From positions 4,735 through 68,734 of the forward strand of contig JBIKVS010000003.1 in assembly GCA_044356725.1 (NCBI GenBank): DNA of 64,000 nucleotides. The letters run 5' to 3'. The first letter of the stretch is position 1; every line of letters starts with the position of its first letter. The notes below the pieces were generated by a model, which was given only the letters and a program-made list of their open reading frames with translations, did not search any database and had not been told where the DNA came from. Shown here one piece after another: positions 1-64,000 of the stretch. This DNA comes from Minisyncoccia bacterium (GTDB lineage: Bacteria; Patescibacteriota; Minisyncoccia; SW-4-49-11). Made by a program: the position numbers and the translations under genes.

Positions 1-176
1 TTATATTGAGCAACTTTAGTATTCAATTGTGTATAAGCTTGCTTGACGTCATCCAGGGTTTTCTTTTCATTAGCTAACATATAGCTATACATCCATAGAC
101 TATTTGTTTCGGCAATATAAACAACTCCTAATAATAGTGCTATAGAGATTAAAGTGTGAATTGGTTGTATTTTCAT
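1..176 (-). CDS. Partial small bitopic membrane protein, FtsL-like candidate; the ORF runs off the left edge of the window
   Basis: ATG at 174-176 (minus strand), 4 nt after the rsmH stop. Translation MKIQPIHTLISIALLLGVVYIAE... has one TM helix followed by a charged coiled-coil-like tail. Its position right after mraZ-rsmH matches the canonical dcw order. Confidence 0.3.
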   Translation of the reverse strand, partial: MKIQPIHTLISIALLLGVVYIAETNSLWMYSYMLANEKKTLDDVKQAYTQLNTKVAQY

Positions 177-180
177 ATAG

Positions 181-1080
181 TTAGATTTTTTCAATTATAC
201 GGAGTTTGGCAGATCTAGATCTTGGATTCGCGCCCAATTCTATCTCAGATGGGGTAATAGGTTTTTTGGTTAAAATATTTACAAAGCCTTGAGCTTTCCA
301 TTCACGAAAAATATTTTTTACAATTCTATCCTCTCCAGAATGAAAGGACACGATTACTAATCTACCAGATGAATTAAGTAAATTCAAAGAAGAAGCCAAG
401 AGAGAATTCAGAGCTCCTATTTCATCATTAACTTCCATTCTTAAAGCCTGAAAAACTCTAGTGGCTGGATGAATTGATCTTTTTAAAAATTTAGAGGGCA
501 CAATAGATAAAATTAAATTTACTAATTCTGTAGTTGTAGCAATATTTTTCTTTTTACGCCCCTCTACAATTACTCTAGCAATTCTCCCAGAAAAAGGCTC
601 GTCACCCAAATCTCTAAACAAATTATATAAATCTTCCTGCGAATATGAATTCACAATATCTGCTGCAGTAATAGCATCAGAACTAGTATCGAAGCGCATA
701 TCTAGCTGAGCATTATCTTTAAAACTAAACCCCCTAGAAACATCATCTAATTCCATAGAAGATAAACCTAAATCCGCAACAATACCGTCGACAGAGTTGA
801 TTCGCAATTCTGACAATACTTGTTCAATTAATCTAAAATTGCTATGTTTTAAAATAATTTTACCCTCACTAATCTGACTAGATAATCTCTGTTCAACCAA
901 ATCTAAAGCAGACTTATCAGCATCAATTCCAATTACCTTACCAGACCCTAGCTGCCCTGCAATCAACTCAGTATATCCACCAAAACCTAAAGTAGCATCA
1001 ACATAGATCCCATTCGCACGAATAGCTAAACCTTGTATTGCTTCATCTCTTAGTACTGGAATGTGTTTTACATCAGACAT
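181..1080 (-). CDS. rsmH: 16S rRNA (cytosine1402-N4)-methyltransferase RsmH/MraW
   Basis: N-terminal HIPVL motif, SAM-binding region and FHSGEDRIVK motif, lying immediately downstream of mraZ. Confidence 0.9.
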   Translation of the reverse strand: MSDVKHIPVLRDEAIQGLAIRANGIYVDATLGFGGYTELIAGQLGSGKVIGIDADKSALDLVEQRLSSQISEGKIILKHSNFRLIEQVLSELRINSVDGIVADLGLSSMELDDVSRGFSFKDNAQLDMRFDTSSDAITAADIVNSYSQEDLYNLFRDLGDEPFSGRIARVIVEGRKKKNIATTTELVNLILSIVPSKFLKRSIHPATRVFQALRMEVNDEIGALNSLLASSLNLLNSSGRLVIVSFHSGEDRIVKNIFREWKAQGFVNILTKKPITPSEIELGANPRSRSAKLRIIEKI

Positions 1081-1082
1081 AT

Positions 1083-1514
1083 CTATACCCCTAAATCTGC
1101 TAACTGCTCTGCAATTTCTCCAGATTCTGCTTCTGTCCTTTCTTTATAAGTCTGCCACTCAGATTCATCCCAAATTTCTAATCTATCAAACAAGCCTGTA
1201 ATTACAACTTTTTTTCCTAAATTAGCATACACTCTCAGATAATCTGGTAAGACAATTCTACCCTGTTTATCCAGAGTCACATCCATAGCTCCAGCCAACA
1301 TCAACCTACTAAAGGCCCTATTATTATTACTGCTAATTGGTAATTTACTCAATTTTGTAGCTAATTCTTTCCAAGACTCATAAGTATAAACCCAGAGGCA
1401 ATTATCTAAACCTTTGGTAACAACAAGGCCAGCTCTCAAATCTTCTTGAAATTTTTTTGGAACGGCAAGCCGCCCCTTATCATCAATATTATGGCTATAT
1501 TCACCTATAAACAT
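1083..1514 (-). CDS. mraZ: Transcriptional regulator MraZ
   Basis: 143 aa, begins MFIGEYSHNIDDKGRLAVP with duplicated MraZ-type halves, upstream of rsmH. Confidence 0.85.
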   Translation of the reverse strand: MFIGEYSHNIDDKGRLAVPKKFQEDLRAGLVVTKGLDNCLWVYTYESWKELATKLSKLPISSNNNRAFSRLMLAGAMDVTLDKQGRIVLPDYLRVYANLGKKVVITGLFDRLEIWDESEWQTYKERTEAESGEIAEQLADLGV

Positions 1515-1673
1515 ATTTTATTCACCATTTATTTCCATTTACTACCACTTTTCACCATTATACACATATTTTATTCCATTGTCAAATCAATTTTAGGTAT
1601 AACTTATAAAAGTAAAAGACCCTAAGTTTGTTTTTAGGTTTTTTATTCTAAATTATAATATAAACTTATTATT

Positions 1674-2333
1674 TTATAATTTAGGCTTTAAAATATTTTT
1701 ACAAAAAGTAGTACGATGTATATCTGATAGACCATAATGTTTAATGGCCTCAATATGTTCTTGAGTGCCATAGCCTTTATGTTTTGAAAAACCATATTGA
1801 GAATATTGAATATTACATTGAGTCATTAGATTATCTCTATAAACTTTGGCATATATAGACGCAAGTGCAATACTAAGATGCTTATTATCTCCTTTAATAA
1901 CAGCTTGATGTGGATATTCTATCCCAATAGGGATAATATTGCCATCAATTAAAATTCCAACTTTAGATTCAAGTGGTAACTGTAGTAGACACTGCTCTAA
2001 AGCATCTAGCCAAGCTATTTTAGTAGCCTCTAATATATTAATAGTATCGATGGTATTGGCTGATATAGTACCTAAACCAATTGGATATTGATTTTGTATA
2101 ATATCATATATAGCTTGTCGCCTTGTTGCAGTTACTTTCTTAGAATCTTGAGTGTATTTAAGTGGAGACTGTTGCCAGATTTCAGCAAACAAATTATTTA
2201 GACTCAAGGCTATAGCTACTGCTACTACTGGACCAGCTAAAGTACCTCTACCAGCTTCATCTATTCCAATAATATAGTCTAATTGCCATTTATTTATATA
2301 TAATTTATCTCCTTCTTGTAAATTGGATATCAT
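1674..2333 (-). CDS. rnhB: Ribonuclease HII
   Basis: GIDEAGRGTLAGPVV catalytic motif typical of RNase HII; 219 aa. Confidence 0.85.
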   Translation of the reverse strand: MISNLQEGDKLYINKWQLDYIIGIDEAGRGTLAGPVVAVAIALSLNNLFAEIWQQSPLKYTQDSKKVTATRRQAIYDIIQNQYPIGLGTISANTIDTINILEATKIAWLDALEQCLLQLPLESKVGILIDGNIIPIGIEYPHQAVIKGDNKHLSIALASIYAKVYRDNLMTQCNIQYSQYGFSKHKGYGTQEHIEAIKHYGLSDIHRTTFCKNILKPKL

Positions 2334-2334
2334 A

Positions 2335-2832
2335 TTACAAAACTTTCAACTCAGTAAAAGCTTGTTTATAAATAATCATAGCCTGTTTAGCTTTATTCTC
2401 AGTCAATACAAATTCTGTGGTATGAACTAGATGATTTCTAAGTCTATGCACTTGCCACACATTATCTATGCTAGGAAGTTGTGAAACCGGAATAGCTTTG
2501 AGCCTCTCACCCATTGTAGAGCCTGGTATAGTTAATTTTTTCAAAACTGTGTCTAATAATTTATCTGCTTCTATAACCGCTAATTTATAATTAGCTTCGT
2601 CACCAGAATCTAATCTGTTGATAATCTTTTCCCACTCTTGGGTCACTTTGAGACTATGATCTAATCCTACTTCTGGAACTTTACGAAATCCAATAAATAT
2701 ATTATATATTTTTTTCTGCCAAAAATCTGTCTTGATAGCTAAATATATGATCAAGACGAACATTACCCAAGATGCTATTCCTGATATAATTTGTACCAAT
2801 AAAAAGATATTATTGATTATCGAATTTATCAT
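2335..2832 (-). CDS. Hypothetical membrane-anchored protein
   Basis: 165-aa ORF with an N-terminal TM helix, translationally coupled to neighbours; no recognisable motif. Confidence 0.4.
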   Translation of the reverse strand: MINSIINNIFLLVQIISGIASWVMFVLIIYLAIKTDFWQKKIYNIFIGFRKVPEVGLDHSLKVTQEWEKIINRLDSGDEANYKLAVIEADKLLDTVLKKLTIPGSTMGERLKAIPVSQLPSIDNVWQVHRLRNHLVHTTEFVLTENKAKQAMIIYKQAFTELKVL

Positions 2833-4264
2833 ATCTTATATTATCTATAGCTTGAGCTAAAGTTAGTAGTTTTTGTTCTTGAAAATGATTACTCATTAAT
2901 TGGAATCCTATTGGAAGTCCTGCATTAGATAAAGTAGGCACTGAAATACCTGGTATTCCTGCTAAGTTAGTAGCTACTGTGAAGATATCTTCAAGATACA
3001 TAGAAACTGGGTCATTGATTTTCTCTCCAATATTAAAGGCCGTATGTGGACTAGTTGGAGTAATAATAGCATCTACTTCTTTGAAGACATTGACAAAATC
3101 TTGTCTAATCATATTCTGAACTTGTTTAGCCTTACCATAATATGACGAGTAATATCCACTAGATAAAACATAAGTTCCCAACATAATTCTTCTTAAAGGC
3201 TCATTCCCAAATCCTTTAGCCCTACTAGCTCGATATACTTCTTGTAAATCTTGAGAATTTTGTAATTCAGATAATCCATATCTAATCCCATCAAAACGGG
3301 CTAAGTTAGTACTAACTTCAGCTGGCATAATAATATAATAGGTAGGAACTGCATATTCTGTATGAGGTAAACTCACTTCTACAAATTCTACTCCTAAAGT
3401 CTTATAAGTTTGTATAACTTCATCAATCGCTTTTCTGACATTCTCATCAATACCATCTATAAAATATTCTTTTGGAATACCAACTCTCATACCCTTAACA
3501 TTAGATTCCCTAATTTTATCAATATCCAAAAGTTGACTTGTCTCTAACTTAGCAGAGGTAGCATCCATATCATCCTTACCTTCTATTGCTTGTAGGATAT
3601 AAGCTGTATCAATGACTCTATGAGCAAAATGTCCAATTTGGTCTAAAGAAGAGGCCATTGCAATTAAACCAGATCTAGAAACTCTTCCATAAGTAGGTTT
3701 TAGACCGACTACTCCTGTAAGTGAAGCTGGCTGCCTAATTGAACCCCCTGTATCAGATCCAATTGAAATTACAGCCATATCCCCAGACACACTGGCAGCA
3801 GAACCTCCTGAGGAGCCTCCTGGAACTCTATTTGTATCAGCTGGATTACGAGTAGCTCCAAAGGCAGAGTTCTCAGTAGATGCCCCCATAGCAAATTCAT
3901 CTAAATTAGTTTTACCTATAAAGATTACACCTGCTTCTTTTAATTTAGTAATAACAGTAGCATCGTAAGTAGCTGTATAATCCTCTAACATTCTAGAGGA
4001 AGCGGTTGCTTTATATCCTTCAATTAGAATTGCATCTTTGACTGAAATTGGAATGCCTTCTAATAAACCTAATTTTTCTCCACGAGCTAATTTGGAATCA
4101 ATAGTTTCAGCCTGTTTTAAGGATTCTTCTCCAAAAACTTCAGTATAAGAATTGATTTCTTTATCTTTAGATTGAATAGTAGCCAGTATGTCTTCTACTA
4201 CTTTTGTGACGGTAGTATTGGATTCTATATAAGACTTATGGAGTTGTTCTATAGATGGTAGCAT
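2810..4264 (-). CDS. gatA: Glutamyl-tRNA(Gln) amidotransferase subunit A
   Basis: Amidase signature GGSSGGSAA...GSDTGGSIRQPA; 484 aa; lies directly downstream of gatC. Confidence 0.9.
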   Translation of the reverse strand: MLPSIEQLHKSYIESNTTVTKVVEDILATIQSKDKEINSYTEVFGEESLKQAETIDSKLARGEKLGLLEGIPISVKDAILIEGYKATASSRMLEDYTATYDATVITKLKEAGVIFIGKTNLDEFAMGASTENSAFGATRNPADTNRVPGGSSGGSAASVSGDMAVISIGSDTGGSIRQPASLTGVVGLKPTYGRVSRSGLIAMASSLDQIGHFAHRVIDTAYILQAIEGKDDMDATSAKLETSQLLDIDKIRESNVKGMRVGIPKEYFIDGIDENVRKAIDEVIQTYKTLGVEFVEVSLPHTEYAVPTYYIIMPAEVSTNLARFDGIRYGLSELQNSQDLQEVYRASRAKGFGNEPLRRIMLGTYVLSSGYYSSYYGKAKQVQNMIRQDFVNVFKEVDAIITPTSPHTAFNIGEKINDPVSMYLEDIFTVATNLAGIPGISVPTLSNAGLPIGFQLMSNHFQEQKLLTLAQAIDNIRYDKFDNQ

Positions 4265-4268
4265 ATTG

Positions 4269-4559
4269 TTATTTTTTCAAAACTGATTTAACTACTAAAT
4301 ACCCTTCTTCTACTAATGGCATTTCTTGGATAATATTTTCTTTAATATTAGAGCTAAATCTTGGATTATTATCTAAAGCAATATCTTCTCTTAGAGATTG
4401 AGTATGATAAGTGGGAATAGTTTTAGCTTCTAAATCTAGAGAAGTTAAAGTTGTGACATAGTCTAAAATATTACCAAAATCTTGAGTTAACATATTATGT
4501 CTTTCCGAAGAAAGGTTAATATGAGCTAATTTAGCAATAGTACTAACATCGTAATCCAT
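4269..4559 (-). CDS. gatC: Glutamyl-tRNA(Gln) amidotransferase subunit C
   Basis: 96 aa with a GatC-like profile (LRED...EEGYLVV) and a position 5' of gatA. Confidence 0.7.
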   Translation of the reverse strand: MDYDVSTIAKLAHINLSSERHNMLTQDFGNILDYVTTLTSLDLEAKTIPTYHTQSLREDIALDNNPRFSSNIKENIIQEMPLVEEGYLVVKSVLKK

Positions 4560-4562
4560 ATT

Positions 4563-5582
4563 TTAATCTTTCAATAATAATTTGAATTCTTCTACCATAT
4601 CTACTGGAGTAGGGTCAATCCCATAAGCTAAAGCCAGATAATAAGCAGTCCAGTCACCAATTAGAGTCATAGCGACTAAATTAGCTAATTTATTACCAAA
4701 ATCTGGGATAACTATATTGCTTACAGCCAAACCTCTACTTTCAAATAATTGTGTTAGTTTTTCAAATCTCTTAATATTGCGAGAAGTTTCTACTTCATTT
4801 TGTAAAAATATAAACTGAAATTCAGCCTGTGGATTTGTAAATCCTAACATTTCATTATGATTAAGTTCTGGTATATAATTCCAAAAACAAGGAGTTTTGG
4901 CATTCTCATTAATCTTAATTTTCCATAAATGAGCTGATAATTTATACTCACAAGTAGCATATATAACTGGAGTTTTACCTTTGATTAATGAGGCTAACAC
5001 CTCCCCTTGAGATTCAAAATCTTGTGGCTTAACTGAGCTAACTAGACTTACAACTTTTTCTCTAGCACTCTCTGATAATACTCCAAATTTAATTAACACC
5101 TCAATAATTGCTTTTAGAATATATAAAGTAGCATATCTTGGCTGAAAATCTGGACTTGGATTTGGGATTATTACATAAGGTTGATTTAGTTCTCGAGCCC
5201 TATCAATTAAAGCTCCTCCTGCAGCTATGGCAATTACTACTCTATTCTCAGCTATAGCATTTTCATAAGCTGATAGTGTTTCCTCGGTATTACCAGAATA
5301 ACTAATAGCCAATATTAAAGATGTATCTGTAATATACTTTGAGCTATTATAATCTCGATTAATATGCACAGGATACAAACTCCCATCTTCGGTATATTGA
5401 GAGAAGGTTTCGGATAATAATTCAGCTGGCAGTGCTGATCCACCCATACCATTGATAATGATATTGTTAAATTTTGATTGTATTGTTTCTGGTAAATTCT
5501 CAATACTATAGTCATAGTTAATCTGATCTACAGCCTCTAGTATTACCTGTCTTAAATTATATTTATCTAATGTATTATTCAT
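4563..5582 (-). CDS. SIS-domain bifunctional phosphoglucose/phosphomannose isomerase-like protein
   Basis: GMGGSALPAELLS motif and SIS-fold features typical of the archaeal/bacterial PGI/PMI family. Confidence 0.55.
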   Translation of the reverse strand: MNNTLDKYNLRQVILEAVDQINYDYSIENLPETIQSKFNNIIINGMGGSALPAELLSETFSQYTEDGSLYPVHINRDYNSSKYITDTSLILAISYSGNTEETLSAYENAIAENRVVIAIAAGGALIDRARELNQPYVIIPNPSPDFQPRYATLYILKAIIEVLIKFGVLSESAREKVVSLVSSVKPQDFESQGEVLASLIKGKTPVIYATCEYKLSAHLWKIKINENAKTPCFWNYIPELNHNEMLGFTNPQAEFQFIFLQNEVETSRNIKRFEKLTQLFESRGLAVSNIVIPDFGNKLANLVAMTLIGDWTAYYLALAYGIDPTPVDMVEEFKLLLKD

Positions 5583-5630
5583 ATATTGTCTATATTTTGG
5601 ATTGTACCTATTTAGTATAGCACAGAATTT

Positions 5631-7946
5631 CTAAAAAGCTACCTTGAAGACGTCATCAAAGTTTTCAGCTAGAACAAAGTTAATATCCTGTTTTACATTG
5701 GATGGGATTTCGTCCAAATCAGATTTATTTGCCTTTGGAATGATAATAGTTTTAATACCAGCTCTATGAGCTCCCAAAACTTTATTTTTAATTCCACCAA
5801 TTTTAAGAGCTTTTCCTCTAATATTAATCTCTCCAGTCATTGCTACAGTTCTCTTAACCTTTTTCTTAGTTAAGGCTGAGAGAATAGAGGTGGCTATGGC
5901 AAGCCCAGCTGATGGACCATCCTTTTGTACTGCTCCGGAAGGAAGATGAACATGCACAGTGTGAGATTTTAGAATTTTCTCATCAATATTATATTTCTTA
6001 GTATTGGCTTTGAGATATGAGAAAGCTGCTTGAACAGACTCCTGCATAACCTTAGTAGCATTACCGGTTACTTGCAAATTTTCTTCCCCTTTAAATAGAT
6101 TAGTTTCTATAAATAGAATATCTCCCCCATAAGGATGCCATCCTAGACCAGTTGAAACACCAACTTCATCTTTTTGATTAATTCTACTTTCCTCATATTT
6201 CTCACCCTTGAGATATGTCTCAAGATTTTCAGGCTTTATAGTCAGATTAAACTTTTTATCTCCTTGTAATAGATACTCTTTGGCAACTTTACGAGCAATT
6301 TTATATAATTCTCGCTCAAAACTTCTAAGTCCCGCTTCAAAAGTATATTTAGTAATAATAGTCATTATAGCAGAATCTGTGAATTTGAGATTTTTTTCCG
6401 TAATTCCACTTTTTTTCAAGACTCTAGGAATAAGATATTTTTTAGCAATATTAAGTTTTTCTAAATCAGTATAACCACTAAATTCTATTATTTCCATTCG
6501 GTCAAATAGTGGTTCTGGTATTGAACCTAAATCATTAGCTGTTGTGATGAAAATAATATCTGACAAGTCATATTCGGTGTCTAAATAATGGTCAACAAAA
6601 GCATTGTTTTGAGCTGGATCTAATACTTCTAATAATGCAGCTGATGGATCTCCTCTAAAGTCTGATCCTAATTTATCTATCTCATCCAACATAAAGACTG
6701 GATTAGTAGTTTGTATATTACGAAGACCCTGTATAATTCTACCTGGCATAGCCCCAACATAGGTACGACGATGTCCTCTAATCTCAGTTTCATCTCTGAC
6801 TCCTCCCAGAGAAACTTTCACAAATTCTCTACCTGTGGCTTTTGCTATTGACTCTCCGATTGAAGTTTTACCTGTCCCTGGAGGTCCATAAAAACACAAA
6901 ATGGTACCTTGTGGTTTTTTGGTTAATTGCTCTACAGCTAAATACTCTGTAATTCTCTCCTTAGCTTCATCTAAACCATAATGCTCTTGCTCCAAAATTG
7001 CCTCAGCTTCTATAATATTTCTCTTAACTCTAGCTTTTTTATGCCAAGGAATACTTACTAATACTTCTAGGTAATTCTGTATATATGAGCTTTCTGGTGA
7101 AAATGGAGGCATTTTTTCTAAACGAGATAGCTCATGCATAGCTTTTTTAGAGACTTTAGCAGGCATTTTAGCTAATTTAATTTTTTTCTTTAATTCAGCA
7201 TATTCTCCTTGGTCTGGACTAACTCCTAGCTCTTTTTCAATAGCTTTCATTTGCTCTCTTAACATTGCTTCTTTAGCAAATCTACCAACTTGTTTTTGAG
7301 TCTCTTTCTGTACCTTCTGACCAACCTCTAATATTTCTCTTTCCTTGGTGATATAAATATTAATATGCTTTAATCTTTCTACTAAATTAATATTCTCTAA
7401 TAAATCTTGTTTCTCTGAATTTTTGATAGATAAAATAGAAGTAATCAAGTAGGATAAAGTCACCGGATCAATATTATCATTAATAATTTCATTCATAACT
7501 GAGAGTGGTATTGATACCCCCATATTAACAATGTCTCTAAAGATATTAGTAATATTTCTAACTAAAGCCTCTACTTCTACATTAGATTCATATTGATTCT
7601 GTTTTAATACACTATAATGAGCTTTAAAACCTAAATCTGTATCATCAATTTGATGAATTAAGACAGGCTCCAAACCTTCCACCAATACTCCGGTAGGACC
7701 TTCAGGCATTCTCCAAACGCGAATAATTTTCCCAACTGTACCAACTCTATATAAATTTTTAGGAGTAATATTATGATCATCAGTTCTTTGGAATACAAAT
7801 ACTGGATTAATATCATTATCCATTGCATCATTTAATGCCAAAAGAGATTGTTCTCTCTCAAAAATCAAAGATACTACCTCATTTGGAAATAAGACTTTAT
7901 TCTTTAATGCAATGAGAGGGACTACTTTTACTAATGTATCTTTCAT
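5631..7946 (-). CDS. lon: ATP-dependent Lon protease
   Basis: LON N-terminal domain, Walker A GPPGTGKTS, and the S16 protease active-site region PKDGPSAGLAIATS. Confidence 0.9.
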   Translation of the reverse strand: MKDTLVKVVPLIALKNKVLFPNEVVSLIFEREQSLLALNDAMDNDINPVFVFQRTDDHNITPKNLYRVGTVGKIIRVWRMPEGPTGVLVEGLEPVLIHQIDDTDLGFKAHYSVLKQNQYESNVEVEALVRNITNIFRDIVNMGVSIPLSVMNEIINDNIDPVTLSYLITSILSIKNSEKQDLLENINLVERLKHINIYITKEREILEVGQKVQKETQKQVGRFAKEAMLREQMKAIEKELGVSPDQGEYAELKKKIKLAKMPAKVSKKAMHELSRLEKMPPFSPESSYIQNYLEVLVSIPWHKKARVKRNIIEAEAILEQEHYGLDEAKERITEYLAVEQLTKKPQGTILCFYGPPGTGKTSIGESIAKATGREFVKVSLGGVRDETEIRGHRRTYVGAMPGRIIQGLRNIQTTNPVFMLDEIDKLGSDFRGDPSAALLEVLDPAQNNAFVDHYLDTEYDLSDIIFITTANDLGSIPEPLFDRMEIIEFSGYTDLEKLNIAKKYLIPRVLKKSGITEKNLKFTDSAIMTIITKYTFEAGLRSFERELYKIARKVAKEYLLQGDKKFNLTIKPENLETYLKGEKYEESRINQKDEVGVSTGLGWHPYGGDILFIETNLFKGEENLQVTGNATKVMQESVQAAFSYLKANTKKYNIDEKILKSHTVHVHLPSGAVQKDGPSAGLAIATSILSALTKKKVKRTVAMTGEINIRGKALKIGGIKNKVLGAHRAGIKTIIIPKANKSDLDEIPSNVKQDINFVLAENFDDVFKVAF

Positions 7947-7955
7947 ATAATCAAT

Positions 7956-8309
7956 TTAGGAATTAACTTTAAAATAAATGGCATAATCTTGGTCTACAAA
8001 CTCACAAAACTCTGTAATATATTTATGTACTAATTCGTAATAATCACTAATTTCTAACTTTTCTTTAGCTACAACATACAGCATTTCAGGAGAATCAAAA
8101 TATTTATTGATAACTATAGGATTATGTAATATAGAAAATATTTTTTCTTTATCTATAGCCTCTAACTCAAATTCACTATCAGATTCCCAATCAAATTCTT
8201 CATCTTGCCATATAGCTGGGTCTATATCAGTCAGTCTAGTATGAGACAAAAATACATCTGTCACTCCGTTCGAAGGGTCTTCTAGAATATGAAAACTCAT
8301 TACTTTCAC
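7956..8309 (-). CDS. Hypothetical acidic protein
   Basis: 117-aa ORF tightly coupled to lon; no recognisable motif. Confidence 0.35.
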   Translation of the reverse strand: MKVMSFHILEDPSNGVTDVFLSHTRLTDIDPAIWQDEEFDWESDSEFELEAIDKEKIFSILHNPIVINKYFDSPEMLYVVAKEKLEISDYYELVHKYITEFCEFVDQDYAIYFKVNS

Positions 8310-8378
8310 TATTGTACTCTTATACTCATATGGTATACATTATATCTTATATTAAAGGATAAGACAATAGCTCTTCAA

Positions 8379-9188
8379 TTAATTTTGCTTTTGTAGCCTA
8401 TGAGATATATCTTTCACCCTACGACTGGCCAAAGTGTCATTTGGCTTTAATTTTAATACATATTGAAAGGCTTCTAAAGCATCTTTATAGTTTCTAATAT
8501 CGACATATAGATCACCTAGCTTTTTATATGCTTCTATATCTTTTGCATTAGCAACAATTCTATCAATATATCTTTTTTCCATATATTCATAATAATATGT
8601 ATCTGATATATCATCTGAGTTAACATCAGATATTGCATCTACTTCAGATAGTAATTGTTCTACAAAGTCAGTAGCTTTAGTCTCTGGATTTATAACTTCT
8701 TTTACATTTTCAGGTGTAGAATCGACTTTATTATCTGTAATATTAGCTCCACCAAGATTCTCTACTTCAAATTGAGAAGTATCTATTTCTGTTGCAATAT
8801 TCTCCTTCTTTTGATTAGCTTCCAATTCCTGCTCTTCTAAATCTCTCTTAATAGCTTCTTGTATAGCCTTTTCTTTTGCCTTAATTTTTTCAATCTGCTT
8901 TTGTTTATACTGAATACCAATTTGATTTATTTTCTGCATTTGTAGATTAAAAAATTGATATATTTTACCCATCAAAACAGCAAATTGAATTTTAGACTTA
9001 GATTCATAGCTATTATCATCTACCAACTGGTCAGCTTCTTGAGGAATAGAATTAAAGTCTGTAATAGCCCCCTCTGATTCATATATTTCGGTCTCTATAT
9101 CTGAGACATTAGATAGTTTTTTAATTAAAAAAAACAATCCTACACTTAAGAACACTATTAAAATGACAATAATTATAGCCGTTGTCAT
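8379..9188 (-). CDS. Membrane-anchored protein with coiled-coil and a C-terminal TPR-like region
   Basis: N-terminal TM helix, a KE-rich coiled-coil, and a TPR-like C-terminus (AYKKLGDLYVDIRNYKDALEAFQYVLKLKPND). Confidence 0.45.
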   Translation of the reverse strand: MTTAIIIVILIVFLSVGLFFLIKKLSNVSDIETEIYESEGAITDFNSIPQEADQLVDDNSYESKSKIQFAVLMGKIYQFFNLQMQKINQIGIQYKQKQIEKIKAKEKAIQEAIKRDLEEQELEANQKKENIATEIDTSQFEVENLGGANITDNKVDSTPENVKEVINPETKATDFVEQLLSEVDAISDVNSDDISDTYYYEYMEKRYIDRIVANAKDIEAYKKLGDLYVDIRNYKDALEAFQYVLKLKPNDTLASRRVKDISHRLQKQN

Positions 9189-9216
9189 AGCTTATTTAAT
9201 TGAAATTAATTTAAAT

Positions 9217-9669
9217 TTACAAAGATATTTTCTTGAAAGACTTAATTTGAATATTTTCACCCAATACTCCAATTTTGCTCTTTAATAATTCTGCAATTGT
9301 AAGATTAGAATCTTTAATATAGCTAGAATCTAATATATCCTGAATTGTTGCATCTTCTGCAATCATAGCTGTAATATGCAATGCTATGTTTTGAGCTAAT
9401 TCTCTAAAATCATCATTACGAGCAACAAAGTCAGTCTCACAAGCTAAGGCAACTAAAGCAGCTGTCTTTCCATTATGTACATAAGTACCAATAAATCCCT
9501 CACCTGTTTCTCTATCAGCTTTTTTCTCAGCTTTTTCAGCATATCTAGATTGTAATAATTCTTTCGCTGCTTCAAAGTCTCCAGATGATTCTTCCAAAGC
9601 TTTTTTGGCATCCATCATCCCAGCACCTGTTATTTGTCTTAACTTAGCAACGTCTTGAGCAGTAATCAT
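9217..9669 (-). CDS. tsf: Elongation factor Ts (short form)
   Basis: N-terminal UBA-like EF-Ts signature ITAQDVAKLRQITGAGMMDAKKAL; downstream of rpsB. 150 aa is short for EF-Ts. Confidence 0.8.
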   Translation of the reverse strand: MITAQDVAKLRQITGAGMMDAKKALEESSGDFEAAKELLQSRYAEKAEKKADRETGEGFIGTYVHNGKTAALVALACETDFVARNDDFRELAQNIALHITAMIAEDATIQDILDSSYIKDSNLTIAELLKSKIGVLGENIQIKSFKKISL

Positions 9670-9674
9670 AATTG

Positions 9675-10412
9675 TTATTCTTTATTATTAGATTTATTGT
9701 CTGTAGCTAGAGCGACTCTTTTAGATTTTGCTTCTGTAATCGTTTGAGCTACTAGACCATAAATATATTGGATTGAACTAATAGCATCATCATTAGCAGG
9801 AATTACATAATTGACTAGTTCAGGATTAGCATTAGTATCGGCTAAAGCAATAACTGGAATATTCAAATCTCTAGCTTCCTTGATAGCCAAAGAATCTTTC
9901 ATTATATCTTGTACAAATACCGCTCCAGGCAATCCTCTTAAGTCTTTAACCCCTGCAAAAATCTTATTCCCTTTTTCTACTTTGTCTGAGAAAACTTTTC
10001 TTTCTTTCTTAGTATAAGCTTTTAACTGATTAGCTTCTAACTTTTCTTCCAATACAACTAATTGTTTCACTCTCTTATTGATAGCTTTGAAATTGGTAAA
10101 TATTCCCCCTACCCATCTTCTAACCATATATGGCATACCTGTTTCATCGGCAATACTTCTGACAATAGGAATAGCCTGCTTTTTGGTAGATACAAATAAA
10201 ATATCTTTTCCTGAAGCTACAGTTTCAGAAATAAAGTCAAGAGCAGTTTCTAACTTCTCTTTAGTAGTATTAAGATCTATGATATGGATAGAGTTTTTAC
10301 TTCCATAAATATAGTCTTTCATTTTTGGATGCCATTTGGATGTATGATGTCCAAAATGTACACCTGCTTTTGCCATATCTTCAAGAGAAATTGTGGGGCG
10401 TGTATTTACCAT
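9675..10412 (-). CDS. rpsB: 30S ribosomal protein S2
   Basis: Begins MVNTRPTISLEDMAKAGVHFGHHTSKWHPKM, a typical S2 N-terminus; sits in the rpsB-tsf arrangement. Confidence 0.9.
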   Translation of the reverse strand: MVNTRPTISLEDMAKAGVHFGHHTSKWHPKMKDYIYGSKNSIHIIDLNTTKEKLETALDFISETVASGKDILFVSTKKQAIPIVRSIADETGMPYMVRRWVGGIFTNFKAINKRVKQLVVLEEKLEANQLKAYTKKERKVFSDKVEKGNKIFAGVKDLRGLPGAVFVQDIMKDSLAIKEARDLNIPVIALADTNANPELVNYVIPANDDAISSIQYIYGLVAQTITEAKSKRVALATDNKSNNKE

Positions 10413-10504
10413 AGCTATTGTTAATTATTACTAAGTATATAAATTAAGTATATTATATATTAATTATACTACATTTTATAATATAAATCAAGTGTATGTG
10501 TAGG

Positions 10505-10870
10505 GTAAGAAAATTGTGGATTGGGAGTTGTAAATTATAAATTGTGAATGGTGAGTTATTAATTGGGAGTTGGGCATCTGTCTCCCTTCGGAGGGAGTAC
10601 CCGTAGGGGGAGGGTGGATAATGCTTAAAATACTAAAATAAACTATTGTTTGTATTAATATTAAAATCTATCCACCACCGGCACTTCGTGCCACCTCCTC
10701 CAAAGGGGGACAAAATAGGTACAGGCGACTGGAAGGTCGCCCCTACGAATACAAAACACAATGGAGGGATAAACGTTTACCTCCCGTAGGGATGTCTCCG
10801 CTACCAATATAATGTCGGTGGGGGCGCCAACTCTACGAAATTCATAATTTATCATTCATAATTAAAATTA
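10505..10870. repeat. GC-rich hairpin-dense modular element (family copy 1) with degenerate direct repeats at its 5' end
   Basis: The rpsB-ftsW spacer is unusually long (about 450 bp). It holds direct repeats aattgtgNatNggNgagtt x3 (10512-10580), module A gtctcccttcggagggagtacccgtagggggagggtggata (10580-10620), a long-range complement tatccaccacc (10669-10679), hairpins ggcac-ttc-gtgcc and ggcgac-tggaa-ggtcgcc, and module C ggggcgccaactctacgaaatt + ttcataatttatcattcataatt (10820-10865). Confidence 0.6.
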
Positions 10871-11974
10871 TTTTCTATATTTACTAATATTAGCAATGAT
10901 CCCAAATAGGCCAAGGAATACTATCATCGAGCTACCGCCAGCACTGACCAAAGGTAACGTCACACCTGTTACTGGAGCTAATTGAATTGTAGTAGCTATA
11001 TTAAGAAAAGTTTGGAATGAAATCCATGTCGCACCACCAATAAGTATATATCGACTAAATTCATCAGCTACTTTAGTATGTAGCCATAGAATTCTCCAGA
11101 TAATAAATAAAAATAATATAACCAAAATCAGAGCTCCTATAAATCCTGATTCTTCTGCAAAAACCGCAAAAATAGAATCTGTACTAGCTTCCGGTAAATA
11201 AAAGAATTTTTGCCTACTTTCTCCTAAGCCCACTCCTGTCAAACCACCTGAGCCTACTGCGATTAGATTATTCTCAATTTGAATTTTATCATCAGGAGTG
11301 GCATTTTCTAGGTCAACAAAAGTAAAAAATCTAGCCTTACGAAAATCTGCCCCAGATATAGCTACTATACCTACTATTAAAATTACAGTCATAAATATTG
11401 CTATAAATCTAAATTTTAATTTAGATTGAAATAAAATACTAGCTGAGATAACTAATAAAATAATTCCATTACTAAGACTAGTTTGCCCAAAAATAACTAT
11501 ACCCGCTCCTATACCAATTATAGAACTGGTTAATATCAAAGCTCCAATATTATTAATTTTTTTACCTAACTGAGTTAATAGTGCTGATAAACATAGTATA
11601 ATAGCTAATTTTAATATTTCAGAGGGTTGAATTCTAAATCCAGCAATATCTAGCCATCTAGTAGCTCCTTTCACTGTCACTCCAGATCGTGACACTAAAA
11701 CCATTATATTTAAACCCATTGTTATTATCCAACCGAATATAGCAAATTTTTTAAATAAATTAAATTTAAGATTAGCAAATATAAAAAATATCACAATTCC
11801 AGGTAATACTCCTTTTATTAATTGATTTACTAGCTCATAATACACATCATCATAAAAAGTATTAGAGATGGGTCCACTAGCTGATTGTAGAATAACTAAT
11901 CCAACTAATAATAATAGTCCTGTTGACACTAATAATCCTGAATCTATACCTTTTAATTTTACTTGTTTGTTCAT
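10868..11974 (-). CDS. ftsW: SEDS-family peptidoglycan glycosyltransferase (FtsW-like)
   Basis: Polytopic FtsW/RodA/SpoVE family protein; position directly after murD in the dcw-like order. Confidence 0.75.
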   Translation of the reverse strand: MNKQVKLKGIDSGLLVSTGLLLLVGLVILQSASGPISNTFYDDVYYELVNQLIKGVLPGIVIFFIFANLKFNLFKKFAIFGWIITMGLNIMVLVSRSGVTVKGATRWLDIAGFRIQPSEILKLAIILCLSALLTQLGKKINNIGALILTSSIIGIGAGIVIFGQTSLSNGIILLVISASILFQSKLKFRFIAIFMTVILIVGIVAISGADFRKARFFTFVDLENATPDDKIQIENNLIAVGSGGLTGVGLGESRQKFFYLPEASTDSIFAVFAEESGFIGALILVILFLFIIWRILWLHTKVADEFSRYILIGGATWISFQTFLNIATTIQLAPVTGVTLPLVSAGGSSMIVFLGLFGIIANISKYRK

Positions 11975-11980
11975 TGTATA

Positions 11981-13369
11981 TTATTTATCTTGTTTAGCTT
12001 GAATAAGAGATATAAATTTATCTCCTCTATCAAATTCATTCAAAAACATTCCAAAACTGGTAGCTCCTGGAGAAAATATGATTCTTTCTCCAGTTTCGGC
12101 TAATTTAAATCCGATATTAACTGCTTCAGATAAATCTGATACTTCATATATCTTAATATTTGAAATATATTTTTTTATAAGAGTGCTGGCTGAACCAGGT
12201 ATAAGTATAATGGCCTTTAAACTTTTATATGTATGTCTTGCTAAATCTGAATAATCCAAACCTTTATCTTCACCACCACAAATCAAAACATAAGGCTTAT
12301 CCTGAAAAGTATCCATCGCTACCATCAAAGCTACTGGCATTGTACTGGTGGTGTCATTAATAATTTCTATTCCATTAATCATTCCTAATGACTGTTGCCT
12401 ACCTTCAATACCAGTAAAAGACTTTAAAGATTGAATTAGACTATTCATATCTACACCAGTAATATTAGCAACTCCTATTGCTGCCATTATATTATATTGA
12501 TTATGCTCACCAAAAAGTTTTATGTCTTTTATATTTATAATTTTATCATTTTTATAAACAATATAATTATCCTCATCTATATGAAGAGTGGCATTTTTGT
12601 ATTTTCGAGAATAAGTTATGAGCTGAGATTTGATTTGATTTGATAAATTAGCAATTCTCTCATTATCTATATTCATAACAGCAAAGTCATTTGCATTTTG
12701 AAAGGCAATAATATTTGTCTTAGACTCAAAATATTCATCAATAGAGTTATATCTATCTAAATGATCTGCAAAAAACGATGTAAAGACTCCAATATGCGGA
12801 GAATATCTAATACTATCTAATTGAAAACTAGATAGTTCTAATACGATATAGCTATCTGTTTGTATTTCTGATAAAAGATTAAGTATGGATTTTCTGATAT
12901 TTCCTCCAAGAAACACCTTCTCTGGACCGTAAAAACAACTCAATATATGATGAATTAAAGCTGTTGTAGTAGATTTACCTCTAGTTCCTGTAATTCCTAT
13001 GACTGTGGGAGGTAATTCCAAAGAATTAATATGCTCAAAAAACAACTCAACATCAGTGGTTATTGATACTCCAGCCTGACGAGCCACTGCAAGATAAGGA
13101 GAATCGTTTGGGACACCGGGATTTTTTATAATTATATCAACTTTAGTATACGGTTCAATATGTTGCTCTCCTAAAATATATTTAATAGAGATATTATTCT
13201 TAGGTAATAAATTAATCTTATTAATCGTAGGTTTTAGGATATCAGCACTTTTAAAGTCTGTAATTACTAATTCGGCAATACGATGAGATAAAACATATTT
13301 TACAGAGCCAAAACCTCCGTCATTAAGCCCCAATCCCATCACCATTACTTTTTTTCCTTCTAAATTCAT
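11981..13369 (-). CDS. murD: UDP-N-acetylmuramoylalanine--D-glutamate ligase
   Basis: Mur ligase P-loop GITGTRGKSTTT with central and C-terminal Mur ligase domains; sits between mraY and ftsW. Confidence 0.75.
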   Translation of the reverse strand: MNLEGKKVMVMGLGLNDGGFGSVKYVLSHRIAELVITDFKSADILKPTINKINLLPKNNISIKYILGEQHIEPYTKVDIIIKNPGVPNDSPYLAVARQAGVSITTDVELFFEHINSLELPPTVIGITGTRGKSTTTALIHHILSCFYGPEKVFLGGNIRKSILNLLSEIQTDSYIVLELSSFQLDSIRYSPHIGVFTSFFADHLDRYNSIDEYFESKTNIIAFQNANDFAVMNIDNERIANLSNQIKSQLITYSRKYKNATLHIDEDNYIVYKNDKIINIKDIKLFGEHNQYNIMAAIGVANITGVDMNSLIQSLKSFTGIEGRQQSLGMINGIEIINDTTSTMPVALMVAMDTFQDKPYVLICGGEDKGLDYSDLARHTYKSLKAIILIPGSASTLIKKYISNIKIYEVSDLSEAVNIGFKLAETGERIIFSPGATSFGMFLNEFDRGDKFISLIQAKQDK

Positions 13370-13373
13370 ATAT

Positions 13374-14942
13374 TTATGCTTTAATAATTTTACCTCCTAA
13401 GTTAATAACTTCTCCTTCTTTTAATGCAATTTCTCCATTAATTATAACTGTCTCAATCCCTGTAGAATATTGTATAGGTTGTTTGAAATTAGCACAAGAC
13501 ACCAAATTAGATGGATTTATAATTACAATATCTGCAATCATATTCTCTCTAATCATTCCTATATCTCCTAATCCAAAGGTTGTTGCTGGCAAAGAAGTTA
13601 TTTTAGAGATAGCTTTTTCCCATTCTAATTGACCTGTTAACACAATGTCCTGCAAAAATTTAGTAAAAGCTCCAAAGGAACGAGGATGTTCATAATTTTT
13701 ATATTTAATTAAATTATCATCATATCCTGCAGCATCCGAACCAACCATACTATTGTTAAAATTAATTAATTCTTGCATATGTCTATCTGAAATAGAATCT
13801 ACTATGACTCTAGCTCTACCTTCGGAAGCAATGACCAATTGTATAACTGCATCTTCCACACCTAAACTTTGATTTTTAGCTATCTCCACTATACTTTTAC
13901 CGATAATAGATTTATTCATTGGACTATCTGAGATAATAATACGATTATAATCATAAGAATTGGATTTCATTTCCTGAATTATTCTAGATCTAATATCAGT
14001 ATCTTGCAAATTTTCCAATAATACTTTACGTCCACCTACCGCAACCCAACTTGGCAATAATAAATATGCTACAGTATTATTAGCAGTATATGGGAAAACA
14101 TCAAAAGTCAAAGGTAGATTATCTACAACAGCCTTACTTAATATTTCATTAATTTCTTTAGCATATTTCCAATTTTTTCTACCTAGAATTTTAAGATGAT
14201 TGATATGAGTTTTTACCTTTGTATTAGATACTATGTCAATAATTTCTTGAATTGACTGTACTACTCCTTCCCCATCATTACGACTATGAACTGTTAAAAT
14301 TTTATTATGCTTTTTGATAATATTAGCTAATTGCAATAATTCTTTCTTGTCAACCGCTTGCATATGAGAAAAAGCTAACCCTAAAGAGACTCCAATAGCA
14401 CCCTCTTCTAAAGATTGATTAATCAATTTAGCCATAACTTGCAACTCAGCATCTGTCAAAGCCCTATTATCATCTCCAATTAAACCTCTTCTGACTGTAT
14501 CATATCCAATTAAACTAGCAAAATTTGGAGCAAAAGATTTATTCTCTAGTACCGTTAAATATTCCTTAAAGGTATGCCAATCTATATTAATATTAGACAT
14601 ATCAGTCCATTTTTGAATTGAAGCGATGGCTGAATTACTAATCAAAGGTGCAAGGGATGCCCCACAATTACCCCCAACCAAAGTTGTAACTCCTTGTGTA
14701 ATTAAACTTTTTTGTGTAGGAGCTGAAAATAGAGTCAGATAAGTATCTGAATGATTACTAATGTCAATAAATCCAGGGGTTATAATTTTATCACTAGCTT
14801 CAATTTCAATATTGGCTCTATATCCATTATCTTTAGAAGTGACTTTAGTAATTTTCCCATTTTTGATAACAATATTACCTTTATAAGGTTTATTACCTGT
14901 CCCATCTACTATGAGTCCATTTTTTATAATAATATCATACAT
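13374..14942 (-). CDS. Amidohydrolase-superfamily enzyme, D-aminoacylase (N-acyl-D-amino-acid deacylase)-like
   Basis: N-terminal IKNGLIVDGTG...IITPGFIDISNHSD metal-binding motif of the D-aminoacylase/amidohydrolase family; 522 aa; inserted between mraY and murD. Confidence 0.6.
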   Translation of the reverse strand: MYDIIIKNGLIVDGTGNKPYKGNIVIKNGKITKVTSKDNGYRANIEIEASDKIITPGFIDISNHSDTYLTLFSAPTQKSLITQGVTTLVGGNCGASLAPLISNSAIASIQKWTDMSNINIDWHTFKEYLTVLENKSFAPNFASLIGYDTVRRGLIGDDNRALTDAELQVMAKLINQSLEEGAIGVSLGLAFSHMQAVDKKELLQLANIIKKHNKILTVHSRNDGEGVVQSIQEIIDIVSNTKVKTHINHLKILGRKNWKYAKEINEILSKAVVDNLPLTFDVFPYTANNTVAYLLLPSWVAVGGRKVLLENLQDTDIRSRIIQEMKSNSYDYNRIIISDSPMNKSIIGKSIVEIAKNQSLGVEDAVIQLVIASEGRARVIVDSISDRHMQELINFNNSMVGSDAAGYDDNLIKYKNYEHPRSFGAFTKFLQDIVLTGQLEWEKAISKITSLPATTFGLGDIGMIRENMIADIVIINPSNLVSCANFKQPIQYSTGIETVIINGEIALKEGEVINLGGKIIKA

Positions 14943-14944
14943 AA

Positions 14945-15985
14945 TTATAAGCCTAATAAACCAATAGTAAGTCCAATCACACTCATCACTAGAGATATAA
15001 TCCAGAATCGCATTACAATTTTAGTCTCTGGCCAACCAAGAGCTTGAAAGTTATGATGAATAGGAGCTGCTAAAAATACTTTCTTTTTGAAAAACTTTTT
15101 AGATATAAGTTGAATAATAGAAGACAACCCCTCTACAAAGAATAAAAACCCAATAATAGGTAAAATTACTAAAGAATTAGTCAACATTGCTCCAACTGCC
15201 AAAACCGCTCCCAAAGCAAATGCCCCCGTACCCCCCATAAAGAATCTAGCTGGATGGATATTAAACCATAGAAAAGCCATTAAAGCCCCAATTAAAGTAC
15301 TCATAAATATAGCTAAAGATATATTACCCTGTACTAAAGCTAAAGCTGATAAAACTCCCAATGGAGGTATAATAGACCCAGCTAAAAGACCGTCAAGTCC
15401 ATCAGTAATATCCACAGCATTCATAATAAATATTACTAATATCATAAAGACCGGAATATACCAATATCCCAATTCTATATCTGTTGGCAATCCCCAAATA
15501 GCTCCCCCAGGAATATGAAAGGAAGTCCAGTCTAGTTTGAAAGTAAACCAATAAGCCCCAAATCCTGCTATTAATAACTGCAAAAACAGCTTAAGCTTCG
15601 CCCCTAAACCTTTAATCTTACCTATACCACGAATATTAGCAATATCATCAATAGCTCCCAGCAATCCAGCTGCTACCAAAAAAGTTAATGGGAGAAAAGT
15701 TTCCTCACGAGTCAAATTAAAAGCTAATGTAAGAACTGCCGTAATAATCCAAAACAATATACCAGCCATAGTAGGAGTACCTTGTTTATGCTGATGAAAT
15801 TTACTAAAAATAGGAACAGCTTTATTATCCCATGTCTCTTCTCGAATATTTTTACCTAATTTTGTACGAAATAAGAAATCTGTCAAAAATGGAGTAAATA
15901 CAATCCCTAAAATAAAAGCTAAAACCGCAAATCCAAATATTTGGATCACCGCTACAACAGTATTAATATCTTGAATATAATTCAT
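14945..15985 (-). CDS. mraY: Phospho-N-acetylmuramoyl-pentapeptide transferase
   Basis: MraY motifs KQGTPTMAGILF and NAVDITDGLDGLLAG; polytopic. Confidence 0.9.
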   Translation of the reverse strand: MNYIQDINTVVAVIQIFGFAVLAFILGIVFTPFLTDFLFRTKLGKNIREETWDNKAVPIFSKFHQHKQGTPTMAGILFWIITAVLTLAFNLTREETFLPLTFLVAAGLLGAIDDIANIRGIGKIKGLGAKLKLFLQLLIAGFGAYWFTFKLDWTSFHIPGGAIWGLPTDIELGYWYIPVFMILVIFIMNAVDITDGLDGLLAGSIIPPLGVLSALALVQGNISLAIFMSTLIGALMAFLWFNIHPARFFMGGTGAFALGAVLAVGAMLTNSLVILPIIGFLFFVEGLSSIIQLISKKFFKKKVFLAAPIHHNFQALGWPETKIVMRFWIISLVMSVIGLTIGLLGL

Positions 15986-16050
15986 ATCTATTTATATTAG
16001 GTATTGAGTATATTATATCAAATATAAAGTTTAAATACAATAATAGATTC

Positions 16051-18522
16051 TTATCGCAACTGTTCTAATTTCAGACGGGCAGGCTCAGCCTTAGGGTCAA
16101 GCTCTAATACCTTTTGATAATTTTGTTTTGCCAAATCAAACTTTTTCTCAATCTCATAAATCTCACCCAGTTTGAAGTATACATTGGTGTAATTTGGGAA
16201 AGTTTCTAATAGTTTATTATATACAGCTATAGCCTCTATATATTGATTATTATTCTGATAAGCTAAGCCCAATAAATACACTAATTCCTGATTAGCTGGT
16301 ATAGATTTTTCATTCACTATCTGCACATATTCTTCTAGAATATCAATCTGCTCTTCATAAGCTTCACTTAAAGATAATAAATCATAATAATTTTTGTAAG
16401 CTTCAGCTGAAAATTTATTTTTATCTATAGTAGTATTGAGAATAGATTTAGCTTTTTCTAATTGTTCTGAATTAATCTTTTCCCCTTTTTGAGCTTGTCT
16501 AGCATAATATTGAGCCTCATAAATATCCCAATCTTGAGATTGAGGCTTCAGGTCTCTACCTTTAGATATAAAGGCTAGGTATTCATTTTCATCTACTTCA
16601 CCATATTGATGTATTAGTGAAGATAGCTCTAATTGCCAATATATGACTCTGCTATCTAGTGTGAATTTAGTTTTATATTCATCAATTAATTCTTGAGTTT
16701 TTTGGATATTATCTTGAACAGTCTTTTGTTTTTCTGGATCTATATTAGATCTCACATTATTCTCATTATTGCTATTGAATAACTCGAATGATTGTGCATT
16801 AATTTTCTTAATCAAAGCTTGAATATACAAATTAGTATATTCAACCATATAAGGAGATTTCATTTGAGCTTGAGATAATAGTTTCACTTGCTCTTCCAAA
16901 TTATCCTGTACTTGACTAGCCCGCACAATATATGCTTGAGATTGTATAATATTATATATTTTACTAGAACCAAGAATAACCAAGGATATTGAAAAAAGAG
17001 TAATAAAAGTAAATAAAGAAGATATAGAAGCTGGAATTGTATTAATATCCAAATTTAATTTGAATATAGGTTTAAAATATTTAGTAAATATATTACTCCA
17101 TAAAACTAAAATAATAATAAATATAACTTTATTAATAATTGAAAATGGTATCAAAAACAATCCCCCTAAACTTAAGATTAAAGGCAATATTTCAACAGGC
17201 ACAGTTTTTTGGATTAGCACAACTCTCAAAATGGATAATAAAACCCATAAAGCTAATAAAATTAATAGCCCAGATACTATAACTCCATTCTTGACTATTA
17301 TATTAATAATTTCATTAAATAAAGTCTCAAAACTAAAGCCTGAGAGTTGTGGAGATATATTATCAGGAGCAAATCTATCCCAAGCATAAATAATATTACC
17401 GCTACCAAACCAAGTATCTGACTGAATACTTTGTCTCATAATATCTAAGCTAATATCTAGACCAGGTTTAGCTATTATGGGATATTCTTGTATTTGAATA
17501 TTATCCTGAAAAGGTCTTATTATCATAGCTGAGATTATCGCTATAATTATTATTCCTGATATAGCCGAAGCCCTAATAGTGATTAGTCTGGACTTAGATT
17601 GCAAAGTATGTCTTGAAGATATTTTTTTAAGATAAAATATAGTATGAACTACTAAATTAAGGATGCTCAATATATACATACTATTACCAGATAGTCGAAT
17701 TAAAACTAAAATATGAATGATAATAGCTAAATAATAAAATACATTAAACACCTTATAAATGAAAGTCTTAGAATTAATCTTGGCTAAAATAGTAAATATG
17801 AAGTTAATAGAAAGCAGGGTCAATAATCCTAATTCCTGAGGAGATTCTGTTAGCCAAGTATTGGTAGGTTGTAATCTAGTTAAGATTGAGAATCTAACTA
17901 ATACATCAGACCAATATCCAGCAATTCCTGATATCCCGGCTCCTACTAAGATTAAAATTGATACAAAAAATGACAATATACTAAGAGCTTTTTGACTTAG
18001 AAATAATTTCAAACCTATATAAAAAACAACCAAAAATCCAATCACTATCCCAGCATCAAAAATTCTAGCCGTACTCCCCCAAAAAGCTAAACGATTTGGA
18101 TTAATAAAAGTAATACCAAATACCGCAAGTCCAGATATTATAAATAAAATATCCCCTAAAGTAATAGCCACTGAATGCTTAATAAGGCCAAATATCCAGA
18201 ATATACTAGCTAAAAGCAAGAATCCAGTTACTCCAAATACAAAAACTATAGCCTTTGGTAATTGCCAAACACTAGACCAGTCTAAAACTATAACAGCTGA
18301 TATAACAGCAAAAGATATAATATTATATAGAACTAATATCCACTGAGAATTGGATAAAGTTCTTGATTTAGGATTTACTTTTGCAATTTGTGATTCACTT
18401 TTAGAACTAGATTTTTTAGAAATATTGGATTTAGTAGTAGATTGTAATTCTACCGATGCTTTTTCCCGCAGATTAATTACAGCCTTTGGCTTAGAGTTTG
18501 ATTTTATTGAATTTAAATTCAT
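16051..18522 (-). CDS. Large polytopic membrane protein with C-terminal TPR repeats (O-antigen-ligase-like/unknown)
   Basis: 823 aa with many predicted TM helices, then clear TPR repeats (LGLAYQNNNQYIEAIAVYNKLLETFPNYTNVYFKLGEIYEIEKKFDLAKQNYQKVLELDP). Confidence 0.5.
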   Translation of the reverse strand: MNLNSIKSNSKPKAVINLREKASVELQSTTKSNISKKSSSKSESQIAKVNPKSRTLSNSQWILVLYNIISFAVISAVIVLDWSSVWQLPKAIVFVFGVTGFLLLASIFWIFGLIKHSVAITLGDILFIISGLAVFGITFINPNRLAFWGSTARIFDAGIVIGFLVVFYIGLKLFLSQKALSILSFFVSILILVGAGISGIAGYWSDVLVRFSILTRLQPTNTWLTESPQELGLLTLLSINFIFTILAKINSKTFIYKVFNVFYYLAIIIHILVLIRLSGNSMYILSILNLVVHTIFYLKKISSRHTLQSKSRLITIRASAISGIIIIAIISAMIIRPFQDNIQIQEYPIIAKPGLDISLDIMRQSIQSDTWFGSGNIIYAWDRFAPDNISPQLSGFSFETLFNEIINIIVKNGVIVSGLLILLALWVLLSILRVVLIQKTVPVEILPLILSLGGLFLIPFSIINKVIFIIILVLWSNIFTKYFKPIFKLNLDINTIPASISSLFTFITLFSISLVILGSSKIYNIIQSQAYIVRASQVQDNLEEQVKLLSQAQMKSPYMVEYTNLYIQALIKKINAQSFELFNSNNENNVRSNIDPEKQKTVQDNIQKTQELIDEYKTKFTLDSRVIYWQLELSSLIHQYGEVDENEYLAFISKGRDLKPQSQDWDIYEAQYYARQAQKGEKINSEQLEKAKSILNTTIDKNKFSAEAYKNYYDLLSLSEAYEEQIDILEEYVQIVNEKSIPANQELVYLLGLAYQNNNQYIEAIAVYNKLLETFPNYTNVYFKLGEIYEIEKKFDLAKQNYQKVLELDPKAEPARLKLEQLR

Positions 18523-18620
18523 TTTATTAATATAATATATTGTATTATATTATATTCTAACATATATTCAGAATTTATCTAAGTGTTTGTATCGGATAAT
18601 TATAAATTATATAATTATCT

Positions 18621-18850
18621 GTCCTCCCTTGGGGGAGGTGTCACCGCAGGTGACGGAGGAGGACTGAGCTAAATTCCCCTCTTGAGGGGTGTCAGGCAAA
18701 AGCCTGACGGGGTGGAAAAATAAATTATGAATGATTAATTATAAATTATGAACCGTAGGGGCGCTGACTCTACGAAATTAATGATTCCTAAGCCTGGTAA
18801 AGCATCCTAAATTTCGCGCGGGTGAGTCCAGGAATTTAATCCCCTCAGCG
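18621..18850. repeat. GC-rich hairpin-dense modular element (family copy 2)
   Basis: Module B gtcctcccttgggggaggtgtcaccgcaggtgacggaggaggac (18621-18663) with outer stem gtcctcc/ggaggac and inner hairpin gtcacc-gca-ggtgac. Further hairpins cccctc-ttga-gagggg and gtcaggc-aaaa-gcctgac. Module C aattatgaatgat.../ggggcgctgactctacgaaatt (18725-18778). Confidence 0.6.
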
Positions 18851-20848
18851 AAGAACGCAACGAAAAGTAAGATCACCAGCTGTGAAACTTGGGGTGTTTA
18901 AGGTTGCAAGAGCAAATATTCCTGAATTAGAAGCTGCATTTGCATTACCACCACGTAAAAAGCCAAAGGCAGTGGTACCTGTGACTGTACCTGCCTGGTA
19001 TTGCCCCATATTCTGACTACTATTCCAACTAGTATTACTTGGTCTAGTTAAATCATAGCTTAAAGTGCCGAAATTAGTTATTGCTGTCCATTGCTGCCAA
19101 AAGGTACCAGAACTGTTATTGGGTTTATCTTGTCCTAATATAGTATCACTTGTCCATTCCCAGGAATTTCCACTTAAGTCCCATATTACTTCTCCATTAC
19201 TAAGGGTATGAGTTCTTCTCTGTCCACTTGGACTAGTATTACCTGTTCCAGAGTATCCATCATTATCATCTGTACTTGCTGACAATAAAAGAGCAGGAGA
19301 GTTATCGGTATGTCCGGACCACAAGCCTCCACTGCCTACTGTTCCTCCTGTCCAGTTTACTCCTTGCGCTTCTATGTTACGAGCTATGGTCATCCATTCT
19401 CTATTATTAATTAAACTTCCTCCTGCTAAGTTACACGCTGTTATAGCATTAGTCTGATTTAGGGAGCCTAGTGGTGGCCCTGCTGCTTGTGTGGTTGCTG
19501 CTACTGTTGATGATCCGGTCTTTGCTTCATATTTCATTACACAAAAGTCTCTAGTACCATATAAACTACTTCCAGGTACTCGGATATAGCCTGTTGGACA
19601 TTGTAGATACGACCAACCTGAAGCAGTACAAACTTGCAATCCCCCATTATTATATCTTAAAGTTCCTACATTAGAGCTAGTACAATTAGTAGTATCATTT
19701 CCAACTCTAATCCCACCATTTACATCTAATCTAGCTTGTGGGGTTGTGGTCCCGATACCTATATTCCCATTACCTAATATTCTCATCCTCTCATTAGCTC
19801 CATTTGCTCCAGTGAAGAATCTTATATCTTGAGCGGTAGCATTGGTAGTAGCTAAGACTAATGGCTGCGCACTTGTTGTACCTAACCTACTACCACTTGT
19901 CCCGTTCCAAGCATCTATAGTTGCATTCCCTGTTAAACTCCAGCCTGAACCTACGCTACTAAGACTTACCTGACTAAACTGTCCACTACTATTAGCTAAT
20001 AAAACTCTATCGAAACCACTTGGAGTTGTAGTATTAGCCACTCCTCCTAAGAGTGATGAGGTGACGGCTGTATTAGAAATTGTAAATCTATTAACACCAG
20101 ATGTACTAAATGTATATTGCTGTCCAACACTCCATAAAGTATTAAAACTTAATCCAAAATAAGTTTGAATAAATGAATTAGCAGAATTATCAGTAAATAA
20201 AGATAGTATATTAGTATTATCTGTATTTCTAATATTAAATGCACCTGCATTATTAGATGTATTTCTGATTGAAAGAACGGGATTATTACCCAAAAAGACT
20301 CCTTCTCCTCCTGAGTTTAGAGAGAAAGAATTGGTACTAGTACCACCATTTGCTACTAATCTCATAGAATTTATAGCTGACATTGCTGAGCCTATTCTCT
20401 TACGAGGGCTGAATATCTCTTCATAAGATCCATTCCCATCCGCATCTAATTGTAATTCTACCCATAAAGAATCATCATTGATAGAGCTAAGAGTTGTATT
20501 TTGACTTCCTAATAAAATTTCAAACCTACCATCAACAATAGATAATAGTGGCGATACTATTCCTGAGTAAGTTGTACTTCCATCTCTTATCTCTTCATAT
20601 ATAGATGTACCCCCAGAGACTACATTGTACAAACTAAACTTAACTCTATATCCTCCATCTGCTAACACTGTCCCATCATTTTTCACAATGGTCCCCGAAT
20701 ACGGTATCTGAGCATTAATACCAGTCCCTGCTAAGACTTTATTATAATTAGATATGATTAAAAATATTATGAATAAGAAAGCAATAACCCATCTTAGATA
20801 TGACTTATATTGTATATTAGCAAGTTTGTAAGATTTAAACACATTCAT
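18845..20848 (-). CDS. Secreted/signal-anchored protein with C-terminal FGE-sulfatase-like (C-type-lectin-fold) domain
   Basis: N-terminal signal anchor; C-terminal roughly 250 aa carry CPTGYIRVPGSSLY..DFCVMKYEAK, GNSWEWTSD, FLRGG and a terminal FRCVLR, resembling the FGE-sulfatase/SUMF1 fold. Paralogous to the C-terminus of the 36614-37978 ORF. Confidence 0.55.
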   Translation of the reverse strand: MNVFKSYKLANIQYKSYLRWVIAFLFIIFLIISNYNKVLAGTGINAQIPYSGTIVKNDGTVLADGGYRVKFSLYNVVSGGTSIYEEIRDGSTTYSGIVSPLLSIVDGRFEILLGSQNTTLSSINDDSLWVELQLDADGNGSYEEIFSPRKRIGSAMSAINSMRLVANGGTSTNSFSLNSGGEGVFLGNNPVLSIRNTSNNAGAFNIRNTDNTNILSLFTDNSANSFIQTYFGLSFNTLWSVGQQYTFSTSGVNRFTISNTAVTSSLLGGVANTTTPSGFDRVLLANSSGQFSQVSLSSVGSGWSLTGNATIDAWNGTSGSRLGTTSAQPLVLATTNATAQDIRFFTGANGANERMRILGNGNIGIGTTTPQARLDVNGGIRVGNDTTNCTSSNVGTLRYNNGGLQVCTASGWSYLQCPTGYIRVPGSSLYGTRDFCVMKYEAKTGSSTVAATTQAAGPPLGSLNQTNAITACNLAGGSLINNREWMTIARNIEAQGVNWTGGTVGSGGLWSGHTDNSPALLLSASTDDNDGYSGTGNTSPSGQRRTHTLSNGEVIWDLSGNSWEWTSDTILGQDKPNNSSGTFWQQWTAITNFGTLSYDLTRPSNTSWNSSQNMGQYQAGTVTGTTAFGFLRGGNANAASNSGIFALATLNTPSFTAGDLTFRCVLR

Positions 20849-20936
20849 TATTTATCAATGTTTATTTTATAAAATACTTTATATATGTTAATAAAACTAT
20901 TATACCATTTATCTGAAATAATTTCAATAATAAAAT

Positions 20937-20945
20937 TGTGGATAA
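20937..20945 (-). promoter_or_regulatory. Perfect DnaA-box 9-mer (TTATCCACA on the minus strand), copy 1 of the conserved motif aattgtggataactttatat
   Basis: tgtggataa is the exact complement of the DnaA-box consensus TTATCCACA; it lies in the divergent intergenic region. Confidence 0.5.
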
Positions 20946-21000
20946 CTTTATATATGTCTATTTCCAGCTTAACGGCTTAACTTAATATTAGATCTTAAAT

Positions 21001-21022
21001 TGTGGATAACTTTATATTGACA
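21001..21022 (+). promoter_or_regulatory. Conserved motif aattgtggataactttatattgaca: DnaA box immediately upstream of a -35 TTGACA, pilin gene 1 promoter
   Basis: tgtggataa at 21001-21009; TTGACA at 21017-21022; a -10-like taatct follows after a 17-nt spacer; about 60 bp upstream of the 21083 start. Confidence 0.5.
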
Positions 21023-21082
21023 AAATAATGTATTTGATTTAATCTATATTTAGAGTTATCATTAACATTACTCAAAACTCAT

Positions 21083-21613
21083 ATGAAAATTTACTCTACT
21101 TCTTCAAGCAAAGGTTTCACCTTACTTGAAATCCTATTGGTGATCGCTGCTATCGGTATCTTAGCTGCTATCGTCTTAGTTGCTATCAATCCTAACAGAC
21201 AACTTGCTCAAGCCCGCAATGCTCAGAGAAGGTCTGATGTTACTACTATTTCTAATGCTGTTTATCAAAGAATTATTGATGATGCTGCAAACAATTTAAC
21301 AACTATGAATACAGCTTTAGTTGATAATTTTGTTTATGCTATAGGTACATCAGGTACAGCAACCACAGTAGAAGCAACTTGTGCCACCCTAACTAATGTT
21401 AATGGAACAACTGCTACTAGGACAATTGATTTAGCTACTACATTAGCACCAAATTTTCTTGCATCAATTCCATTTGATCCCCGTGGTGGAAGTACAGCAT
21501 GTACTGGATATGTAATTACTCAATCCGGAACACCAGAAAATGGTAGAATAACAGTTACAGCTCCAATAGCAGGTAGTGATTTAGCAGGTAGCTCAATATC
21601 TGTAACAAGATAA
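21083..21613 (+). CDS. Type IV pilin (prepilin-type N-terminal cleavage/methylation domain)
   Basis: Leader MKIYSTSSSKG|FTLLEILLVIAAIGILAAIVLVAINPNRQ, a class III signal followed by the hydrophobic alpha1 helix; variable Cys-containing C-terminus. Confidence 0.8.
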   Translation: MKIYSTSSSKGFTLLEILLVIAAIGILAAIVLVAINPNRQLAQARNAQRRSDVTTISNAVYQRIIDDAANNLTTMNTALVDNFVYAIGTSGTATTVEATCATLTNVNGTTATRTIDLATTLAPNFLASIPFDPRGGSTACTGYVITQSGTPENGRITVTAPIAGSDLAGSSISVTR

Positions 21614-21631
21614 TTATTTATCTATAAAATT

Positions 21632-21663
21632 AAAAAGAGATGCTATGTACATCTCTTTTTAAT
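21632..21663 (+). terminator. Rho-independent terminator after pilin gene 1
   Basis: aaaaagagatg-ctatgta-catctcttttt: a 6-7 bp stem followed by a T-run. Confidence 0.5.
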
Positions 21664-21670
21664 TTTCAAT

Positions 21671-21692
21671 TGTGGATAACTTTATATTGACA
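21671..21692 (+). promoter_or_regulatory. Second copy of aattgtggataactttatattgaca (DnaA box + -35), pilin gene 2 promoter
   Basis: tgtggataa at 21671-21679; TTGACA at 21687-21692; 17-nt spacer then TAATAT as the -10. Confidence 0.5.
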
Positions 21693-21752
21693 ATTTAAGA
21701 TATATAATTTAATATATATATAGAGTTATAATTAACATTAATCAAAAATAAT

Positions 21753-22253
21753 ATGAAAACTTACTCTACTTCATCAAGCAAAGGTTTCACCTTACTTGAA
21801 ATATTATTAGTTATCGCTGCTATCGGTATCTTAGCTGCTATCGTATTAGTTGCTATTAACCCTAATAGACAACTTGCACAAGCTCGTAATGCTCAGAGAA
21901 GATCTGATATTAATACTATACTGAATGCTGTTTATCAAAAAATTATTGATGAAGGTACCTCCGGAAGTACTGTCACATTAACTGCAATTTCTACTACAGC
22001 AGGAGAAGTTAATAGAAATAACACTACAGGCTCAACCGAATGTACAGGAACTGCTGTTAATATGTCATCTGTAGCATCAGATGCTGGAGCTGATGTTGTG
22101 CCTACTTATTTAGCAGCTATTCCTCAGGATCCATCTGAACCAGGAACTTCAAATTGTAGTGGATATCTAATTTCTAAAGACGGGAATAATAGAATAACTG
22201 TCACTGCTGACAATACCGAGTTAGTAACTCCAGACTTCTTTGTAACAAGATAA
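21753..22253 (+). CDS. Type IV pilin paralog (tandem duplicate)
   Basis: The first roughly 55 codons are almost identical at the nucleotide level to the 21083 gene (MKTYSTSSSKG|FTLLEILLVIAAIGILAAIV...); the C-terminal half has diverged. Confidence 0.8.
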   Translation: MKTYSTSSSKGFTLLEILLVIAAIGILAAIVLVAINPNRQLAQARNAQRRSDINTILNAVYQKIIDEGTSGSTVTLTAISTTAGEVNRNNTTGSTECTGTAVNMSSVASDAGADVVPTYLAAIPQDPSEPGTSNCSGYLISKDGNNRITVTADNTELVTPDFFVTR

Positions 22254-22273
22254 TAACTATCTTAAATACTATA

Positions 22274-22303
22274 AAAAATTGGAGCTTAAGCTCCAATTTT
22301 TTA
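22274..22303. terminator. Bidirectional rho-independent terminator between the convergent pilin and pgm genes
   Basis: aaaaaattggagcttaagctccaatttttt: a perfect 9-bp stem flanked by an A-run and a T-run. Confidence 0.6.
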
Positions 22304-22361
22304 TTTTAATAATATAATATTTTATTTAGATTGCTATTAGATTAGAATGTCAATACAAAAC

Positions 22362-23750
22362 TTATTTATTGATTATATCGGTCAACCTAAACTTAATCTC
22401 TTCCATTATAGCTTCAGTTTTACCCTCTACAATTAATCTTAATACGGGCTCAGTATTAGATGCTCTAACTGAGAACCAAAAGTTTGGATAATCTATTCTA
22501 ACTCCATCTAATTCACTCAAGTTTCCCTGATTAAATTCTTGTTTAATCTCTGCTAATATCTCTTCTTTAGACCTCCCAATCTCAAAGTTAATCTCTCCTG
22601 AATGAGAGTAGATAAATAAATCTTTGGTAAGTTCATTAAGAGTTAATTCATTTTCTGATAATAGTTCTAATATCTTTAAAGCCACAAATAGTGGATTTTC
22701 AAAATAGGCATGTTCTGAGCCTTTCATTACATCTAGATAAAAATGTCCTGAGAATTCTCCTGCAAAGAAAGCTTTTTCTTCTCGCATCTGAGCTTTTATA
22801 AATGAGTGTCCTACTCTAGTCTGAATTGGTATACCACCTTGTCTTGTAATCTCTTCTGGAGTTATATTAGATGATCTAAGGTCATATAATATCTTGGCTC
22901 CTTCTCTACCTGTTAATAACATCTGAGTTAAGAGTGCGGTAGTTATATCTGGTCTAATGGTCTTACCTGTATTATCTACGAATGAGACTCTATCAAAGTC
23001 ACCATCTCCAGCTATTCCACAGTCAGCTCCTAATTCTATAATTTTATTTTGTAAAGCTATTAATGTTTCTTCTTTCAATGGATTAGCTTCATGATTAGGA
23101 AAATTTCCATCCAGTTCTGGGTATAGATAAGTAACTTCTAGTTGTGGGAAATTATCCAAGAAAGCCTTAATGGCAGGATATCCCATTCCATTGGCGGTAT
23201 CAACCACAACTTTCATTGGTTTTATCTCAATTTGCTTATTCTGATAGCTTAAAACATTCTGTATATAATCTTGTAGGGTATCAGGCTTAATAGTCTCTGA
23301 TATAGGTAAATTTTTGGCTTCTATGTCATTACTCATTACTATATCTCGCATCTGATATATACCCATATCTCCTGAGATTGGAATAGCATTTTTCTTGACT
23401 AATTTAAATCCATTATATTCTGATGGATTATGGGAAGCTGTGATGATAATTCCCCCATCTACCCCATATTCTAAAACAGCATAATACATCATTGGAGTTG
23501 AGGATAGTCCAATATTGATAATGTCTATACTCTCATCTGCTAGTCCTTGCTTTATTTGAGATTCTAGAGCTATGCCAGATTCTCTCATATCACGAGCAAG
23601 AATTATAGTTAAATTTTCTTGATTTGGATATTCATTTCTTAAGAACTGACCATAAGCTCTACCTAATCTGTAAGCTGTTTCATTAGTTAGGTCAGTACCA
23701 TATATACCTCTAATATCATAGGCTTTGAATATACTTGGGTTGGTATGCAT
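22362..23750 (-). CDS. Phosphoglucomutase/phosphomannomutase
   Basis: Active-site loop TASHNPSEYNGFK and the four-domain PGM/PMM layout; 462 aa. Confidence 0.85.
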   Translation of the reverse strand: MHTNPSIFKAYDIRGIYGTDLTNETAYRLGRAYGQFLRNEYPNQENLTIILARDMRESGIALESQIKQGLADESIDIINIGLSSTPMMYYAVLEYGVDGGIIITASHNPSEYNGFKLVKKNAIPISGDMGIYQMRDIVMSNDIEAKNLPISETIKPDTLQDYIQNVLSYQNKQIEIKPMKVVVDTANGMGYPAIKAFLDNFPQLEVTYLYPELDGNFPNHEANPLKEETLIALQNKIIELGADCGIAGDGDFDRVSFVDNTGKTIRPDITTALLTQMLLTGREGAKILYDLRSSNITPEEITRQGGIPIQTRVGHSFIKAQMREEKAFFAGEFSGHFYLDVMKGSEHAYFENPLFVALKILELLSENELTLNELTKDLFIYSHSGEINFEIGRSKEEILAEIKQEFNQGNLSELDGVRIDYPNFWFSVRASNTEPVLRLIVEGKTEAIMEEIKFRLTDIINK

Positions 23751-23774
23751 ATATATTAACTTTTAACTAAAATG

Positions 23775-23847
23775 TGCCCCGAGTAAGACTTGCACTTACG
23801 ACACCAGGTTCTTCAGACCTGTGCTCTACTACCTGAGCTATCGAGGC
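23775..23847 (-). tRNA. tRNA-Phe (anticodon GAA)
   Basis: Cloverleaf by eye: acceptor GCCUCGA/UCGGGGC, D arm GCUC-AGGUAGUA-GAGC, anticodon arm CAGGU-CUGAAGA-ACCUG, T arm GUAAG-UGCAAGU-CUUAC, discriminator A. CCA is not encoded. The T-loop has G at position 55, which is atypical. Confidence 0.6.
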
Positions 23848-23853
23848 TATTTA

Positions 23854-24447
23854 TTAATTATCTAATGAAACTGACGATTTGTCAATAACAATTTGTGTGT
23901 TTTTGTTCTCTAATATGTCTAATACAAATTTATCAAACATATTTTGTCTATATTCAAACTCTTTTAAAGTCAAGACTGTATAGATTATTTCTTGAGCTAA
24001 TTCTGTTTCAATATCTTGAATAAGAGTTTCAAATTTTTTCTCATTTACATCATCAGCTACCAGAAACATATCTACTCTATCTTTATCTCTTTGTAAAAAT
24101 GCCCCCATAACTATACATAAATGTATAGTTCCAATTTTGTCAAGTTTTTGGGCCAATGTCTCAAAAAATGATTGACTTAAGCGAAATATAACTGATTCCA
24201 AAGCTAATACTTCCTCAATTTGATTTAAAATATAACTGGTTTCTTTTTTAGATTTAAATTCTTGAATTATATTATACTTGATGGCTTGTCTTAATTCTAC
24301 TTTAAGTGTATTTACTGGTATATGAGTTCTTGTATGTAATTCCTCTAAAGTTAATTTTAGAGTAGCATCTTTCAAAAAAACCTTTAGAATTTTAACTTTT
24401 TCTGTTCCTAATAAATATACTAATGGACTTTTCAGATTAAGAGACAT
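23854..24447 (-). CDS. Hypothetical protein (possible winged-helix plus minimal nucleotidyltransferase-like core)
   Basis: 197-aa ORF; weak G....D.D-like segment IVMGAFLQRDKDRVDMFLVADDV; no firm assignment. Confidence 0.35.
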   Translation of the reverse strand: MSLNLKSPLVYLLGTEKVKILKVFLKDATLKLTLEELHTRTHIPVNTLKVELRQAIKYNIIQEFKSKKETSYILNQIEEVLALESVIFRLSQSFFETLAQKLDKIGTIHLCIVMGAFLQRDKDRVDMFLVADDVNEKKFETLIQDIETELAQEIIYTVLTLKEFEYRQNMFDKFVLDILENKNTQIVIDKSSVSLDN

Positions 24448-24590
24448 AGACGGAAGAAAGGTTATACTTATTTACTATATTATATTGTACCTAAAATATA
24501 GTAAATAATCAATATATTGTATGAGATGATGAAATCGTAGACATTGAGTCAAGGAATGAAAGTAATCCATAGAGTATCAGACAATTAACT

Positions 24591-24846
24591 GTCCTCCCTT
24601 CTACCTACGGCAGACAGGTGGGAGAGGTGGCCCCGTAAATGGGTCGGGAAAACTGGAGTTTTCCTGTGGAGGAAGGCAACGAGGTCAAAGACCGAGTGTT
24701 GGAAACCGTGGCTTTCCAAGGAACAAATCCCATTTGCGAAGACGGAGGAGGACTTCAGGCGGACGTAAGCTCCCACCTATGGTCTATACTTCATAATTCA
24801 ATCTCTATCCACCCTCCCCCTTCCGGTACTCCCTCCTAAGGGAGAC
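24591..24846. repeat. GC-rich hairpin-dense modular element (family copy 3, expanded)
   Basis: Module B 5' half gtcctccctt (24591) and 3' half gacggaggaggact (24741-24757) are separated by a GC-rich insert of about 140 nt. Module A is in inverse orientation: atccaccctcccccttccggtactccctcctaagggagac (24808-24846). The AT motif ttcataattca lies adjacent. The ORFs predicted here on both strands are judged spurious. Confidence 0.6.
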
Positions 24847-24901
24847 AAAATACATCTCAATATTAAAGTATTGTCTACGATGTTTCTAATCTTTTTAAAT
24901 G

Positions 24902-25396
24902 TTACAAAATTTCTTGAATTTTTTTATATACTTGTTCTAATATTAGCTTGTCCTCCAGAGATATTTTCTTTAGAACAAATGCCTGTGCTTTTTGCCCTAT
25001 AAATCTCTCTGCTCTAATCCCAACTCTCACTCTAGTTACAGCTGGAGAAATATGCTGAAATATCGAGTCTACACCATGATGGCCTCCACTACCTCGATTA
25101 GTTTGAATTTTATATTCACCTAAAATAATATCTGAGTCATCATGAATAATTATAATCTCACTATCTTGAATATTATAATATTGCTTCACTGCTAAAACAG
25201 CTTGTCCAGAGTTATTCATATAGGTATGTGGTTTGAGATAGATATGATCTCCTTGTTTATAAATTGACCCTAAAAATTGTTTTTTATAGCCAAAATCTGC
25301 TCTATTAGTAATGATATCTAAGAATTCAAATCCTATATTATGATAGGTATCTCTGTAATTATCTCCAATATTACCAAGTCCTACTATTAATTTCAT
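24902..25396 (-). CDS. pth: Peptidyl-tRNA hydrolase
   Basis: N-terminal MKLIVGLGNIGDNYRDTYHNIGF and other Pth family motifs; 164 aa. Confidence 0.85.
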   Translation of the reverse strand: MKLIVGLGNIGDNYRDTYHNIGFEFLDIITNRADFGYKKQFLGSIYKQGDHIYLKPHTYMNNSGQAVLAVKQYYNIQDSEIIIIHDDSDIILGEYKIQTNRGSGGHHGVDSIFQHISPAVTRVRVGIRAERFIGQKAQAFVLKKISLEDKLILEQVYKKIQEIL

Positions 25397-25399
25397 AGC

Positions 25400-26737
25400 T
25401 TAAAATACTAATGGATTAGCAATATATAGAATAGGAACATCTTTCGTCAATGTTAACTGATTGTCTATACTTGTTTTAAATATATCCTTAATATAATCAA
25501 TGGATATATTATTAGCTTCTATCTCACCTTGATTATAGGGATTATCTCCGAGATACAAAGTATTTATATCTGGCTTATTAGTTAAAGTACTAGAATTGAT
25601 TAGTTTAGTATTAAATCCTCTTGCTTTTAAAAATTCTTGAATATGTTCATTCTCAGACTTATTAAGATTATTAGAAATTATTAATTCTATATTAAATTTA
25701 TTTTTATTTAAATTAGCTAATTTTTCTTGATAGGCAAAAATATCATTAATGTTTGCAATTTCTTCTTGAATCTCTAAATAATTTTTTTCCCCTATTCTTG
25801 GTTCTAAAATATACCCCCTAGCTGAACCAAATTGTCTATACCCTTCCTTAATATTACCTTTTAATAAATCATTTCCTATAACTAGAGACTTAACAGTATA
25901 GTCTTTGCTATCTTGATATGTGTCATAGAGACCTTTCATATCTGCCAAAGATAAATCCGTTTTAACTGTTTCTCTTGCAATACCCAATAGAGAGACTAGT
26001 TTAGGCGCATCTAAAACTGGATTTAGACTAAAAACTCTATCTTTAATATTACTAATAATCTGTTGTTGTCTTCGTGAACGGTCTAAATCACCACCTACTG
26101 ATGTATATCTAGTTCTTGAATATTTTAGAGCAGTTTCCCCATCCAAAGTTTGAACTCCTGCTGGTAATGTGAATCTCTGATAGCTATAATTTGGTCCAGG
26201 ATAATAAGGGTCATCAATAGCTTCAGTTACATCTACTTCTACACCACCTATTTTATCTACTATTTTTACAAAGCCAGCAAAATCTACTTCGGCATAGTAG
26301 TTAAAAGTAATTCCTGTAATTTCAGTTAGTTTATTTTGTAAACTTTTTATAGACTCATCTTTGATATTACCACTATTTAATTCTCTTGCATATACACTAT
26401 TTATTTTACTATAATATCCACTATCATCAAAAACTAGAAAGTCTCTTGGGATTGATATTAATCTAATTTGTTTCTCTGGATTAAGTATCTGCACAATCAT
26501 AATAGTATCGGTTAATTGCCCACCTTCTTCTTGTGAATCACCTCCTTTACCTAATAATAAAACAGTTTCTTTATCTGGCTTACTGATAACTTTATCTGGT
26601 TTTATAGGATTTAAACCTTGAATAATAGGTATTTTTTGTGAATTTGCAGATAAAAACCAAGCAGACACCCCAACAATTCCAGCTGATAAAGTAAAGGCTA
26701 AAAAAGCTATTCCTATGTTCGACTTAAATATATTCAT
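25400..26737 (-). CDS. LytR-CpsA-Psr (LCP) family cell-envelope polymer transferase
   Basis: N-terminal TM anchor followed by the LCP core LLLGKGGD...QLTDTIMIVQ...ISIPRDFLV. Confidence 0.75.
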   Translation of the reverse strand: MNIFKSNIGIAFLAFTLSAGIVGVSAWFLSANSQKIPIIQGLNPIKPDKVISKPDKETVLLLGKGGDSQEEGGQLTDTIMIVQILNPEKQIRLISIPRDFLVFDDSGYYSKINSVYARELNSGNIKDESIKSLQNKLTEITGITFNYYAEVDFAGFVKIVDKIGGVEVDVTEAIDDPYYPGPNYSYQRFTLPAGVQTLDGETALKYSRTRYTSVGGDLDRSRRQQQIISNIKDRVFSLNPVLDAPKLVSLLGIARETVKTDLSLADMKGLYDTYQDSKDYTVKSLVIGNDLLKGNIKEGYRQFGSARGYILEPRIGEKNYLEIQEEIANINDIFAYQEKLANLNKNKFNIELIISNNLNKSENEHIQEFLKARGFNTKLINSSTLTNKPDINTLYLGDNPYNQGEIEANNISIDYIKDIFKTSIDNQLTLTKDVPILYIANPLVF

Positions 26738-27945
26738 TATTCTTGAGTTACCTTATATAGTAAACCATTTTTTTGATCTGTAATAATCATTGCTCCAGCA
26801 TTGTCAAAAGTAACTCCTTTTGGACTTCCCCAAATAGTCCCATCAGATAATAACCATCCGGTAATAAAGTTTTTCGCTGTAGAATCTTGATTAATATCTT
26901 TAATGACTACTTTATATCCTTTAGGAATAGATTTATTCTGACCTCCTTGATATATAAATACATATTTGTTAGCAAAATCACTGTAGAATTTATTTGGAAT
27001 TAAATAGAACCCTGATAATCCATGCCCTTTTGGTAATTCAGCCACTGAAGATTCTACTTTATTTTTACAAAAATCAGTTTGATCGGCATATTTAGGGTCT
27101 GTATTATCGGATCCATAGCAGTATGGCCACCCATAATCTTTTCCTTCTTCTATTTTATTTATCTCAACCATTGGTAATTGATTACTAATTCCAGTTCGTC
27201 CTATATCTGTTACAATAAAGTTATCTTCAGTTAAAACCATATCGGTAATTTGTTTTAATCCCTTTGCAAATAATTTTTCATCTTTTCCATCCATTGAGTA
27301 TGACATTATACTTCCAAATTTTTGGTCTTTAGGTTTACAAGCTTCACAATTAGCTGATATACCTATATAAATTCTATTATCATAAACAGCGATAGTATGA
27401 TATGTATTATTTTTAGGTTTTGGTAAATTATCAATGAGAGTTTTACGCTCTTTATAACTTCCATCAAATTGTATATCAATGTACTGTATAACTTTTGTAT
27501 CTGTAACTATATACACAGAACCATTATACCAATCCAATGATATTATGGCTTTTAATTTATTATCCACAACTTTAGGTTGCTGTGGATTATCATTAGGAAC
27601 TATCCAAAGAGTATTGGATTCACTATCAGTAACAAAAATATTACCTTTATCATCTGATTTTACAAATTGAGGAGATTTAAAACCCTGAGTTAAGATACTA
27701 ATTTTAAAATTTTCTGGAAGATATAAAGTCTGTTTCTTGTCTTTAATATTGATAATCTGAGGCTTTAGTCCATCAAGTACAGGCTCCTCAATTAACTCTT
27801 TGGAAATTAAATTATTTCGCTGAATTTGTTCTTGTCTAAATTGTGTTATTTGTTGTGTTTGAATAAATATAAAAATAACCAGACTTATTAGTATAGTTCC
27901 TATTAGGATACGATAAATGTATTTTGATTCTATACGTACTTTCAT
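26737..27945 (-). CDS. Secreted beta-propeller protein, soluble glucose/sorbosone dehydrogenase (GSDH)-like
   Basis: Signal anchor; DYGWPYCYG motif resembling the GSDH NYGWP motif; blade-like repeats. Confidence 0.5.
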   Translation of the reverse strand: MKVRIESKYIYRILIGTILISLVIFIFIQTQQITQFRQEQIQRNNLISKELIEEPVLDGLKPQIINIKDKKQTLYLPENFKISILTQGFKSPQFVKSDDKGNIFVTDSESNTLWIVPNDNPQQPKVVDNKLKAIISLDWYNGSVYIVTDTKVIQYIDIQFDGSYKERKTLIDNLPKPKNNTYHTIAVYDNRIYIGISANCEACKPKDQKFGSIMSYSMDGKDEKLFAKGLKQITDMVLTEDNFIVTDIGRTGISNQLPMVEINKIEEGKDYGWPYCYGSDNTDPKYADQTDFCKNKVESSVAELPKGHGLSGFYLIPNKFYSDFANKYVFIYQGGQNKSIPKGYKVVIKDINQDSTAKNFITGWLLSDGTIWGSPKGVTFDNAGAMIITDQKNGLLYKVTQE

Positions 27946-28070
27946 ATCTTTAATAACTATATTATATATTATACTATATATTCAATAAATTTTCAATTTC
28001 ACATCTAATACATACTCTTCACAAACTTATATATATATAATATACTTTATAATATATAAGTTATATTATT

Positions 28071-28529
28071 ATGAGTAAAGTTAAAAATAGTAAAAAATTA
28101 AAGAAGCAACCTATTATTGCTATCCCTGATTTAGTCCCTGATATTGATCCTAGTAAAATTAAAGAGACTGGATTTAATTTTATTAAAGAATTTAAAGCCT
28201 TTGCTTTACAGGGAAATGTTATAGATTTAGCAGTAGGTATTATTATTGGAGCTGCCTTCAATTCTCTTGTACAATCTTTAGTAAAAGATTTGGTTATGCC
28301 CATTTTTGGATGGATTATCGGAGGTACTGACTTTTCTAGCCTTTATATATCTCTTAACGGTACATTTAACTCTTTAGCTGATGCACAAGCAGCTAAAGCA
28401 CCTGTCATTATGTATGGATTATTTATAAACCAGATAATCAATTTTTTAATTGTCTCATTCTCAATCTTCATAGTACTTAAAGTATTTTTAAGAAGAAAAT
28501 CTGAAGAATTAATAGCTAAGAAAAAGTAA
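28071..28529 (+). CDS. mscL: Large-conductance mechanosensitive channel MscL (with N-terminal extension)
   Basis: [44 protein letters not shown] matches the conserved MscL TM1 region; the roughly 40-aa N-terminal extension may reflect a mis-called start. Confidence 0.8.
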
Positions 28530-28590
28530 TTATATTTTCCTTATTTTACAAGTTACCAGATTGCTTTTAGCTATCAAAAACTTTAATATT

Positions 28591-30246
28591 CTATTTCAAT
28601 TTATCAATTACCACAGCATCCTCACCATGCTGTATTATAAAACTAAACCACATTTCAAAATAGAATGGTATTTCATTATTTTTTGAGTCAGTAATTGTTA
28701 AAATATCATCTGTTCTAGTTAAATTGATATTTTTTCCATTTACATTAAAATTATAATTAGTATTTTCTTTAATATCTAAATAAGGAATACCTATAAATTT
28801 ATCTTCATCTCGTAGAACTACAAAGATTGTTTTTGATGGGAAACGTAAATCCAAGTTACTTGGTGAAAATATAAATTCTTCACTATCCTCATATCCAGAG
28901 TAAGGATTTCTAGTATAATCTCTTTGATATCCTGTGTTTTCACTTAGTACTAGAGCTTTTGGATATTGCCTTTTTACTTCAGATATTGTCATCAATTGCA
29001 TTGGGATGAGATTTAATTGAGTATCTAAAGAATCACCGGCTAAAATTTTACCTGTACTCTGCTGCCATAATGATTCATTCTCTCTATCAAACATTATCAT
29101 ATTACTCTCTAATAGGAATCCACTCACTCCAAAGGTCAATGTTTTACCTAATACATTTCTATCATAAACTATAGCACTACCACATAGTGGACAGAATGTC
29201 ACAGCTACTGGAGTTCCGTTAATAGTATCATTAACTATCTCATGCCAATTCAATATATTATAGGGATATACTTTTACCTCATCTCCATCTTTAAGTACTA
29301 TAGCTTGAATTTTATCATTATATTGTACTGTGTCTATTGATACAAATTTTGGATTATCTATTGAGGGGATTCCATCCTTCCCTGGTCCTCCAGATATCGC
29401 TCGTTTTAAATTGACATCTGAATTAGCCCATTGTGTATTTGGGAAGGATTTGCTTAAATCCTGAGGGATATTATCTAAATTAAGATTAGATTTATTAGGT
29501 TGATTATCTTCTTTAGGCGAAAACCTTTCAATTAATGATTCTTCAAATTGAATAGTTGCTCCATATCCAGAATCTAATATAGCTGACTCAATTTTTTTAT
29601 CATACCCAGTAAGTATTGCCAAACCTACAAGAATAATTAATACTCCAAATATTTTTTTTGCTCCATTAGCGGCATCCATATGATTGGTAATTTTATTTAT
29701 AAACTTACCACCAAAATATGCAATTATTAAGAGCGAACAAGCTAGCCCAAATGTAAATCCTAATAAATATATGAATCCAACAAAAAATCCTACTGGAAGA
29801 ATAGTAGCTATTATAAATAGATATGTTGGGGAACATGTAGTAAATACAGGCCCTAATGCAAGACCAATAAGTACGTCTCCAGCATAATTTTTTTTCTTAT
29901 ATCCTTTTCCTATAGCTTTATTCCCTATAATGCTAATTTTTTGGATAAATGGAATATTTGTCCAAAAAGAAGGAAATACTATACCTATTCCAACTAATAA
30001 TATAATTCCTCCTGAAAGTAAACTCCAAAAATACTGAGGGATATCGATAAGGAGGGTACTTGCTTTAAGTAGGAGTGTAAATAAAACAATTGATATAGAT
30101 AGAGATCCTATTACAACCACTGATTTTTTGGATATATGATTATGTCCGTTTTCAGAAGATCCAATTACAATTGGTAAAAGAGGTAGAATACAAGGAGCTA
30201 AAACAGTAAGCACACCCGCAAGAATTGATACTAGTAAGAAAATCAT
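28591..30246 (-). CDS. Fusion protein: DsbD/CcdA-like thiol-disulfide transporter TM domain plus C-terminal DUF3179 domain
   Basis: N-terminal LAPCILPLLP CcdA/DsbD motif with six TM helices; C-terminal KDGIPSIDNPKF...GTPVAVTFCPLCGSAIVYDR, typical of DUF3179. Confidence 0.6.
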   Translation of the reverse strand: MIFLLVSILAGVLTVLAPCILPLLPIVIGSSENGHNHISKKSVVVIGSLSISIVLFTLLLKASTLLIDIPQYFWSLLSGGIILLVGIGIVFPSFWTNIPFIQKISIIGNKAIGKGYKKKNYAGDVLIGLALGPVFTTCSPTYLFIIATILPVGFFVGFIYLLGFTFGLACSLLIIAYFGGKFINKITNHMDAANGAKKIFGVLIILVGLAILTGYDKKIESAILDSGYGATIQFEESLIERFSPKEDNQPNKSNLNLDNIPQDLSKSFPNTQWANSDVNLKRAISGGPGKDGIPSIDNPKFVSIDTVQYNDKIQAIVLKDGDEVKVYPYNILNWHEIVNDTINGTPVAVTFCPLCGSAIVYDRNVLGKTLTFGVSGFLLESNMIMFDRENESLWQQSTGKILAGDSLDTQLNLIPMQLMTISEVKRQYPKALVLSENTGYQRDYTRNPYSGYEDSEEFIFSPSNLDLRFPSKTIFVVLRDEDKFIGIPYLDIKENTNYNFNVNGKNINLTRTDDILTITDSKNNEIPFYFEMWFSFIIQHGEDAVVIDKLK

Positions 30247-30251
30247 ATAAT

Positions 30252-30740
30252 TTAGTTTATTTTTGAAAGTATACTTTCAAGATTTGAGCCTCCACTCCAT
30301 TTTTGAATTAGATTCCCATCTTTATCTACCTGCACAAGTGTGTGTTGACTTGTAACCCCATACTTCTTCTTTAATTCTGTCTCTTTATCATAATCAGCTT
30401 TCAGAATAGTGACATCTGATGGGATAGAATCAATATTTTTTTCTATATCATTATTAAGCGCTCTACATGAAGGACACCAAGATGCTTGAAAGAAGATTAC
30501 AGCTTTTCCATTCTCTGCCAAAGAAATCTTGTCTTCACTATATATCTGATATGATGATTGTTCGTCCCCAGATTTAATATCTGCATTCTTATTTAAAGAC
30601 TGTGATTCATTTAAATCATTAGTAATATTGTTTTTAACTTCATTCGAATTATCTGGTTCAACTTTATTATCTCTACTAAGTACAAAATACGATGCTAATA
30701 CTATAATAATTAATACAATAATCCATAGATTCTTCTTCAT
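30252..30740 (-). CDS. Membrane-anchored thioredoxin-like thiol-disulfide oxidoreductase (TlpA/ResA-like)
   Basis: WCPSC active site in a thioredoxin fold with an N-terminal signal anchor. Confidence 0.7.
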   Translation of the reverse strand: MKKNLWIIVLIIIVLASYFVLSRDNKVEPDNSNEVKNNITNDLNESQSLNKNADIKSGDEQSSYQIYSEDKISLAENGKAVIFFQASWCPSCRALNNDIEKNIDSIPSDVTILKADYDKETELKKKYGVTSQHTLVQVDKDGNLIQKWSGGSNLESILSKIN

Positions 30741-30750
30741 ATGTTTTTAG

Positions 30751-31032
30751 TTATTCTGCTAATATATTTAATACTTTTAATAATTTTTCTGATAAGGCAT
30801 TATTTTCTTTGAGGTAGCAAATAATCTGCCCCATTCTATGAGCTTTTACAAGTCCCTTGGAAGTAAGATAAGCTAGTTGATGTGATGCCAGTGATTGAGA
30901 AATTTGTACAGTTTGAGATATTTCATTAACACATAGATCTCTATTAGAACTATATATCAGCTTCAAAATCTTATATCTATTTAAATTAGACAATACTCTC
31001 ATCAATACTATTTTATTACTTTCTTCGATCAT
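30751..31032 (-). CDS. ArsR/SmtB-family transcriptional regulator
   Basis: 93 aa with a winged-HTH region LCVNEISQTVQISQSLASHQLAYLTSKGLV; first gene of the redox operon. Confidence 0.7.
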   Translation of the reverse strand: MIEESNKIVLMRVLSNLNRYKILKLIYSSNRDLCVNEISQTVQISQSLASHQLAYLTSKGLVKAHRMGQIICYLKENNALSEKLLKVLNILAE

Positions 31033-31122
31033 ATTAAATTTAAATTTAAACTTATAATTATATTACTTTACAAGACTTGGAAAAACTATTGGAATTATAA
31101 AAATAACGATAAATGTACTTAT

Positions 31123-31150
31123 ATATTAATATATGCGCATATATTAATAT
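31123..31150. promoter_or_regulatory. 28-bp perfect palindrome centred on GCGC, candidate ArsR-family operator
   Basis: atatattaatatatgcgcatatattaatat is perfectly self-complementary and lies about 90-120 bp upstream of the arsR start on the minus strand. Confidence 0.35.
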
Positions 31151-31374
31151 TATATACCGAAGTTTAAATATATGCAATAGCTTATAATATAAAATACTAA
31201 AGGACATTTCTTAAAATAGGAAAGCATGATTTACGTAATTTATTTTTGCTTTTTATATATTGTCTAATTAATCAATCATTCTTAGAGCATACTTAATTGC
31301 AAAATAGCTACCTTCCTCAAAATAAGCTCCCTAAAGAAATTCTTTCAATTTAGGAAACTATAATCTTATTATTA

Positions 31375-31550
31375 CACTATTTCCTCCTTTCATTTTTTAT
31401 ACTACTTTTTCCTATTCCTAATTCTATCCCTATCTCTCTATAATTATATCCCATCCCTATATATGTCTCTATCTGTATCCTATCTTTATACTTTAGTCTC
31501 TTATACTTCCTCATATCCTTATTATTTACTTATTCCTTTCTTATTATATA
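31375..31550. repeat. G-depleted polypyrimidine/CT-rich low-complexity tract
   Basis: Roughly 175 nt on the plus strand with only about 4 G, built from tatcYY/tctc-like units; purine-rich on the minus strand. Confidence 0.6.
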
Positions 31551-31748
31551 CTGTTGCATTAGATCTCTGAAGAAAAGAAATATATAAATTAAAATAAAGA
31601 CTAATGGGCCATATATACCAAATGATTGAATAAAGTTTTGTGTTTTTTGAATATCTAATAATTTGGAATTTTGAGTATATATAGTTATACCTATTAATAT
31701 AATTATACTTAAAGGAATAATACTCTTTTTAAATGAGATATGTTTCAT
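31530..31748 (-). CDS. Small hypothetical membrane protein (doubtful)
   Basis: 72-aa ORF with two hydrophobic segments; no other support. Confidence 0.2.
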   Translation of the reverse strand: MKHISFKKSIIPLSIIILIGITIYTQNSKLLDIQKTQNFIQSFGIYGPLVFILIYIFLFFRDLMQQYIIRKE

Positions 31749-31845
31749 ATATAATAAGTATCTATAACAGAATATATAAATAATTTAGAGTATAAATTTT
31801 CTAATATGAGATAATAATAATAACATATCATGTAAAAAACCAATA

Positions 31846-32439
31846 TTAATCTAAAATACCATCTAAATTAACATCATATAGTATTCTTTCATTGGCTAAG
31901 TTATATTTGATAATTTCTGATTCATTAAACCAAAGAGAAATTTCTCTTTCTGCTTCTGAGACTTTATCTGAGCAATGCACTAAATTTCTAACAGCTCTTG
32001 ATGATGAGTTAGCTAGAGAATAGGTATCTACTGTATAATCTCCTCTTATCGTACCTACATCTGAAGTTAATGGTTCTGTACCTCCTACTAGTTTTTTTAC
32101 AACCCCTACAGATTGATTACCTTGTACTATAAATGCTATCACTGGACCAGATGTCATAAAATCAATATTTCCTCTTAAAATATCTTTTCCATATTCTATA
32201 GCCTCTTTTTCAACATCTAAGCCTTGAGATTTTCTAGACTGAATAGCAATAGTTCCCTTTTCTACAAACCAAGCATCATCTTTATTATAATGCTTCCATA
32301 ATACATCTTCACTAGCTACTATCATTTTTAGAGCTATAATTTTAAGACCGGTTCTCTCAATTCGAGATATAATATCTCCCACCAAACTTCTTTGTACTCC
32401 GTCTGGTTTAATAATTACTAAGGTTCTCTCTTTAATCAT
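31846..32439 (-). CDS. ndk: Nucleoside diphosphate kinase (with C-terminal extension)
   Basis: LVIIKPDGVQRSLVGDIISRIERTGLKI and an NDK fold; 197 aa against a typical roughly 140. Confidence 0.85.
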   Translation of the reverse strand: MIKERTLVIIKPDGVQRSLVGDIISRIERTGLKIIALKMIVASEDVLWKHYNKDDAWFVEKGTIAIQSRKSQGLDVEKEAIEYGKDILRGNIDFMTSGPVIAFIVQGNQSVGVVKKLVGGTEPLTSDVGTIRGDYTVDTYSLANSSSRAVRNLVHCSDKVSEAEREISLWFNESEIIKYNLANERILYDVNLDGILD

Positions 32440-32503
32440 AAAAATATCTTATTATTTATATACCAATATTATATACTTTATTTAACTTTTTTACAATATA
32501 AAA

Positions 32504-32526
32504 ATTAGGAGGTCTCCCCCCTAATC
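32504..32526 (-). terminator. Candidate rho-independent terminator downstream of groEL
   Basis: Read on the minus strand: stem attagg/cctaat with a G/C-rich loop, followed by a T-run. Confidence 0.35.
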
Positions 32527-32544
32527 TTTATATGCTCAAAATCA

Positions 32545-34206
<1,662 letters not shown>

Positions 34207-34222
34207 TTATAATTGATAAATT

Positions 34223-34483
34223 TTATAAGGTGGCAAGAATATCCTCTTCTTTTATGATTAAATAATCCTCCGATTCTAAGCTTATTTCTGTTGGTCCGTA
34301 TTTGGCAAATACTACATTTTGTCCTACTTGTACAACTTTTACATCTTTACCAACTGAGACAACTTCTCCAATTTGAGGTTTATCCTGCTTAGCAGTATCA
34401 GGGATATAAATTCCACTTGCAGTTTTTTCTTCTGCTTTTTGAGGTTTAATTAAAACTTTATCGAATAATGGCTGTATATTCAT
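34223..34483 (-). CDS. groS: Co-chaperonin GroES
   Basis: 86 aa; the mobile-loop and roof-hairpin pattern (IKP...TASGIYIPD...GEVVSVG) is typical of GroES. Confidence 0.9.
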   Translation of the reverse strand: MNIQPLFDKVLIKPQKAEEKTASGIYIPDTAKQDKPQIGEVVSVGKDVKVVQVGQNVVFAKYGPTEISLESEDYLIIKEEDILATL

Positions 34484-34522
34484 ATATTATATCTATTAAA
34501 TTATTCTAATATTTGATTGATT

Positions 34523-34549
34523 TTAGCAGTTATAACTCTAGACTGCTAA
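34523..34549. promoter_or_regulatory. CIRCE-like inverted repeat (HrcA operator variant) upstream of groES
   Basis: ttagcagtt-N9-gactgctaa compared with the CIRCE consensus TTAGCACTC-N9-GAGTGCTAA: same 9-N9-9 architecture with a swapped inner triplet; about 40 bp upstream of the groES start; hrcA is present in the window. Confidence 0.55.
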
Positions 34550-34650
34550 TAAATTTATTATACTGTAAGTATATTATTTTGTCAACAAAATAAATAGAGT
34601 GATGCAGTAGAACTATATCACTCTATTTTAATACTAAATACAAGTATATA

Positions 34651-36552
34651 TTAATCCAGAGTACCGTTGGAGTTATATTTAGCTATAAAGGAATCTGTTC
34701 CTCCTATACTAGTTAGCTCTTGAATAATGCCACCTTGTCCAAAATTAGATAAACCTTGGAAATAACCTACTACTAAAACATTACCATCTATATCCACATC
34801 AACGCCTCTACCAGAGTCTGCACCTGATCCACCAGCTCTCCTAGCCCAGGCTAATGTTCCATTGGCATTATATTTTGCTATAAAGGCATCTTGTGCTCCT
34901 GCACTAACTAATGATGTCTGATTAGATTCACCTTGACCAAAAGTTGCCGTACCCTCAAAGTATCCAGTTATTATGGAACTTCCATCTGTATTTATGGCAA
35001 TATCAATAGCTAAATCTCCTCCATTTCCTCCAGCTTTCTTAGCCCAAGCTAATGTTCCGTCTGAATTATATTTAGCTACATATATGTCTGCTTGTACTCC
35101 TGTACTGACTAATGTTGTTTCATTTGACTCACCCTGTCCAAAGACTGCTGTCCCCCAGAAAAATCCAGTTACTATACTACTCCCATCACTATGCATACCT
35201 ATATCTCTAGCCCAGTTTATATCTGCTCCTATTGACAAGACTTTTTTTGCCCATATAATACTTCCATCTGAATTGTATTTAGCTATATAGCTATTATAAG
35301 TTCCTGAGGCAGTTAAAATTGTCTGATTAGGGTCACCCTCACCGAAAATAACAGAATTAGTGCTAGCAAACTGTCCTGCAACAACAAATGTTCCATCTAT
35401 ATTATTACTAATTCCATATCCCCATTCCCAAGAATTACCACCTATTCTTTTAGACCAGGCTAATGTACCATTAGAATTATATTTAGCTATAAAGGTATCT
35501 GTAGCACCTCCACTAACAAGAGTAGTAGCATTGGCTTCTCCCTGTCCAAAGACTGCTGTCCCCTCAAAGTATCCAGTTACCAAAGCACTGCCATCAGAAT
35601 TAGCAGCTAATCCGAAGCCATATTCTCTTTCACCAGTACCACCTGCTCTCTTAGCCCAAACTAAATTACCATCCGTAGCATATTTTGCAACAAATATATC
35701 TCTACTTCCTGCACTGACTAGAGTTGTGGCATTAGGTTCTCCTTGTCCAAAGACTGCCGTACCTGTAAATGAACCTGTTACAATACTTGTCCCATCTGCA
35801 TATCCTATAATATAGTTACCCCCATAATCTTCACTAGTACCACCTGCTCTTTTGGCCCATGCCAAAGTTCCACTGGGATTATATTTAGCTATAAATATAT
35901 CTCTACTCCCTGCACTGACTAAAGTTGTAGCATTAGGTTCTCCTTGTCCAAGGATAGTAGTACCTTCAAATGAACCTGTAACTAAAACACTACCATCACT
36001 TAACTTAGAGACCCCTCCACTTTTATCCAAACCACCAGATCCCCCAGCTTGGACTAGAAAAGTTTGAGTTGGAGTTATAGTATTGATAACCAAATCTTGC
36101 TCTAATTCTGCTTTATTAGCTCTGAGACTAATCTGATTATTCGAGTCTTTAGCAATTTCATAACCTGTTTCTCCAACTATTGTATCGGTATCTTTGGGAA
36201 TTTCACTTAAGTATGTAGGGACCAACACTCTTAAATCTATCTTACCATCACAGTATCCTGTACTCGGTAGTGTATCTTCTATAGTAAGATTGCCTGTATC
36301 ACATATCTCTATATATGTATTAGTAGGTATGTTTAAATCTACAAATCCCCTATTAACTGCATTATATTGCTGTAATGCATTATAGATATCATTAATTGAG
36401 ACTTGTCTCTCAAGATTTCTAGATTGTGAGATTTGTCTACTAGGATTTATAGCTACTAGAACAATACTAGATAATATACCTATTACAACTATGGTCAAAA
36501 GTATCTCTAATAATGTAAATCCTTTATTACTTATCTTATTATATTTATTCAT
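34651..36552 (-). CDS. Prepilin-type N-terminal domain fused to SBBP-like beta-propeller repeats (large pilin-like adhesin candidate)
   Basis: Leader MNKYNKISNKG|FTLLEILLTIVVIGILSSIV; the C-terminus has about ten repeats of ...GTAVFGQGE.N.TTLVS.G..D.FIAKYN..G.L.WAK.AGG..., matching the SBBP beta-propeller repeat pattern. Confidence 0.65.
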   Translation of the reverse strand: MNKYNKISNKGFTLLEILLTIVVIGILSSIVLVAINPSRQISQSRNLERQVSINDIYNALQQYNAVNRGFVDLNIPTNTYIEICDTGNLTIEDTLPSTGYCDGKIDLRVLVPTYLSEIPKDTDTIVGETGYEIAKDSNNQISLRANKAELEQDLVINTITPTQTFLVQAGGSGGLDKSGGVSKLSDGSVLVTGSFEGTTILGQGEPNATTLVSAGSRDIFIAKYNPSGTLAWAKRAGGTSEDYGGNYIIGYADGTSIVTGSFTGTAVFGQGEPNATTLVSAGSRDIFVAKYATDGNLVWAKRAGGTGEREYGFGLAANSDGSALVTGYFEGTAVFGQGEANATTLVSGGATDTFIAKYNSNGTLAWSKRIGGNSWEWGYGISNNIDGTFVVAGQFASTNSVIFGEGDPNQTILTASGTYNSYIAKYNSDGSIIWAKKVLSIGADINWARDIGMHSDGSSIVTGFFWGTAVFGQGESNETTLVSTGVQADIYVAKYNSDGTLAWAKKAGGNGGDLAIDIAINTDGSSIITGYFEGTATFGQGESNQTSLVSAGAQDAFIAKYNANGTLAWARRAGGSGADSGRGVDVDIDGNVLVVGYFQGLSNFGQGGIIQELTSIGGTDSFIAKYNSNGTLD

Positions 36553-36613
36553 ATTATTTTATTATTAATATATTTTGTAGTATATAATTCTTTTTTATAA
36601 AATACAATAGATA

Positions 36614-37894
36614 CTATCTAATTACACATCTAAAGCCATGTGTAGGTAAAGAGCATGTAGTATTACAAGGGCCAATTGAGAAAACTCCAGCTCCTTCTTG
36701 AGTCGAATCCCAACCTCCTGACCATGAACCACCTCTCATCCAATTAGAGATCTGAGTTGAGCTACTAGGAGAATGACTTATTAATTGTCCTATATTATTA
36801 GAGCTGTTCCAAGCTATATTGCTAGGTCGATAATAATCATAGTATAATATTCCATTACTGATAATATTATTAAATTCTACTCCAGCCCAACTAATTTGAT
36901 TGTTTGAATAAGGCATATCTTTTTGTTGAATAGTATCTGTAGTCCACTCCCATAGATTACCACTAATATCCCAAATAGTTTCCCCATTACTTAATATATG
37001 TGTTCTTTTTTGCTGCCATCCATTATTAATACTATTCCCTGTATCTTTATATCCCAAATTATCATCTGTGCTAGCTTCTAGAGCTGTATTCGGATTATTA
37101 TCACTATGTCCTCTCCAAATCCCTCCATTACCAATTTCGTTTACTGGAGTTGGGATTGGATTATACCAGTTATTAGATACCGATTCTATATTTCTAGATA
37201 TAGTCATACCTTCTACATTAGTCATTAAACTAGCTCCTGCATTAACACAATAACTTGCAGCCGTTGCTTGATCTATATTAGCTATTGGATACCCAGTAGC
37301 TACACTGGCTATAGTTCTACCATTAGCTGCTGTAGTGGGGGTGGTATTATTTGCTATAGTATTGAAACCAGTATTTGGAGTTGTTAAACCTACAGTTGGA
37401 CTATTGATAGCTACTGCTTTAGCTTCGTATTTCATCACACAAAAGTCTTTGGTTTGATATAGGCTGTTTCCGGGTACTTTTATATAACCTGTTGGACAGC
37501 TGAAGTTTCCTGCTGTATCTGTTGTATTGACATAGACTCTACCATCATTCCCTCTTGCTACCGTATATGTGGTACTACTTGGTATTGCGGATACATATTC
37601 TGGTATTAAACTACTTAGGTTTATACAGTCTGGTGTATTTACTGTATTACTACATACTTTCCTTTGTACTCCATCTAGTCCTGCTGGGTAATTACCTGTA
37701 TCTATCAATCTCTGTTGTAATGCTTTCTCTATTGTATTCTTATCGCTATTTATTGCTGCTTGTCTTGCTTGGTTTATTTGTCTATTTGGATTTATGGCTA
37801 CCAGTACTATTGCCGCTAATATTCCTATTGCTGCTATTACTAATAATATCTCTAGGAGGGTGAAGCCTTTGTTGGCTTTTATATTTCTATTCAT
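36614..37894 (-). CDS. Prepilin-type N-terminal domain fused to an FGE-sulfatase-like (C-type-lectin-fold) domain
   Basis: The ORF track extends to 37978 (TTG start). The likely true start is the ATG at 37892-37894, giving the leader MNRNIKANKG|FTLLEILLVIAAIGILAAIV. C-terminal CPTGYIKVPGNSLYQTKDFCVMKYEAK, GNLWEWTTD, MRGGSW and a terminal HGFRCVIR; paralogous to the C-terminus of 18845-20848. Confidence 0.6.
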   Translation of the reverse strand: MNRNIKANKGFTLLEILLVIAAIGILAAIVLVAINPNRQINQARQAAINSDKNTIEKALQQRLIDTGNYPAGLDGVQRKVCSNTVNTPDCINLSSLIPEYVSAIPSSTTYTVARGNDGRVYVNTTDTAGNFSCPTGYIKVPGNSLYQTKDFCVMKYEAKAVAINSPTVGLTTPNTGFNTIANNTTPTTAANGRTIASVATGYPIANIDQATAASYCVNAGASLMTNVEGMTISRNIESVSNNWYNPIPTPVNEIGNGGIWRGHSDNNPNTALEASTDDNLGYKDTGNSINNGWQQKRTHILSNGETIWDISGNLWEWTTDTIQQKDMPYSNNQISWAGVEFNNIISNGILYYDYYRPSNIAWNSSNNIGQLISHSPSSSTQISNWMRGGSWSGGWDSTQEGAGVFSIGPCNTTCSLPTHGFRCVIR

Positions 37895-38019
37895 ATGTAT
37901 GAGTTTATTATTTATAATTTTATTACAGTCTTTTCTATATCTATTTAACATTATACCTCCCCCCCAGATTTTTGTCAAATTTGGAGTGTGCTGATGTATG
38001 TATAGTTAATATAATAATT

Positions 38020-38616
38020 TTATAAAAAAGCATATTGTGATTTATGAGTGTTTTCCTTTATAAATTGGTCTATATCATAATTCATATCTACTTTCAAGCG
38101 CAACCAACCATCTTTAGAAGGATATATTAAATGGTTTTTTGTAATACAATATTCAAAAATGTCTTTTGTTAATTTAACATCATTTATACAATAATCTGCT
38201 AAATCCTCTAATTTACCTTCTTGATATAAGCTCATTGCATTAGAGCCAGTTCCAGATTTATTTGTTCCCAGAGTCATACTAGCTATAGCGTCTAGACCCA
38301 ATCTTTTACCTGTATTAGCTCTGAACTCTCTTAGTATATCAAAAGAAGCTATACTAAAAAGGTCAAATTGATAATATTTATTCAAGATAGGAGTGTCAAA
38401 GTGATCATTATTGAATCCTACCAATAAATTCGCTTGCTTTAAATCTGCCTCTAAATCTGACAATTCTTCTAAAAAGTAAGTCTTATATTCATCTTTTGCA
38501 TAATTATATACTCCCACTACGGTTATCTGCATTTCATCTACAAAATTAGGTGATGAAATATTACCAATAGTTTCAATATCAAATACTAATATATTAGGGA
38601 ACTTATTGCTTATCAT
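38020..38616 (-). CDS. DEDD-family 3'-5' exonuclease (RNase H-like fold, YprB/PolB-exo-like)
   Basis: ILVFDIETIG (Exo I), GFNNDHFDTPIL (Exo II) and YCINDVKLT (Exo III, YxxxD) motifs. Confidence 0.55.
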   Translation of the reverse strand: MISNKFPNILVFDIETIGNISSPNFVDEMQITVVGVYNYAKDEYKTYFLEELSDLEADLKQANLLVGFNNDHFDTPILNKYYQFDLFSIASFDILREFRANTGKRLGLDAIASMTLGTNKSGTGSNAMSLYQEGKLEDLADYCINDVKLTKDIFEYCITKNHLIYPSKDGWLRLKVDMNYDIDQFIKENTHKSQYAFL

Positions 38617-39616
38617 AGTTAAAAATATCTCTATATATTATACGAGAAAGAGAAACTACTGGCATTGCTATTATAACCCCTAAGGGACCTGATAAAACTC
38701 CTCCTATCATTAAAGCGAATACTACCAGTAGTGCATTGGTATGACTAAATGACTTGAATATAATAGGTAGAAGTAAAAACTGTTTAATTAATTGTACACA
38801 TATAATTAATGCTATAGTTATGATGCCTAATATTGGAGATTGTACAAATGCAATGAGTATAATAATTAAGTATATAAGTACTGGCCCAAGAATTGGTATA
38901 AGTTGGAATATACCCGCCATAATTCCTAATATTGCAGCATATTGAAACTCTAGAATAGAAAGCACAGTATATATGAATATCCCCATAGTAAGAGCAATAC
39001 TAGCTTCCACAAATGCCCATTTTCCTATATGATATTGTAATTTGTGAATTATATTAGGTATATTCTCTTTTATTTCAGCTGGAACAAATAACTTTATCAA
39101 TGCATTTAACCCAGAGTCATTAACCGAAATATAAAATGCTAATATAAAAATTAGCAGAGTATAGGTTAAGACCTCTCCTAAACCAGATAAAATACTTATT
39201 GTTAATTGACCTAAATTCGGTATAAAATTTGTGAACTGACTGAATTGAAAGTTATCTATTGGTAATCCTGTAATGATTATTCCTGATTCTAGTTGCTTCA
39301 ATAGAGTATTAATCAGCTCAATAAACCCATAGCTTTCCTTAATTAATAATGGTAATAAAAGACCAATACTAGCAATAGTTAAAATTAATATTAATACAAA
39401 AATAGATATCAATCCATATTTATAACCAAATTTATACTTATCTTGTAATAAATTCGCGAAATATTTAGCAAATGAGGCTAATATAAATGATATTATAATA
39501 GTTAATACTAAATATCTAATATATATCAAAAATAAAAATATCAGTATAAATAAGGTTAATATTAATAGTGATTTTCTTGATATAGATATTGTGTTTTTAT
39601 TGTCTTGTTTTGGCAT
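38603..39616 (-). CDS. AI-2E family transporter (PerM/UPF0118)
   Basis: Polytopic, with the family-typical C-terminal region LIPILGPVLIYLIIILIAFVQSP. Confidence 0.7.
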   Translation of the reverse strand: MPKQDNKNTISISRKSLLILTLFILIFLFLIYIRYLVLTIIISFILASFAKYFANLLQDKYKFGYKYGLISIFVLILILTIASIGLLLPLLIKESYGFIELINTLLKQLESGIIITGLPIDNFQFSQFTNFIPNLGQLTISILSGLGEVLTYTLLIFILAFYISVNDSGLNALIKLFVPAEIKENIPNIIHKLQYHIGKWAFVEASIALTMGIFIYTVLSILEFQYAAILGIMAGIFQLIPILGPVLIYLIIILIAFVQSPILGIITIALIICVQLIKQFLLLPIIFKSFSHTNALLVVFALMIGGVLSGPLGVIIAMPVVSLSRIIYRDIFNYDKQ

Positions 39617-39619
39617 ATA

Positions 39620-40795
39620 TTATTCTGGTCTCTCTTCCAAAGTTAAGGATAACTTTTCTTCTTTTCCGTCTCTAATAACTAAAAGTTCAATTTTATCTCC
39701 TATTTTATATTGCGAGACTACATCGGCCAATTGTTGTTTTATAGATAAATTTTTATCGTTAATTTTGGTTATAATATCTCCAGTTTTAAGCCCTGATTTA
39801 GCAGCAGGTGAATTAGGAACTATTGCTGGAGATTGAGCATCTCCAATAATCAAAGCTCCATTTTCTACCCCATACTGTTTGGATTGATCTGATCCAGGAA
39901 CAATCATATTATAGCGAACTCCAATAAATGGCACTTTCACTTTACCAAATTTCTTATAATCCTCAATCATTCTCACTACTACATTGGAAGGGATTGCAAA
40001 GCCTATACTTTGAGCACCCTCTGCTGTAGCTACATTAACTCCAATTACTTTAGCATTAATATCTAATAAAGGACCTCCTGAATTACCTTGATTGATAGCA
40101 GCATCAGTTTGAATAACTTGAGATAATTGTTCTGAATTACCCATTTTATCCGAAGCTACAATAGATCTTCTTAATCCAGATATGACCCCTCTACTAACAG
40201 TATTATCAAATTCATTTAAGGCATTACCTATTGCTACTGCAGTTTGTCCAACTTTAAGCTGCTCAGAATCTGCAAATTCTACTGGTTTTAAATTATCTTT
40301 ATCTACTTTAATAATAGCCAAATCTTGAGTAGGGTGTAAAGCTTTTACCTCAGCTTTAGATTCTGAACCATCATTAAATAGAACTTTATAGGTAGCACTA
40401 GAGTCTGAGACCACATGTTTATTAGTTATAATTAATCCATCTGATGATACAACAAAGCCAGTTCCGCCACCTATAGTTCTGTTCACATCTTCATTTTGTG
40501 GTAAATTCTCTTGTGTTGGGACTCCAAAAAAATAATCAAACGGAGTAGACCTTCTGAGTGGTATCTGTTTTGAAATAGATATACTCACTACTGATTGATT
40601 AGACTTCTCAACCAAATCAATGATAGCCGATTGTTCTTCTGAGACACTAAGATTGCTAGTTTGAATAGTTGTATTTTGGACTTTATCTATATAAGAGAAT
40701 GCTATTCCTCCACCTAAAAAACCGGTAAGAGACGAAGCTAAAACACTAATTAGAACTATATTCGCTATCTTTTGTTGATTTAATTCTGTAGACAT
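39620..40795 (-). CDS. HtrA/DegP-family serine protease with PDZ domain
   Basis: Catalytic GNSGGPLLD in a trypsin-like domain, a C-terminal PDZ and an N-terminal TM anchor. Confidence 0.85.
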   Translation of the reverse strand: MSTELNQQKIANIVLISVLASSLTGFLGGGIAFSYIDKVQNTTIQTSNLSVSEEQSAIIDLVEKSNQSVVSISISKQIPLRRSTPFDYFFGVPTQENLPQNEDVNRTIGGGTGFVVSSDGLIITNKHVVSDSSATYKVLFNDGSESKAEVKALHPTQDLAIIKVDKDNLKPVEFADSEQLKVGQTAVAIGNALNEFDNTVSRGVISGLRRSIVASDKMGNSEQLSQVIQTDAAINQGNSGGPLLDINAKVIGVNVATAEGAQSIGFAIPSNVVVRMIEDYKKFGKVKVPFIGVRYNMIVPGSDQSKQYGVENGALIIGDAQSPAIVPNSPAAKSGLKTGDIITKINDKNLSIKQQLADVVSQYKIGDKIELLVIRDGKEEKLSLTLEERPE

Positions 40796-40874
40796 ATTAT
40801 TAAATATATTATCTAGTAATGTATAATTTTATTATATCATATTTATATATATTTTAAAACAAATATGTAAAGTT

Positions 40875-43800
40875 CTATTTTAATCTTAACAAATAAGTTC
40901 CACTCTGGTTATTATAAACCTGAAACCTCCCTCCAACTACTATCTTTCCATCTGATTGGATAGCGATAGTATTGACAGTCTCATTAAATCCTGTACCTAT
41001 CTCAAAACTATTATCTCTACTTCCATTACTATTGAGTCTTATTATTCTATTAGCTGATGCTCCTCCTTGATCTATAATTTCTGTATAATCATATTCTTCA
41101 TTATACTCTAACTCTCCCTGATATAACTCAAACCCTCCTCCTACTACTATCTTTCCATCTGATTGGATAGCGATAGTATTGACAGTCTCATTAAATCCTG
41201 TACCTATCTCAAAACTATCATCTCTACTTCCATCATTATTTAAACGAATTATTCCATTAGCTGAGGATCCTCCTTGATCTATAATTTCTGTATAATCATA
41301 TTCTTCATTATACTCTAACTCTCCCTGATATAGGTTAAAATATCCTCCAACTACTATCTTACCATCTGATTGGATAGCGATAGTATTGACAGTACCATCA
41401 AATCCTGTGCCTATCTCAAAACTATTATCTCTACTTCCATTACTATTGAGTCGGATTATGCTATTAGCTGATGCTCCTTTATAATTGCTAAAGTCTCCTC
41501 CTACTATTATCTTTCCATCACTTTGGATAGCGATAGTATTGACAGTCTCATTAAATCCTGTACCTATCTCAAAACTATCATCTCTACTTCCATCACTATT
41601 TAAACGAATTATTCCATTAGCTGAGGATCCTCCTTGATCTATCATTTCTGTATAATCATATTCTTCATTATACTCTAACTCTCCCTGATATAGGTTAAAA
41701 TATCCTCCAACTACTATCTTACCATCTGATTGGATAGCGATAGTATTGACAGTACCATCAAATCCTGTGCCTATCTCAAAACTATTATCTCTACTTCCAT
41801 TACTATTGAGTCGGATTATGCTATTAGCTGATGCTCCTTTATAATTGCTAAAGTCTCCTCCTACTACTATCTTTCCATCTGATTGGATAGCGATAGTATT
41901 GACAGTACCATCAAATCCTGTGCCTATCTCAAAACTATTATCTCTACTTCCATCACTATTTAAACGAATTATTCCATTAGCTGATTCTCCTTTATAATTG
42001 CTAAAACCTCCTCCTACTATTATCTTTCCATCACTTTGAGTTTTAACTATATCGACATCTGAGTCAAAAGAAATTTTATTGGTGTATTTAATTCTAAGTG
42101 ACAATCCACTATCAAAGTCAGTAGATCTACTACCGTCCAAATTAAATTTTAGAATACTTCCGATAGTAACGTCAATTGCTCCTCCATCAGTATTAAAGTT
42201 AGAAATCCATTCCTCATTTTCAAAATCTATCGTCTGCATATCAATTAATTCTCCATCTGCATTATATACATTATTAACTGTTGTAAACAAAGCTCCTCCT
42301 AGAAAAATAGTGTTATTAACTAATAACATTCTATCCGCGATATTAGGTGTTAATAAACTATTCATATCTAAACTAAAACTTGTATCTCTACTTCCATCAC
42401 TATTTAGTTTTAAAATATTTCCTCCAAAATCTTCAATTTCCCCAGAAAAATTTCTAAATAAGATAAATATAGTACCATCGCTTTGTTCATAAATATCTTG
42501 TATATAAAAGTATGTGTTTATACTTGGTAAAGATATATCTGAATTAAATGATAAATCTTTTTCACCATTGCTTGTTAACCTAATTAATCTATTTACTGAA
42601 TTGTTTTGATATGTTCTAAAATCTCCTCCTACCAATATCTTGCCATCAGTTTGTAACAATATACTGTTGACTACACCTCCACCAAACCAATCACCAAACC
42701 CTGACCCCATATCAAAGCTGCTATCTCTACTACCATCACTATTTAATCGAATTATTTTATTTGCTCCCAAGCCATTATAACTAGTAAAATTTCCTCCTAT
42801 CAATATCTTGCCATCTGACTGAACAACCAATTTATACACAGACCTATCTATACCTGAAAAACCCGTGCCTATATTAAAGCTTGTATCTCTACTTCCATCA
42901 CTATTTAATCGGATTATTCTATTTGCTCCTACACCATTATAACTAGTAAAATTTCCTCCTACTATTATCTTGCCATCTTCCTGTATGGCTAAAGTATTGA
43001 CAGAATCATCCCCGGCCGTTGTTCCATCCAGACTCCCCCTAAATCCTGTCCCTATATTAAAGCTTGTATCTCTACTTCCATCACTATTAAGTCTAACTAT
43101 TCCATTAGTTGATTCTCCTAGATACTCATTAAAATCTCCTCCTACCAATATCTTTCCATCTGACTGTTCCTTTATATCAAATACACAGCAACTTATGTCA
43201 CCTGAATTAAAACTTTCATCTATATCTCCATTTTGATTAATTCTAAATATATTATTGATATAATCACTATTAATTGTATTTACTAGTATATTACCATCAC
43301 TTTGTAATTCGAAAACAGTAGATTGTATGAGTTCAGATTCTAAAAAATTGTCAATATCAATAATGTACCTATTGGAATCAGAAATTAATTCAAACCCAAA
43401 ATTTCCTGTGTAAAAATCTTTATCTATTATTCCTGTGGCTGTGTTTAAAGGAGGATTTATACCATCATCTACATCATCTGTATCTGGAGGGATAACTGAT
43501 GGATTTGGAGTAGTTGGGATATTAGGTGTAATTGGATTTATAGGTAAATTAGGTACACTAGGAATACTTGGGACATTCGGTATACTTGGTTTATTAGTTA
43601 TACTTGGTAATTCTATTGGCTTATTATTTGTAATAGGTGGTTTATAAACTTCTATTGGAGAATATCTCAAAGGCTGACTTCTTATACCCCTATATTCTCC
43701 CCTTATATTATTAACTATTGTTGCTATACGTTGTTCTCGTTTTTCCTCATTCTCTCTTGTTACTACTGTGCTATTTCTATCATCTACATCTTGATCTCTG

Positions 43801-43958
43801 TTATTCTCTACTTTACTATTTTCTATCTTATTAACTGATTCTATATTTAATTCATCAATATCTGTATTTATATTATATATAATATATACTCCTAATACTA
43901 ATCCTATACTGATTCCTATTGTTAATAGGATATTTTTTAAATTTACTTTTCTCTGCAT
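40875..43958 (-). CDS. Giant surface protein with delta-60-type beta-propeller repeats and a Pro-rich stalk
   Basis: N-terminal TM; Pro-rich linker (PSIPNVPSIPSVPNLPINPITPNIPTTPNPSVIPP); then more than 10 repeats of IIRLNSDGSRD.SF.IGTGF.GTVNTIAIQSDGKI.VGG.F, matching the delta-60 repeat pattern. Confidence 0.6.
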   Translation of the reverse strand: MQRKVNLKNILLTIGISIGLVLGVYIIYNINTDIDELNIESVNKIENSKVENNRDQDVDDRNSTVVTRENEEKREQRIATIVNNIRGEYRGIRSQPLRYSPIEVYKPPITNNKPIELPSITNKPSIPNVPSIPSVPNLPINPITPNIPTTPNPSVIPPDTDDVDDGINPPLNTATGIIDKDFYTGNFGFELISDSNRYIIDIDNFLESELIQSTVFELQSDGNILVNTINSDYINNIFRINQNGDIDESFNSGDISCCVFDIKEQSDGKILVGGDFNEYLGESTNGIVRLNSDGSRDTSFNIGTGFRGSLDGTTAGDDSVNTLAIQEDGKIIVGGNFTSYNGVGANRIIRLNSDGSRDTSFNIGTGFSGIDRSVYKLVVQSDGKILIGGNFTSYNGLGANKIIRLNSDGSRDSSFDMGSGFGDWFGGGVVNSILLQTDGKILVGGDFRTYQNNSVNRLIRLTSNGEKDLSFNSDISLPSINTYFYIQDIYEQSDGTIFILFRNFSGEIEDFGGNILKLNSDGSRDTSFSLDMNSLLTPNIADRMLLVNNTIFLGGALFTTVNNVYNADGELIDMQTIDFENEEWISNFNTDGGAIDVTIGSILKFNLDGSRSTDFDSGLSLRIKYTNKISFDSDVDIVKTQSDGKIIVGGGFSNYKGESANGIIRLNSDGSRDNSFEIGTGFDGTVNTIAIQSDGKIVVGGDFSNYKGASANSIIRLNSNGSRDNSFEIGTGFDGTVNTIAIQSDGKIVVGGYFNLYQGELEYNEEYDYTEMIDQGGSSANGIIRLNSDGSRDDSFEIGTGFNETVNTIAIQSDGKIIVGGDFSNYKGASANSIIRLNSNGSRDNSFEIGTGFDGTVNTIAIQSDGKIVVGGYFNLYQGELEYNEEYDYTEIIDQGGSSANGIIRLNNDGSRDDSFEIGTGFNETVNTIAIQSDGKIVVGGGFELYQGELEYNEEYDYTEIIDQGGASANRIIRLNSNGSRDNSFEIGTGFNETVNTIAIQSDGKIVVGGRFQVYNNQSGTYLLRLK
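40930..42060. repeat. Near-identical intragenic tandem DNA repeats (360-bp super-unit made of 207-bp plus 153-bp sub-units)
   Basis: The 22-mer ggatagcgatagtattgacagt recurs at 40958, 41165, 41372, 41525, 41732 and 41885 (spacings 207/207/153/207/153). Long stretches are identical, e.g. about 41281-41510 against 41641-41870. Confidence 0.8.
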
Positions 43959-44043
43959 ATATTTTATTTATAAATTATAACTTATCTTTATTTTATCATA
44001 TTTATATATATGCTTTAATATAACTTATCAACAATTCACACAA

Positions 44044-45159
44044 TCAACCAAATATATCCTGGGAGTCCTTCATAAATATTGTACCTTGAGATAGTTTATA
44101 CTTTTGTACAGATAAAACTAAACCTATCAACATCCAATATACTAACATCGAACTACCTCCATAACTCATAAATGGTAGTGGCACTCCTGTAATTGGTAGA
44201 GCTCCTATATTCATTCCAATATTAATCATTAATTGAATTATAATAGATAAAACCACCCCTAATATGATTAATCTAGGAAAGCTATCTTGAGACTTAAAAC
44301 CTATATATAATATTCTTCCTATGATTAATAATATAATCATAAAGTAAATAGAGACACCTATAAATCCCCATTGTTGTGCAAAACCTGAAAAAATAAAATC
44401 AGTATGTACCTCTGGAACAAATACAATCTGCTCTTTTACCCCCATTAAACCTCCCGAACTTACAGACTTCATAGATTGTAATATATTATATCCACTTCCC
44501 AAAGGATCAGAGGTTGGATCAAGAAAAGTCAAAATTCTTTGCTTTTGATAGTCTTTAAAAACCCAAATCCAAAGACTACTTGTACTAACTAAACCCATAA
44601 TAAATAAGATAAAAATATGCTGCAATTTAATGCCTCCAAAAATAACCATACCAAGCCAAATAGATATTAGAATCGCAGCCGTCCCAAAGTCAGGTTGCAG
44701 TAAAACTAATGATACTATGATAAAAACTGGTAGTAATGATAGAATTATAGATAAAAAGCTATTAATCTTATGATGATATCTAGTAAAATAATGAGAAACT
44801 ATTAGAATCACTACTATCTTAGCAAATTCTGCTGGTTGTAAATTAAATATCCCAATTGAAAACCAGCTTTTAGCTCCATTGATTCTATCGCCAAATATTA
44901 AAACCAGTATTAATAAGCTGCTTATCCCAAAAAATAAGGGTTGAATTAAAGTAGAAAAGACTCGATAATCAATTTGTGAAATTATAATAGCCATAGTAAG
45001 ACCGATTATAATAGATATTATATGTTTTATAATCAAACTTTGACTTACTATAGATATCCCATTCATATTGAGCCCAATAAGTACAATTAATCCCATAGAG
45101 GAAAGAGCCAATACTAGCAAAATAGTTAACCAATCTATTGAAAACACTAATTTTCTCAT
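44044..45159 (-). CDS. SEDS-family protein, second copy (RodA-like)
   Basis: FtsW/RodA family features (NLQPAEFAKIVVILIVSHYF...PITGVPLPFMSYGGSSM); not embedded in the dcw block. Confidence 0.7.
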   Translation of the reverse strand: MRKLVFSIDWLTILLVLALSSMGLIVLIGLNMNGISIVSQSLIIKHIISIIIGLTMAIIISQIDYRVFSTLIQPLFFGISSLLILVLIFGDRINGAKSWFSIGIFNLQPAEFAKIVVILIVSHYFTRYHHKINSFLSIILSLLPVFIIVSLVLLQPDFGTAAILISIWLGMVIFGGIKLQHIFILFIMGLVSTSSLWIWVFKDYQKQRILTFLDPTSDPLGSGYNILQSMKSVSSGGLMGVKEQIVFVPEVHTDFIFSGFAQQWGFIGVSIYFMIILLIIGRILYIGFKSQDSFPRLIILGVVLSIIIQLMINIGMNIGALPITGVPLPFMSYGGSSMLVYWMLIGLVLSVQKYKLSQGTIFMKDSQDIFG

Positions 45160-45165
45160 ACACTT

Positions 45166-45930
45166 TTATCTCTCAAAGATAGGTTTCTGTTGTAATTCAA
45201 TTAATAATTCTCTATCTCTTAACACATTACTTTGAGCATATATTTTGGTATTATCTTTAATTGCTCCTGGCAACTCTTCTTTCCAGATCATTTCAAAGTC
45301 TCTTGACTCTAGAGTTAGCACATCTCTAATTAAAGTTTGATTTACTCCTATTATATTTGAATTATCATCTGTTATAATCGCTATAACTTGTATATTTTTC
45401 AGGTTCACCGGACTAGCATTGGTAAGTATTCCAAAAACTGTAAAAGCATTGCCAGCTTTATTTGAAATACCTAAACTTACATTTCTAGTTACTAATTCTG
45501 GTAAGCTAGATTTTGATAATTGAGCCCATTCTGGTTCCTGATTTATCTTAAAGTCTTGTAATTCATATTCTGATGACACATCCAATAAAAGAACATATCT
45601 TTTCTTATCCCCTGGCAATATAAATGTATCTCCTCTTCTTATAGATTCTGTACCATTAGAATTATTCAAAATGAAACTATATTCTAGTTTTGCCACCCCA
45701 TAATCATCATTGGGATTACTTAGTTCAACCCAAAAGTCTGCTTTACCATTGCCTAAATCTATTTTACCAGATTTTATAATTTGGATTGGCTGTATGAAAG
45801 GCTTATCTTCAACAATAACTGGAGTAGATGGAAATAAAGTTATAACAATTAAAAATATAATAGTGGAAAAAACCATCAAATATACTGATGCAATAATAGT
45901 TTGTTTTATTCTTCTTTGAGAGGCTGTCAT
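45166..45930 (-). CDS. Hypothetical membrane-anchored protein
   Basis: 254 aa with an N-terminal TM helix; tightly coupled upstream of the rodA-like gene. Confidence 0.4.
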   Translation of the reverse strand: MTASQRRIKQTIIASVYLMVFSTIIFLIVITLFPSTPVIVEDKPFIQPIQIIKSGKIDLGNGKADFWVELSNPNDDYGVAKLEYSFILNNSNGTESIRRGDTFILPGDKKRYVLLLDVSSEYELQDFKINQEPEWAQLSKSSLPELVTRNVSLGISNKAGNAFTVFGILTNASPVNLKNIQVIAIITDDNSNIIGVNQTLIRDVLTLESRDFEMIWKEELPGAIKDNTKIYAQSNVLRDRELLIELQQKPIFER

Positions 45931-46024
45931 ATTAATTTATAAAATATTATTTAATTTTAGTATATCAGAAATTTGCTTTTTATGATATAATATATTATAT
46001 CCTTAATAAATACGAAAATACTAT

Positions 46025-47098
46025 ATGTATAAACCTGGTTATAGTGTACTATTATTAACAATAATTATATCAACTATAGGAGTAGCTTTAGCTGTAAGTG
46101 CCCTTAGTAATAGTACTCAAATTGCAAGAACTAATATTAATATTACTGATGTTGTCCTAAATAAATCTAAAGCCTCAAGTTGTGTGGAAAAGGTCTTTAC
46201 TAAGTTAAAATCATATAGATTTTATGGCGGAGATGAGACCTTTGAAGATGGATGTAGAGTCTATACTATCTCAGGTATTGGGAATAGTGAAAGAGTTATC
46301 TACACCAAAGTAGAATCTTCTATCCTAGAGACTAAAATTAAACAAATTAATCCTAACATAATTATAGACTATCAAAAACAAATTACAAATGATCAATTAA
46401 TTCAAGCACAAGAGAATAACCCCTATGTGATTGACCCTAAAGCTATAAGATTATGGCTAAAGGCAGATAGAGCTGAGGCTAACAATAATAATCCCGTATT
46501 TAGTGTTAAAAACTCTACTGATGATTTAATCGACTTTGCTCAGCTTACTAATGCTCCAAATCTAGCTCCAACATTAATTACTAATGCTATTAACAATAGA
46601 CCTGCATTAAGATTTGATGGTATAGATGATTTTCTTACCAGTACCACTACTTCTATACATACTAATAATGGATTAAGTATAATTGTAGTAGGAAAAACTA
46701 GTAATACTGCCAATAATAATCAGACTTATATTGGGAAATTTGATACTACTAATAATGAAAGAGAATGGAGATTGCAAAATGATGAATTTAATATCACAGA
46801 TAGTAACTTGTCCTTTGCAAATAATAATACTAACTTTAATATATTGACTGCACTATGGTCACCAACTTCTCCTCAAATGAGCTTATCTATAAATAATAAT
46901 CCAGCAACTACTGCTACTGGTTCAACTAGTATAACCAATACCACCGAGCCAATTATTGTTGGAGCTAATCTACAAGGAAGTACTGGATTCTTGAATGGGG
47001 ATATTGCTGAAATTTTGGTTTATAATAAAAAATTAAGCACAGATGAGTTAAATAAAGTCAAAACTTATATGAACTCTAAATATAGTCTTTACCCATAA
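46025..47098 (+). CDS. Secreted/pilin-like protein with C-terminal LamG-like (concanavalin A-like) domain
   Basis: N-terminal hydrophobic segment KPGYSVLLLTIIISTIGVALAV is pilin-like but lacks Glu at +5. The C-terminal end LNGDIAEILVYNKKLSTDELNKVKTYMN is typical of a LamG domain. Confidence 0.5.
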   Translation: MYKPGYSVLLLTIIISTIGVALAVSALSNSTQIARTNINITDVVLNKSKASSCVEKVFTKLKSYRFYGGDETFEDGCRVYTISGIGNSERVIYTKVESSILETKIKQINPNIIIDYQKQITNDQLIQAQENNPYVIDPKAIRLWLKADRAEANNNNPVFSVKNSTDDLIDFAQLTNAPNLAPTLITNAINNRPALRFDGIDDFLTSTTTSIHTNNGLSIIVVGKTSNTANNNQTYIGKFDTTNNEREWRLQNDEFNITDSNLSFANNNTNFNILTALWSPTSPQMSLSINNNPATTATGSTSITNTTEPIIVGANLQGSTGFLNGDIAEILVYNKKLSTDELNKVKTYMNSKYSLYP

Positions 47099-47101
47099 AA
47101 T

Positions 47102-48970
47102 ATGAAAAAATATTCAGGATTTACATTATTAGAAATACTATTATATGTAGTTATTGGTGGAGTCACTTTAGCTGTAGCTGTATTTTCATTTGCTCAATTG
47201 AATAGACTCTCTACTTCTTTTAGAGTTAATAATGAATTAAATCAAACTGGCAGCTCAATTATTAGTCAAATTCAAAATATAATCAATGAAGCTGATACTA
47301 TTATAAGTCCCAAATTAGGTAATAATCCTGATAACACTCTAGTCTTGAGAAAAGGGAATGTCGACACTACTATAACCCAATCAGATAATAATATAGTTGT
47401 ATCTTATAGTGATAGTACCCCATCCTTCAATCTGAATCCAGCTGGGATACTAGCTGTAAACACTCCATCACCCACTCTATCATTCGAACAAATTGATACT
47501 CAAGAGAATAAAGATCCAAACAATATATCTCAAACTCTAAAGCTAAAATTTACTCTTAGGTATAACAAACCTGCCTTTAGTAGTTATGAATATGAGGCTG
47601 AGAAGGCTTTTGAAACTACTTTACAATTATCTAAAAAAGCCACTGCCTTTGAGCCTATTCTTAACACATATTCAACAGGAGCCAATGGAGTCGCTTATGG
47701 GTTAAGAAAATTAGTTGGATTTAATACTAATACCAATCTATTATCCTCAGCCTATAATGGACCTGCAATTAGAGTTAGAAGAGATACTGGATTAGATCAA
47801 AGTGAAATGGATATAGGCTTTAATTCTAGAGGAGAATTAGACACAGTAGCTTTACAAAATTTTGTTGGTTATCAAAACTTTTTTAATTATTCTGAAGATA
47901 TAACTAGTCCTAATGGTGGTTGGAGTTTGAATAATATAACAACCATATCAGATAATACAATAGCACCTGATGGGACTAATACTGCTGAGAAAGTTAATCT
48001 GAATACTGGTAATACTCAAAGATTTATATTAAAGGATACAAATATAGTCAGTGGGGCTACTTATACCGACTCCTATTATGTAAAAGCTAATAATAATTAT
48101 AATTTTGTTCAGATAGCAACTAGTACTGGTTTTTCAACCACAGCTTATCAGAACTATAATCTAAGCAATGGCACACTGGTAAGTTCATCTGGAGTTACTG
48201 CTGGGCAAGCTAATATTCAATCTGTAGGAAATGGTTGGTATCGTATTTCTCTCTCAGCCACAGCTACTGCATCTGGTGCTGGAAGAATGGTTTTAGCTAT
48301 TGTAAATTCAGCTACTTCTGCCAGATTAGAGAATGTCAATGTAGCTAATACTACAGACTCAATATTTGTATGGGGTGGCATGAGACATCTTGGGAACACC
48401 CTGAAGACTTATCAAAAAACAACTATCAATGCTAATACTGGGGACGGGTATATCTCTACTTGGTATGACCAATCTGGCAATAAGAATAATGCTATTCAAA
48501 CTAATACATCAGCTCAACCTAAAATTGTAGATGGAGTTACAGGAATAGTATTACAAAATAATAAACCAGCCATTAGATTTGATGGTTCTGATGACCAATT
48601 AGTAAATACATCTTTTAATAATGCTACCAACTCTACAGCATTCTTTATAGCTAGTAGACTCACTAACAATCAATCCTTTATGGCAAGATCTAACAATTAT
48701 GCTACCTTAGGAGCTACAGATTTATTCAATCCATATTATCTGAATAAATCTAGCACATCTGCAACACCTGGATCAGATACTAAAAATAGTCTAAATCTAT
48801 ATACAGCTATTAGAACTTCAGCTATTAATAGCACTCTTAATATAGGAGCTGGAAGTACTGGAAATTTCTTAAATGGTCATATATCTGAGCTAATTATATA
48901 TGATGGTAATAAATTAGCTAATAAATTAGATATTGAGAATAATCTTAGAGATTATTACGGAACTCCATAA
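47102..48970 (+). CDS. Prepilin-type N-terminus fused to a large LamG-like domain protein
   Basis: Leader MKKYSG|FTLLEILLYVVIGGVTLAV; C-terminal GNFLNGHISELIIYDGNKLANKLDIENNL, a LamG-type end; 622 aa. Confidence 0.6.
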   Translation: MKKYSGFTLLEILLYVVIGGVTLAVAVFSFAQLNRLSTSFRVNNELNQTGSSIISQIQNIINEADTIISPKLGNNPDNTLVLRKGNVDTTITQSDNNIVVSYSDSTPSFNLNPAGILAVNTPSPTLSFEQIDTQENKDPNNISQTLKLKFTLRYNKPAFSSYEYEAEKAFETTLQLSKKATAFEPILNTYSTGANGVAYGLRKLVGFNTNTNLLSSAYNGPAIRVRRDTGLDQSEMDIGFNSRGELDTVALQNFVGYQNFFNYSEDITSPNGGWSLNNITTISDNTIAPDGTNTAEKVNLNTGNTQRFILKDTNIVSGATYTDSYYVKANNNYNFVQIATSTGFSTTAYQNYNLSNGTLVSSSGVTAGQANIQSVGNGWYRISLSATATASGAGRMVLAIVNSATSARLENVNVANTTDSIFVWGGMRHLGNTLKTYQKTTINANTGDGYISTWYDQSGNKNNAIQTNTSAQPKIVDGVTGIVLQNNKPAIRFDGSDDQLVNTSFNNATNSTAFFIASRLTNNQSFMARSNNYATLGATDLFNPYYLNKSSTSATPGSDTKNSLNLYTAIRTSAINSTLNIGAGSTGNFLNGHISELIIYDGNKLANKLDIENNLRDYYGTP

Positions 48971-49233
48971 GTTTAGTTAATATTTTTTAAAGTAAGTTTA
49001 TGTTCTCTGAAATATAATACGGTAAATCTCAGTATTTTTTAAATCCAAAAGGACTGAGCTCTGCCTTCTAAAAATCACTACCTACTTTTTACCTCTTAAC
49101 CCATGTTTTCATAGATAAGCCTCGGCTTTTGTCATTGATGATCTGAGCTTATTTTCTACGGCCTTGAGATGTTTATTATATTTATTGTTTTCTCTCATCT
49201 ATTTTGGTGTTTAGATAAAGTTGGAAGATCTTA

Positions 49234-49331
49234 GTCCTCCTCCGTCACCTACGGTGACACCTCCCCCAAGGGAGGACAGTTCTTATCTTGTCTCCATTTG
49301 GAGGGAGTACCCGCAGGGGGAGGGAGGACAG
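49234..49331. repeat. GC-rich hairpin-dense modular element (family copy 4)
   Basis: Module B in reverse orientation, gtcctcctccgtcacctacggtgacacctcccccaagggaggacagtt (49234-49281), is the reverse complement of the 18621-18663 copy with one mismatch. Module A gtctccatttggagggagtacccgcagggggagggaggaca (49290-49330). It sits between convergent genes. Confidence 0.65.
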
Positions 49332-49334
49332 AGC

Positions 49335-50525
49335 CTACAGCCCAAATCTACCTTTGGTAGCATTGAAGTTTTGTTGAATTTCTTCTGGGGTAAGTGCTCT
49401 ACTATAAAATTTTGCAGAATATATTCTACCATTAAAAAATCCATAACTTGGGTAAGCGCCTATCAAATCTGTAGTGATTTTTACATTTGTTCTTGTACTA
49501 GCTAGACCATTTTTTATAAATGTTCCATTTATATAAAGAGAAGGAACTTTATTTGTATAATTTACTACTATATGAATTGGGGCATTTATAGTAACTGAGT
49601 GCGATAATAATGGAGGCATATAAGCAGCTGAATGCTCATAAACACTTATACCATTAGTTCCAACTGATATTCCAGAACCGGCATCAGGAGATGCAACAAA
49701 TTGAGGGCCAATTACATATTTTTGTCCTGATGTACCCCCAAAACCAGAATTAGTTTGTGATTCTATTTCGTGAGTTGTTTGTGGTAGGCACCAAATATCG
49801 TATGAAAAATTATTAAAAACATTAGAAGTACTTGAGGATACTCTATCATCGCCCCCATCAAAGACTAAAGCACCTCCATTAGCAGAGTTGTAGGTAGGAG
49901 TAGAAGGAGCTGGAGCAAGTGTCCCATTATTATTGTTCCCACTTAAATCAAACCAGGTATTTTGGGCTGTATTTAAACCTGGATAACTATTTATATTACC
50001 TGCATCTAGATGTAATACTAGTCCATTAGTGACTATAGATGGAGTGATTGTATTAGATTGTAGTTCAGTAGTAGCTTCTTTATTAATTACTCCTGACTTA
50101 TTAATTATAATAGACTTACTTACTCCCCCACCAGTTAAATCTATTTTAATAGAATCATTACTCAAGTCTAGTTCACCATTGATAAGCTTGAATGGTATGT
50201 CTAATGTCTGTTCTGAACTGACTGTGATGCCAGAATTGATTGTGATAATTTCAGGATATTGAGTAGATGTACAGGTTACTGCTGTTATAGTGTATGTTTT
50301 AGCAGTATTATCTATACATACTCTCCATTGAGAATCTTTATACTGATTTTTAGATAATTGTTGGGCTCTTAGCAATGCATTGTAGAGAGATTCATGGGCT
50401 GCACTTAAATCATTGCGGATTACTATACTAGATACTAAAGGTGTCGTAATAGCTATAAGAATAGCTATCAAAACTATTACTAAAGTAATTTCTATTAATG
50501 TAAAACCTTTATATTTACCCTTCAT
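49335..50525 (-). CDS. Pseudopilin/type IV pilin-like protein with C-terminal LamG-like domain
   Basis: Leader MKGKYKG|FTLIEITLVIVLIAILIAI; C-terminal GFFNGRIYSAKFYSRALTPEEIQQNF, a LamG-type end; last gene of the pilus block. Confidence 0.65.
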   Translation of the reverse strand: MKGKYKGFTLIEITLVIVLIAILIAITTPLVSSIVIRNDLSAAHESLYNALLRAQQLSKNQYKDSQWRVCIDNTAKTYTITAVTCTSTQYPEIITINSGITVSSEQTLDIPFKLINGELDLSNDSIKIDLTGGGVSKSIIINKSGVINKEATTELQSNTITPSIVTNGLVLHLDAGNINSYPGLNTAQNTWFDLSGNNNNGTLAPAPSTPTYNSANGGALVFDGGDDRVSSSTSNVFNNFSYDIWCLPQTTHEIESQTNSGFGGTSGQKYVIGPQFVASPDAGSGISVGTNGISVYEHSAAYMPPLLSHSVTINAPIHIVVNYTNKVPSLYINGTFIKNGLASTRTNVKITTDLIGAYPSYGFFNGRIYSAKFYSRALTPEEIQQNFNATKGRFGL

Positions 50526-50533
50526 ACTTTGAT

Positions 50534-51805
50534 TTAAGCTTGAAAATTACCAACTAAGCTATAAATTGGGAGTAAAATAGCAACTGCCAAAAATACAACA
50601 CCTACCCAAACTATTATCAATAAAGCCGGTTCTAATAGAACAGCAATGTTCTTAGCAATCTGCTCTGATTCCTGCTCATATCTCTCCCCCAATTGCTCCA
50701 ATACTTCTGGTAACTTTCCTGACTCTTCCCCAGCTGTTATAATTTCTTGAGCTGCGAATGGAAGTATTGAATTAGTTCTTTTCTTATTCACCTCAAATAT
50801 ATTATGAAAACTTTTACCACTTTGAATATAATTGGCTAAAAATTGGGTGTAGTTTTTGTACATATAATAATCGTGAATTTTAGATAAAGACAATAAAGCC
50901 TTCGTGATAGGAATACCTGAATTTAATAACATTGCAAGGTTATAAGCAAACCTAGAGACCTCAGTTTTAACGATTAAATCATTGAATACTGGTAAATGAA
51001 ATAATAGCCACTGACCAGACTTTCTTGTTGCTGGAAAGACGAAAAGCACTAAAATTGATAGAACCAATGTTCCTACAATTAAAGGTATAATAATATACCA
51101 ATACTTAGACATAAATTCTCCAATTTGGATTAAAATTCTAGTCATTACTGGTAATTTTACATTCATATTCGAGAATACCTGTCCAATTCTAGGCAAAATG
51201 AAAGTTGAAACTCCTATACCCAAAACTAAAACCAGTGTAAGAACAAATATAGGATAGAATAAGGCCGATCTTAATTGTGCTCTACGCCTTTGATCCTTGT
51301 CTAGTGATATAACTGTTCTTTTAATTTTATCTGCTAAATTTCCTGATTCTTCACCAATTTGAATTAAAGAAATTAAGAAATCTGGTAAGAAATTATGGTC
51401 TTGCATTGTTTGAGACAAACTACTACCACTTTCCACACTGCTTAACATTGAGTTGAGTGTTTTTTTCAAAGTTTTATCTTGAGTATTTTTATATAATATC
51501 CTTAAAGAAGTATTTACACCCATACCAGAACCTACTAATAATGCTAGGTTATCTAAAAAGGTTTTTTTTGCTTTAGTAACTTTACTGCTACCTCTTTTCA
51601 CTTTAGTACGAGTTGGAGTTTGATTCTGAAATGATTGCTTTGCATACAGTTGCTCAATTTCAGTAAAAACTGACTGATTAGCATTATCTATATTAACATC
51701 AGGATTTTGAGTTTCAATTGTATAATTAGGACTAACAACTTGATCTGTAGTTGTATTTAGATTATTAATCACGTCTTTTGATGTATCTTTTTTCTTAAAA
51801 AACAT
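50534..51805 (-). CDS. pilC: Type IV pilus/type II secretion inner-membrane platform protein (PilC/GspF family)
   Basis: Two T2SSF-like repeats with three TM segments; FLDNLALLVGSGMGVNTSL; adjacent to pilB. Confidence 0.8.
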   Translation of the reverse strand: MFFKKKDTSKDVINNLNTTTDQVVSPNYTIETQNPDVNIDNANQSVFTEIEQLYAKQSFQNQTPTRTKVKRGSSKVTKAKKTFLDNLALLVGSGMGVNTSLRILYKNTQDKTLKKTLNSMLSSVESGSSLSQTMQDHNFLPDFLISLIQIGEESGNLADKIKRTVISLDKDQRRRAQLRSALFYPIFVLTLVLVLGIGVSTFILPRIGQVFSNMNVKLPVMTRILIQIGEFMSKYWYIIIPLIVGTLVLSILVLFVFPATRKSGQWLLFHLPVFNDLIVKTEVSRFAYNLAMLLNSGIPITKALLSLSKIHDYYMYKNYTQFLANYIQSGKSFHNIFEVNKKRTNSILPFAAQEIITAGEESGKLPEVLEQLGERYEQESEQIAKNIAVLLEPALLIIVWVGVVFLAVAILLPIYSLVGNFQA

Positions 51806-51810
51806 ATATT

Positions 51811-53544
51811 TTAACTATATTCTTCTGGTATTTGTGCAACTCTCATAACTTCATCTAATGTAGTAACTCCTATTTTTACTTTTTCTATACCGTCCTCAAA
51901 TAAGGACATAGCTCCCTGTTTACGAGCTACTTTAGCTATGATATCAGAGGTAGGTTTATGTAAGACTAGTTCTCTTAATTCTTCTGACATTTCTATCAAC
52001 TGATAAATTCCACTTCTACCTTTATATCCTGTAAATCCACAGTTAGAGCATCCTTTACCTCTATACAATGTTATACTCTCTTCTGAGAAAAATCTTTCAA
52101 GTGACTCACCTACTGTTTCTTCTAACTCTGTTCTATTTACTGTATAGGTATATACACAAGCTGAACATATTTTACGGACTAATCTTTGAGCTACAATAAG
52201 TTGTAATGTTGTAGAAAGTAAAAATGGGTCAATATCCATATTCAATAGTCTTGGCAAGGTACTTTCCCCATCATTAGCATGAACGGTTGAAAACAACAAA
52301 TGTCCAGTTAAAGCTGCATTAATTGCAATTTGAGCTGTTTCATCATCTCTAATCTCTCCTACTAGAATTATATTAGGATCTTGACGCAAAATTGATCGTA
52401 ACCCACGAGCAAATGATAGGTCTGTTTCTTTATTAACTTGTATGTGATTAACTCCTTCAATTTTATACTCTACAGGATCTTCAATAGTAGTTATATTTCT
52501 ACCTTCATCATTAACTGTTTTCAATATAGAATAAAGGGTTGTAGATTTCCCTGAACCAGTAGGACCTGTGACCAATACCATTCCAAATGGTTTTTGAGAT
52601 GCCTTTCTTAATGTCTTTATATTTCTCTCATTAAGACCTAATGTGTCTAATGTAATGTTAGATAGTGTATTGGTTAAAACTCTAAGTGCAATTTTTTCTC
52701 CATATACAGTTGGTAAAATTGAAACTCGAACATCTGTAACTTGATTGTTTTTTTGGAAGCGAATGGCACCATCCTGAGGAATAAAATGCTCATCAGTTCT
52801 TAATTGTGCATTAACTTTAATTAAATTAAGAATATTTTCATAATATGAAAATGGTATTGTTCCAACTTCTTGCAACATACCATCTACCCTAAATCGAATT
52901 CTGACACTTTTATTATATTGTGGCTCAAAATGTATATCTGATACTCTCTCCTCTAAGGCTTCTTCTATAATTTCCTCTACAATCTCTGGAGCAACTGTGT
53001 CAAATTTATCCATTATGGATATAAATCTAGAAGATAAGGGGGCCTTATAGTTCAATAGAGATCTGTCTATATCCTGTGTTAAAGAGTATCCAAATTCTAT
53101 AGGTTTTTGGAATAACTTGATAAGCTCTTGACTTAAATCTTTCTCTTCTATAATTTCTTTTTTCCCCCCAATAAATCCAGTTTTCTCTTCTCTTTTTATA
53201 ATCAACTTAGCATTACCCTGCAATACAACCGGATTATCTGATGCAACTTGTATTTTATCAGCTAAGTCTTTGAAATACACTAATCTTAACTCACGAGCTA
53301 CAGACTCGGGAATTTTCATAACATCATCTTTAGCTGGAATAAAAGTATTTAAATCAAAGTAAGAAACTCCCCAGCTCTCTGCTAAAGCTTGCCCTATAAT
53401 ATCATACGTAATAATATTATTCTGAACTAAATAATCTATAGCAATAGCTGGGTCATTGTTAGTACTAGAAAGGGCTAACTTACAGTCATCTAAAGCTATA
53501 TATTGCGTATTTACTAATAGATCTAATATTTCTTTTGGTTCCAT
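51811..53544 (-). CDS. pilB: Type IV pilus assembly ATPase (PilB/GspE family)
   Basis: Walker A VLVTGPTGSGKSTTLYS, Asp/His boxes, and a C-terminal tetracysteine CSAC...CSNCGFTGYKGR. Confidence 0.9.
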   Translation of the reverse strand: MEPKEILDLLVNTQYIALDDCKLALSSTNNDPAIAIDYLVQNNIITYDIIGQALAESWGVSYFDLNTFIPAKDDVMKIPESVARELRLVYFKDLADKIQVASDNPVVLQGNAKLIIKREEKTGFIGGKKEIIEEKDLSQELIKLFQKPIEFGYSLTQDIDRSLLNYKAPLSSRFISIMDKFDTVAPEIVEEIIEEALEERVSDIHFEPQYNKSVRIRFRVDGMLQEVGTIPFSYYENILNLIKVNAQLRTDEHFIPQDGAIRFQKNNQVTDVRVSILPTVYGEKIALRVLTNTLSNITLDTLGLNERNIKTLRKASQKPFGMVLVTGPTGSGKSTTLYSILKTVNDEGRNITTIEDPVEYKIEGVNHIQVNKETDLSFARGLRSILRQDPNIILVGEIRDDETAQIAINAALTGHLLFSTVHANDGESTLPRLLNMDIDPFLLSTTLQLIVAQRLVRKICSACVYTYTVNRTELEETVGESLERFFSEESITLYRGKGCSNCGFTGYKGRSGIYQLIEMSEELRELVLHKPTSDIIAKVARKQGAMSLFEDGIEKVKIGVTTLDEVMRVAQIPEEYS

Positions 53545-53592
53545 AATATATTTTTTAATTTTAATATTTTAATTATATCATAAAATATAACT

Positions 53593-53958
53593 TTATGTAA
53601 TCAGAACTTGTTTCACGGATTCAGCTAACTGACTAATTGAAACTTCTGATTTTACATAATAAGCAGTTATACCTAGCTTCTCAACACGAGTCCTATCTTC
53701 AGGTTGTCCTAAATTAGTCATAATAATTACCTTAGTAGATTTACTTTTTTTCCTAATAGATTCTAATATTGTAAATCCATCAGCGCCTGGCAATATTAAG
53801 TCTAGCAGAATACAGTCAAAATCTTGTTTATCTATAATACCAAGAGCAATAGTACCATCGTTGGCCACAGTGGTATCAAGTCCAATTTGCTTAAGCTTTA
53901 AATCTAAAACTCGTGCTATAGCTGGCTCATCTTCTATAATTAAAACTTTATATGACAT
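53593..53958 (-). CDS. Single-domain response regulator (CheY-like receiver)
   Basis: VLIIEDEP...ILLDLILPGADG carries the receiver-domain phospho-acceptor Asp; 121 aa with no output domain. Confidence 0.8.
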   Translation of the reverse strand: MSYKVLIIEDEPAIARVLDLKLKQIGLDTTVANDGTIALGIIDKQDFDCILLDLILPGADGFTILESIRKKSKSTKVIIMTNLGQPEDRTRVEKLGITAYYVKSEVSISQLAESVKQVLIT

Positions 53959-53986
53959 AATCTTTGATATATTTAAATTTATTATA

Positions 53987-55585
53987 TCACAGTTGACTTT
54001 TTATAACAATCGGTAATTCTAAAAAGAAAGTAGTTCCTTGATTTTCTTTTGATTCAAACCATACCGAACCATTCATAAGTTCAATTAATTTTTTAACTAT
54101 ATAAAGTCCTAGTCCATTACCATCTGGCTGACAGTTTTTAGCATTGTCTGCTCTAAATAATCTACCGAAAATTTGTGATTGTTGTGATTCTGGGATACCA
54201 ATTCCTGTGTCTGAAATTGTTATCATTAATCTATTTTTATCTACTGCCTTATCAACTGTTAATCTAATTTTACCATTTTGATTGCTATATTTAATAGCAT
54301 TATGTAATATGTTCAAAAATATTATATCTAAATATATTGGGTCGTTTTCTATTGATTGAGTAAAAGGTATATCTTTTTCAAATGTTAAATTTTTTAAATC
54401 TATTTCTGATTGTAAGGTCTTTGACAATGACTCTATATATGTGCTTAAATCAATTTCTTGAGTACTAAATTGAATTTTACCTAAATCAATTCTAGATAAA
54501 TTTAATAATGAATTGACTAACTTCTCCATTCGATTACCTTCTTTATATATATCATTAGCTGCAATACGAACCTCATCATCAATAGAATTATTGGACAAAA
54601 TAATTTCTGAATTCCATTTAATGGAGGTAATGGGAGTCCGCAACTGATGTGAGGCAAGTGATACAAACTCTTTTTGAGCCCTCTCCGTTGTACGTTCTTG
54701 AGTAGTATCACGAAGGATATATACAGAACCTAATATATCCTTATCCAATATAATAGGATTGGATGTATTCTCTAAAATTATATTTTTTTTCTTATTATTA
54801 GAGATGTAATTAAAAATACTTGTATATCTGTTTTTAGGGTTAATATTAAATTCTTCCTTACCATCAGAAATAGATTTATCTTCATTTAATTGTATATCTG
54901 GTAAGACATTGTAGATAAATTTACCAAGTATATCATTAACTCTTAAATCTAAAATATTTTCTAACTCTTTATTTACTAAAAATATATTCCCATCTTTACT
55001 TGTTACTAGAAGTCCATTTGGAAGGGAATCAATAATAGCATTTGTCTTTGCCTTTTCCAATTCTAATAATTTTTGTTGGCTTTCTAACTGCTTTACTAAA
55101 TTAGCCAACTCCTGTTTAGAGTCAGCTAATTCCTGATTTTGCTGCATTAACTCACTTAGTTTGTTCAAATAGCTCTCAGTACTTAAAGATAAATTAATTT
55201 TATTAGTCAGTGATGATCTATTCAACTGATATAGTGAGTTATTAACAAATTCATTTAAATATATCACCTGTGCTTTGTCTATTGAATCTTTATTAACTAA
55301 ATTAGATACTGTTTCAGAAATAATATTCAATGTTTCATAAACTGGTTTAATGATACCTATGTATAATGTATAAGAGAAAAACCAACCTATGACAAATAAT
55401 AATATAACTACCCCTATTAACAAGTGAGTGACTGAATCTGAATATATTATATCGATACCACCAGTATACCGCAAATAAGCTAACCCTATAATAATAATAT
55501 AGAGTATACTTGTAAATAATAATACTAATGCTGTAAATACACGAAACATTACTGACTTAATTAATGGATTAGATTTTGTATTCAT
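53987..55585 (-). CDS. Sensor histidine kinase
   Basis: Two N-terminal TM helices, a coiled-coil, a PAS-like region, HisKA H-box SLASHQLRTPITSI, and HATPase_c G-boxes DTGIGIP...GNGLGLYIV. Confidence 0.8.
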   Translation of the reverse strand: MNTKSNPLIKSVMFRVFTALVLLFTSILYIIIIGLAYLRYTGGIDIIYSDSVTHLLIGVVILLFVIGWFFSYTLYIGIIKPVYETLNIISETVSNLVNKDSIDKAQVIYLNEFVNNSLYQLNRSSLTNKINLSLSTESYLNKLSELMQQNQELADSKQELANLVKQLESQQKLLELEKAKTNAIIDSLPNGLLVTSKDGNIFLVNKELENILDLRVNDILGKFIYNVLPDIQLNEDKSISDGKEEFNINPKNRYTSIFNYISNNKKKNIILENTSNPIILDKDILGSVYILRDTTQERTTERAQKEFVSLASHQLRTPITSIKWNSEIILSNNSIDDEVRIAANDIYKEGNRMEKLVNSLLNLSRIDLGKIQFSTQEIDLSTYIESLSKTLQSEIDLKNLTFEKDIPFTQSIENDPIYLDIIFLNILHNAIKYSNQNGKIRLTVDKAVDKNRLMITISDTGIGIPESQQSQIFGRLFRADNAKNCQPDGNGLGLYIVKKLIELMNGSVWFESKENQGTTFFLELPIVIKSQL

Positions 55586-55589
55586 ATTT

Positions 55590-56024
55590 TTATTCTATAG
55601 TGTTAATAATAACTCCATTTTCGGCTAAAGGAGCTGAGACTATTACCCTCCCCTGATTATTTACATACACAGCATAGCCAGTAATATCTTCTCCCTGTTG
55701 CTGAGGGTCTATAGGAATGTTCCCAAAAGGAATATAAGCTTCTAAATCTGAACTGATATCTATTTTACTATTATCTAGAGTACAGCCTGGCTGACAAATA
55801 CTCTTAATATCATTTGTAACACCAGTAGGTAAATTTCCAGAATTAATATCTCTATATTGATTTATTGCTGTATAGATAGTCATTACATCCGCTTGTCTTT
55901 GAGCATTATTAATGTCTGCAATTTGTTGTCCTGGATTAATCAATCTAAACAGAATAACCATCAATATACTAACTAAAGTCATAACTAATAATATTTCTAA
56001 TAATGTAAATGCTTTTTTATTCAT
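55590..56024 (-). CDS. Pseudopilin/type IV pilin-like protein
   Basis: Leader MNKKA|FTLLEILLVMTLVSILMVIL; 144 aa. Confidence 0.7.
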   Translation of the reverse strand: MNKKAFTLLEILLVMTLVSILMVILFRLINPGQQIADINNAQRQADVMTIYTAINQYRDINSGNLPTGVTNDIKSICQPGCTLDNSKIDISSDLEAYIPFGNIPIDPQQQGEDITGYAVYVNNQGRVIVSAPLAENGVIINTIE

Positions 56025-56584
56025 TATGGTGTATTGTCATTGAATACATTATTTATATCACCTAAATTATCGTCAACTAGTCTATAATTAGCACTCTCAG
56101 CACTTACCCCTGTTGGTTTCTTAGTCATATTAATGAGTGTCTCTTTAAGTTCTATATCTTCCGTATCTCCCTCTGGATTGATTTGATAAGTTACTTTCAC
56201 TGTTACTAACTTAGCATCTGGAGTTACATCATTTTCAATTCTAACTCTACGAGTACGCACTGGATTATCTAATTTATCTTGTGAAGAAATTGGCGCTAAA
56301 ATAAGATTCCACTCACCATTTTCAAATGACAGCCCAAACTCTGCTCCACTAGGATTATTATCAAGATCATCTGTATTAATTAATAAAGAATAATCTTTAT
56401 CTCTAATTGACTTTAAAGCTATAATACCTTCCTTAGCCATAGCTAAAGCCTGACTTTGAGAGATACTAGACTGATTGTTCCTCTGAGCTATAAGCATAGA
56501 GGCAACTATACCAGCTATGGCTAAAGCTAAAATTGAACCTGCCAACAAAACTTCTATAATACTATAACCTTTTTTATATAACAT
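56024..56584 (-). CDS. Pseudopilin/type IV pilin-like protein
   Basis: Leader MLYKKG|YSIIEVLLAGSILALAIAGI with Glu at +5; 186 aa. Confidence 0.6.
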   Translation of the reverse strand: MLYKKGYSIIEVLLAGSILALAIAGIVASMLIAQRNNQSSISQSQALAMAKEGIIALKSIRDKDYSLLINTDDLDNNPSGAEFGLSFENGEWNLILAPISSQDKLDNPVRTRRVRIENDVTPDAKLVTVKVTYQINPEGDTEDIELKETLINMTKKPTGVSAESANYRLVDDNLGDINNVFNDNTP

Positions 56585-56618
56585 ATTTATTTTATAACTT
56601 GTTTATAATCTTATATTA

Positions 56619-57677
56619 TCATATTTTAGTATTTTTGACAATGAATTTGGTTATAGAAAAAGAAATTATAATGAGAGTTCCCATTCCAACAACAAATATA
56701 ATTAATTTACCTCTGGTTTCTAAGGTTAAGGCTGATATTCCAAATATTATACTAATTGTATACATAATTGCTACAGATATTCTTTGACTTAGTCCAGCTT
56801 GTAATAATTTGTGATGAAAATGCCTATTATCTGCCTCAAATATAGATTTTTGGTTCCATATTCTTTGAGAAATGACTACAATAGCATCTATAATTGGAAA
56901 AGCCAAAACTAAAGCAGAAGTAGCTATTTTTCCTCCACTAATTAAAGATAAAACAGCCAACATATAGCCTAGAAACATACTACCATAAGTCCCTAAGAAT
57001 ATTTTTGATGGATGCCAGTTAAATTTTAAAAAACCCAAATAAATACCTGTTAATATAATTGTAATAAGAGCAATATGAGGCTGATTTACAAATAACGTTA
57101 ACGATAATATAAACAAAGTTATAAATCCAATTATACCAACCCCTCCAGCTAATCCGTCTATTCCATCTAGCCAATTTACTACATTCATAAGTCCTACAAT
57201 CCAAAGTGCTGTTATGATATCTTGAGGAAAGACAATTCCAAAAAATTTATAGCTATCTATAAACCACAAATCTCCATTTGGCAAATTAATAGCTTGGATA
57301 CCGACCCCAGACCAAATCACAATACCAGCTATACCGAATTGCCAAATAAATTGACTACTCCAATGTAGATCTAATTTTTCATCTATATATCCATATATCA
57401 ATATTCCAATAGCTCCTAATATCATTCCCAGAAATTCATTTTGCCAAGGTAATAATCCTGTACTTAAAAGAGTAAGCGTTGTTAGTATAAATATAGGTAT
57501 AATTACTAAACCACCAATCTTAGGTTTAATGCCACTGTGAATGTCTCTTTTACGGACTTTACTGTCAAAAATTTTTTCTGTCCATTTTTTAGATAATATG
57601 AATCTAAAGCTAAAAAATGTTATAAAATAAACTACATTAAGAACTCCAATATATATCCATATATTATCCCACTCCAT
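56619..57677 (-). CDS. Polyprenol-phosphate:N-acetylhexosamine-1-phosphate transferase (MraY/WecA family)
   Basis: NVVNWLDGIDGLAGG (family motif NxxNxxDGIDGL) and a polytopic topology; distinct from the mraY at 14945-15985. Confidence 0.7.
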   Translation of the reverse strand: MEWDNIWIYIGVLNVVYFITFFSFRFILSKKWTEKIFDSKVRKRDIHSGIKPKIGGLVIIPIFILTTLTLLSTGLLPWQNEFLGMILGAIGILIYGYIDEKLDLHWSSQFIWQFGIAGIVIWSGVGIQAINLPNGDLWFIDSYKFFGIVFPQDIITALWIVGLMNVVNWLDGIDGLAGGVGIIGFITLFILSLTLFVNQPHIALITIILTGIYLGFLKFNWHPSKIFLGTYGSMFLGYMLAVLSLISGGKIATSALVLAFPIIDAIVVISQRIWNQKSIFEADNRHFHHKLLQAGLSQRISVAIMYTISIIFGISALTLETRGKLIIFVVGMGTLIIISFSITKFIVKNTKI

Positions 57678-57679
57678 AC

Positions 57680-58201
57680 TTAAGCAGCTACTTTAACTCG
57701 AGCGGAACGGATTAAACTTCCATTTAATTTATACCCTACTTGTAAAACCTCTATAATAGTATTTTGTTTAGAACTATCTTCTAGCTCAATGCTATCAACA
57801 GCCTCATATATATTAGGATTAAATATCTCTCCAACAGGATCAATGATTTCAACACCCTCATCAATTAAAATATCTTGCAGTTGTTTATGAATATATACTA
57901 TACCTTGAACCCAATTATTATCTTGTAATTCTACTGGTAGATGCTTGGTAGCTAATGCAAAGTTATCAAATACTGGGATTAGATTTTCGATTAAACCTTT
58001 ATTAGCTAATTTAATACTATCTAATCTAGCTTTTTCTGATTCTTTCTTTAGATTCTGATAATCTGCTTGTGCTCTTTGCCAACCAGCTAGATTATAAGCT
58101 GACTCCTCTTTGATTGTTTCAAGTAATTGCTCCAAATCTAAATTTTCTTGAGGTTGATTCTTATTATTAATTTCTTCCGTTTGATTATCTTTCTTCTTCA
58201 T
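57680..58201 (-). CDS. grpE: Nucleotide exchange factor GrpE
   Basis: 173 aa; coiled-coil N-terminus and a conserved C-terminal GrpE region (LIPVFDNFALA...IVEVLQVGYKLNGSLIRSARVKVA). Confidence 0.85.
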   Translation of the reverse strand: MKKKDNQTEEINNKNQPQENLDLEQLLETIKEESAYNLAGWQRAQADYQNLKKESEKARLDSIKLANKGLIENLIPVFDNFALATKHLPVELQDNNWVQGIVYIHKQLQDILIDEGVEIIDPVGEIFNPNIYEAVDSIELEDSSKQNTIIEVLQVGYKLNGSLIRSARVKVAA

Positions 58202-58907
58202 AATTATTACTATTAAGCATATATTCTACCATGGCTATATTCTTTGCATATTGCATACCTTTTGGTCCAACTACAACTATTGTACCATCATCTGAGTCAA
58301 TTGAAAACTTTCCTACTATAACAGAATATTTGTGCATGGAAGTGTGTGGACTTTCCTCCCCAATATATAGTTTATAGCTACCATGACCAACATCTTTACT
58401 AATTTCATCAATATGAGATTTAATTTCCTCTAAATCATCAAGCGCATCTCTAATGAACTCTACTGATGAAAACCCTGGTTGTGTTAAAAAATTAGACATA
58501 CCTTCTTCAAAGATCAAATCTGATGATAATTTACCCATCGCTACATTTCCTGATTCATGTGCAAAAGATAATAATAGTTTTTTTAGCTTAAGATGAATTT
58601 CACTCATCTTATTCATATCATTCAGTAGTTTATGAGTGACTGACGCATATTGACGCAGAATTTCTTGTCTCCCTAAAAGTCTGTTTACATAATATCTATA
58701 GCCTTGGTCTGTTGGGATTCTACCCGATGATGTATGAACTTGTTTTAAATAACCTTCTTCTTCTAATTCAGCCAATTCATTTCTAATAGTAGCACTAGAG
58801 TATGGTAGTTGATATTTTTTCTGAATTGTAAAGGATGACACAGGCTGAGCTGTATCGATATAATCAAGGATTACATATTCTAAAAATTGTTCTTTTCTAC
58901 TGTCCAT
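58185..58907 (-). CDS. hrcA: Heat-inducible transcription repressor HrcA (short form)
   Basis: N-terminal winged helix YIDTAQPVSSFTIQKKYQLPYSSATIRNELAELEEEGYLKQVHTSSGRIPTDQGYRYYV, typical of HrcA; overlaps the grpE start. Confidence 0.75.
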   Translation of the reverse strand: MDSRKEQFLEYVILDYIDTAQPVSSFTIQKKYQLPYSSATIRNELAELEEEGYLKQVHTSSGRIPTDQGYRYYVNRLLGRQEILRQYASVTHKLLNDMNKMSEIHLKLKKLLLSFAHESGNVAMGKLSSDLIFEEGMSNFLTQPGFSSVEFIRDALDDLEEIKSHIDEISKDVGHGSYKLYIGEESPHTSMHKYSVIVGKFSIDSDDGTIVVVGPKGMQYAKNIAMVEYMLNSNNYEEER

Positions 58908-58956
58908 ATGTACACATTATAGCATATAATTAACATTTTTTCAATGTTTGAGTTTG

Positions 58957-61404
58957 TTATTTATCTATAATATCATTTAATTGTACTTTGATTATGTCTC
59001 CTCTTTTTATTGAATGTATTAAAAGATAATTAGCTAAATATGTCTCTAAGATTGATGATATAGTACGCTCTAATTCACGAGCACCAAAGTCGGGATTGTA
59101 GCCTTTTTCTGCTAAATATCTAATAACCTCATTATCCACCTCAAGCCTAACACCCCTTTCCTCATCAAAGCTTTGAATCATACCTTCTATTATTTTACTA
59201 GCTATTTCACTTACAGTGTCTATATCTAATGGATAGTACACTATTACATCTGTAAATCTGTTAATAAATTCTGGAGCAAATTCTTTCCCTTTTATAATAG
59301 TATCTATTAATTCTTGTTTAAATATTGTTTTATCAAATTCAGGATGACTTTTTATAAATTCTCTTAGGAATAAAGAACCTGCATTCGATGTAGCAATAAT
59401 AATTGAGTTCCTAAAATCAGTTCTAATACCTCTATTATCCGTCAAAAATCCTTCGTCTAAAATTTGTAAAAATATATTCAAAACTTGTCTGTGAGCCTTT
59501 TCTATTTCATCTAACAATATAAGTGAGAAAGGCTTGTCTTGCACTTTCTTAGTAAGGAAACCTTCTTGAAAAAGGTTATCTTCCCCTGCCGGAGCTCCTA
59601 GAATGCCATAAACCGATTCCTCGCTTCCAAATTCATTCATATCTAATCTAATCATTCTGTCACTCGATCCAAAATAATGCTTAGCCAAAGCTTTGGCGGT
59701 TTCAGTTTTACCGACTCCAGTGGGACCTAAGAAAAGAAATGTGCCTATAGGTTTATCTCTTGCCTTTACATCTAATTGAGCTCTTTTCAATGAGTTCACT
59801 AAGGCAAGTATACCTTCTGGTTGCCCTTTAATCTCAGATTGCAATTTGGTTTCTAGAGATATTAAAATATCTTTTTCATCATTTTGTAAAGTATTAACAT
59901 TAATATTAACCCTTTCTGAAACAACTGTTCTAATATGACTTTCGAGTACAAAAGGATTGCCCTCGATATTAGCTTGATTCACCGCATCTGATAGTATTTC
60001 TACGGCTTTACCAGGAAAACCACCCTTACTAACATATCTTTCTGAAAAACTCATCACCGCCCTTAGAGATTGATATGTAATATATTTATTATACATTCTA
60101 GACAAATCAAAAGATGTCATCATTAATACATACATAGTGTCTTCTTTGGAAGCATCCTCCACCGTAATATCTTCAAACAAACTATCAATCACTGGAAAAC
60201 TTTTCACACCACTATGATATCCCTCTGGATTATCAAGCCCAATCACATTAATAATATTGGAATTTAAAAACTTAATAATAATATTCCTAATTTCATCGTT
60301 GGCTGATAAAAATAACTCTGATATATTTTCAATGACTAGAATTATATTACCTGACTTCTCTGCATAATTTAAAGCTTTGAGTAAATATTGTGGGGCTTCT
60401 GGAGTACCTGAAATTAAATCAGTTGTATTCAATTTCAAGACTCGACTTAGATTTTTGTTTTTCTCTATTTGATATTGCCTAATTGTAAAGGCCAAATTAC
60501 TAATAAGGGATCTTTTCCCAACACCTATATTTCCTAAAATAAGGATATTATGCCGATTAGAATTAGATAAATTAGTTAAGACTCGCCTTAAGATATCTTG
60601 ATGGATAATAACTCTATGAGGGTCTCTATGTACTATAGATTCTGTAATATCATCAGTAATTCTATCTAAGTCATTAGTATAACCAATGGTCCAAGAACGC
60701 CCCAATGAACCAAAACTTTTATATACTCCCTCTGGACTCCACGTGGGTATTACCTTACTATTACTATAATATAAAGCCTCCCAAGCTATAATTTGCAAAA
60801 AATCTTCTTTAGATAAATCTAATTGATCTAATAATGTTTTGAATATTCCTCCTTGTTCAAACAATAAATATAATAAAATATGAGAACCTATACGTGGCTC
60901 TTCCCAAGATATACTGAGATTATTAGCCTGATCTAAAAACTCATCCACTGAGATTAAATTTCTACTATTCTCTAACCCTAAATCTTTTAGCTTAGCATAA
61001 AATTCATTTGGGACTAAACCCATATACGTTAGTATAGTCTTTCCACGACTACTTTTAGTAATTGCCCTGATTAATTGTAAATAGGTAAGTTTTTTAGGGA
61101 AATACTTTACTAAATATTGAGCTGTATCATAATCTAATATTTCAGCATAATTATTAGCCAAAATAAACTCATCTTGATTAGATCGTAATTTTAGCACTAC
61201 GAACAAATAAGCTACAATATACAGATAAATGCTTGTGAATGCTAATATAGCTGCAAGAAGATAGTTACCTGTTGTATAACCAATTACTGATGCTAATATA
61301 ATAAATATAATCCATAATAAATAACTTACAAAATTGAAAATAAATTTGTCTATTATATTACTCAGAAAAGTTCTAGTGTGGTATATAGAATAAAAATATT
61401 TCAT
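58957..61404 (-). CDS. Clp-family AAA+ ATPase (ClpB/ClpC-like) with N-terminal transmembrane anchor
   Basis: Two N-terminal TM helices, then Clp_N-like repeats, a degenerate NBD1 (GNIGVGKRS) and a canonical NBD2 (LFLGPTGVGKTETAKALA...LLDEIEKAH...ATSNAGS). Confidence 0.7.
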   Translation of the reverse strand: MKYFYSIYHTRTFLSNIIDKFIFNFVSYLLWIIFIILASVIGYTTGNYLLAAILAFTSIYLYIVAYLFVVLKLRSNQDEFILANNYAEILDYDTAQYLVKYFPKKLTYLQLIRAITKSSRGKTILTYMGLVPNEFYAKLKDLGLENSRNLISVDEFLDQANNLSISWEEPRIGSHILLYLLFEQGGIFKTLLDQLDLSKEDFLQIIAWEALYYSNSKVIPTWSPEGVYKSFGSLGRSWTIGYTNDLDRITDDITESIVHRDPHRVIIHQDILRRVLTNLSNSNRHNILILGNIGVGKRSLISNLAFTIRQYQIEKNKNLSRVLKLNTTDLISGTPEAPQYLLKALNYAEKSGNIILVIENISELFLSANDEIRNIIIKFLNSNIINVIGLDNPEGYHSGVKSFPVIDSLFEDITVEDASKEDTMYVLMMTSFDLSRMYNKYITYQSLRAVMSFSERYVSKGGFPGKAVEILSDAVNQANIEGNPFVLESHIRTVVSERVNINVNTLQNDEKDILISLETKLQSEIKGQPEGILALVNSLKRAQLDVKARDKPIGTFLFLGPTGVGKTETAKALAKHYFGSSDRMIRLDMNEFGSEESVYGILGAPAGEDNLFQEGFLTKKVQDKPFSLILLDEIEKAHRQVLNIFLQILDEGFLTDNRGIRTDFRNSIIIATSNAGSLFLREFIKSHPEFDKTIFKQELIDTIIKGKEFAPEFINRFTDVIVYYPLDIDTVSEIASKIIEGMIQSFDEERGVRLEVDNEVIRYLAEKGYNPDFGARELERTISSILETYLANYLLIHSIKRGDIIKVQLNDIIDK

Positions 61405-61802
61405 AGTATAAAGCTCCTAATAATTAATACAAAGAATAAAACTGGATATGTCACCCATACTAATAATACTATCGTACCTATTATACTTGTTATACTCAAA
61501 ACGATTATTCCTGTTATAATAGTGAATAATCGAACAAAAGCTCCTACTACTCTAGCTACCATATTAGATGTCCAAATCTCTAGTATGCGATTTATATCAA
61601 ACCCTTTATCTGGATAAGCATAAGATTGGTTCTTCCAAGGAGAAAAAAAGGTTTTTAACAAAAAGACAAATGAATATATTTTACTAATAACTGTAATATA
61701 TTTATATAATAATTTTATAATTTTCAGAGGCATTTCCAAAAAATACCATTGTAGGAAAATAGTCACTAATTTTATATTATATGATGCAGTTTCAATAATC
61801 AT
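61401..61802 (-). CDS. Hypothetical small membrane protein
   Basis: 133 aa with three or four hydrophobic helices; coupled to its neighbours. Confidence 0.35.
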   Translation of the reverse strand: MIIETASYNIKLVTIFLQWYFLEMPLKIIKLLYKYITVISKIYSFVFLLKTFFSPWKNQSYAYPDKGFDINRILEIWTSNMVARVVGAFVRLFTIITGIIVLSITSIIGTIVLLVWVTYPVLFFVLIIRSFIL

Positions 61803-61803
61803 A

Positions 61804-62805
61804 TTATTTTTGTGATACTTTAACTTGAGATAGAGTAGATTTAAGATTAATAACTAATTTTTTCATTTCTTCAGGTTTTTCTTCTAATGTATCATTCATA
61901 TCTGCATTTTGATTTTGTAGATTCTCTTGATTTATAGTTTGATAAATATTAGAACCTCTATTAGAATTCTCCAGACCTGAAAACTCAATCTGACTTAAAC
62001 TAGATGAGCTAGATACAATAATCGGGATATCCTTGGAAATAATCATATTAATTATACTGAAATTAGAATTTATGTCTAATATAACTTCTTCCTCTAAATT
62101 AATATCTTTAATAACCATATTTATATTTGAAGTATTGGCTTTAATATAACCTGATTTTAATCTTAAGTTAGATAGATCTACTCCAATATATGATAAATTA
62201 GAGTTAATATTAAATGAAATTGAGGTATTTGTTGGGAATACTATATCTAAATTCTTGTTATAAGATCCAATCCCAGGAGGTAATAATTTCTGTTCTAACT
62301 TAATATTTTCTATGTTATTTTCATCTCTATAACTACTAGATATAAGTTCATCATAATTCGACATAGCTTCACCTTTGAAAATATTAACATCTTCTGATTT
62401 GATATTAGCTTTAGTTGCTAATAATTCTATATTTGAAGATATACCACTAGCGTCCATAATAGGTATTATACTATTAGATATATTATTTTCTACATTAGAA
62501 GAATATACAAAAAATGATGCTATAGTTATCCCTACGGATAATGTAGTTATAAAAAACCCTATACTGAAAGATGCTGTATTTTTAGCTCTCAAAATAGATA
62601 TCCCTATAAATATAATAGAAATAGGCCATAAAATTCGATATGGTATGAAAATCGACAAATAGTTACTCTGATAAACTGAATAAAAATAGATAAGAGAAAC
62701 ACTAAAGATTAATAAAAATAGATAAATTTTACCAAAATTAATTTTTATACTGCGTTTTTTGGATGATTCTTCTTCTAAATTATTATCTATAATGACACTA
62801 TACAT
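61804..62805 (-). CDS. Hypothetical membrane protein (possibly LiaF/DUF4097-like partner of the PspC-domain protein)
   Basis: N-terminal TM helices plus a repetitive Asn/Ile-rich C-terminal domain; lies directly downstream of the PspC-domain gene. Confidence 0.35.
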   Translation of the reverse strand: MYSVIIDNNLEEESSKKRSIKINFGKIYLFLLIFSVSLIYFYSVYQSNYLSIFIPYRILWPISIIFIGISILRAKNTASFSIGFFITTLSVGITIASFFVYSSNVENNISNSIIPIMDASGISSNIELLATKANIKSEDVNIFKGEAMSNYDELISSSYRDENNIENIKLEQKLLPPGIGSYNKNLDIVFPTNTSISFNINSNLSYIGVDLSNLRLKSGYIKANTSNINMVIKDINLEEEVILDINSNFSIINMIISKDIPIIVSSSSSLSQIEFSGLENSNRGSNIYQTINQENLQNQNADMNDTLEEKPEEMKKLVINLKSTLSQVKVSQK

Positions 62806-62816
62806 AAATATTTTTA

Positions 62817-63290
62817 TTATTTTTTTTGAGTTATACTTCTAAGAAGGAATCCCAAACCAATTGTAATAACAAGAGCTGGATACCTCCATACTCCTGGTAT
62901 TAATTTCCATGGTACAAGATTAAATTGTAACACAAACATACCAATAAATATAATTATTAATGCTACAATATTTTGTTTAGATGCTAATTTATCTATCATA
63001 TCAGAGTATTGATCTGATAATATTAAATCCTCTTCTTTTAAAACACCATGTGTAACATTATAATAAAACTCTCTATCTTCTTGTTCTATCACCTCATCTT
63101 CTGTAGGTAATAGTATAGATAAAGTTATATAAAAAACCAAACCGACTCCACTAGCTAATGTCAGCAATATAAATAAAAATCTAATTAAAGTATGACTAGT
63201 ATTAATATAATCTGCAATACCTGCAGCAACTCCTGTGAATATTCTATATTCTGTTGATTTGTACAGACTTCTTTTGACAGTTGTAGCCAT
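62817..63290 (-). CDS. PspC-domain envelope-stress protein
   Basis: YRIFTGVAAGIADYINTSHTLIRFLFILLTLASGVGLVFYITLSILLP is a canonical PspC domain. Confidence 0.7.
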   Translation of the reverse strand: MATTVKRSLYKSTEYRIFTGVAAGIADYINTSHTLIRFLFILLTLASGVGLVFYITLSILLPTEDEVIEQEDREFYYNVTHGVLKEEDLILSDQYSDMIDKLASKQNIVALIIIFIGMFVLQFNLVPWKLIPGVWRYPALVITIGLGFLLRSITQKK

Positions 63291-63384
63291 ATTAATTTAT
63301 TTGATATATATATTCATATTAGTATATGATATTATTATAACATATAATTATAATTTTTATAAATAATTTGATAACTTTTGAAAT

Positions 63385-64000
63385 ATGGATATTAATTTAT
63401 CTGCAATAATTAAAGATATACCGTCAATCTCTGGGGTTTATATTTTCTCTAATAAAGAGAAGAAGATTATTTATATTGGGAAAGCCATCAATCTAAAAAA
63501 TCGTGTAAGTAGTTATTTTAGAGGCAGTAACTCACTTAACTCAGCCAAAAGAGCAATGGTAAGAGAAGTATATAATATAGAAATCAAACCTTGCGATGGT
63601 GAAATTGAAGCTTTAATATTAGAATCTAATCTAATCAAAAAATATAATCCTAAATATAATGTACTCCTTAAAGATGATAAAAGCTATGCTTATTTAGTTT
63701 GGACAAAGGAAGATTTTCCTAGAATTTTTGTGGCACATAAAACTTATCTTGATAATAATTTACATAAACTAAATTATCTAGGACCTTTTGTAAGTGGAGA
63801 TGCCTTGAGAAAAACCTTAAAAATATTAAGAAAACATTTTCCCTACCGTTCTTGTAAAACTATGCCAAAAGTACCTTGTATTTATTATAAATTAGGTAAA
63901 TGTGACGCTCCTTGTATCCAAAATATAGATAAAATTACCTATAAAGACAACCTCAATACCATAATTGAGATTATGAAGGGTAAATCTAAAACTATTCTCA
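63385..64000 (+). CDS. uvrC: Excinuclease ABC subunit C (UvrC), 5' part; runs off the window end
   Basis: ATG at 63385; GIY-YIG domain GVYIFSNKEKKIIYIGKAINLKNRVSSYF...; the Cys-rich UvrC region follows. No stop codon before position 64000. Confidence 0.85.
   Translation, partial: MDINLSAIIKDIPSISGVYIFSNKEKKIIYIGKAINLKNRVSSYFRGSNSLNSAKRAMVREVYNIEIKPCDGEIEALILESNLIKKYNPKYNVLLKDDKSYAYLVWTKEDFPRIFVAHKTYLDNNLHKLNYLGPFVSGDALRKTLKILRKHFPYRSCKTMPKVPCIYYKLGKCDAPCIQNIDKITYKDNLNTIIEIMKGKSKTIL

Follow-up and report, generated by a model that had tools for sequence, protein, structure and literature searches.

REP, REPIN and BIME sequences are short GC-rich imperfect palindromes, which are extragenic, present in multiple copies, often arranged as inverted doublets and specific to a lineage. 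Integrative elements at the ends of tRNA and other conserved genes, as well as their integrase-less derivatives (CIMEs), duplicate the end of their target as a direct repeat, and the gene stays intact. Guide-bearing RNAs are also known from transposons, namely the omega-RNAs of TnpB and IscB in IS200/IS605 elements and the homing crRNAs by which CAST elements target tRNA genes. In the AT-rich genomes of organelles, the yeast mitochondrial GC clusters and the Neurospora PstI palindromes are GC-rich hairpin repeats suspected of being mobile.

Whalefall-1 RNA (RF01762) is represented by environmental sequence only, and no function has been assigned to it (Weinberg et al., 2010; PMC2864571). In the window analyzed here, which is the whole 64,000-nt stretch of a Minisyncoccia bacterium contig (JBIKVS010000003.1), GC-rich modules occur at four loci; all four are intergenic and three of them are inverted doublets. 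Copy 1 (10579-10712) combines a module A on the plus strand (10579-10620) with an A-like module on the minus strand (10662-10712), tails facing each other, and a module D lies on its 3' side (10722-10741). Copy 2 (18619-18720, plus strand) consists of a module B (18619-18668) and then of a third module type (18674-18720), while copy 4 (49230-49337) presents a module B on the minus strand (49230-49279) and a module A on the plus strand (49289-49337), heads facing. The intact B modules at 18619-18668 (plus) and 49230-49279 (minus) share 96% identity over 50 nt, and the A modules at 10579-10620 (plus), 49289-49337 (plus) and 24806-24847 (minus) share 85-86%. Copies 1 and 4 do not vary between the sampled strains, and the strain variants found at copies 1, 2 and 4 are identical or uninformative.

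Modules A and B appear to resemble Whalefall-1 in layout: hairpin 1 is of the CUCUCC-UUGG-GGAGAG type, hairpin 2 is variable, and the tail is rich in purines (AGGGUGAGGAC versus GGAGGAGGAC). The cmscan alignments recover two hairpins and the purine-rich tail in the short modules, hairpin 2 of module A being only 6 nt long. However, the scores obtained (21.4 bits at 24811-24848 on the minus strand and 18.7 bits at 18619-18664 on the plus strand) lie below the gathering score of 37, so that the modules are not Whalefall-1 members by the Rfam criterion, and Whalefall-1 has no counterpart to the CPR core found in copy 3. Like REP/REPIN sequences, the window modules are intergenic, multi-copy, GC-rich and arranged as inverted doublets, but they are built of two hairpins and a tail instead of one palindrome, and one arm holds a large conserved structured RNA. 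No transposase was found among the 10 window proteins scanned against Pfam. The likeness to the organellar GC clusters is limited to GC-rich hairpins dispersed between genes in a very AT-rich genome; hosts and sequences are unrelated, and these clusters lack a conserved structured core.

In copy 3 (24590-24847), a head and a tail of module B lie about 140 nt apart, and a short module A comes next in inverted orientation. The island has a GC content of 50-59% compared to about 31% across the window. It lies between pth (Pfam Pept_tRNA_hydro) and a gene for a 197-aa protein matching no Pfam family, as the first-pass annotation, made from the sequence alone, had proposed. The same annotation had seen two separated halves of module B, and both are present (GTCCTCCCTT at 24591-24600 and GACGGAGGAGGACT at 24741-24754); it had also noticed that module A is inverted here (minus strand) relative to copies 1 and 4 (both plus strand). 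It described the intervening 140 nt as a single insertion. This GC-rich stretch is real, but it is made of separate parts (24601-24619, 24620-24627, 24634-24722 and 24723-24737).

The head of module B (TGTCCTCCCTT, 24590-24600, plus strand) is the same as in the intact B modules at 18620 (plus) and 49278 (minus). It is followed by a 19-nt expansion, CTACCTACGGCAGACAGGT (24601-24619, plus strand), which sits in the loop of module hairpin 1 and is itself a small hairpin; near-identical or similar expansions occupy this position in L093, L188, L227 and L121, and different ones in L066, L072 and L113. The next part (24620-24636, plus strand) comprises the 3' arm of module hairpin 1, GGGAGAGG (24620-24627), and TGGCCCCGT, which would form the 5' strand of a possible short helix, CCGU/ACGG, closing the core domain. 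The longer version of this helix, P1 (CCCGU/ACGGG), is not claimed for the subtype of the window copy, given that the closing helix is paired in just about 70% of the subtype members, with a column assignment partly off by one. The conserved core (24634-24722, plus strand) is followed by hairpin 3, ACAAAT-CCC-ATTTGC (24723-24737, plus strand), which is restricted to this subtype, with a variable triloop and a conserved, nearly invariant stem (99% of cells paired in 27 members). The tail of module B (GAAGACGGAGGAGGACT, 24738-24754, plus strand) carries GGAGGAC, complementary to the GUCCUCC of the head, and the type of tail tracks the type of head across the subtype. Downstream lie a degenerate module D-like stretch, CAGGCGGACGTAAGCTCCCACCTATGG (24758-24785, plus strand), whose likeness to CAGGCGACnnnnnnGTCGCCCCTACGA at 10722-10750 was judged by eye only, and the short module A (24806-24847, minus strand), which lacks a core and runs opposite to the long module, with the two tails facing each other.

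Two pairings had been put forward for this region. GUCCUCC/GGAGGAC may form a closing stem, but the head (24590-24600) could pair just as well with the adjacent GGGAG arm (24620-24627) as with the tail (24744-24753), and covariation cannot separate such low-complexity pairings. The strings ggtgggag and ctcccacc are both present (GGTGGGAG at 24617-24624 and CTCCCACC at about 24771-24778), but comparison with relatives gives no support to their pairing, and the second string falls outside the unit that relatives conserve. Folding of 24580-24860 gave z = -0.39 on the minus strand and -0.57 on the plus strand, values which carry no information, as runs of purines and of pyrimidines fold just as well after shuffling. 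Promoter and terminator scans at copy 3 did not rise above chance.

A covariance model, R1, was built from contigs unrelated to the window. It matches copy 3 at 24634-24722 on the plus strand over its whole length (model positions 1-70/70), with 64.1 bits and an E-value of about 6e-19, which is far beyond chance and demonstrates that the internal domain belongs to the family. This is the sole match in the window; copies 1, 2 and 4 lack the core. The core spans about 70-90 nt and consists of GAAAGGGGUC, hairpin 1, GUGGAGGAAGG, an optional hairpin and hairpin 2. In the window, joint J1 (UAAAUGGGUC) lies within 24634-24722 on the 5' side of core hairpin 1 (24646-24665), and joint J2 (GUGGAGGAAGG, 24666-24676), the optional hairpin with its tandem G.A (24677-24699) and core hairpin 2 (24700-24718) follow, all on the plus strand. 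Both core hairpins are intact, hairpin 1 with one G.U pair. The window copy belongs to a subtype of 27 members (alignment A4), defined by hairpin 3 (GCAAATnnnATTTGC) followed by GACG, by GC-rich modules serving as arms and, downstream, by a short module in inverted orientation. Hairpin 2 of this subtype carries GNRA-type loops (GUGA, GAGA), whereas the window copy has CCGUGGC instead of a GNRA loop closing hairpin 2, lacks hairpin HPa and reads ACAAAT...ATTTGC-GAAGACG.

Covariation and strand were analyzed in 110 relatives. The alignment pair 94-113 is GC in 71 sequences, CG in 18, UA in 14 and AU in 1, and its covariation score was reached by 0 of 500 shuffles. Diverged copies retain both hairpins through double compensatory changes, and the optional hairpin, which carries the tandem G.A, also varies in a compensatory manner. 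G:U pairs outnumber A:C 22 to 6 across the core and 10 to 1 in hairpin 1 alone, where only the 3' arm was free to vary. As both hairpins covary and G:U strongly exceeds A:C, we conclude that the structure is selected on the GAAAGGGG strand. These data demonstrate an RNA-type structure and its strand, and they confirm that the internal domain holds a structured RNA; the core is nevertheless an independent unit, far more widespread and conserved than modules A and B, rather than an expansion segment belonging to a module-B RNA, as had been suggested.

Among the matches listed, the exact-match pattern of the core occurs at least in more than 120 metagenome contigs and in more than 109 genome contigs, nearly all of them Patescibacteria/CPR. 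The core is present at more than 200 CPR loci, the majority of them without modules A and B, and it hardly varies among CPR lineages of 31-59% GC. Module density reaches 15.1 per 100 kb in the window's subtype against 0.1 per 100 kb at most other core loci. Several copies are found per genome, and remnants of the element with missing ends occur as well. No Rfam 15 family matched the window or 18 loci at the gathering score, and no meaningful match to the core of the window copy or of a generic copy appeared at E-values up to 10. Ribozymes, riboswitches, RNase P, SRP, 6S and introns gave no covariance-model match (Rfam 15), no tmRNA was found in the window (Rfam, ARAGORN), and the only known RNAs there are tRNA-Phe and the weak Whalefall-1 matches. 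A viral origin was rejected, IMG/VR giving 0 pattern matches for the core and for the module-B pattern. Our literature search returned no description of the core element. Although the CPR, to which a large part of bacterial diversity belongs, have minimal genomes, they carry several copies of a near-invariant RNA structure of about 70 nt that is absent from Rfam.

At about 100 of the 186 non-redundant loci, the core is found in a fixed order behind a tRNA gene: the tRNA, a spacer, X' (the complement of the tRNA 3' end), the core and X2 (a copy of the tRNA 3' end). The tRNA is upstream on the same strand in 99 loci and on the opposite strand in 1. X' is an inverted copy of the last 13-25 nt of the target (X), X2 is a direct copy downstream of the core, and the whole element measures only about 100-170 nt. 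The duplicated target is variable in length (13-46 nt) and is accompanied by the inverted copy. Scores for X:X' and X~X2 have a median of about 11 versus about 6 in cross-locus controls, and X' is found at 73% of core-linked tRNAs compared to 21% of other tRNAs. The pairing X:X' (median 16 bp) is longer than X':X2 (median 11 bp), with G:U to A:C counts of 29 to 6 and 35 to 9, respectively. X2 corresponds to the 3' strand of the T-stem, the 3' strand of the acceptor and the discriminator, with boundaries that range from the T-loop to 1-2 nt past the discriminator. This association with the target and the triple-repeat architecture are thereby demonstrated.

The core lies 17-96 nt from the tRNA end, is linked to tRNAs of 36 different anticodons and often sits inside tRNA clusters. 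Inserts of other types were also seen behind tRNAs. Copies linked to tRNA-Lys(CTT) recur in several species and look orthologous, their arms co-varying with the tRNA. Other targets are the 3' ends of rpmG and the 5' ends of rnhA or glycosyltransferase-like genes, the latter on either strand; in one case (L135), the rpmG duplicate apparently differs at synonymous positions only, as judged by eye. In AT-rich lineages like that of the window, the arms are GC-rich Whalefall-1-like modules. The window copy lacks the same-strand upstream tRNA, X' and X2 of the generic tRNA-linked form: it adjoins no tRNA, the nearest being tRNA-Phe (23774-23847, ARAGORN) about 740 nt away on the opposite strand, its plus-strand core is antisense to pth and to the other neighbouring gene, and no target direct repeat was identified around it, its arms being module sequences. 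Terminator-like hairpins were detected in 24% of spacers, after X2 in 19% and in 9% of controls, which is not decisive.

The generic core family resembles integrative elements in that it lies at gene ends and duplicates the target end directly (X~X2 well above controls). In contrast, it is only about 100-170 nt long and has no integrase inside or nearby, and to our knowledge neither an inverted target copy such as X' nor a core of RNA-type structure has been described in integrative elements. As in omega-RNAs and CAST crRNAs, a conserved scaffold is joined to a variable segment matching the adjoining host sequence, which by analogy could act as a guide. However, no TnpB, IscB or Cas effector gene recurs nearby, the scaffold has no Rfam match, and it bears two target-related arms, one antisense and one sense. 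The 2,140 neighbouring ORFs, clustered all-against-all, fell into housekeeping families and spurious ORFs over the core only. In the 3 kb around the core, the 216 loci share no recurrent enzyme gene, and neither this clustering nor the Pfam scan of window proteins linked a transposase, an integrase or a reverse transcriptase to the element. A MITE was discarded, the conserved core unit having no terminal inverted repeats and the duplication being variable (13-46 nt) and joined by an inverted copy. TIGR-Tas arrays consist of alternating 8-12-nt repeats and 9-nt spacers with a Nop-domain gene alongside (PMC12045711), an architecture unlike a single core of about 70 nt. The group I introns found at position 35/36 of Patescibacteria tRNAs are likewise different from the core element. 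For the gene at 18845-20848, a DGR was considered and dropped, as no reverse transcriptase was present among the scanned genes and no template-like repeat in the window.

The reading we favour, with about an even chance of being right, is that of a small non-autonomous, target-duplicating element, integrative or homing, that is mobilised in trans and transcribed into a structured RNA clamped by a helix. Its core consists of the two covarying hairpins joined by the invariant purine-rich strands GAAAGGGGUC and GUGGAGGAAGG; X' can find its partner in the real gene end or, alternatively, in X2, and the X':X2 pairing would close the core in a long helix. We know of no described bacterial element in which antisense and sense copies of a neighbouring gene end clamp a structured core. 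Copy 3 would then be a composite of one CPR-wide structured RNA element and a pair of inverted, lineage-specific GC-rich hairpin modules, probably REP-like, Whalefall-1-like repeats of AT-rich Paceibacteria/Parcubacteria-type genomes, with the RNA element nested at the place of hairpin 2 of module B. The earlier idea of a composite mobile element thus comes close to this reading. Mobility, the mode of integration and the use of the arms as target-recognition sequences are inferred here. An empty or filled orthologous pair was not found via the downstream flanks, whose matches were further tRNA genes, and the insertion boundaries are consequently not defined. One strain, L001, has flanks that are 99.5-100% identical, and there the core sits in the other arm, in the opposite orientation, and is a different copy (about 75% column identity). 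The arrangement has therefore been replaced between near-identical strains. This difference lies within a recombination tract (the adjoining patch has 95.8% identity), and the L001 core may be an imported allele rather than the product of transposition.

Some of the same observations could be explained by an RNA that serves the host, an alternative to which we give a modest but real chance. X'/X2 would form an acceptor/T-arm-like minihelix, cut from tRNA-cluster transcripts by tRNA-processing enzymes (RNase P, 3' trimming and CCA addition) and thereby stabilised, the core would bind a conserved CPR partner, and the arms would resemble the neighbouring tRNA by origin from it or by homogenisation with it. 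A near-invariant core beside diverged tRNA arms, together with orthologous-looking tRNA-Lys(CTT) copies whose arms co-vary with the tRNA, fits such an RNA, maintained by purifying selection, at least as well as it fits a selfish element. The preservation of the core over lineages of 31-59% GC, its position on the tRNA strand (99 loci against 1), its frequent embedding in tRNA clusters, the mimicry of T-stem/acceptor 3' strands and discriminator by X2 and the G:U excess in X':X2 (35 against 9) also point this way. On the other hand, the same core also has arms that are not tRNA-like, derived from rpmG 3' ends, from GC-rich modules or, on either strand, from the 5' ends of rnhA and glycosyltransferase-like genes. 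X:X' exceeds X':X2 in length (median 16 against 11 bp) and is also the cleaner pairing, partial remnants exist, the arrangement was replaced between near-identical strains, and the arms of the window copy do not resemble a tRNA, this copy being antisense to both neighbours. A cis-acting switch in the tRNA 3' trailer seems improbable to us. In such a switch, X' would toggle between the tRNA 3' half and the decoy X2 while the core senses a signal, and X' on the tRNA would block its folding or form an RNase III-type duplex, which would control tRNA maturation. The three segments do permit mutually exclusive pairings, each with an RNA-type G:U excess, the co-direction with the tRNA is strict, with the core 17-96 nt from its end, and the invariant joining strands look like ligand- or protein-binding junctions. 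But 36 different anticodons have no obvious common need, 24% of spacers place a terminator-like hairpin between tRNA and X', and protein-gene targets, some on the opposite strand, are left unaccounted for, as is the tRNA-less window copy.

Slightly less probable again is a site acting at the DNA level, in which the palindromes GGGAAAAC/GTTTTCCC and GGGAAAACC/GGTTTCCC bind a dimeric recombinase or another DNA-binding protein and the covariation reflects symmetric half-sites. The half-site GGGAAAAC indeed recurs in four copies of alternating orientation, and the direct repeats of the target resemble attL and attR. Symmetric double-stranded sites do not predict, however, an excess of G:U over A:C (22 to 6, and 10 to 1 in hairpin 1), and the loop lengths of 4 to 5 nt, the GNRA-type loops, the tandem G.A motifs and the compensatory changes of the optional hairpin also speak against them. 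We consider a small protein very improbable. Both overlapping ORFs exist, on the minus strand (24585-24776, 63 aa) and on the plus strand (24639-24839, 66 aa), and ORFs over the core form clusters in 24 (minus) and 19 (plus) of 216 loci. However, these clusters lie on both strands and concern a minority of loci, the best frame is open in 14/27 subtype members and the others in 2-9/27, and the indels are not multiples of three. Moreover, the ATG of the plus-strand ORF is missing from the consensus, which reads GGAAAGGGG there, and sister contigs covering the gap have no called gene. The earlier judgement that both ORFs are artefacts of a non-coding region therefore stands. GC-rich islands of this kind yield spurious ORF calls in AT-rich CPR genomes, and model R1 can annotate them.

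Should the target-duplicating element prove mobile, it would rank with the smallest target-specific elements described so far and would pose the question of how its arms come to match their target, which bears on programmable RNA-based targeting. Going further, we consider as a speculative possibility, with a small chance of being correct, that it stands for a hitherto undescribed class of mobile elements in CPR, both RNA-based and programmable. In one version, the target-derived arms would guide a nuclease or recombinase encoded in trans, giving RNA-guided homing to conserved gene ends with no effector gene adjacent. In another, the locus would be the DNA copy of a very small circular replicon shaped like a dumbbell, with X:X' and X':X2 as one and the same helix. 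In a related version, the invariant core would be a new self-processing ribozyme. If the core is a host RNA, it would instead constitute a new widespread class of noncoding RNA tied to tRNA genes, in hosts whose RNA biology is almost unexplored. As a side observation made by eye only, the complementarity of the purine-rich joints to SD/anti-SD sequences amounts to the 5-nt GGAGG.

The GC-rich island at 24556-24849 (50-59% GC in a window of about 31% GC) sits in a 454-nt gap between pth (24902-25396, minus strand; Pfam Pept_tRNA_hydro) and a gene (23854-24447, minus strand) whose 197-aa product matches no Pfam family, as the first-pass annotation had placed it. The GC-rich repeat family claimed there is real. 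Module A (TGTCTCCCTTCGGAGGGAGTACCCGTAGGGGGAGGGTGGATA) occurs at three sites, 10579 (+), 49289 (+) and 24847-24806 (-), and module B (CTGTCCTCCCTTGGGGGAGGTGTCACCGCAGGTGACGGAGGAGGACTGAG) at two, 18619 (+) and 49279-49230 (-), in addition to more diverged modules at 10712-10662 (-) and 18674-18720 (+). All four repeat loci are intergenic, and both modules share a layout of head plus hairpin 1, small hairpin 2 and purine-rich tail. In copy 3, the locus studied here, we indeed observed a B head (24590-24600) and a B tail (24738-24754) about 140 nt apart, an inverted module A, and two overlapping ORFs.

The gap sequence is the same in contigs of near-identical strains, with the single exception of L001, whose flanks are 99.5-100% identical to the window. 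In that contig it is module A that contains the long internal domain, on the pth-sense strand, and an inverted short B-like module follows. It is established that the arrangement was replaced between these near-identical strains. The two inserts can be aligned end to end with 75% column identity, have GGGTCGGGAAAAC-nnnn-GTTTTnnn-GTGGAGGAAGG in common, and differ by indels that fall at hairpin-like sub-domains. Because they align over their full length and share motifs, the insert is a conserved unit by itself. Module B and its insert had been proposed to form a structured RNA with an expansion segment, or a composite mobile element; the RNA structure is borne out by covariation, while the expansion segment gives way to an independent conserved unit. 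Elsewhere in L001, patches of 95-97.5% identity to the window (L001:1-800 and L001:4001-4400) lie amid 99.5-100% identical sequence, which points to frequent homologous recombination in the population; one such patch adjoins the replaced element.

Inside the copy 3 insert lies a structured core. Database searches for exact matches to TCGGGAAAACN{9,15}GTGGAGGAAGG yielded at least 120 stretches of metagenome contigs and at least 109 genome contigs, counts that are lower bounds from a pattern that inflates apparent sequence conservation. No match was found in IMG/VR viral contigs. Almost all genome matches listed are Patescibacteria/CPR MAGs, with up to four per assembly, and include Parcubacteria, Paceibacteria, Kaiser-, Nomura-, Vogel-, Taylor-, Ryan- and Yonathbacteria as well as many labelled Saccharibacteria. 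A few matches in non-CPR records (L137, L043, L127) lie within coding sequence and look like chance. The consensus reads GAAAGGGGUC, GGGAAAAC-loop-GUUUUCCC, GUGGAGGAAGG, an optional hairpin of 0-45 nt, and UGGGAAAACCGUGGGUUUCCCAGR. Rfam 15 yielded no family at the gathering score for 18 loci, nor at E up to 10 for a generic core copy, and no description of the core turned up in the literature searched. The core family is established as widespread in CPR and absent from Rfam 15, and the copy 3 observation is the visible tip of an apparently undescribed CPR RNA element. A covariance model of the core (R1) finds a single copy in the window, at 24634-24722 (+) with 64.1 bits, antisense to both pth and the hypothetical gene, and none in copies 1, 2 and 4.

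In an alignment of 110 non-identical cores, both hairpins are 88-97% paired, and the covariation score was matched by none of 500 shuffles. Shifting the 3' partners by 1-3 columns lowered pairing from 93% to 32-65%, and the pair 94-113 occurs as GC (71), CG (18), UA (14) and AU (1). Copies found by R1 rather than by the pattern retain both hairpins through double compensatory changes: in hairpin 1, GGGAAAAC/GUUUUCCC becomes GGGGAAA/UUUCCCC or GGAGAAC/GUUUUCU, and in hairpin 2, UGGGAAAACC/GGUUUCCCA becomes UAGAAACC/GGUUUCUA or UGAGAACC/GGUUCUCA. G:U cells outnumber A:C cells in the core (22 vs 6) and in hairpin 1 with the 3' arm alone free to vary (10 vs 1), the asymmetry that folding of the GAAAGGGG strand would produce. 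GNRA-type loops (GUGA, GAGA) cap hairpin 2 in the window's subtype, and the optional hairpin carries tandem G.A beside its stem. An RNA-type structure on a defined strand is therefore established. The overlapping ORFs are artefacts, as the first-pass annotation supposed, since length differences of the core are not multiples of three, no frame is consistently open across it in 27 subtype members, ORFs cross it on either strand (24 of 216 loci on one, 19 on the other), and the ATG of the plus-strand ORF sits where the consensus reads GGAAAGGGG. The 94-aa ORF at 49221-49505 (+), whose start lies within copy 4's GC-rich modules and which runs across the 3' end of an opposite-strand pilin-like gene, is probably a GC-island artefact of the same kind.

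The window's subtype has about 25 distinct members, from Paceibacteria/Parcubacteria-type MAGs and metagenomes (median GC 35%). Its order is head GTCYCCCTT, hairpin 1, GGGAG-TACCCGTAAT, a hairpin HPa, core, hairpin 3 (GCAAATnnnATTTGC), GACG and a tail, GGGGAGGGTGGATA or CGGAGGAGGAC. The loop of hairpin 1 takes expansions, HPa covaries (AGAC/GUCU vs AAGGC/GCCUU), and there is usually an inverted short module about 20 nt further downstream. Where short modules have the loop of hairpin 2, and sometimes its 3' arm too, long ones carry the core. Either the adjacent arm or the tail may serve as pairing partner of the head, through CCUCC/GGAGG matches too simple for covariation to discriminate, and head, arm and tail types co-occur (A type vs B type). 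Short modules reach 15.1 per 100 kb in subtype loci vs 0.1 in other core-bearing loci, so the GC-rich repeat family is lineage-specific and the core CPR-wide. An extra conserved GC-rich module at 10722-10750 (CAGGCGAC-n6-GTCGCCCCTACGA, then ATACAAAACACAATGGAGGG...) also lies beside module doublets in several genomes (L136, L055, L158, L206), at 7.2 per 100 kb in subtype loci vs 0.1 elsewhere; 24758-24785 may be a degenerate copy. The edges of copies 1 and 2 carry a short direct repeat, GGGGCGC(C/T)(A/G)ACTCTACGAAATT, at 10820-10845 and 18757-18780, flanked by AT-rich ATAATT/TTATGAA repeats and also detected as inverted repeats I6 and I20.

Of 112 metagenome loci, 67 have a tRNA gene on the same strand whose end lies 17-96 nt upstream of the core, with 36 different anticodons; over all non-redundant loci, 99 upstream tRNAs lie on the same strand vs 1 on the opposite. 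The regular order is the tRNA 3' end (X), a spacer (with a terminator-like hairpin in 24% of cases), X', the core, a short linker (AGUUCUUAUCC, GUGAGAUAUCC or GUGAGAUAGCGAAGCGUCC) and X2. X' is the reverse complement of a stretch comprising the T-loop, the 3' strand of the T-stem and most of the 3' strand of the acceptor. X2 duplicates the 3' strands of T-stem and acceptor, together with the discriminator plus 1-2 nt. Scores for X:X' and X~X2 far exceed cross-locus controls, and 73% of core-linked tRNAs have an X' score of at least 10 vs 21% of other tRNAs. X' can form a helix with X over a median of 16 bp (about 5% non-Watson-Crick) or with linker plus X2 over a median of 11 bp (about 13%); in each, the asymmetry is of RNA type (G:U vs A:C, 29 vs 6 and 35 vs 9). 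Non-tRNA targets are likewise conserved gene ends: the 3' end of rpmG, whose duplicated stretch of about 46 nt in L135 apparently has, by eye, only synonymous differences, and, on either strand, the 5' ends of rnhA and of a glycosyltransferase-like gene. Certain loci have two or three core copies, and the second unit is sometimes a truncated remnant. No recurring enzyme family was found among neighbouring genes at 216 loci. The tie of the core to conserved gene ends, with antisense and sense arms and no linked enzyme gene, is established. About 30 other tRNA genes in these loci (including those of L024, L036, L064, L097, L103, L138, L140, L162, L194, L204, L235 and L242) show this X, X' and X2 frame too, enclosing other structured inserts 60-110 nt long whose recurring types begin AGACGGAGC..., AGGAATGTCGGGG... 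or AGACTTTTCG..., so the core seems one cargo type in a broader class, possibly a superfamily of RNA cargos clamped by a helix.

At about an even chance, we read the copy 3 core family as a non-autonomous small element that duplicates its target and has a structured RNA at its centre; its mechanism is inferred. This reading is favoured by direct target repeats that keep the gene intact, the apparently synonymous rpmG duplicate, more than one target class, on either strand, multiple copies per genome with decayed remnants, and the L001 difference. That difference, however, lies within a recombination tract, and neither an empty site (searched through downstream flanks) nor a candidate enzyme for mobility was found, all of which count against mobility. 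The high invariance of the core and tRNA-Lys copies that look orthologous instead make a host-beneficial RNA, for example one cut out by tRNA-processing enzymes via a minihelix-like X':X2 stem, a serious rival, if an unlikely one.

A cis switch on tRNA maturation would match the alternative pairings of X' but does not suit the non-tRNA targets, and we regard it as very unlikely. The G:U asymmetry and the RNA-type motifs disfavour a purely DNA-level protein-binding site, which is highly improbable. An element of a wholly new category, whether RNA-programmed homing, a new ribozyme or a circular replicon shaped like a dumbbell, is improbable yet a real possibility.

Among known systems, modules A and B seem to share their layout with Whalefall-1 of Rfam, a motif from environmental sequence to which no function has been assigned (PMC2864571), although hairpin 2 of module A is reduced to 6 nt; they reach only 21.4 and 18.7 bits against its gathering score of 37. 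Short modules are also akin to REP/REPIN repeats. Target duplication resembles that of integrative elements at tRNA genes, but the integrase is lacking; a scaffold with a target-matched arm recalls transposon guide RNAs, but the adjacent effector is lacking; and the terminal inverted repeats that define another compared class are absent. As each compared family has at least one tested defining feature missing here, we class the family among small repeats or integrative elements that carry a structured RNA.

Elsewhere in the window, the paralogous genes 18845-20848 (-) and 36614-37978 (-) have an 80-nt stretch in common at 79% identity (repeat D13), and the product of the latter has a pilin methylation motif at its N-terminus as well as a weak FGE-sulfatase domain. 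The C-terminus of the former (...AGDLTFRCVLR*) resembles DGR variable proteins; for that reading, neither a reverse transcriptase nor a template repeat was found in the window. The 1027-aa ORF at 40875-43958 (-) and the 633-aa ORF at 34651-36552 (-) are large genes made of tandem coding repeats (families D1-D10), with repeat units of 153 or 207 nt in the former and about 201 nt in the latter; the products of both are probably repeat-domain surface proteins.

Follow-up and report, generated by a model that had tools for sequence, protein, structure and literature searches.

LamG-bearing modular minor pilins of a CPR bacterium as a candidate pilus-tip adhesin complex

Introduction

The lectin pilin PilC of S. 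sanguinis is located at the pilus tip, where it is accompanied by a nucleator subunit lacking Glu5 (PMC9934059); PilC, together with PilA and PilB, belongs to a set of modular minor pilins which form a glycan-binding tip complex (PDB 7oa7/7oa8; PMC9934059, PMC8179133). The combination of N_methyl and PF13385 is among the commonest modular-pilin architectures, the CPR included (PMC8179133). In Saccharibacteria TM7x the minor pilins PilX1 and PilX2 are lectin-like and efficient host binding requires PilX2 (PMC11623550). The head-spike fibre of RcGTA binds capsular polysaccharide (PMC10218006).

The DNA analysed here (a stretch of 64,000 nt, hereafter the window) originates from an uncultured, ultra-small CPR (Paceibacteria/Parcubacteria) bacterium. 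It encodes three proteins (designated P1, P2 and P3) in which a pilin-like N-terminus is joined to a C-terminal LamG module. Since modular lectin pilins have precedents in S. sanguinis PilC and Saccharibacteria PilX1/2, the locus extends a known kind. It resembles that of S. sanguinis PilC in its succession of short pilin module, linker and concanavalin-A-like lectin module, in encoding several modular minor pilins together and in having one Glu5-less partner which is proposed to come first at the tip. It differs in that three of the four minor pilins bear LamG, the Glu5-less subunit is itself decorated, one subunit (P2) adds a phage-fibre domain and the organism is a CPR bacterium.

As in TM7x, where PilX1 (beta-jelly-roll, L-type-lectin-like) and PilX2 (beta-propeller) are proposed tip proteins, the type IV pilus (T4P) is that of a CPR organism, the largest minor pilins are lectin-like C-terminally, and P1-P3 are likewise proposed for the tip; a propeller-bearing pilin at 34651-36552 of the window recalls PilX2. 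However, the organism here belongs to the Paceibacteria and not the Saccharimonadia, the likeness does not extend to an established sequence-level orthology, and three LamG subunits compare with one jelly-roll in TM7x. The GspH-I-J-K / FimU-PilV-W-X core complex is a further parallel, with four minor pilins encoded alongside the machinery, one bulky subunit (as GspK) without Glu5, and a proposed role of the set in priming assembly and capping the tip. Unlike GspK, the bulk of the K-like P1 is a C-terminal LamG and not an inserted alpha-domain; in addition, the genes occupy two convergent units, and both an outer membrane and PilY1 are absent.

Organisation of the locus

The coordinates and strands given for the P1, P2 and P3 open reading frames in a sequence-only reading of this DNA were confirmed exactly. 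The features of the locus are as follows (the evidence used is in brackets):

46025-47098, + strand: P1, 357 aa, pilin-like scaffold without Glu5 plus C-terminal LamG; proposed K-like cap minor pilin
46025-46414, + strand: P1 pilin-like module, aa 1-130 (alignment, AF2, phmmer family)
46442-47095, + strand: P1 LamG / concanavalin-A-like module, aa ~140-357 (Pfam, AF2, Foldseek, PHROG)
47102-48970, + strand: P2, 622 aa, four-part modular pilin; proposed J-like minor pilin
47102-47641, + strand: P2 pilin module, aa 1-180, MKKYSG↓FTLLE (N_methyl, AF2, BLASTP)
47654-47872, + strand: P2 small conserved linker domain, aa 185-257 (invariant alignment columns)
47873-48427, + strand: P2 GTA-head-spike-fibre / phage baseplate-fibre domain, aa 258-442 (NF048003, PDB profiles, Foldseek)
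48449-48967, + strand: P2 cryptic C-terminal LamG, aa 450-622 (hhalign, AF2, tblastn, BFVD)
48971-49334, no strand: convergent intergenic spacer (GC-rich hairpin repeats at 49230-49333)
49335-50525, - strand: P3, 396 aa, GspH-like pilin plus LamG (N_methyl and Laminin_G_3)
50046-50525, - strand: P3 pilin module, aa 1-160, MKGKYKG↓FTLIE (Pfam, NCBIfam, BLASTP)
49401-49850, - strand: P3 LamG hypervariable core, aa 226-375 (orthologue identity, DNA comparison with L001)
50534-51805, - strand: pilC, platform protein (NCBIfam top matches are GspF/PilC models)
51811-53544, - strand: pilB, assembly ATPase (NCBIfam top matches are PilB/GspE models)
55590-56584, - strand: two undecorated pilins of the pilB-pilC operon, 144 aa (PilA-type) and 186 aa (G↓YSIIE)
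56024-56584, - strand: the 186-aa pilin (pilin186), proposed I-like fourth member of the tip set

The C-terminal endings and G↓FTL[LI]E motifs quoted in that reading were found as described, the proposed proximity of P1-P3 to pilB and pilC was borne out by the NCBIfam matches of the neighbouring genes, and the arrangement is convergent as claimed, the P1+P2 unit and the P3 unit facing each other across the 364-nt spacer. P1 and P2 are separated by 3 nt, and 8 nt lie between the pilC stop and the P3 start; P3 is the final gene of the pilB-pilC operon. PilB scored 493 bits against TIGR02538 (type IVa PilB) and 252 bits against ComGA. Identity of pilB and pilC to related MAGs was 81-95%, and synteny of the locus was kept in 7 MAGs. 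No genes for a prepilin peptidase, PilM/N/O or PilT were found within the 64-kb window. The spacer RNA was predicted to fold at -52.3 kcal/mol (z -2.2) and contains one terminator-like site (49240-49223, - strand); further copies of its repeats occur elsewhere in the window. The spacer gave no alignment with L001, the closest relative, in which it is not kept.

Domain composition of P1, P2 and P3

The pilin-like N-terminus and C-terminal LamG that had been read from the sequence of each protein were recovered by Pfam for P3 and by mixed evidence for P1 and P2. Individual Pfam models agreed only in part, Laminin_G_3 being matched in P1 and P3 and not in P2, and N_methyl in P2 and P3 and not in P1. 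A LamG-like fold was nonetheless detected in all three, by profile (P1, P3), by profile-profile comparison and structure (P2) and by structure search (P1). Nor are the N-termini ordinary Sec signals, given the N_methyl matches of P2 and P3 and the place of P1 in a Glu5-less pilin-like family.

In P1, Laminin_G_3 matched aa 223-342 (29.8 bits against a GA of 27.6; Pfam), and the LamG also matched phrog_10356, a virion structural protein (E 2.3e-8); there was no match to N_methyl or TIGR02532 (Pfam, NCBIfam). The leader, MYKPG↓YSVLL, is prepilin-like, lacks Glu+5 and is nearly identical to MLYKKG↓YSIIE of the neighbouring pilin186. The pattern M-Y-[KR]-x-G-[YF]-S-V-L-L-L was kept in all 27 aligned homologues, with an invariant Gly and no Glu+5. 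In the AF2 model (pLDDT 74, pTM 0.74; confidence low at aa 26-40) the pilin-like module consists of a hydrophobic helix of ~22 residues, a second helix and a three-stranded sheet; Cys53 and Cys77 of this module are invariant in the alignment. The model retrieved ConA-like lectin domains by Foldseek, along with S. sanguinis PilC (7oa8/7oa7; E 1e-4 to 3e-4, at an identity of only 14-16%), while a search of PDB sequences with the P1 profile found nothing. The homologues of P1 (n=65) all fell within a narrow Parcubacteria/Paceibacteria clade. An exhaustive phmmer search for the scaffold returned 51 cluster representatives, mostly stand-alone proteins of 127-161 aa; the 20 relatives inspected all lacked Glu+5 and each had G/A at -1 and an aromatic or hydrophobic residue at +1, and one relative (P0313) sits in a pilB-pilC-minor-pilin operon. 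On sequence grounds, an N-terminus of class-III (prepilin) type is supported for P1, within a pilin-like, Glu5-less family of ~130 aa located among the minor-pilin genes of CPR pilB-pilC operons; processing by prepilin peptidase would be expected.

With its additional phage-fibre module, P2 is more than a pilin with a LamG module. N_methyl was matched at 23.9-26 bits (GA 21.2; Pfam) and the AF2 model (pLDDT 82) gave a long alpha-1 helix (aa 9-63) and a beta-sheet for the pilin module; the prepilin motif was present in 69 of ~70 close full-length homologues. No Pfam match was obtained for the linker domain. The columns of its motif AYGLRKL...AIRVRRD...DIGF are invariant in the alignment, and the motif also opens non-pilin proteins bearing the same downstream cassette. 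The fibre domain matched NF048003 (NCBIfam; 78.9 bits, cutoff 36) and PHROG tail protein phrog_5939. Profile searches of the PDB identified RcGTA Rcc01080 (6tb9; E 4.6e-30) and the Pseudomonas phage fibres E217 gp45 and Pa193 gp46 (E ~4-5e-17) as homologous in sequence to aa 258-442, and the best Foldseek matches were 9b45 and 8env. In contrast to these fibres, the P2 domain lies within a fusion, with a prepilin signal and pilin module ahead of it and a LamG after it; among 50 more distant fibre-domain proteins inspected, none had a pilin N-terminus. This 185-aa GTA-head-spike/phage-fibre domain was absent from the sequence-only reading. The C-terminus of P2 gave no LamG match in Pfam, even when searched in isolation and at E<=10. 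Aligned with the P1 LamG by hhalign (family alignments), it gave a probability of 98.2% (E 3e-14, 166 columns), and in the AF2 model it forms a beta-sandwich and then a terminal helix, as in P1. It also matched a virion protein of Synechococcus phage S-CBS4 (tblastn, E 1e-10), and its BFVD structural matches were annotated as ConA-like lectin.

In P3 the N_methyl match (25.4 bits) and the Laminin_G_3 match (39.1 bits, across the entire model) both exceeded the Pfam threshold, and the LamG aligned with that of P1 at 97.4% probability (hhalign). The homologues of P3 (n=901) include many annotated as prepilin-type with PF07963 and PF13385. Every module matched PHROG virion/tail families, and 229 BFVD structural matches were recorded.

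Companion pilins and the minor-pilin scaffolds

The 144-aa pilin matched N_methyl (Pfam), and pilin186 gave weak NCBIfam matches to GspI/XpsI/PilV/ComGE (GspI, E 9e-3). Weak NCBIfam matches to ComGC/D/E/F and GspG/H were also seen among pilins in the window. Two more modular pilins, of 633 aa and 426 aa on PilA-type scaffolds, are encoded elsewhere in the window. The P3 orthologue of L004 (168 aa, pilin only) matched Pfam GspH at E 1.8e-3 (19.2 bits, GA 21); the P3 scaffold gives a near-threshold match to GspH and pilin186 weak ones to GspI/PilV, and the curated cutoff was reached by no family model.

The genes of L080, an undecorated pilus operon from the CPR, run pilB-pilC-150-471-170-129-152 aa and paired one-to-one with P3, pilin186, P2, P1 and the PilA-type pilins (BLASTP). 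The P3 pilin module matched the 150-aa gene directly 3' of pilC (E 8e-8), pilin186 the N-terminus of the 471-aa pilin (E 1.6e-11) and the P2 pilin module the stand-alone 170-aa minor pilin (E 8.6e-5 over 182 aa). The N-terminal module of P1 gave a probability of only 7-12% with those of P2 and P3 (hhalign), so the pilin modules are not paralogous. P1, P2 and P3 are non-equivalent scaffolds (K-, J- and H-like) that most likely co-assemble, with H/I/J/K labels based on weak, mostly sub-threshold matches and gene position.

Variation among relatives

The P3 LamG core (aa 226-375) had a mean pairwise identity of ~20% among 27 orthologues, compared with 63% at aa 31-225 and 83-90% in the last 21 aa, and DNA identity to L001 dropped from 0.8-0.88 to 0.37-0.5 within it. 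As the most variable part, this core is therefore the likeliest determinant of specificity. The P3 LamG was absent in five related genomes (L003-L007). In L002, P3 carries Gly_rich_2 and LamG, P2 has a PA14/GLEYA insert and P1 an additional 270-aa C-terminal domain. P1 and P2 were kept and syntenic in 7/7 relatives and evolved no faster than nearby housekeeping genes, so the signature of specificity switching is in P3 only.

Discussion

Adhesion by the LamG pilins is suggested by homology, and a tip-located adhesin complex of four minor pilins, binding host-surface glycans, is the reading that we consider reasonably likely. The earlier proposal of an adhesive pilus with several LamG minor subunits is supported, apart from its description of them as alternatives, the scaffolds being non-equivalent. 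That the three are interchangeable, each acting in a separate pilus to give a repertoire of specificities, would suit the related LamG modules at the ends of P1, P2 and P3, the optional P3 LamG of relatives and the 633-aa and 426-aa modular pilins, which could well be alternative shaft or tip subunits. It is unlikely, however, since the pilin modules are not mutual paralogues, each scaffold maps to a different gene of the L080 four-gene minor-pilin block, and the conserved synteny of P1 and P2 in all seven relatives is like that of core assembly components. Slightly less probable again is a competence (Com-type) pilus or short pseudopilus for DNA uptake or secretion, in which LamG would serve to anchor or orient the filament against the cell's own wall, or to capture substrate, and not to bind a host. 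The weak Com- and Gsp-type pilin matches, the absence of pilT from the window and the link between CPR natural competence and T4P-like genes (PMC10633639, PMC11623550) point that way, but PilB fits the type IVa model far better than ComGA, TM7x T4P-2 pilin mutants tested had no competence defect while PilX2 affected host binding (PMC11623550), and lineage-variable, phage-RBP-like modules suit recognition of a foreign surface better than housekeeping.

P1 could instead be a membrane-anchored or Sec-secreted surface lectin, leaving only P2 and P3 as true pilins: it lacks Glu+5 and an N_methyl/TIGR02532 match, its N-terminus could serve as a signal anchor, the model is of low confidence at aa 26-40 and the PDB profile search found nothing. 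We regard this as improbable, because the invariant leader MY[KR]xG↓[YF]SV mirrors that of pilin186, the hydrophobic stretch is longer than a Sec h-region, stand-alone relatives lie among the minor pilins of pilB-pilC operons, translation of P1 is coupled to that of P2 across the 3-nt gap, and absence of Glu5 is a hallmark of tip subunits of the GspK/PilX and S. sanguinis PilA types (PMC9934059). It is very improbable that the ConA-like modules are catalytic (glycanase/depolymerase-like), with the pilus delivering enzymes that, like phage tail-spike depolymerases, would break down the capsule or wall of the host. ConA-like folds do occur in glycoside hydrolases, the modules are akin to phage virion proteins, and domains from sialidases, from GH54 and GH43 enzymes and from endo-arabinanase are among their structural neighbours; yet what is matched in those enzymes is non-catalytic, being lectin or CBM domains, BoNT/NTNH receptor-binding domains, CBM61/CBM22 and the lectin module of PilC also rank among the best matches, a Pfam search of P1-P3 gave no match to a glycoside-hydrolase family model, and the homologous GTA fibre acts in binding (PMC10218006).

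In the proposed tip complex, PilB and PilC would assemble a type IV pilus whose assembly is primed by P3 (GspH-like), pilin186 (GspI/PilV-like), P2 (J-like) and P1 (K-like), which would end at the tip. P1 may act as the cap, as absence of Glu5 is expected for a subunit with no pilin above it. Receptor-binding modules would have been grafted onto the C-termini of three of the four minor pilins (LamG on P1, phage-fibre domain plus LamG on P2, LamG on P3), such that the tip would display three or four lectin-type domains able to bind the surface polysaccharide of the organism on which the bacterium lives. These modules would be drawn from a pool common to phage and GTA receptor-binding proteins, and they are swapped, gained or lost between close relatives. 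We infer co-assembly at the tip, binding of glycans and an influence on host range; P1-P3 probably form a sticky tip which recognises the host cell, a known design principle that is found here in unusually elaborate form.

Organisation of the pilus locus

An ORF check returned exactly the coordinates and strands which the sequence-only reading had claimed for the three LamG pilin-like genes (designated P1, P2 and P3); these are listed here with the genes of the pilus operon.

Genes of the pilus locus
46025-47098, plus strand, P1, 357 aa
47102-48970, plus strand, P2, 622 aa
49335-50525, minus strand, P3, 396 aa
50534-51805, minus strand, pilC
51811-53544, minus strand, pilB
55590-56024 and 56024-56584, minus strand, small pilins of the pilus operon

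P1 and P2 are separated by a gap of 3 nt and form a separate unit, convergent with P3 across a 364-nt spacer. Read from P3, the gene order on the minus strand is pilC, pilB, a response regulator, a histidine kinase and the two small pilins (of 144 and 186 aa), and P3 was assigned as the final gene of the operon because it starts 8 nt past the pilC stop and all of these genes are on the minus strand. The GC content of the window is approximately 30% and the rest of it is occupied by housekeeping genes (mraZ/mraW, murD, ftsW, mraY, lon, S2, EF-Ts and a Cpn60-family (GroEL-type) chaperonin), among them one which we take to encode GrpE, its homology having been recognised by eye and not by profile. 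Pfam scans of the ORFs of the 64-kb window identified no PilD, PilT or PilMNO genes. The MAGs in which full-length relatives of P1 were found are labelled Parcubacteria or Paceibacteria, except for two with the label Saccharibacteria.

The response regulator (a single receiver domain) and the PAS-type histidine kinase (53593-55585, minus strand) sit between the pilin genes and pilB and are kept in all related loci; in L080, an undecorated pilus operon of the CPR, a similar sensor block comes after the pilins. The presence of this pair inside the operon suggests signal-controlled piliation. A protein of 1027 amino acids (40875-43958, minus strand), with at least 16 DUF5122 beta-propeller repeats encoded by highly repetitive DNA (207/153-nt periodicity), lies three genes from the P1-P2 unit, with FtsW and a 254-aa gene between; it is conserved in the related MAG loci L004 and L005 and is probably another surface protein.

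LamG modules

The sequence-only reading had placed a LamG domain in all three proteins and proposed hmmscan as a check, which returned Laminin_G_3 (PF13385) in P1 (29.8 bits) and P3 (39.1 bits, with the whole model covered) against a Pfam gathering score (GA) of 27.6, and N_methyl in P2 and P3. P2 gave no Pfam LamG match, even when its C-terminus was scanned alone at E<=10, and its domain was recovered by hhalign, using sub-alignments of family alignments built from database homologues: amino acids 450-622 of P2 matched the P1 LamG domain with a probability of 98.2% (E 3e-14, 166 columns), and the P1 LamG domain matched that of P3 with a probability of 97.4%. Since hhalign links P2 to P1 and P1 to P3, the three C-termini are judged from these profiles to be homologous LamG-type domains, that of P2 being too divergent for Pfam and its assignment being transitive only, via the P1 family.

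The two-sheet beta-sandwich (jelly-roll) expected of a LamG domain was observed. Foldseek searches of the PDB with P1 matched the lectin-like domains of trypanosome trans-sialidases, botulinum/NTNH Hc-N domains, pentraxin and VIP36, and also the Streptococcus sanguinis lectin pilin PilC (7oa8 and 7oa7, E 1e-4 to 3e-4). By analogy with their relatives, the LamG modules may bind carbohydrate (or another ligand). Identification of P3 as TafC, a haloarchaeal Tat-fimbria subunit, was rejected, as the match (E 4e-4) scored 19.5 bits against a cutoff of 410 and only the LamG-like domain is common to the two.

A phage fibre cassette in P2

P2 had been described as a pilin segment joined to a LamG domain; both are present, but a fibre module between them had been missed. 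The NCBIfam model NF048003 ('phage head spike fiber domain') scores 78.9 bits on amino acids 258-441 (cutoff 36). In the PDB, the family profile matched the RcGTA head-spike fibre Rcc01080 (6tb9, E 4.6e-30) and two phage baseplate proteins, E217 gp45 and Pa193 gp46 (E approximately 4-5e-17); by both the curated cutoff and homology to Rcc01080, P2 is a member of the GTA head-spike fibre family. The same two phage structures (E217 and Pa193) were the top Foldseek matches for P2. Capsular polysaccharide is a known ligand of the RcGTA fibre (PMC10218006).

A short conserved domain (amino acids 185-257, motif AYGLRKL...AIRVRRD) precedes the fibre domain, and the cassette as a whole (185-622) also occurs without a pilin part in proteins of 460-490 amino acids (database homologues P0140, P0142, P0147 and P0161). 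In the close P2 family 69 members have a prepilin N-terminus, whereas no such N-terminus was seen in the 50 more remote proteins with a fibre domain that were inspected. The fibre part and the LamG part of P2 each occur in virion or tail proteins of phage genomes, the modules of P1, P2 and P3 match virion and tail families of PHROG, and P2 gave 229 structural matches among viral proteins, several of them annotated ConA-like.

Pilin modules and the P1 scaffold

Clear prepilin signals had been claimed for two of the proteins, and this was borne out for P2 (FTLLE) and P3 (FTLIE), both of which carry Glu at mature position 5 (Glu5) and exceed the N_methyl (PF07963) gathering score of 21.2 (23.9 and 25.4 bits, respectively); P3 also matched TIGR02532 (21.5 bits, cutoff 16.3). 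A class III signal peptide, taken as a short basic leader with Gly or Ala at its end and a hydrophobic or aromatic +1 residue, together with a profile match above threshold, was thus assigned to P2 and P3 only. In the AF2 model of P2 a long N-terminal helix (9-63) packs on an antiparallel sheet (strands 66-175, pLDDT 75-92). Searches of PDB sequences with P3 matched only the pilin alpha-1 helix.

P1 gave no N_methyl profile match in Pfam, and Glu5 is absent from P1 (YSVLL) and from all 27 aligned homologues; because Glu5 is absent, as in tip subunits of the GspK/PilX type, P1 was filed as pilin-like and not as a canonical pilin. Several observations nevertheless favour a pilin-type protein. 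A class III-type leader with G|Y at the cleavage site is seen by eye and in all aligned homologues, the N-terminus M-Y-[KR]-x-G-[YF]-S-V-L-L-L-T-I-I being kept in 27 of 27 with the Gly invariant, and it mirrors the leader of the 186-aa operon pilin and its orthologues (M-x-Y-K-[KS]-G|Y-S-[IV]-[IV]-E). An exhaustive phmmer search with amino acids 1-135 returned 51 cluster representatives, most of which stand alone (127-161 amino acids) and align end to end. In all 20 inspected, Gly or Ala stands at -1 and Phe, Tyr or Leu at +1, and position +5 is taken by a non-acidic residue, either hydrophobic or small, and never by Glu. No Pfam model recognises these stand-alone relatives (approximately 130 aa), and the P1 family profile had no match among PDB sequences. 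The AF2 model of P1 has helices at 4-31 and 42-63 and three strands between 90 and 119; amino acids 26-40 are modelled with low confidence. Over the whole proteins (P1 pLDDT 74, pTM 0.74; P2 pLDDT 82) both models show an N-terminal helix on a small sheet, followed by beta-sandwiches with a C-terminal helix at the end.

The three proteins are modular pilins in the sense of Raynaud/Pelicic (a pilin with a grafted functional module), with the architectures N_methyl+PF13385 (P3), N_methyl, NF048003 and LamG (P2) and a Glu5-less scaffold with PF13385 (P1).

A proposed four-member minor-pilin set

The L080 operon has the order pilB-pilC-150-471-170-129-152 aa (the 129-aa protein being P0313), and its last five genes were paired one-to-one with the window by BLASTP.

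Pairing of L080 genes with the window
150 aa, P3 pilin module, E 8e-8
471 aa (N-terminus), 186-aa pilin, E 1.6e-11
170 aa, P2 amino acids 1-176, E 8.6e-5
129 aa (P0313), P1 amino acids 3-122, E 7e-12
152 aa, PilA-type pilins, E 1e-17 to 4e-24

In addition, the pilin-only P3 orthologue of L004 came near the GspH threshold (19.2 bits, cutoff 21) and the 186-aa pilin gave weak GspI/XpsI/PilV matches. Because of these matches and the one-to-one pairing, P1, P2 and P3 are taken to be distinct, non-equivalent scaffolds within a minor-pilin set of four, the labels H, I, J and K being used by analogy. No GspH/I/J/K family model passed at its curated cutoff, TIGR01708/01707 matches were far under cutoff and N-terminal only, and GspJ, GspK and PilX_N gave no match; the analogy with GspH-I-J-K rests on number, order, Glu5 status and the L080 mapping. 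P1 would hold the Glu5-less cap position in a set analogous to GspH-I-J-K or FimU-PilV-W-X, a cap logic set out for GspK and S. sanguinis PilA (PMC9934059). Of the proposal that the proteins are several alternative tip or minor subunits, the minor-pilin placement is thus retained, but not the word 'alternative', as the pairing makes the scaffolds non-equivalent.

Comparison of related loci

Seven MAG loci have the common order FtsW, 254-aa gene, then P1 and P2 on one strand and, convergent with them, P3, PilC, PilB, response regulator, histidine kinase, 144-aa pilin, 186-aa pilin and MraY. The P3 orthologue is a plain pilin of approximately 150-168 aa without LamG in L003-L007, and in L002 a protein of 784 aa with a Gly_rich_2 domain ahead of LamG. 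In L002 the P2 orthologue (791 aa) carries a PA14/GLEYA insert and the P1 orthologue an additional C-terminal domain of 270 aa; a fibrinogen-like identity for the latter was not supported, there being no Pfam or PDB match and only PHROG phrog_1325, of unknown function. In L001, the closest relative, the P3 orthologue (13110-14313, minus strand) consists of two overlapping ORFs, one of 267 aa with the pilin and the LamG start and one of 155 aa with the remaining LamG (Laminin_G_3, 64 bits), which points to either a frameshift pseudogene or an error in the assembly.

Orthologues of P1 and of P2 diverge evenly, about as fast as the neighbouring genes. Across 27 P3 orthologues, mean pairwise identity is 63% for amino acids 31-225 and 83-90% for the last 21 amino acids, and for amino acids 226-375 it is approximately 20% between almost any pair. 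DNA identity to L001 falls from 0.8-0.88 to 0.37-0.5 between approximately 49875 and 49416, recovers at the P3 3' end, disappears once more in the spacer and is restored in P2. The nearest relatives of the window's P3 LamG (66-74% identity) are proteins of 235-248 aa which are LamG from the start and have no pilin part. Since the core is variable between conserved flanks and its nearest relatives are without a pilin part, the mosaic pattern, as read from these alignments, would be best explained by replacement of the LamG core.

A diversity-generating retroelement (DGR) was considered as a source of the variable modules and rejected. No DGR-type template/variable repeat pair was found in the window, and no reverse transcriptase was identified among the window ORFs scanned with Pfam (all but a few short ones). 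The sole coding repeat (19521-19600 versus 37419-37498, 80 nt, 79% identity) has mixed substitutions which are not adenine-specific and is ordinary paralogy.

Other pilins and hairpin repeats in the window

Two further modular pilins have PilA-type (major-pilin-like) scaffolds. One, of 633 aa (34651-36552, minus strand), joins N_methyl to DUF5122/SBBP beta-propeller repeats and is comparable to TM7x PilX2; the other, of 426 aa (36614-37894, minus strand), joins N_methyl to an FGE-sulfatase-like (C-type-lectin-like) domain which is sub-threshold (21.9 bits, GA 23.3). A 667-aa non-pilin protein (18845-20848, minus strand) has the FGE-sulfatase-like segment in common with the 426-aa pilin, including the 80-nt repeat. 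Tandem duplicate pilin genes (21083-21613, plus strand, 176 aa; 21753-22253, plus strand, 166 aa), with a 291-nt direct repeat (88% identity) spanning upstream DNA and the 5' ends, lie away from the pilB-pilC operon and are candidate major pilins.

GC-rich hairpins near P3 belong to a set of dispersed intergenic repeats and are apart from the pilin story.

Dispersed GC-rich hairpin repeats (intergenic)
49230-49333
18619-18668
24589-24765
24803-24852
10579-10632

One copy of module A (CTGTCCTCCCTTGGGGGAGGTGTCACCG.AGGTGACGGAGGAGGACT) lies at 18.6 kb and a second, inverted copy directly 3' of P3 (the two being 96% complementary); its termini recur at 24.6 kb, where they flank a GC-rich insert of approximately 150 nt. 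Copies of module B (GGAGGGAGTACCCG.AGGGGGAGGG) are found at 10.6, 24.8 and 49.3 kb and, once, in L002. At gathering threshold, Rfam identified only tRNA-Phe in the whole window; an RNA gene between P2 and P3 was rejected, as permissive scans gave only sub-threshold whalefall-1 matches (14-21 bits, GA 37), the only matches of module B. Possible identities of the repeats are REP-like elements, terminator elements or a family of small RNAs.

Discussion

Lectin modules grafted on pilins are an established design, and N_methyl+PF13385 and N_methyl+PA14 are among the 15 commonest modular-pilin architectures, CPR examples included (PMC8179133); P3 thus adds a member to an architecture already known. 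S. sanguinis PilC is a solved ConA-like lectin pilin (PMC9934059) and lectin-like minor pilins serve host binding in Saccharibacteria (PMC11623550). The Pam donor-strand pili of the CPR (10.64898/2026.03.03.709456) are an unrelated system. What goes beyond the accessible literature is the decoration of three of four core scaffolds, the Glu5-less cap included, the fusion of a pilin to a GTA/phage fibre cassette, an unannotated family of cap pilins of approximately 130 aa and the bounded hypervariable LamG core of P3. Surveys using N_methyl and Pfam miss two of the three decorated pilins here, because P1 has no N_methyl match and the LamG and fibre modules of P2 are unseen by Pfam.

In the proposed mechanism, PilB and PilC would polymerise a PilA-type pilin (candidates being the 144-aa operon pilin and the tandem 166/176-aa pilins at 21083-22253), and four minor pilins would prime assembly and stay at the tip, with P1, lacking Glu5, uppermost. 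All three LamG modules, together with the phage-fibre module of P2, would face outward from the pilus and attach to partner-cell surface polysaccharide, the replaceable P3 LamG tuning specificity. We infer the tip location, PilD processing, glycan binding and host-dependent lifestyle of the lineage from sequence and from analogues, namely S. sanguinis PilABC (PMC9934059), TM7x PilX1/PilX2 (PMC11623550) and the RcGTA fibre (PMC10218006). It is conceivable, if on balance doubtful, that the episymbiont-type pilus tip is a phage-like receptor-binding organelle, in which the binding domains of a four-pilin cap derive from, and are traded with, the phage/GTA pool of tail-fibre and virion proteins, and the P3 LamG core is a cassette recombined between conserved flanks to switch host range.

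The locus is evidence that binding modules are common to pilins and phage receptor-binding proteins, and it provides an explicit four-scaffold minor-pilin assignment, in which the Glu5-less cap pilins (51 cluster representatives) were previously unannotated and have no Pfam model. To our knowledge, how CPR/Patescibacteria find and hold their hosts is understood for a few cultured Saccharibacteria and hardly beyond, and we know of essentially no genetics for Paceibacteria; the locus is a concrete, conserved candidate attachment device. The sharply bounded hypervariable region of P3 (amino acids 226-375) could serve, when mined from metagenomes, as a marker of host range and, if the phage-like organelle model were true, this 150-aa core would be a readable marker of host specificity in uncultured Paceibacteria.

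Follow-up and report, generated by a model that had tools for sequence, protein, structure and literature searches.

The GC-rich stretch at positions 49234-49331 of the analyzed DNA (64,000 nt from a Minisyncoccia bacterium; hereafter, the window) is probably the left end of a decayed selfish DUF559 cassette accompanied by one solo module, with the Whalefall-1-like repeats to which both modules belong acting as mobile DNA (rough probability, 0.7). Modules of this family are the matched inverted ends of small cassettes, each encoding a DUF559 endonuclease of ~125 amino acids (aa) that is Vsr-like and of PD-(D/E)XK type. According to the present reading, module B would be the surviving left end of one such cassette, the gene of which has presumably decayed to the pseudogene at 49198-49001 and the right end to a 10-nt relic. 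Module A would be an additional solo module placed against the head of module B, and is missing from two congeners. It would follow that the stretch serves no dedicated function for the host at this locus. The features discussed below are listed in Table 1.

Table 1. Features of the window that bear on the GC-rich stretch, with scores from covariance model R1 and, where given, from the Rfam model of Whalefall-1
Feature	Positions	Strand	Remarks
Pilin-like gene, 622 aa	47102-48970	+	Prepilin-type GFTL(I/L)E N-terminus
DUF559 (Vsr-like endonuclease) pseudogene	49001-49198	-	N-terminal ~46 codons recognizable, two in-frame stops, C-terminal catalytic half deleted
Relic GGACTGAGCT of the tail end of an inverted second module	49051-49060	+	Identical to 18661-18670 (module B tail plus post-tail)
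Weak terminator-like hairpin	49223-49240	-	GGAGGA-CTAAGA-TCTTCC, then AACTTTATCT; built from the B tail and flank
Module B	49234-49279	-	R1 61.1 bits, E 2.6e-17; Whalefall-1 19.0 bits; probable left end of decayed DUF559 cassette
Module B, purine tail	49243-49234	-	GGAGGAGGAC; tail faces the pseudogene
Module B, hairpin 2	49258-49244	-	GUCACC-GUA-GGUGAC; preceded by linker U
Module B, hairpin 1	49275-49260	-	CCUCCC-UUGG-GGGAGG; preceded by CUGU
Short AT-rich spacer between module heads	49280-49287		Head-to-head junction, read from the sequence
Module A, solo copy	49288-49329	+	R1 50.5 bits, E 7e-14; Whalefall-1 13.8 bits
Module A, parts		+	UUGU; hairpin 1 CUCCAU-UUGG-AGGGAG; UA; hairpin 2 CCC-GCA-GGG; tail GGAGGGAGGAC
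Pilin-like gene, 396 aa	49335-50525	-	Prepilin-type GFTL(I/L)E N-terminus and Laminin_G_3 domain
Type A member	10578-10619	+	R1 55.5 bits
Type B' member	10670-10713	-	R1 57.9 bits; hairpin 2 GGCAC-GAA-GUGCC; one C.A mismatch in hairpin 1
Type B member ('copy 2' of the preliminary description)	18619-18664	+	R1 60.9 bits; Whalefall-1 18.7 bits
Type C member	18674-18717	+	R1 14.5 bits, E 0.04; CCCCU-CUUG-AGGGG, GUCAGGC-AAAA-GCCUGAC, tail GGGGUGGAA
Type A member	24807-24848	-	R1 51.5 bits

The G+C content of the window is ~31%, and the minus strand carries most of the genes. Islands of at least 63% G+C outside genes were found in only four intergenic regions (10565-10748, 18617-18716, 24593-24846 and 49234-49346), and the GC-rich stretch sits in a 364-nt gap between a convergent pair of genes, where module A ends 5 nt from the stop codon (49335-49337) of the 396-aa pilin-like gene. 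PilC- and PilB-like genes come next after this gene. A long but imperfect hairpin was predicted for the 98-nt stretch on both strands (-51.5 kcal/mol for the plus and -53.8 kcal/mol for the minus strand, z ~ -2.7 to -2.9); for positions 24585-24860 taken as one RNA, the predicted fold was no better than those of shuffled sequences (z ~ -0.5). In the whole window, ARAGORN reported only a tRNA-Phe, and an Rfam search at gathering and E-value thresholds reported only this tRNA-Phe and sub-threshold Whalefall-1 matches, with no Whalefall-1 at the gathering threshold. The same contig sequence was present in several lake metagenomes, the Lake Mendota time series among them, and three of those contigs stop right at the repeat.

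The modules share a plan of ~44 nt that consists of a head, (Y)UGUC, followed by hairpin 1, 1-2 linker bases, hairpin 2 and a purine tail. Hairpin 1 has a pyrimidine 5' arm, a purine 3' arm and a loop of the YNGG type (arms seen: CCUCCC/GGGAGG, CCUCCU/AGGAGG, CUCCCU/AGGGAG, CCCCU/AGGGG and UCCCCCU/AGGGGGA). The sequence and length of hairpin 2 are free to vary, up to 13 bp, while its pairing is always kept and its loops are mostly GNA triloops (arms seen: GGCAC/GUGCC, GGCC/GGCC, GCCCU/AGGGC, GUCACC/GGUGAC and GCCU/AGGC). The tail follows the consensus GGAGGxGGAY and ends in G(U/A)GGA(U/C). A hand-written hairpin scanner produced false matches inside genes and missed type A, because hairpin 2 of this type has just 3 bp; it was superseded by the covariance model R1, built from 28 module sequences. 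R1 was limited to rows of types B, B' and A, since a MAFFT alignment that included types C and E and the Whalefall-1 seeds threw the stems out of register. With filters off, R1 detected exactly seven modules in the 64-kb window, six of them at 50-61 bits and one at 14.5 bits, against a background of no more than 10 bits. The members at 10578-10619 and 10670-10713 form a tail-to-tail doublet with an ORF-less, AT-rich spacer of 50 nt. The heads of modules A and B face each other across a gap of 8-11 nt, depending on how the ends are defined, and module A is a degenerate copy, as it contains one A.G mismatch in hairpin 1. Modules of type C were also found in many other loci.

The preliminary description had placed the stretch, as a member of a GC-rich repeat family, at the junction of convergent pilin-like genes. 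Both points held, since modules B and A stand clear of the background in R1 and both neighbors encode the GFTL(I/L)E N-terminus, with Laminin_G_3 in the 396-aa gene. Module B was likewise confirmed to be the reverse complement of the module it had located at 18621-18663 (49230-49279 versus 18619-18668, 96% identity over 50 nt). The single mismatch reported there was correct and lies in the loop of hairpin 2 (GTA versus GCA), although the core measures 44 nt (49234-49277 and 18621-18664) and not 43. The similarity of ~85% claimed between module A and 10580-10620 was reproduced (49289-49337 versus 10579-10627, 84% over 49 nt), and 49289-49337 also matched the reverse complement of 24803-24852 (86%). 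The sequence ggactgagct does recur, but at 49051-49060 and 18661-18670 instead of the 49045 and 18659 originally given. That the similarity might be limited to simple GGAGG/CCTCC runs was not borne out: it is positional, extending over the head, the two stems and the tail, and a 25-nt core recurs in 78 genome stretches, as described below.

We then applied R1 to 640 kb of related loci (Paceibacteria, of the CPR, and a few Bacteroidota loci) and obtained 245 modules. Among the 150 best of these, in an alignment that had been fitted to the model, 94.2% of the stem cells were paired compared with 79.3% in column shuffles, and 160 double-sided stem changes were counted against 60 expected, a level that none of 500 shuffles reached. 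Such changes occurred in seven of the ten stem pairs, and pairing fell to 49-86% when the partners were slid by 1-3 columns. On the forward strand, G.T exceeded A.C in the stems by 11 to 1 with a detector that scores both alike, which hints at independent folding of one strand, whether as RNA or in the form of single-stranded DNA. Selection acting on RNA would likewise be compatible with the covarying stems and the surplus of G.T.

The nearest known family is the Whalefall-1 RNA motif (Rfam RF01762; Weinberg et al. 2010, PMC2864571), which was reported only from whale-fall metagenomes, with no conserved downstream gene and no known function; its covariation and tetraloops earned it the rating of certainly RNA. 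Multi-copy inverted pairs or a linked gene are not mentioned in the original description. The modules resemble Whalefall-1 in the head of 3-4 nt, the C-rich/G-rich hairpin 1 with a YNGG loop, the covarying hairpin 2 and the purine tail; the heads read GUGUC or GUAUC in Whalefall-1 versus CUGUC or UUGUC in the window, and the tails end in GAGGAC or GUGGAU. The 16 Whalefall-1 seeds aligned with the modules in the head, hairpin 1 and tail, and seeds also occur head to head on single contigs. The window modules have the two-hairpin layout with covariation in both stems, whereas their Whalefall-1 scores (Table 1) lie below the gathering threshold of 37. The families also differ in hairpin 2, which has ~9 bp and often a CUUG tetraloop in Whalefall-1, versus 3-7 bp in the window copies (6 bp with a GUA loop in B, 3 bp with a GCA loop in A); GNA triloops predominate in the Paceibacteria modules. 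Judged from sequence and predicted structure, the window modules are therefore Whalefall-1 relatives, of the same kind yet under the score threshold of the family.

The relationship between the modules and a protein-coding gene is evident in a Bacteroidia locus (L062), in which an intact 125-aa DUF559 ORF (Pfam, 104 bits) lies between inverted modules. The forward module ends 7 nt before the ATG, the reverse module begins 4 nt past the stop codon, and longer inverted repeats enclose both. Homologs of this protein numbered 1247, many of them on contigs of ~1 kb. Using an alignment of 32 homologs, we fetched 80 metagenomic DUF559 loci (gene-oriented, 183 kb), in which R1 detected 164 modules. 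Of those located no more than 100 nt from the ORF match, 34 forward and 4 reverse modules lay on its upstream side, and 44 reverse and 5 forward modules on its downstream side; beyond 500 nt from the ORF, there were almost none. The upstream flank was also compared with the reverse-complemented downstream flank, and the median local score was 27, versus 14.8 for shuffled sequences, with 44 of 66 loci scoring at least 24. The two ends of one cassette were 72% alike, compared with 50% between cassettes, and none of 2000 permutations reached this value. The forward module has its tail on the side of the start codon, and the spacing is frequently that of a Shine-Dalgarno sequence; in about half of the cases, 0-30 nt separate the tail from the ATG. 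At E < 0.01, R1 left about half of the cassette ends without a detected module, and some cassettes have a simpler end with one hairpin.

Bona fide Whalefall-1 matches (55-75 bits, above the gathering threshold) flank DUF559 genes in two of the loci (L097 and L102), forward upstream and reverse downstream, and L097 contains a third Whalefall-1 copy upstream, head to head. A DUF559 profile matched PDB entries 3hrl (E 5.9e-24) and 3r3p (E 1.2e-4), the latter being the catalytic domain of I-Bth0305I, a homing endonuclease, and the DUF559 alignment contains an invariant E68-x-D70...H74 core. A survey of the PD-(D/E)XK superfamily placed Vsr, DUF559 and I-Bth0305I in one group (PMC3424549). The protein also gave a weak match to the RAP domain. 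Across ~600 kb of Paceibacteria loci, not one intact DUF559 gene was detected, L062 from Bacteroidia being the only locus with one, and DUF559 is therefore just a candidate for the partner nuclease in Paceibacteria. For whole cassettes, the compared loci yielded neither a target-site duplication nor a clean pair of empty and filled sites.

At the window locus, the tail of module B faces an ATG 35 nt away, from which the pseudogene reads MRENNKYNKHLKAVENKLRSSMTKAEAYL*KHGLRGKK*VVIFRRQ... (asterisks, stops). Its homology to DUF559 was deduced from tblastn against the intact L062 protein (104 bits to PF04480), with 49% identity over 47 aa and E 2.7e-5. A second tblastn comparison, with a 66-aa ORF at the same place in a congener contig (L087), gave 76% identity and E 2.6e-27. 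The L087 ORF was annotated by JGI as a very-short-patch-repair endonuclease and matched positions 3-41 of Pfam DUF559 (PF04480) with E 0.0046 and a score of 17.3 bits, short of the 20.6-bit cut-off. When the 66-aa product itself served as a protein query, only the self-match was returned. The pseudogene in the window contains no intact E-x-D...H catalytic core. Its frame runs into GGACTGAGCT, and this short sequence is conserved in L087 and in a second congener contig, L088. Because it corresponds to the tail end of a module, inverted and located where intact cassettes place the reverse module, we consider it a relic of the right end of the cassette, the remainder of the inverted right-end module having been deleted. 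About a third of the gene is left. The layout of the window (reverse module, short spacer, forward module, gene, reverse module) is the same as in L097 and another locus, L153, and the window locus is an intermediate between an intact cassette and gene-less ends.

We next compared the window with the congener contigs L087 (82-85% nucleotide identity) and L088 (80-83%), which have the same gene order over ~12 kb. At the orthologous junction of L087, module B (7162-7207) comes straight after the stop codon and the downstream sequence is shared, with no module A. The window thus contains 52 extra nucleotides (the reverse complement of module A plus the spacer), flanked by a 9-nt direct repeat, TGTCCTCCC, that is itself part of the module sequences. 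The difference could reflect a deletion in the relatives between these 9-nt direct repeats, instead of an insertion in the window. The L088 junction also has no module A, and instead contains a fragment of B hairpin 1, a module of another type and then a reversed hairpin-1 fragment. In the gap between the FtsW and protease genes, L088 has two modules and the window none, and a contig syntenic with 16051-20848 (L010) has modules at another junction than the window. One further contig (L089) was left out of this presence/absence comparison because of an N gap at its repeats.

The 25-nt core of module A (22 specified bases) was found exactly in 78 stretches among 185,579 species genomes. These belong nearly all to Paceibacteria/Parcubacteria metagenome-assembled genomes (MAGs), five of which hold ~19, 15, 13, 10 and 8 copies. 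In Bacteroidota, copies were single and lay, among other places, on contigs of ~500 kb and on a closed Microbacter chromosome of 3.5 Mb; one MAG each of Enterousia and Peribacteria also had one copy. This distribution marks the source of the window as a CPR bacterium of the Paceibacteria type. Neither pattern, A or B, had a match in 2.9 million viral contigs. In low-GC loci, with called ORFs, modules occupied 16% of the tandem, 20% of the convergent and 19% of the divergent intergenic regions; the median intergenic length was ~460 nt with modules versus 20-200 nt without, and the tandem regions held 41 sense and 27 antisense modules. The repeats are multi-copy, palindromic, confined to intergenic regions and frequently arranged as inverted doublets. 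Head-to-head pairs with gaps of 8-58 nt recur at other loci, tandem and head-to-head arrays occur, and contigs end or show N gaps at modules. Tail-to-tail gaps measured 20-73 nt in Paceibacteria (~38) versus 361-579 nt (~395) where an ORF is present. The recurrent module neighbors identified with Pfam were PemK/MazF, NYN, RhuM, SpoU, photolyase, TruB, cupin and histidine phosphatase.

A mechanism that might account for this pattern is homing-like: the nuclease would drive the spread by cutting at or near modules, and repair would then place a copy of the cassette between other paired modules, the repeats providing the homology. A PD-(D/E)XK nuclease alone is incapable of strand transfer, so that classical transposition is unlikely; the likeliest mechanism would be breakage at a module or close to it, with subsequent repair from a cassette-bearing copy. 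Alternatively, the nuclease might mobilize the cassette ends as a RAYT does REPs. In that case, the ORF-less tail-to-tail doublets of Paceibacteria would represent cassettes that have lost their gene or target sites that are still empty. A broader proposal, which we advance tentatively and at somewhat less than even odds, is that the Vsr-like DUF559 proteins of this clade are the engines of an unrecognized selfish class, in which a free-standing nuclease gene lies between matched two-hairpin inverted repeats of the Whalefall-1 motif and the ORF-less doublets of which have colonized the streamlined genomes of Paceibacteria (CPR), with near-identical copies in Bacteroidota. In such a class, the nuclease might recognize hairpin or cruciform ends, perhaps via the conserved T.G juxtaposition.

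Several known systems share part of this architecture. The REP/BIME and REPIN-RAYT systems of Proteobacteria are likewise built from short, GC-rich intergenic hairpins that often form inverted doublets, and the associated nuclease gene lies between inverted copies of the repeat. However, the enzyme of REPIN-RAYT is a Y1 HUH transposase, whereas the modules here are associated with a Vsr-like PD-(D/E)XK nuclease (DUF559), and unlike REP, the unit comprises two hairpins plus a purine tail and shows no bias towards gene 3' ends. MITEs and their parent elements (Correia, RPE, BOX) include ORF-less copies that share their ends with a longer protein-coding version. The modules likewise have terminal inverted repeats in common with a longer coding element, and resemble MITEs in their arrays, the swollen intergenic regions and their variable presence among relatives; they differ in that no DDE or other transposase and no target-site duplication was seen, the coding version encoding only a small nuclease. 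The GC clusters of yeast mitochondria are short GC-rich hairpins, apparently mobile, in the AT-rich intergenic DNA of a reduced genome, although their sequences and hosts are unrelated to those of the modules, and to our knowledge they have no linked nuclease gene. Among nucleases, I-Bth0305I (EDxHD/Vsr-like; 3r3p; PMC3239194) has its fold in common with DUF559 and provides a Vsr-like precedent for spreading its own gene, but resides in a phage group I intron and carries an extra DNA-binding domain, whereas the cassettes here are free-standing, chromosomal and bounded by hairpins.

The structural conservation of the modules leaves room for explanations at the RNA level. The modules might be a cis-regulatory RNA of the DUF559 gene, that is, a 5' leader in which an anti-Shine-Dalgarno-like arm is set against a Shine-Dalgarno-like tail, together with a 3' stabilizer, perhaps bound by the RAP/Vsr-like protein; the gene alone would then spread, and ORF-less copies would be leftovers of dead genes. 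Such a role would agree with the position of the forward module, on the sense strand directly upstream with its tail close to the ATG in about half of the cases, with the 5' arm of hairpin 1, for which the sequence offers two alternative partners, the proximal purine run and that of the tail, and with the weak RAP-domain match, as Vsr-like FASTK/RAP proteins are reported to bind RNA (PMC11879112). We consider it unlikely nevertheless, because it leaves unexplained the hundreds of ORF-less modules where no DUF559 gene was seen, the matched inverted duplicate downstream of the gene, and the tandem and head-to-head arrays. The preliminary description had suggested that the stretch may double as a bidirectional terminator, and more generally the modules might act as terminators, pause sites or protective 3'-end stem-loops, with this copy serving both pilin-like genes. 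The very stable predicted folds, the covarying stems with G.T above A.C, the proximity of module A to a stop codon, and one weak terminator-like site that overlaps the B tail (the only one in 48800-49500; conserved in L087) would be in keeping with this role. The terminator proposal was not supported, however: the U-tract expected behind an intrinsic terminator is missing after both modules, whichever strand is read, and the single weak site compares with 0.4 +/- 0.8 expected in shuffles. Modules are equally frequent in divergent regions, which have no 3' ends, and in tandem and convergent ones, and occur in both orientations without preference. In addition, module A is dispensable in two congeners and has a broken pair in hairpin 1. 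A host role of this type is hence quite improbable for the stretch, although such stable hairpins may stabilize RNA or cause pausing as a side effect.

Still less credence can be given to two other explanations. If the modules were an ordinary REP/REPIN family moved by a RAYT (IS200/IS605-like Y1), the DUF559 link would be incidental; the modules do resemble such a family in being short, GC-rich palindromes between genes, frequently arranged as inverted doublets, and in their GNA triloops, which are highly stable when the DNA is single-stranded. Yet no Y1 transposase or RAYT was present among the recurrent module neighbors (530 ORFs from module-bearing loci clustered, recurrent ones scanned with Pfam), and the flanked gene that was found is DUF559. 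Its orientation-specific flanking over 80 loci is too regular to be incidental, and divergent regions are not depleted of modules, so that we regard this origin as very improbable. We likewise see hardly any likelihood that each module is an independent small non-coding RNA gene acting in trans. This is how Whalefall-1 is filed in Rfam, in line with its rating as certainly RNA by Weinberg et al., but dozens of copies per small genome were found in both orientations, abutting stop or start codons and with no promoter or terminator pattern seen, and some copies are decayed or differ in location between congeners. G-quadruplex formation by the purine tails and a role as DNA-uptake sequences were considered as well, but the DUF559 context accounts for more of the observations. 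We accordingly prefer the reading of the stretch as the end of a decayed DUF559 cassette with a solo module.

An Rfam family that has been without a function since 2010 is hereby given a concrete place in genomes, at the inverted ends of cassettes with a nuclease gene, and part of the very large DUF559 family, the small stand-alone members of which have no assigned function, gains a testable role. A link between Whalefall-1 and DUF559 was not found in the literature searched, and its novelty is provisional since that search was incomplete. Should the nuclease recognize structured DNA ends, this would represent a new mobilization chemistry beside the HUH, DDE and serine/tyrosine enzymes. The modules shared nearly base for base by Paceibacteria and Bacteroidota suggest recent DNA exchange in common habitats, and such near-identical copies may serve as a mark of horizontal exchange. 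CPR genomes, usually called streamlined, would moreover carry dozens of selfish hairpin repeats that inflate intergenic regions and break metagenome assemblies. For annotation, such stretches should be masked as repeats and not called as small ORFs. Several pipelines called small ORFs over these stretches, of 94 and 53 aa in the window and of 66-140 aa at other loci.

The GC-rich element at 24589-24756 opens with a B-type head, CTGTCCTCCCTT, and finishes with a B-type tail, GACGGAGGAGGACT, as in one type of the ~44-nt two-hairpin modules. Its inner ~115 nt is an interspersed repeat in its own right: two copies with 88-89% identity were found in the related locus L026, and further copies in L014, L052, L075, L039, L088 and L028. 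The arrangement resembles a module with another repeat family nested in it. No Rfam match to the element was obtained, and its folding was not better than that of shuffled sequences.

Other short sequences recurred near the modules, and their positions are listed in the table below together with those of the remaining features. The hairpin (t)acAGGCGAC-nnnnnn-GTCGCCCCTACGaa was a frequent neighbour of the two-hairpin modules in both orientations, two short motifs occurred repeatedly within module-bearing intergenic regions, and in L026 and L041 modules were followed by similar 'gtcggYgagggcaccgactctac' hairpins. Directly past the stop of gene 24902-25396, beside a type A module, lies a non-coding stretch containing aagattagaaacatcgtagacaatactttaat, which is kept in three species. 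In the marine cassettes L097, L102 and L104, a conserved 'ttttgtaaggaat' box was located 40-70 nt upstream of the ATG of DUF559 (a Vsr-like endonuclease gene), on the start-codon side of the forward Whalefall-1 module; this box may serve as a promoter element belonging to the cassette itself.

Features in the window and in related loci (L-numbers)
Feature	Position	Strand	Details
GC-rich element	24589-24756	+	~170 nt; core 24637-24753
In-frame long tandem repeats within two large genes	40875-43958 and 34651-36552	-	periods 153/207 nt and ~201 nt
Recurrent hairpin with GTCGCCCCTACGaa	10722-10750; L014, L022, L023, L029 and others
Motif ggggcgcYRactctacgaaatt	10818-10843 and 18746-18770
Motif aattataaattRtgaa	10534-10549 and 18736-18753
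Conserved non-coding stretch with aagattagaaacatcgtagacaatactttaat	24860-24895; L037 and L069 flanks
Spurious ORFs	49221-49505; 49283-49444; L087 7243-7443	+; -; 	53-94 aa; run through GC-rich modules
Small accessory genes, recurrent module neighbours in Paceibacteria loci	L075 457-855; L052 2511-3026; L045 2528-3535; homologues

Among the accessory genes of the Paceibacteria loci, all four NYN-domain protein genes and four of the seven PemK/MazF toxin gene copies adjoin modules, and RhuM is another recurrent small neighbour. The modules may be markers of accessory-DNA islands. The spurious ORFs arise because the modules contain no stop codons, and at several loci gene callers annotate such module-spanning frames, including 'genes' of 80-140 aa that consist of modules only.

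In the pilin-like gene at 49335-50525 (-), the middle (LamG) part, 49400-49853, showed no nucleotide-level alignment to the congener contigs L087 and L088, and both of its flanks were 80-90% identical to them. The LamG part is a hypervariable surface domain. For the tandem-repeat gene at 40875-43958, the contig annotation gives DUF5122 beta-propeller repeats.

Past the pilin-like gene, the contigs L002, L004 and L008 end exactly at the modules, and in L089 a scaffold N gap (7262-7300) lies exactly there. Such breakage, seen here in independent metagenome assemblies, is usual for multi-copy repeats.
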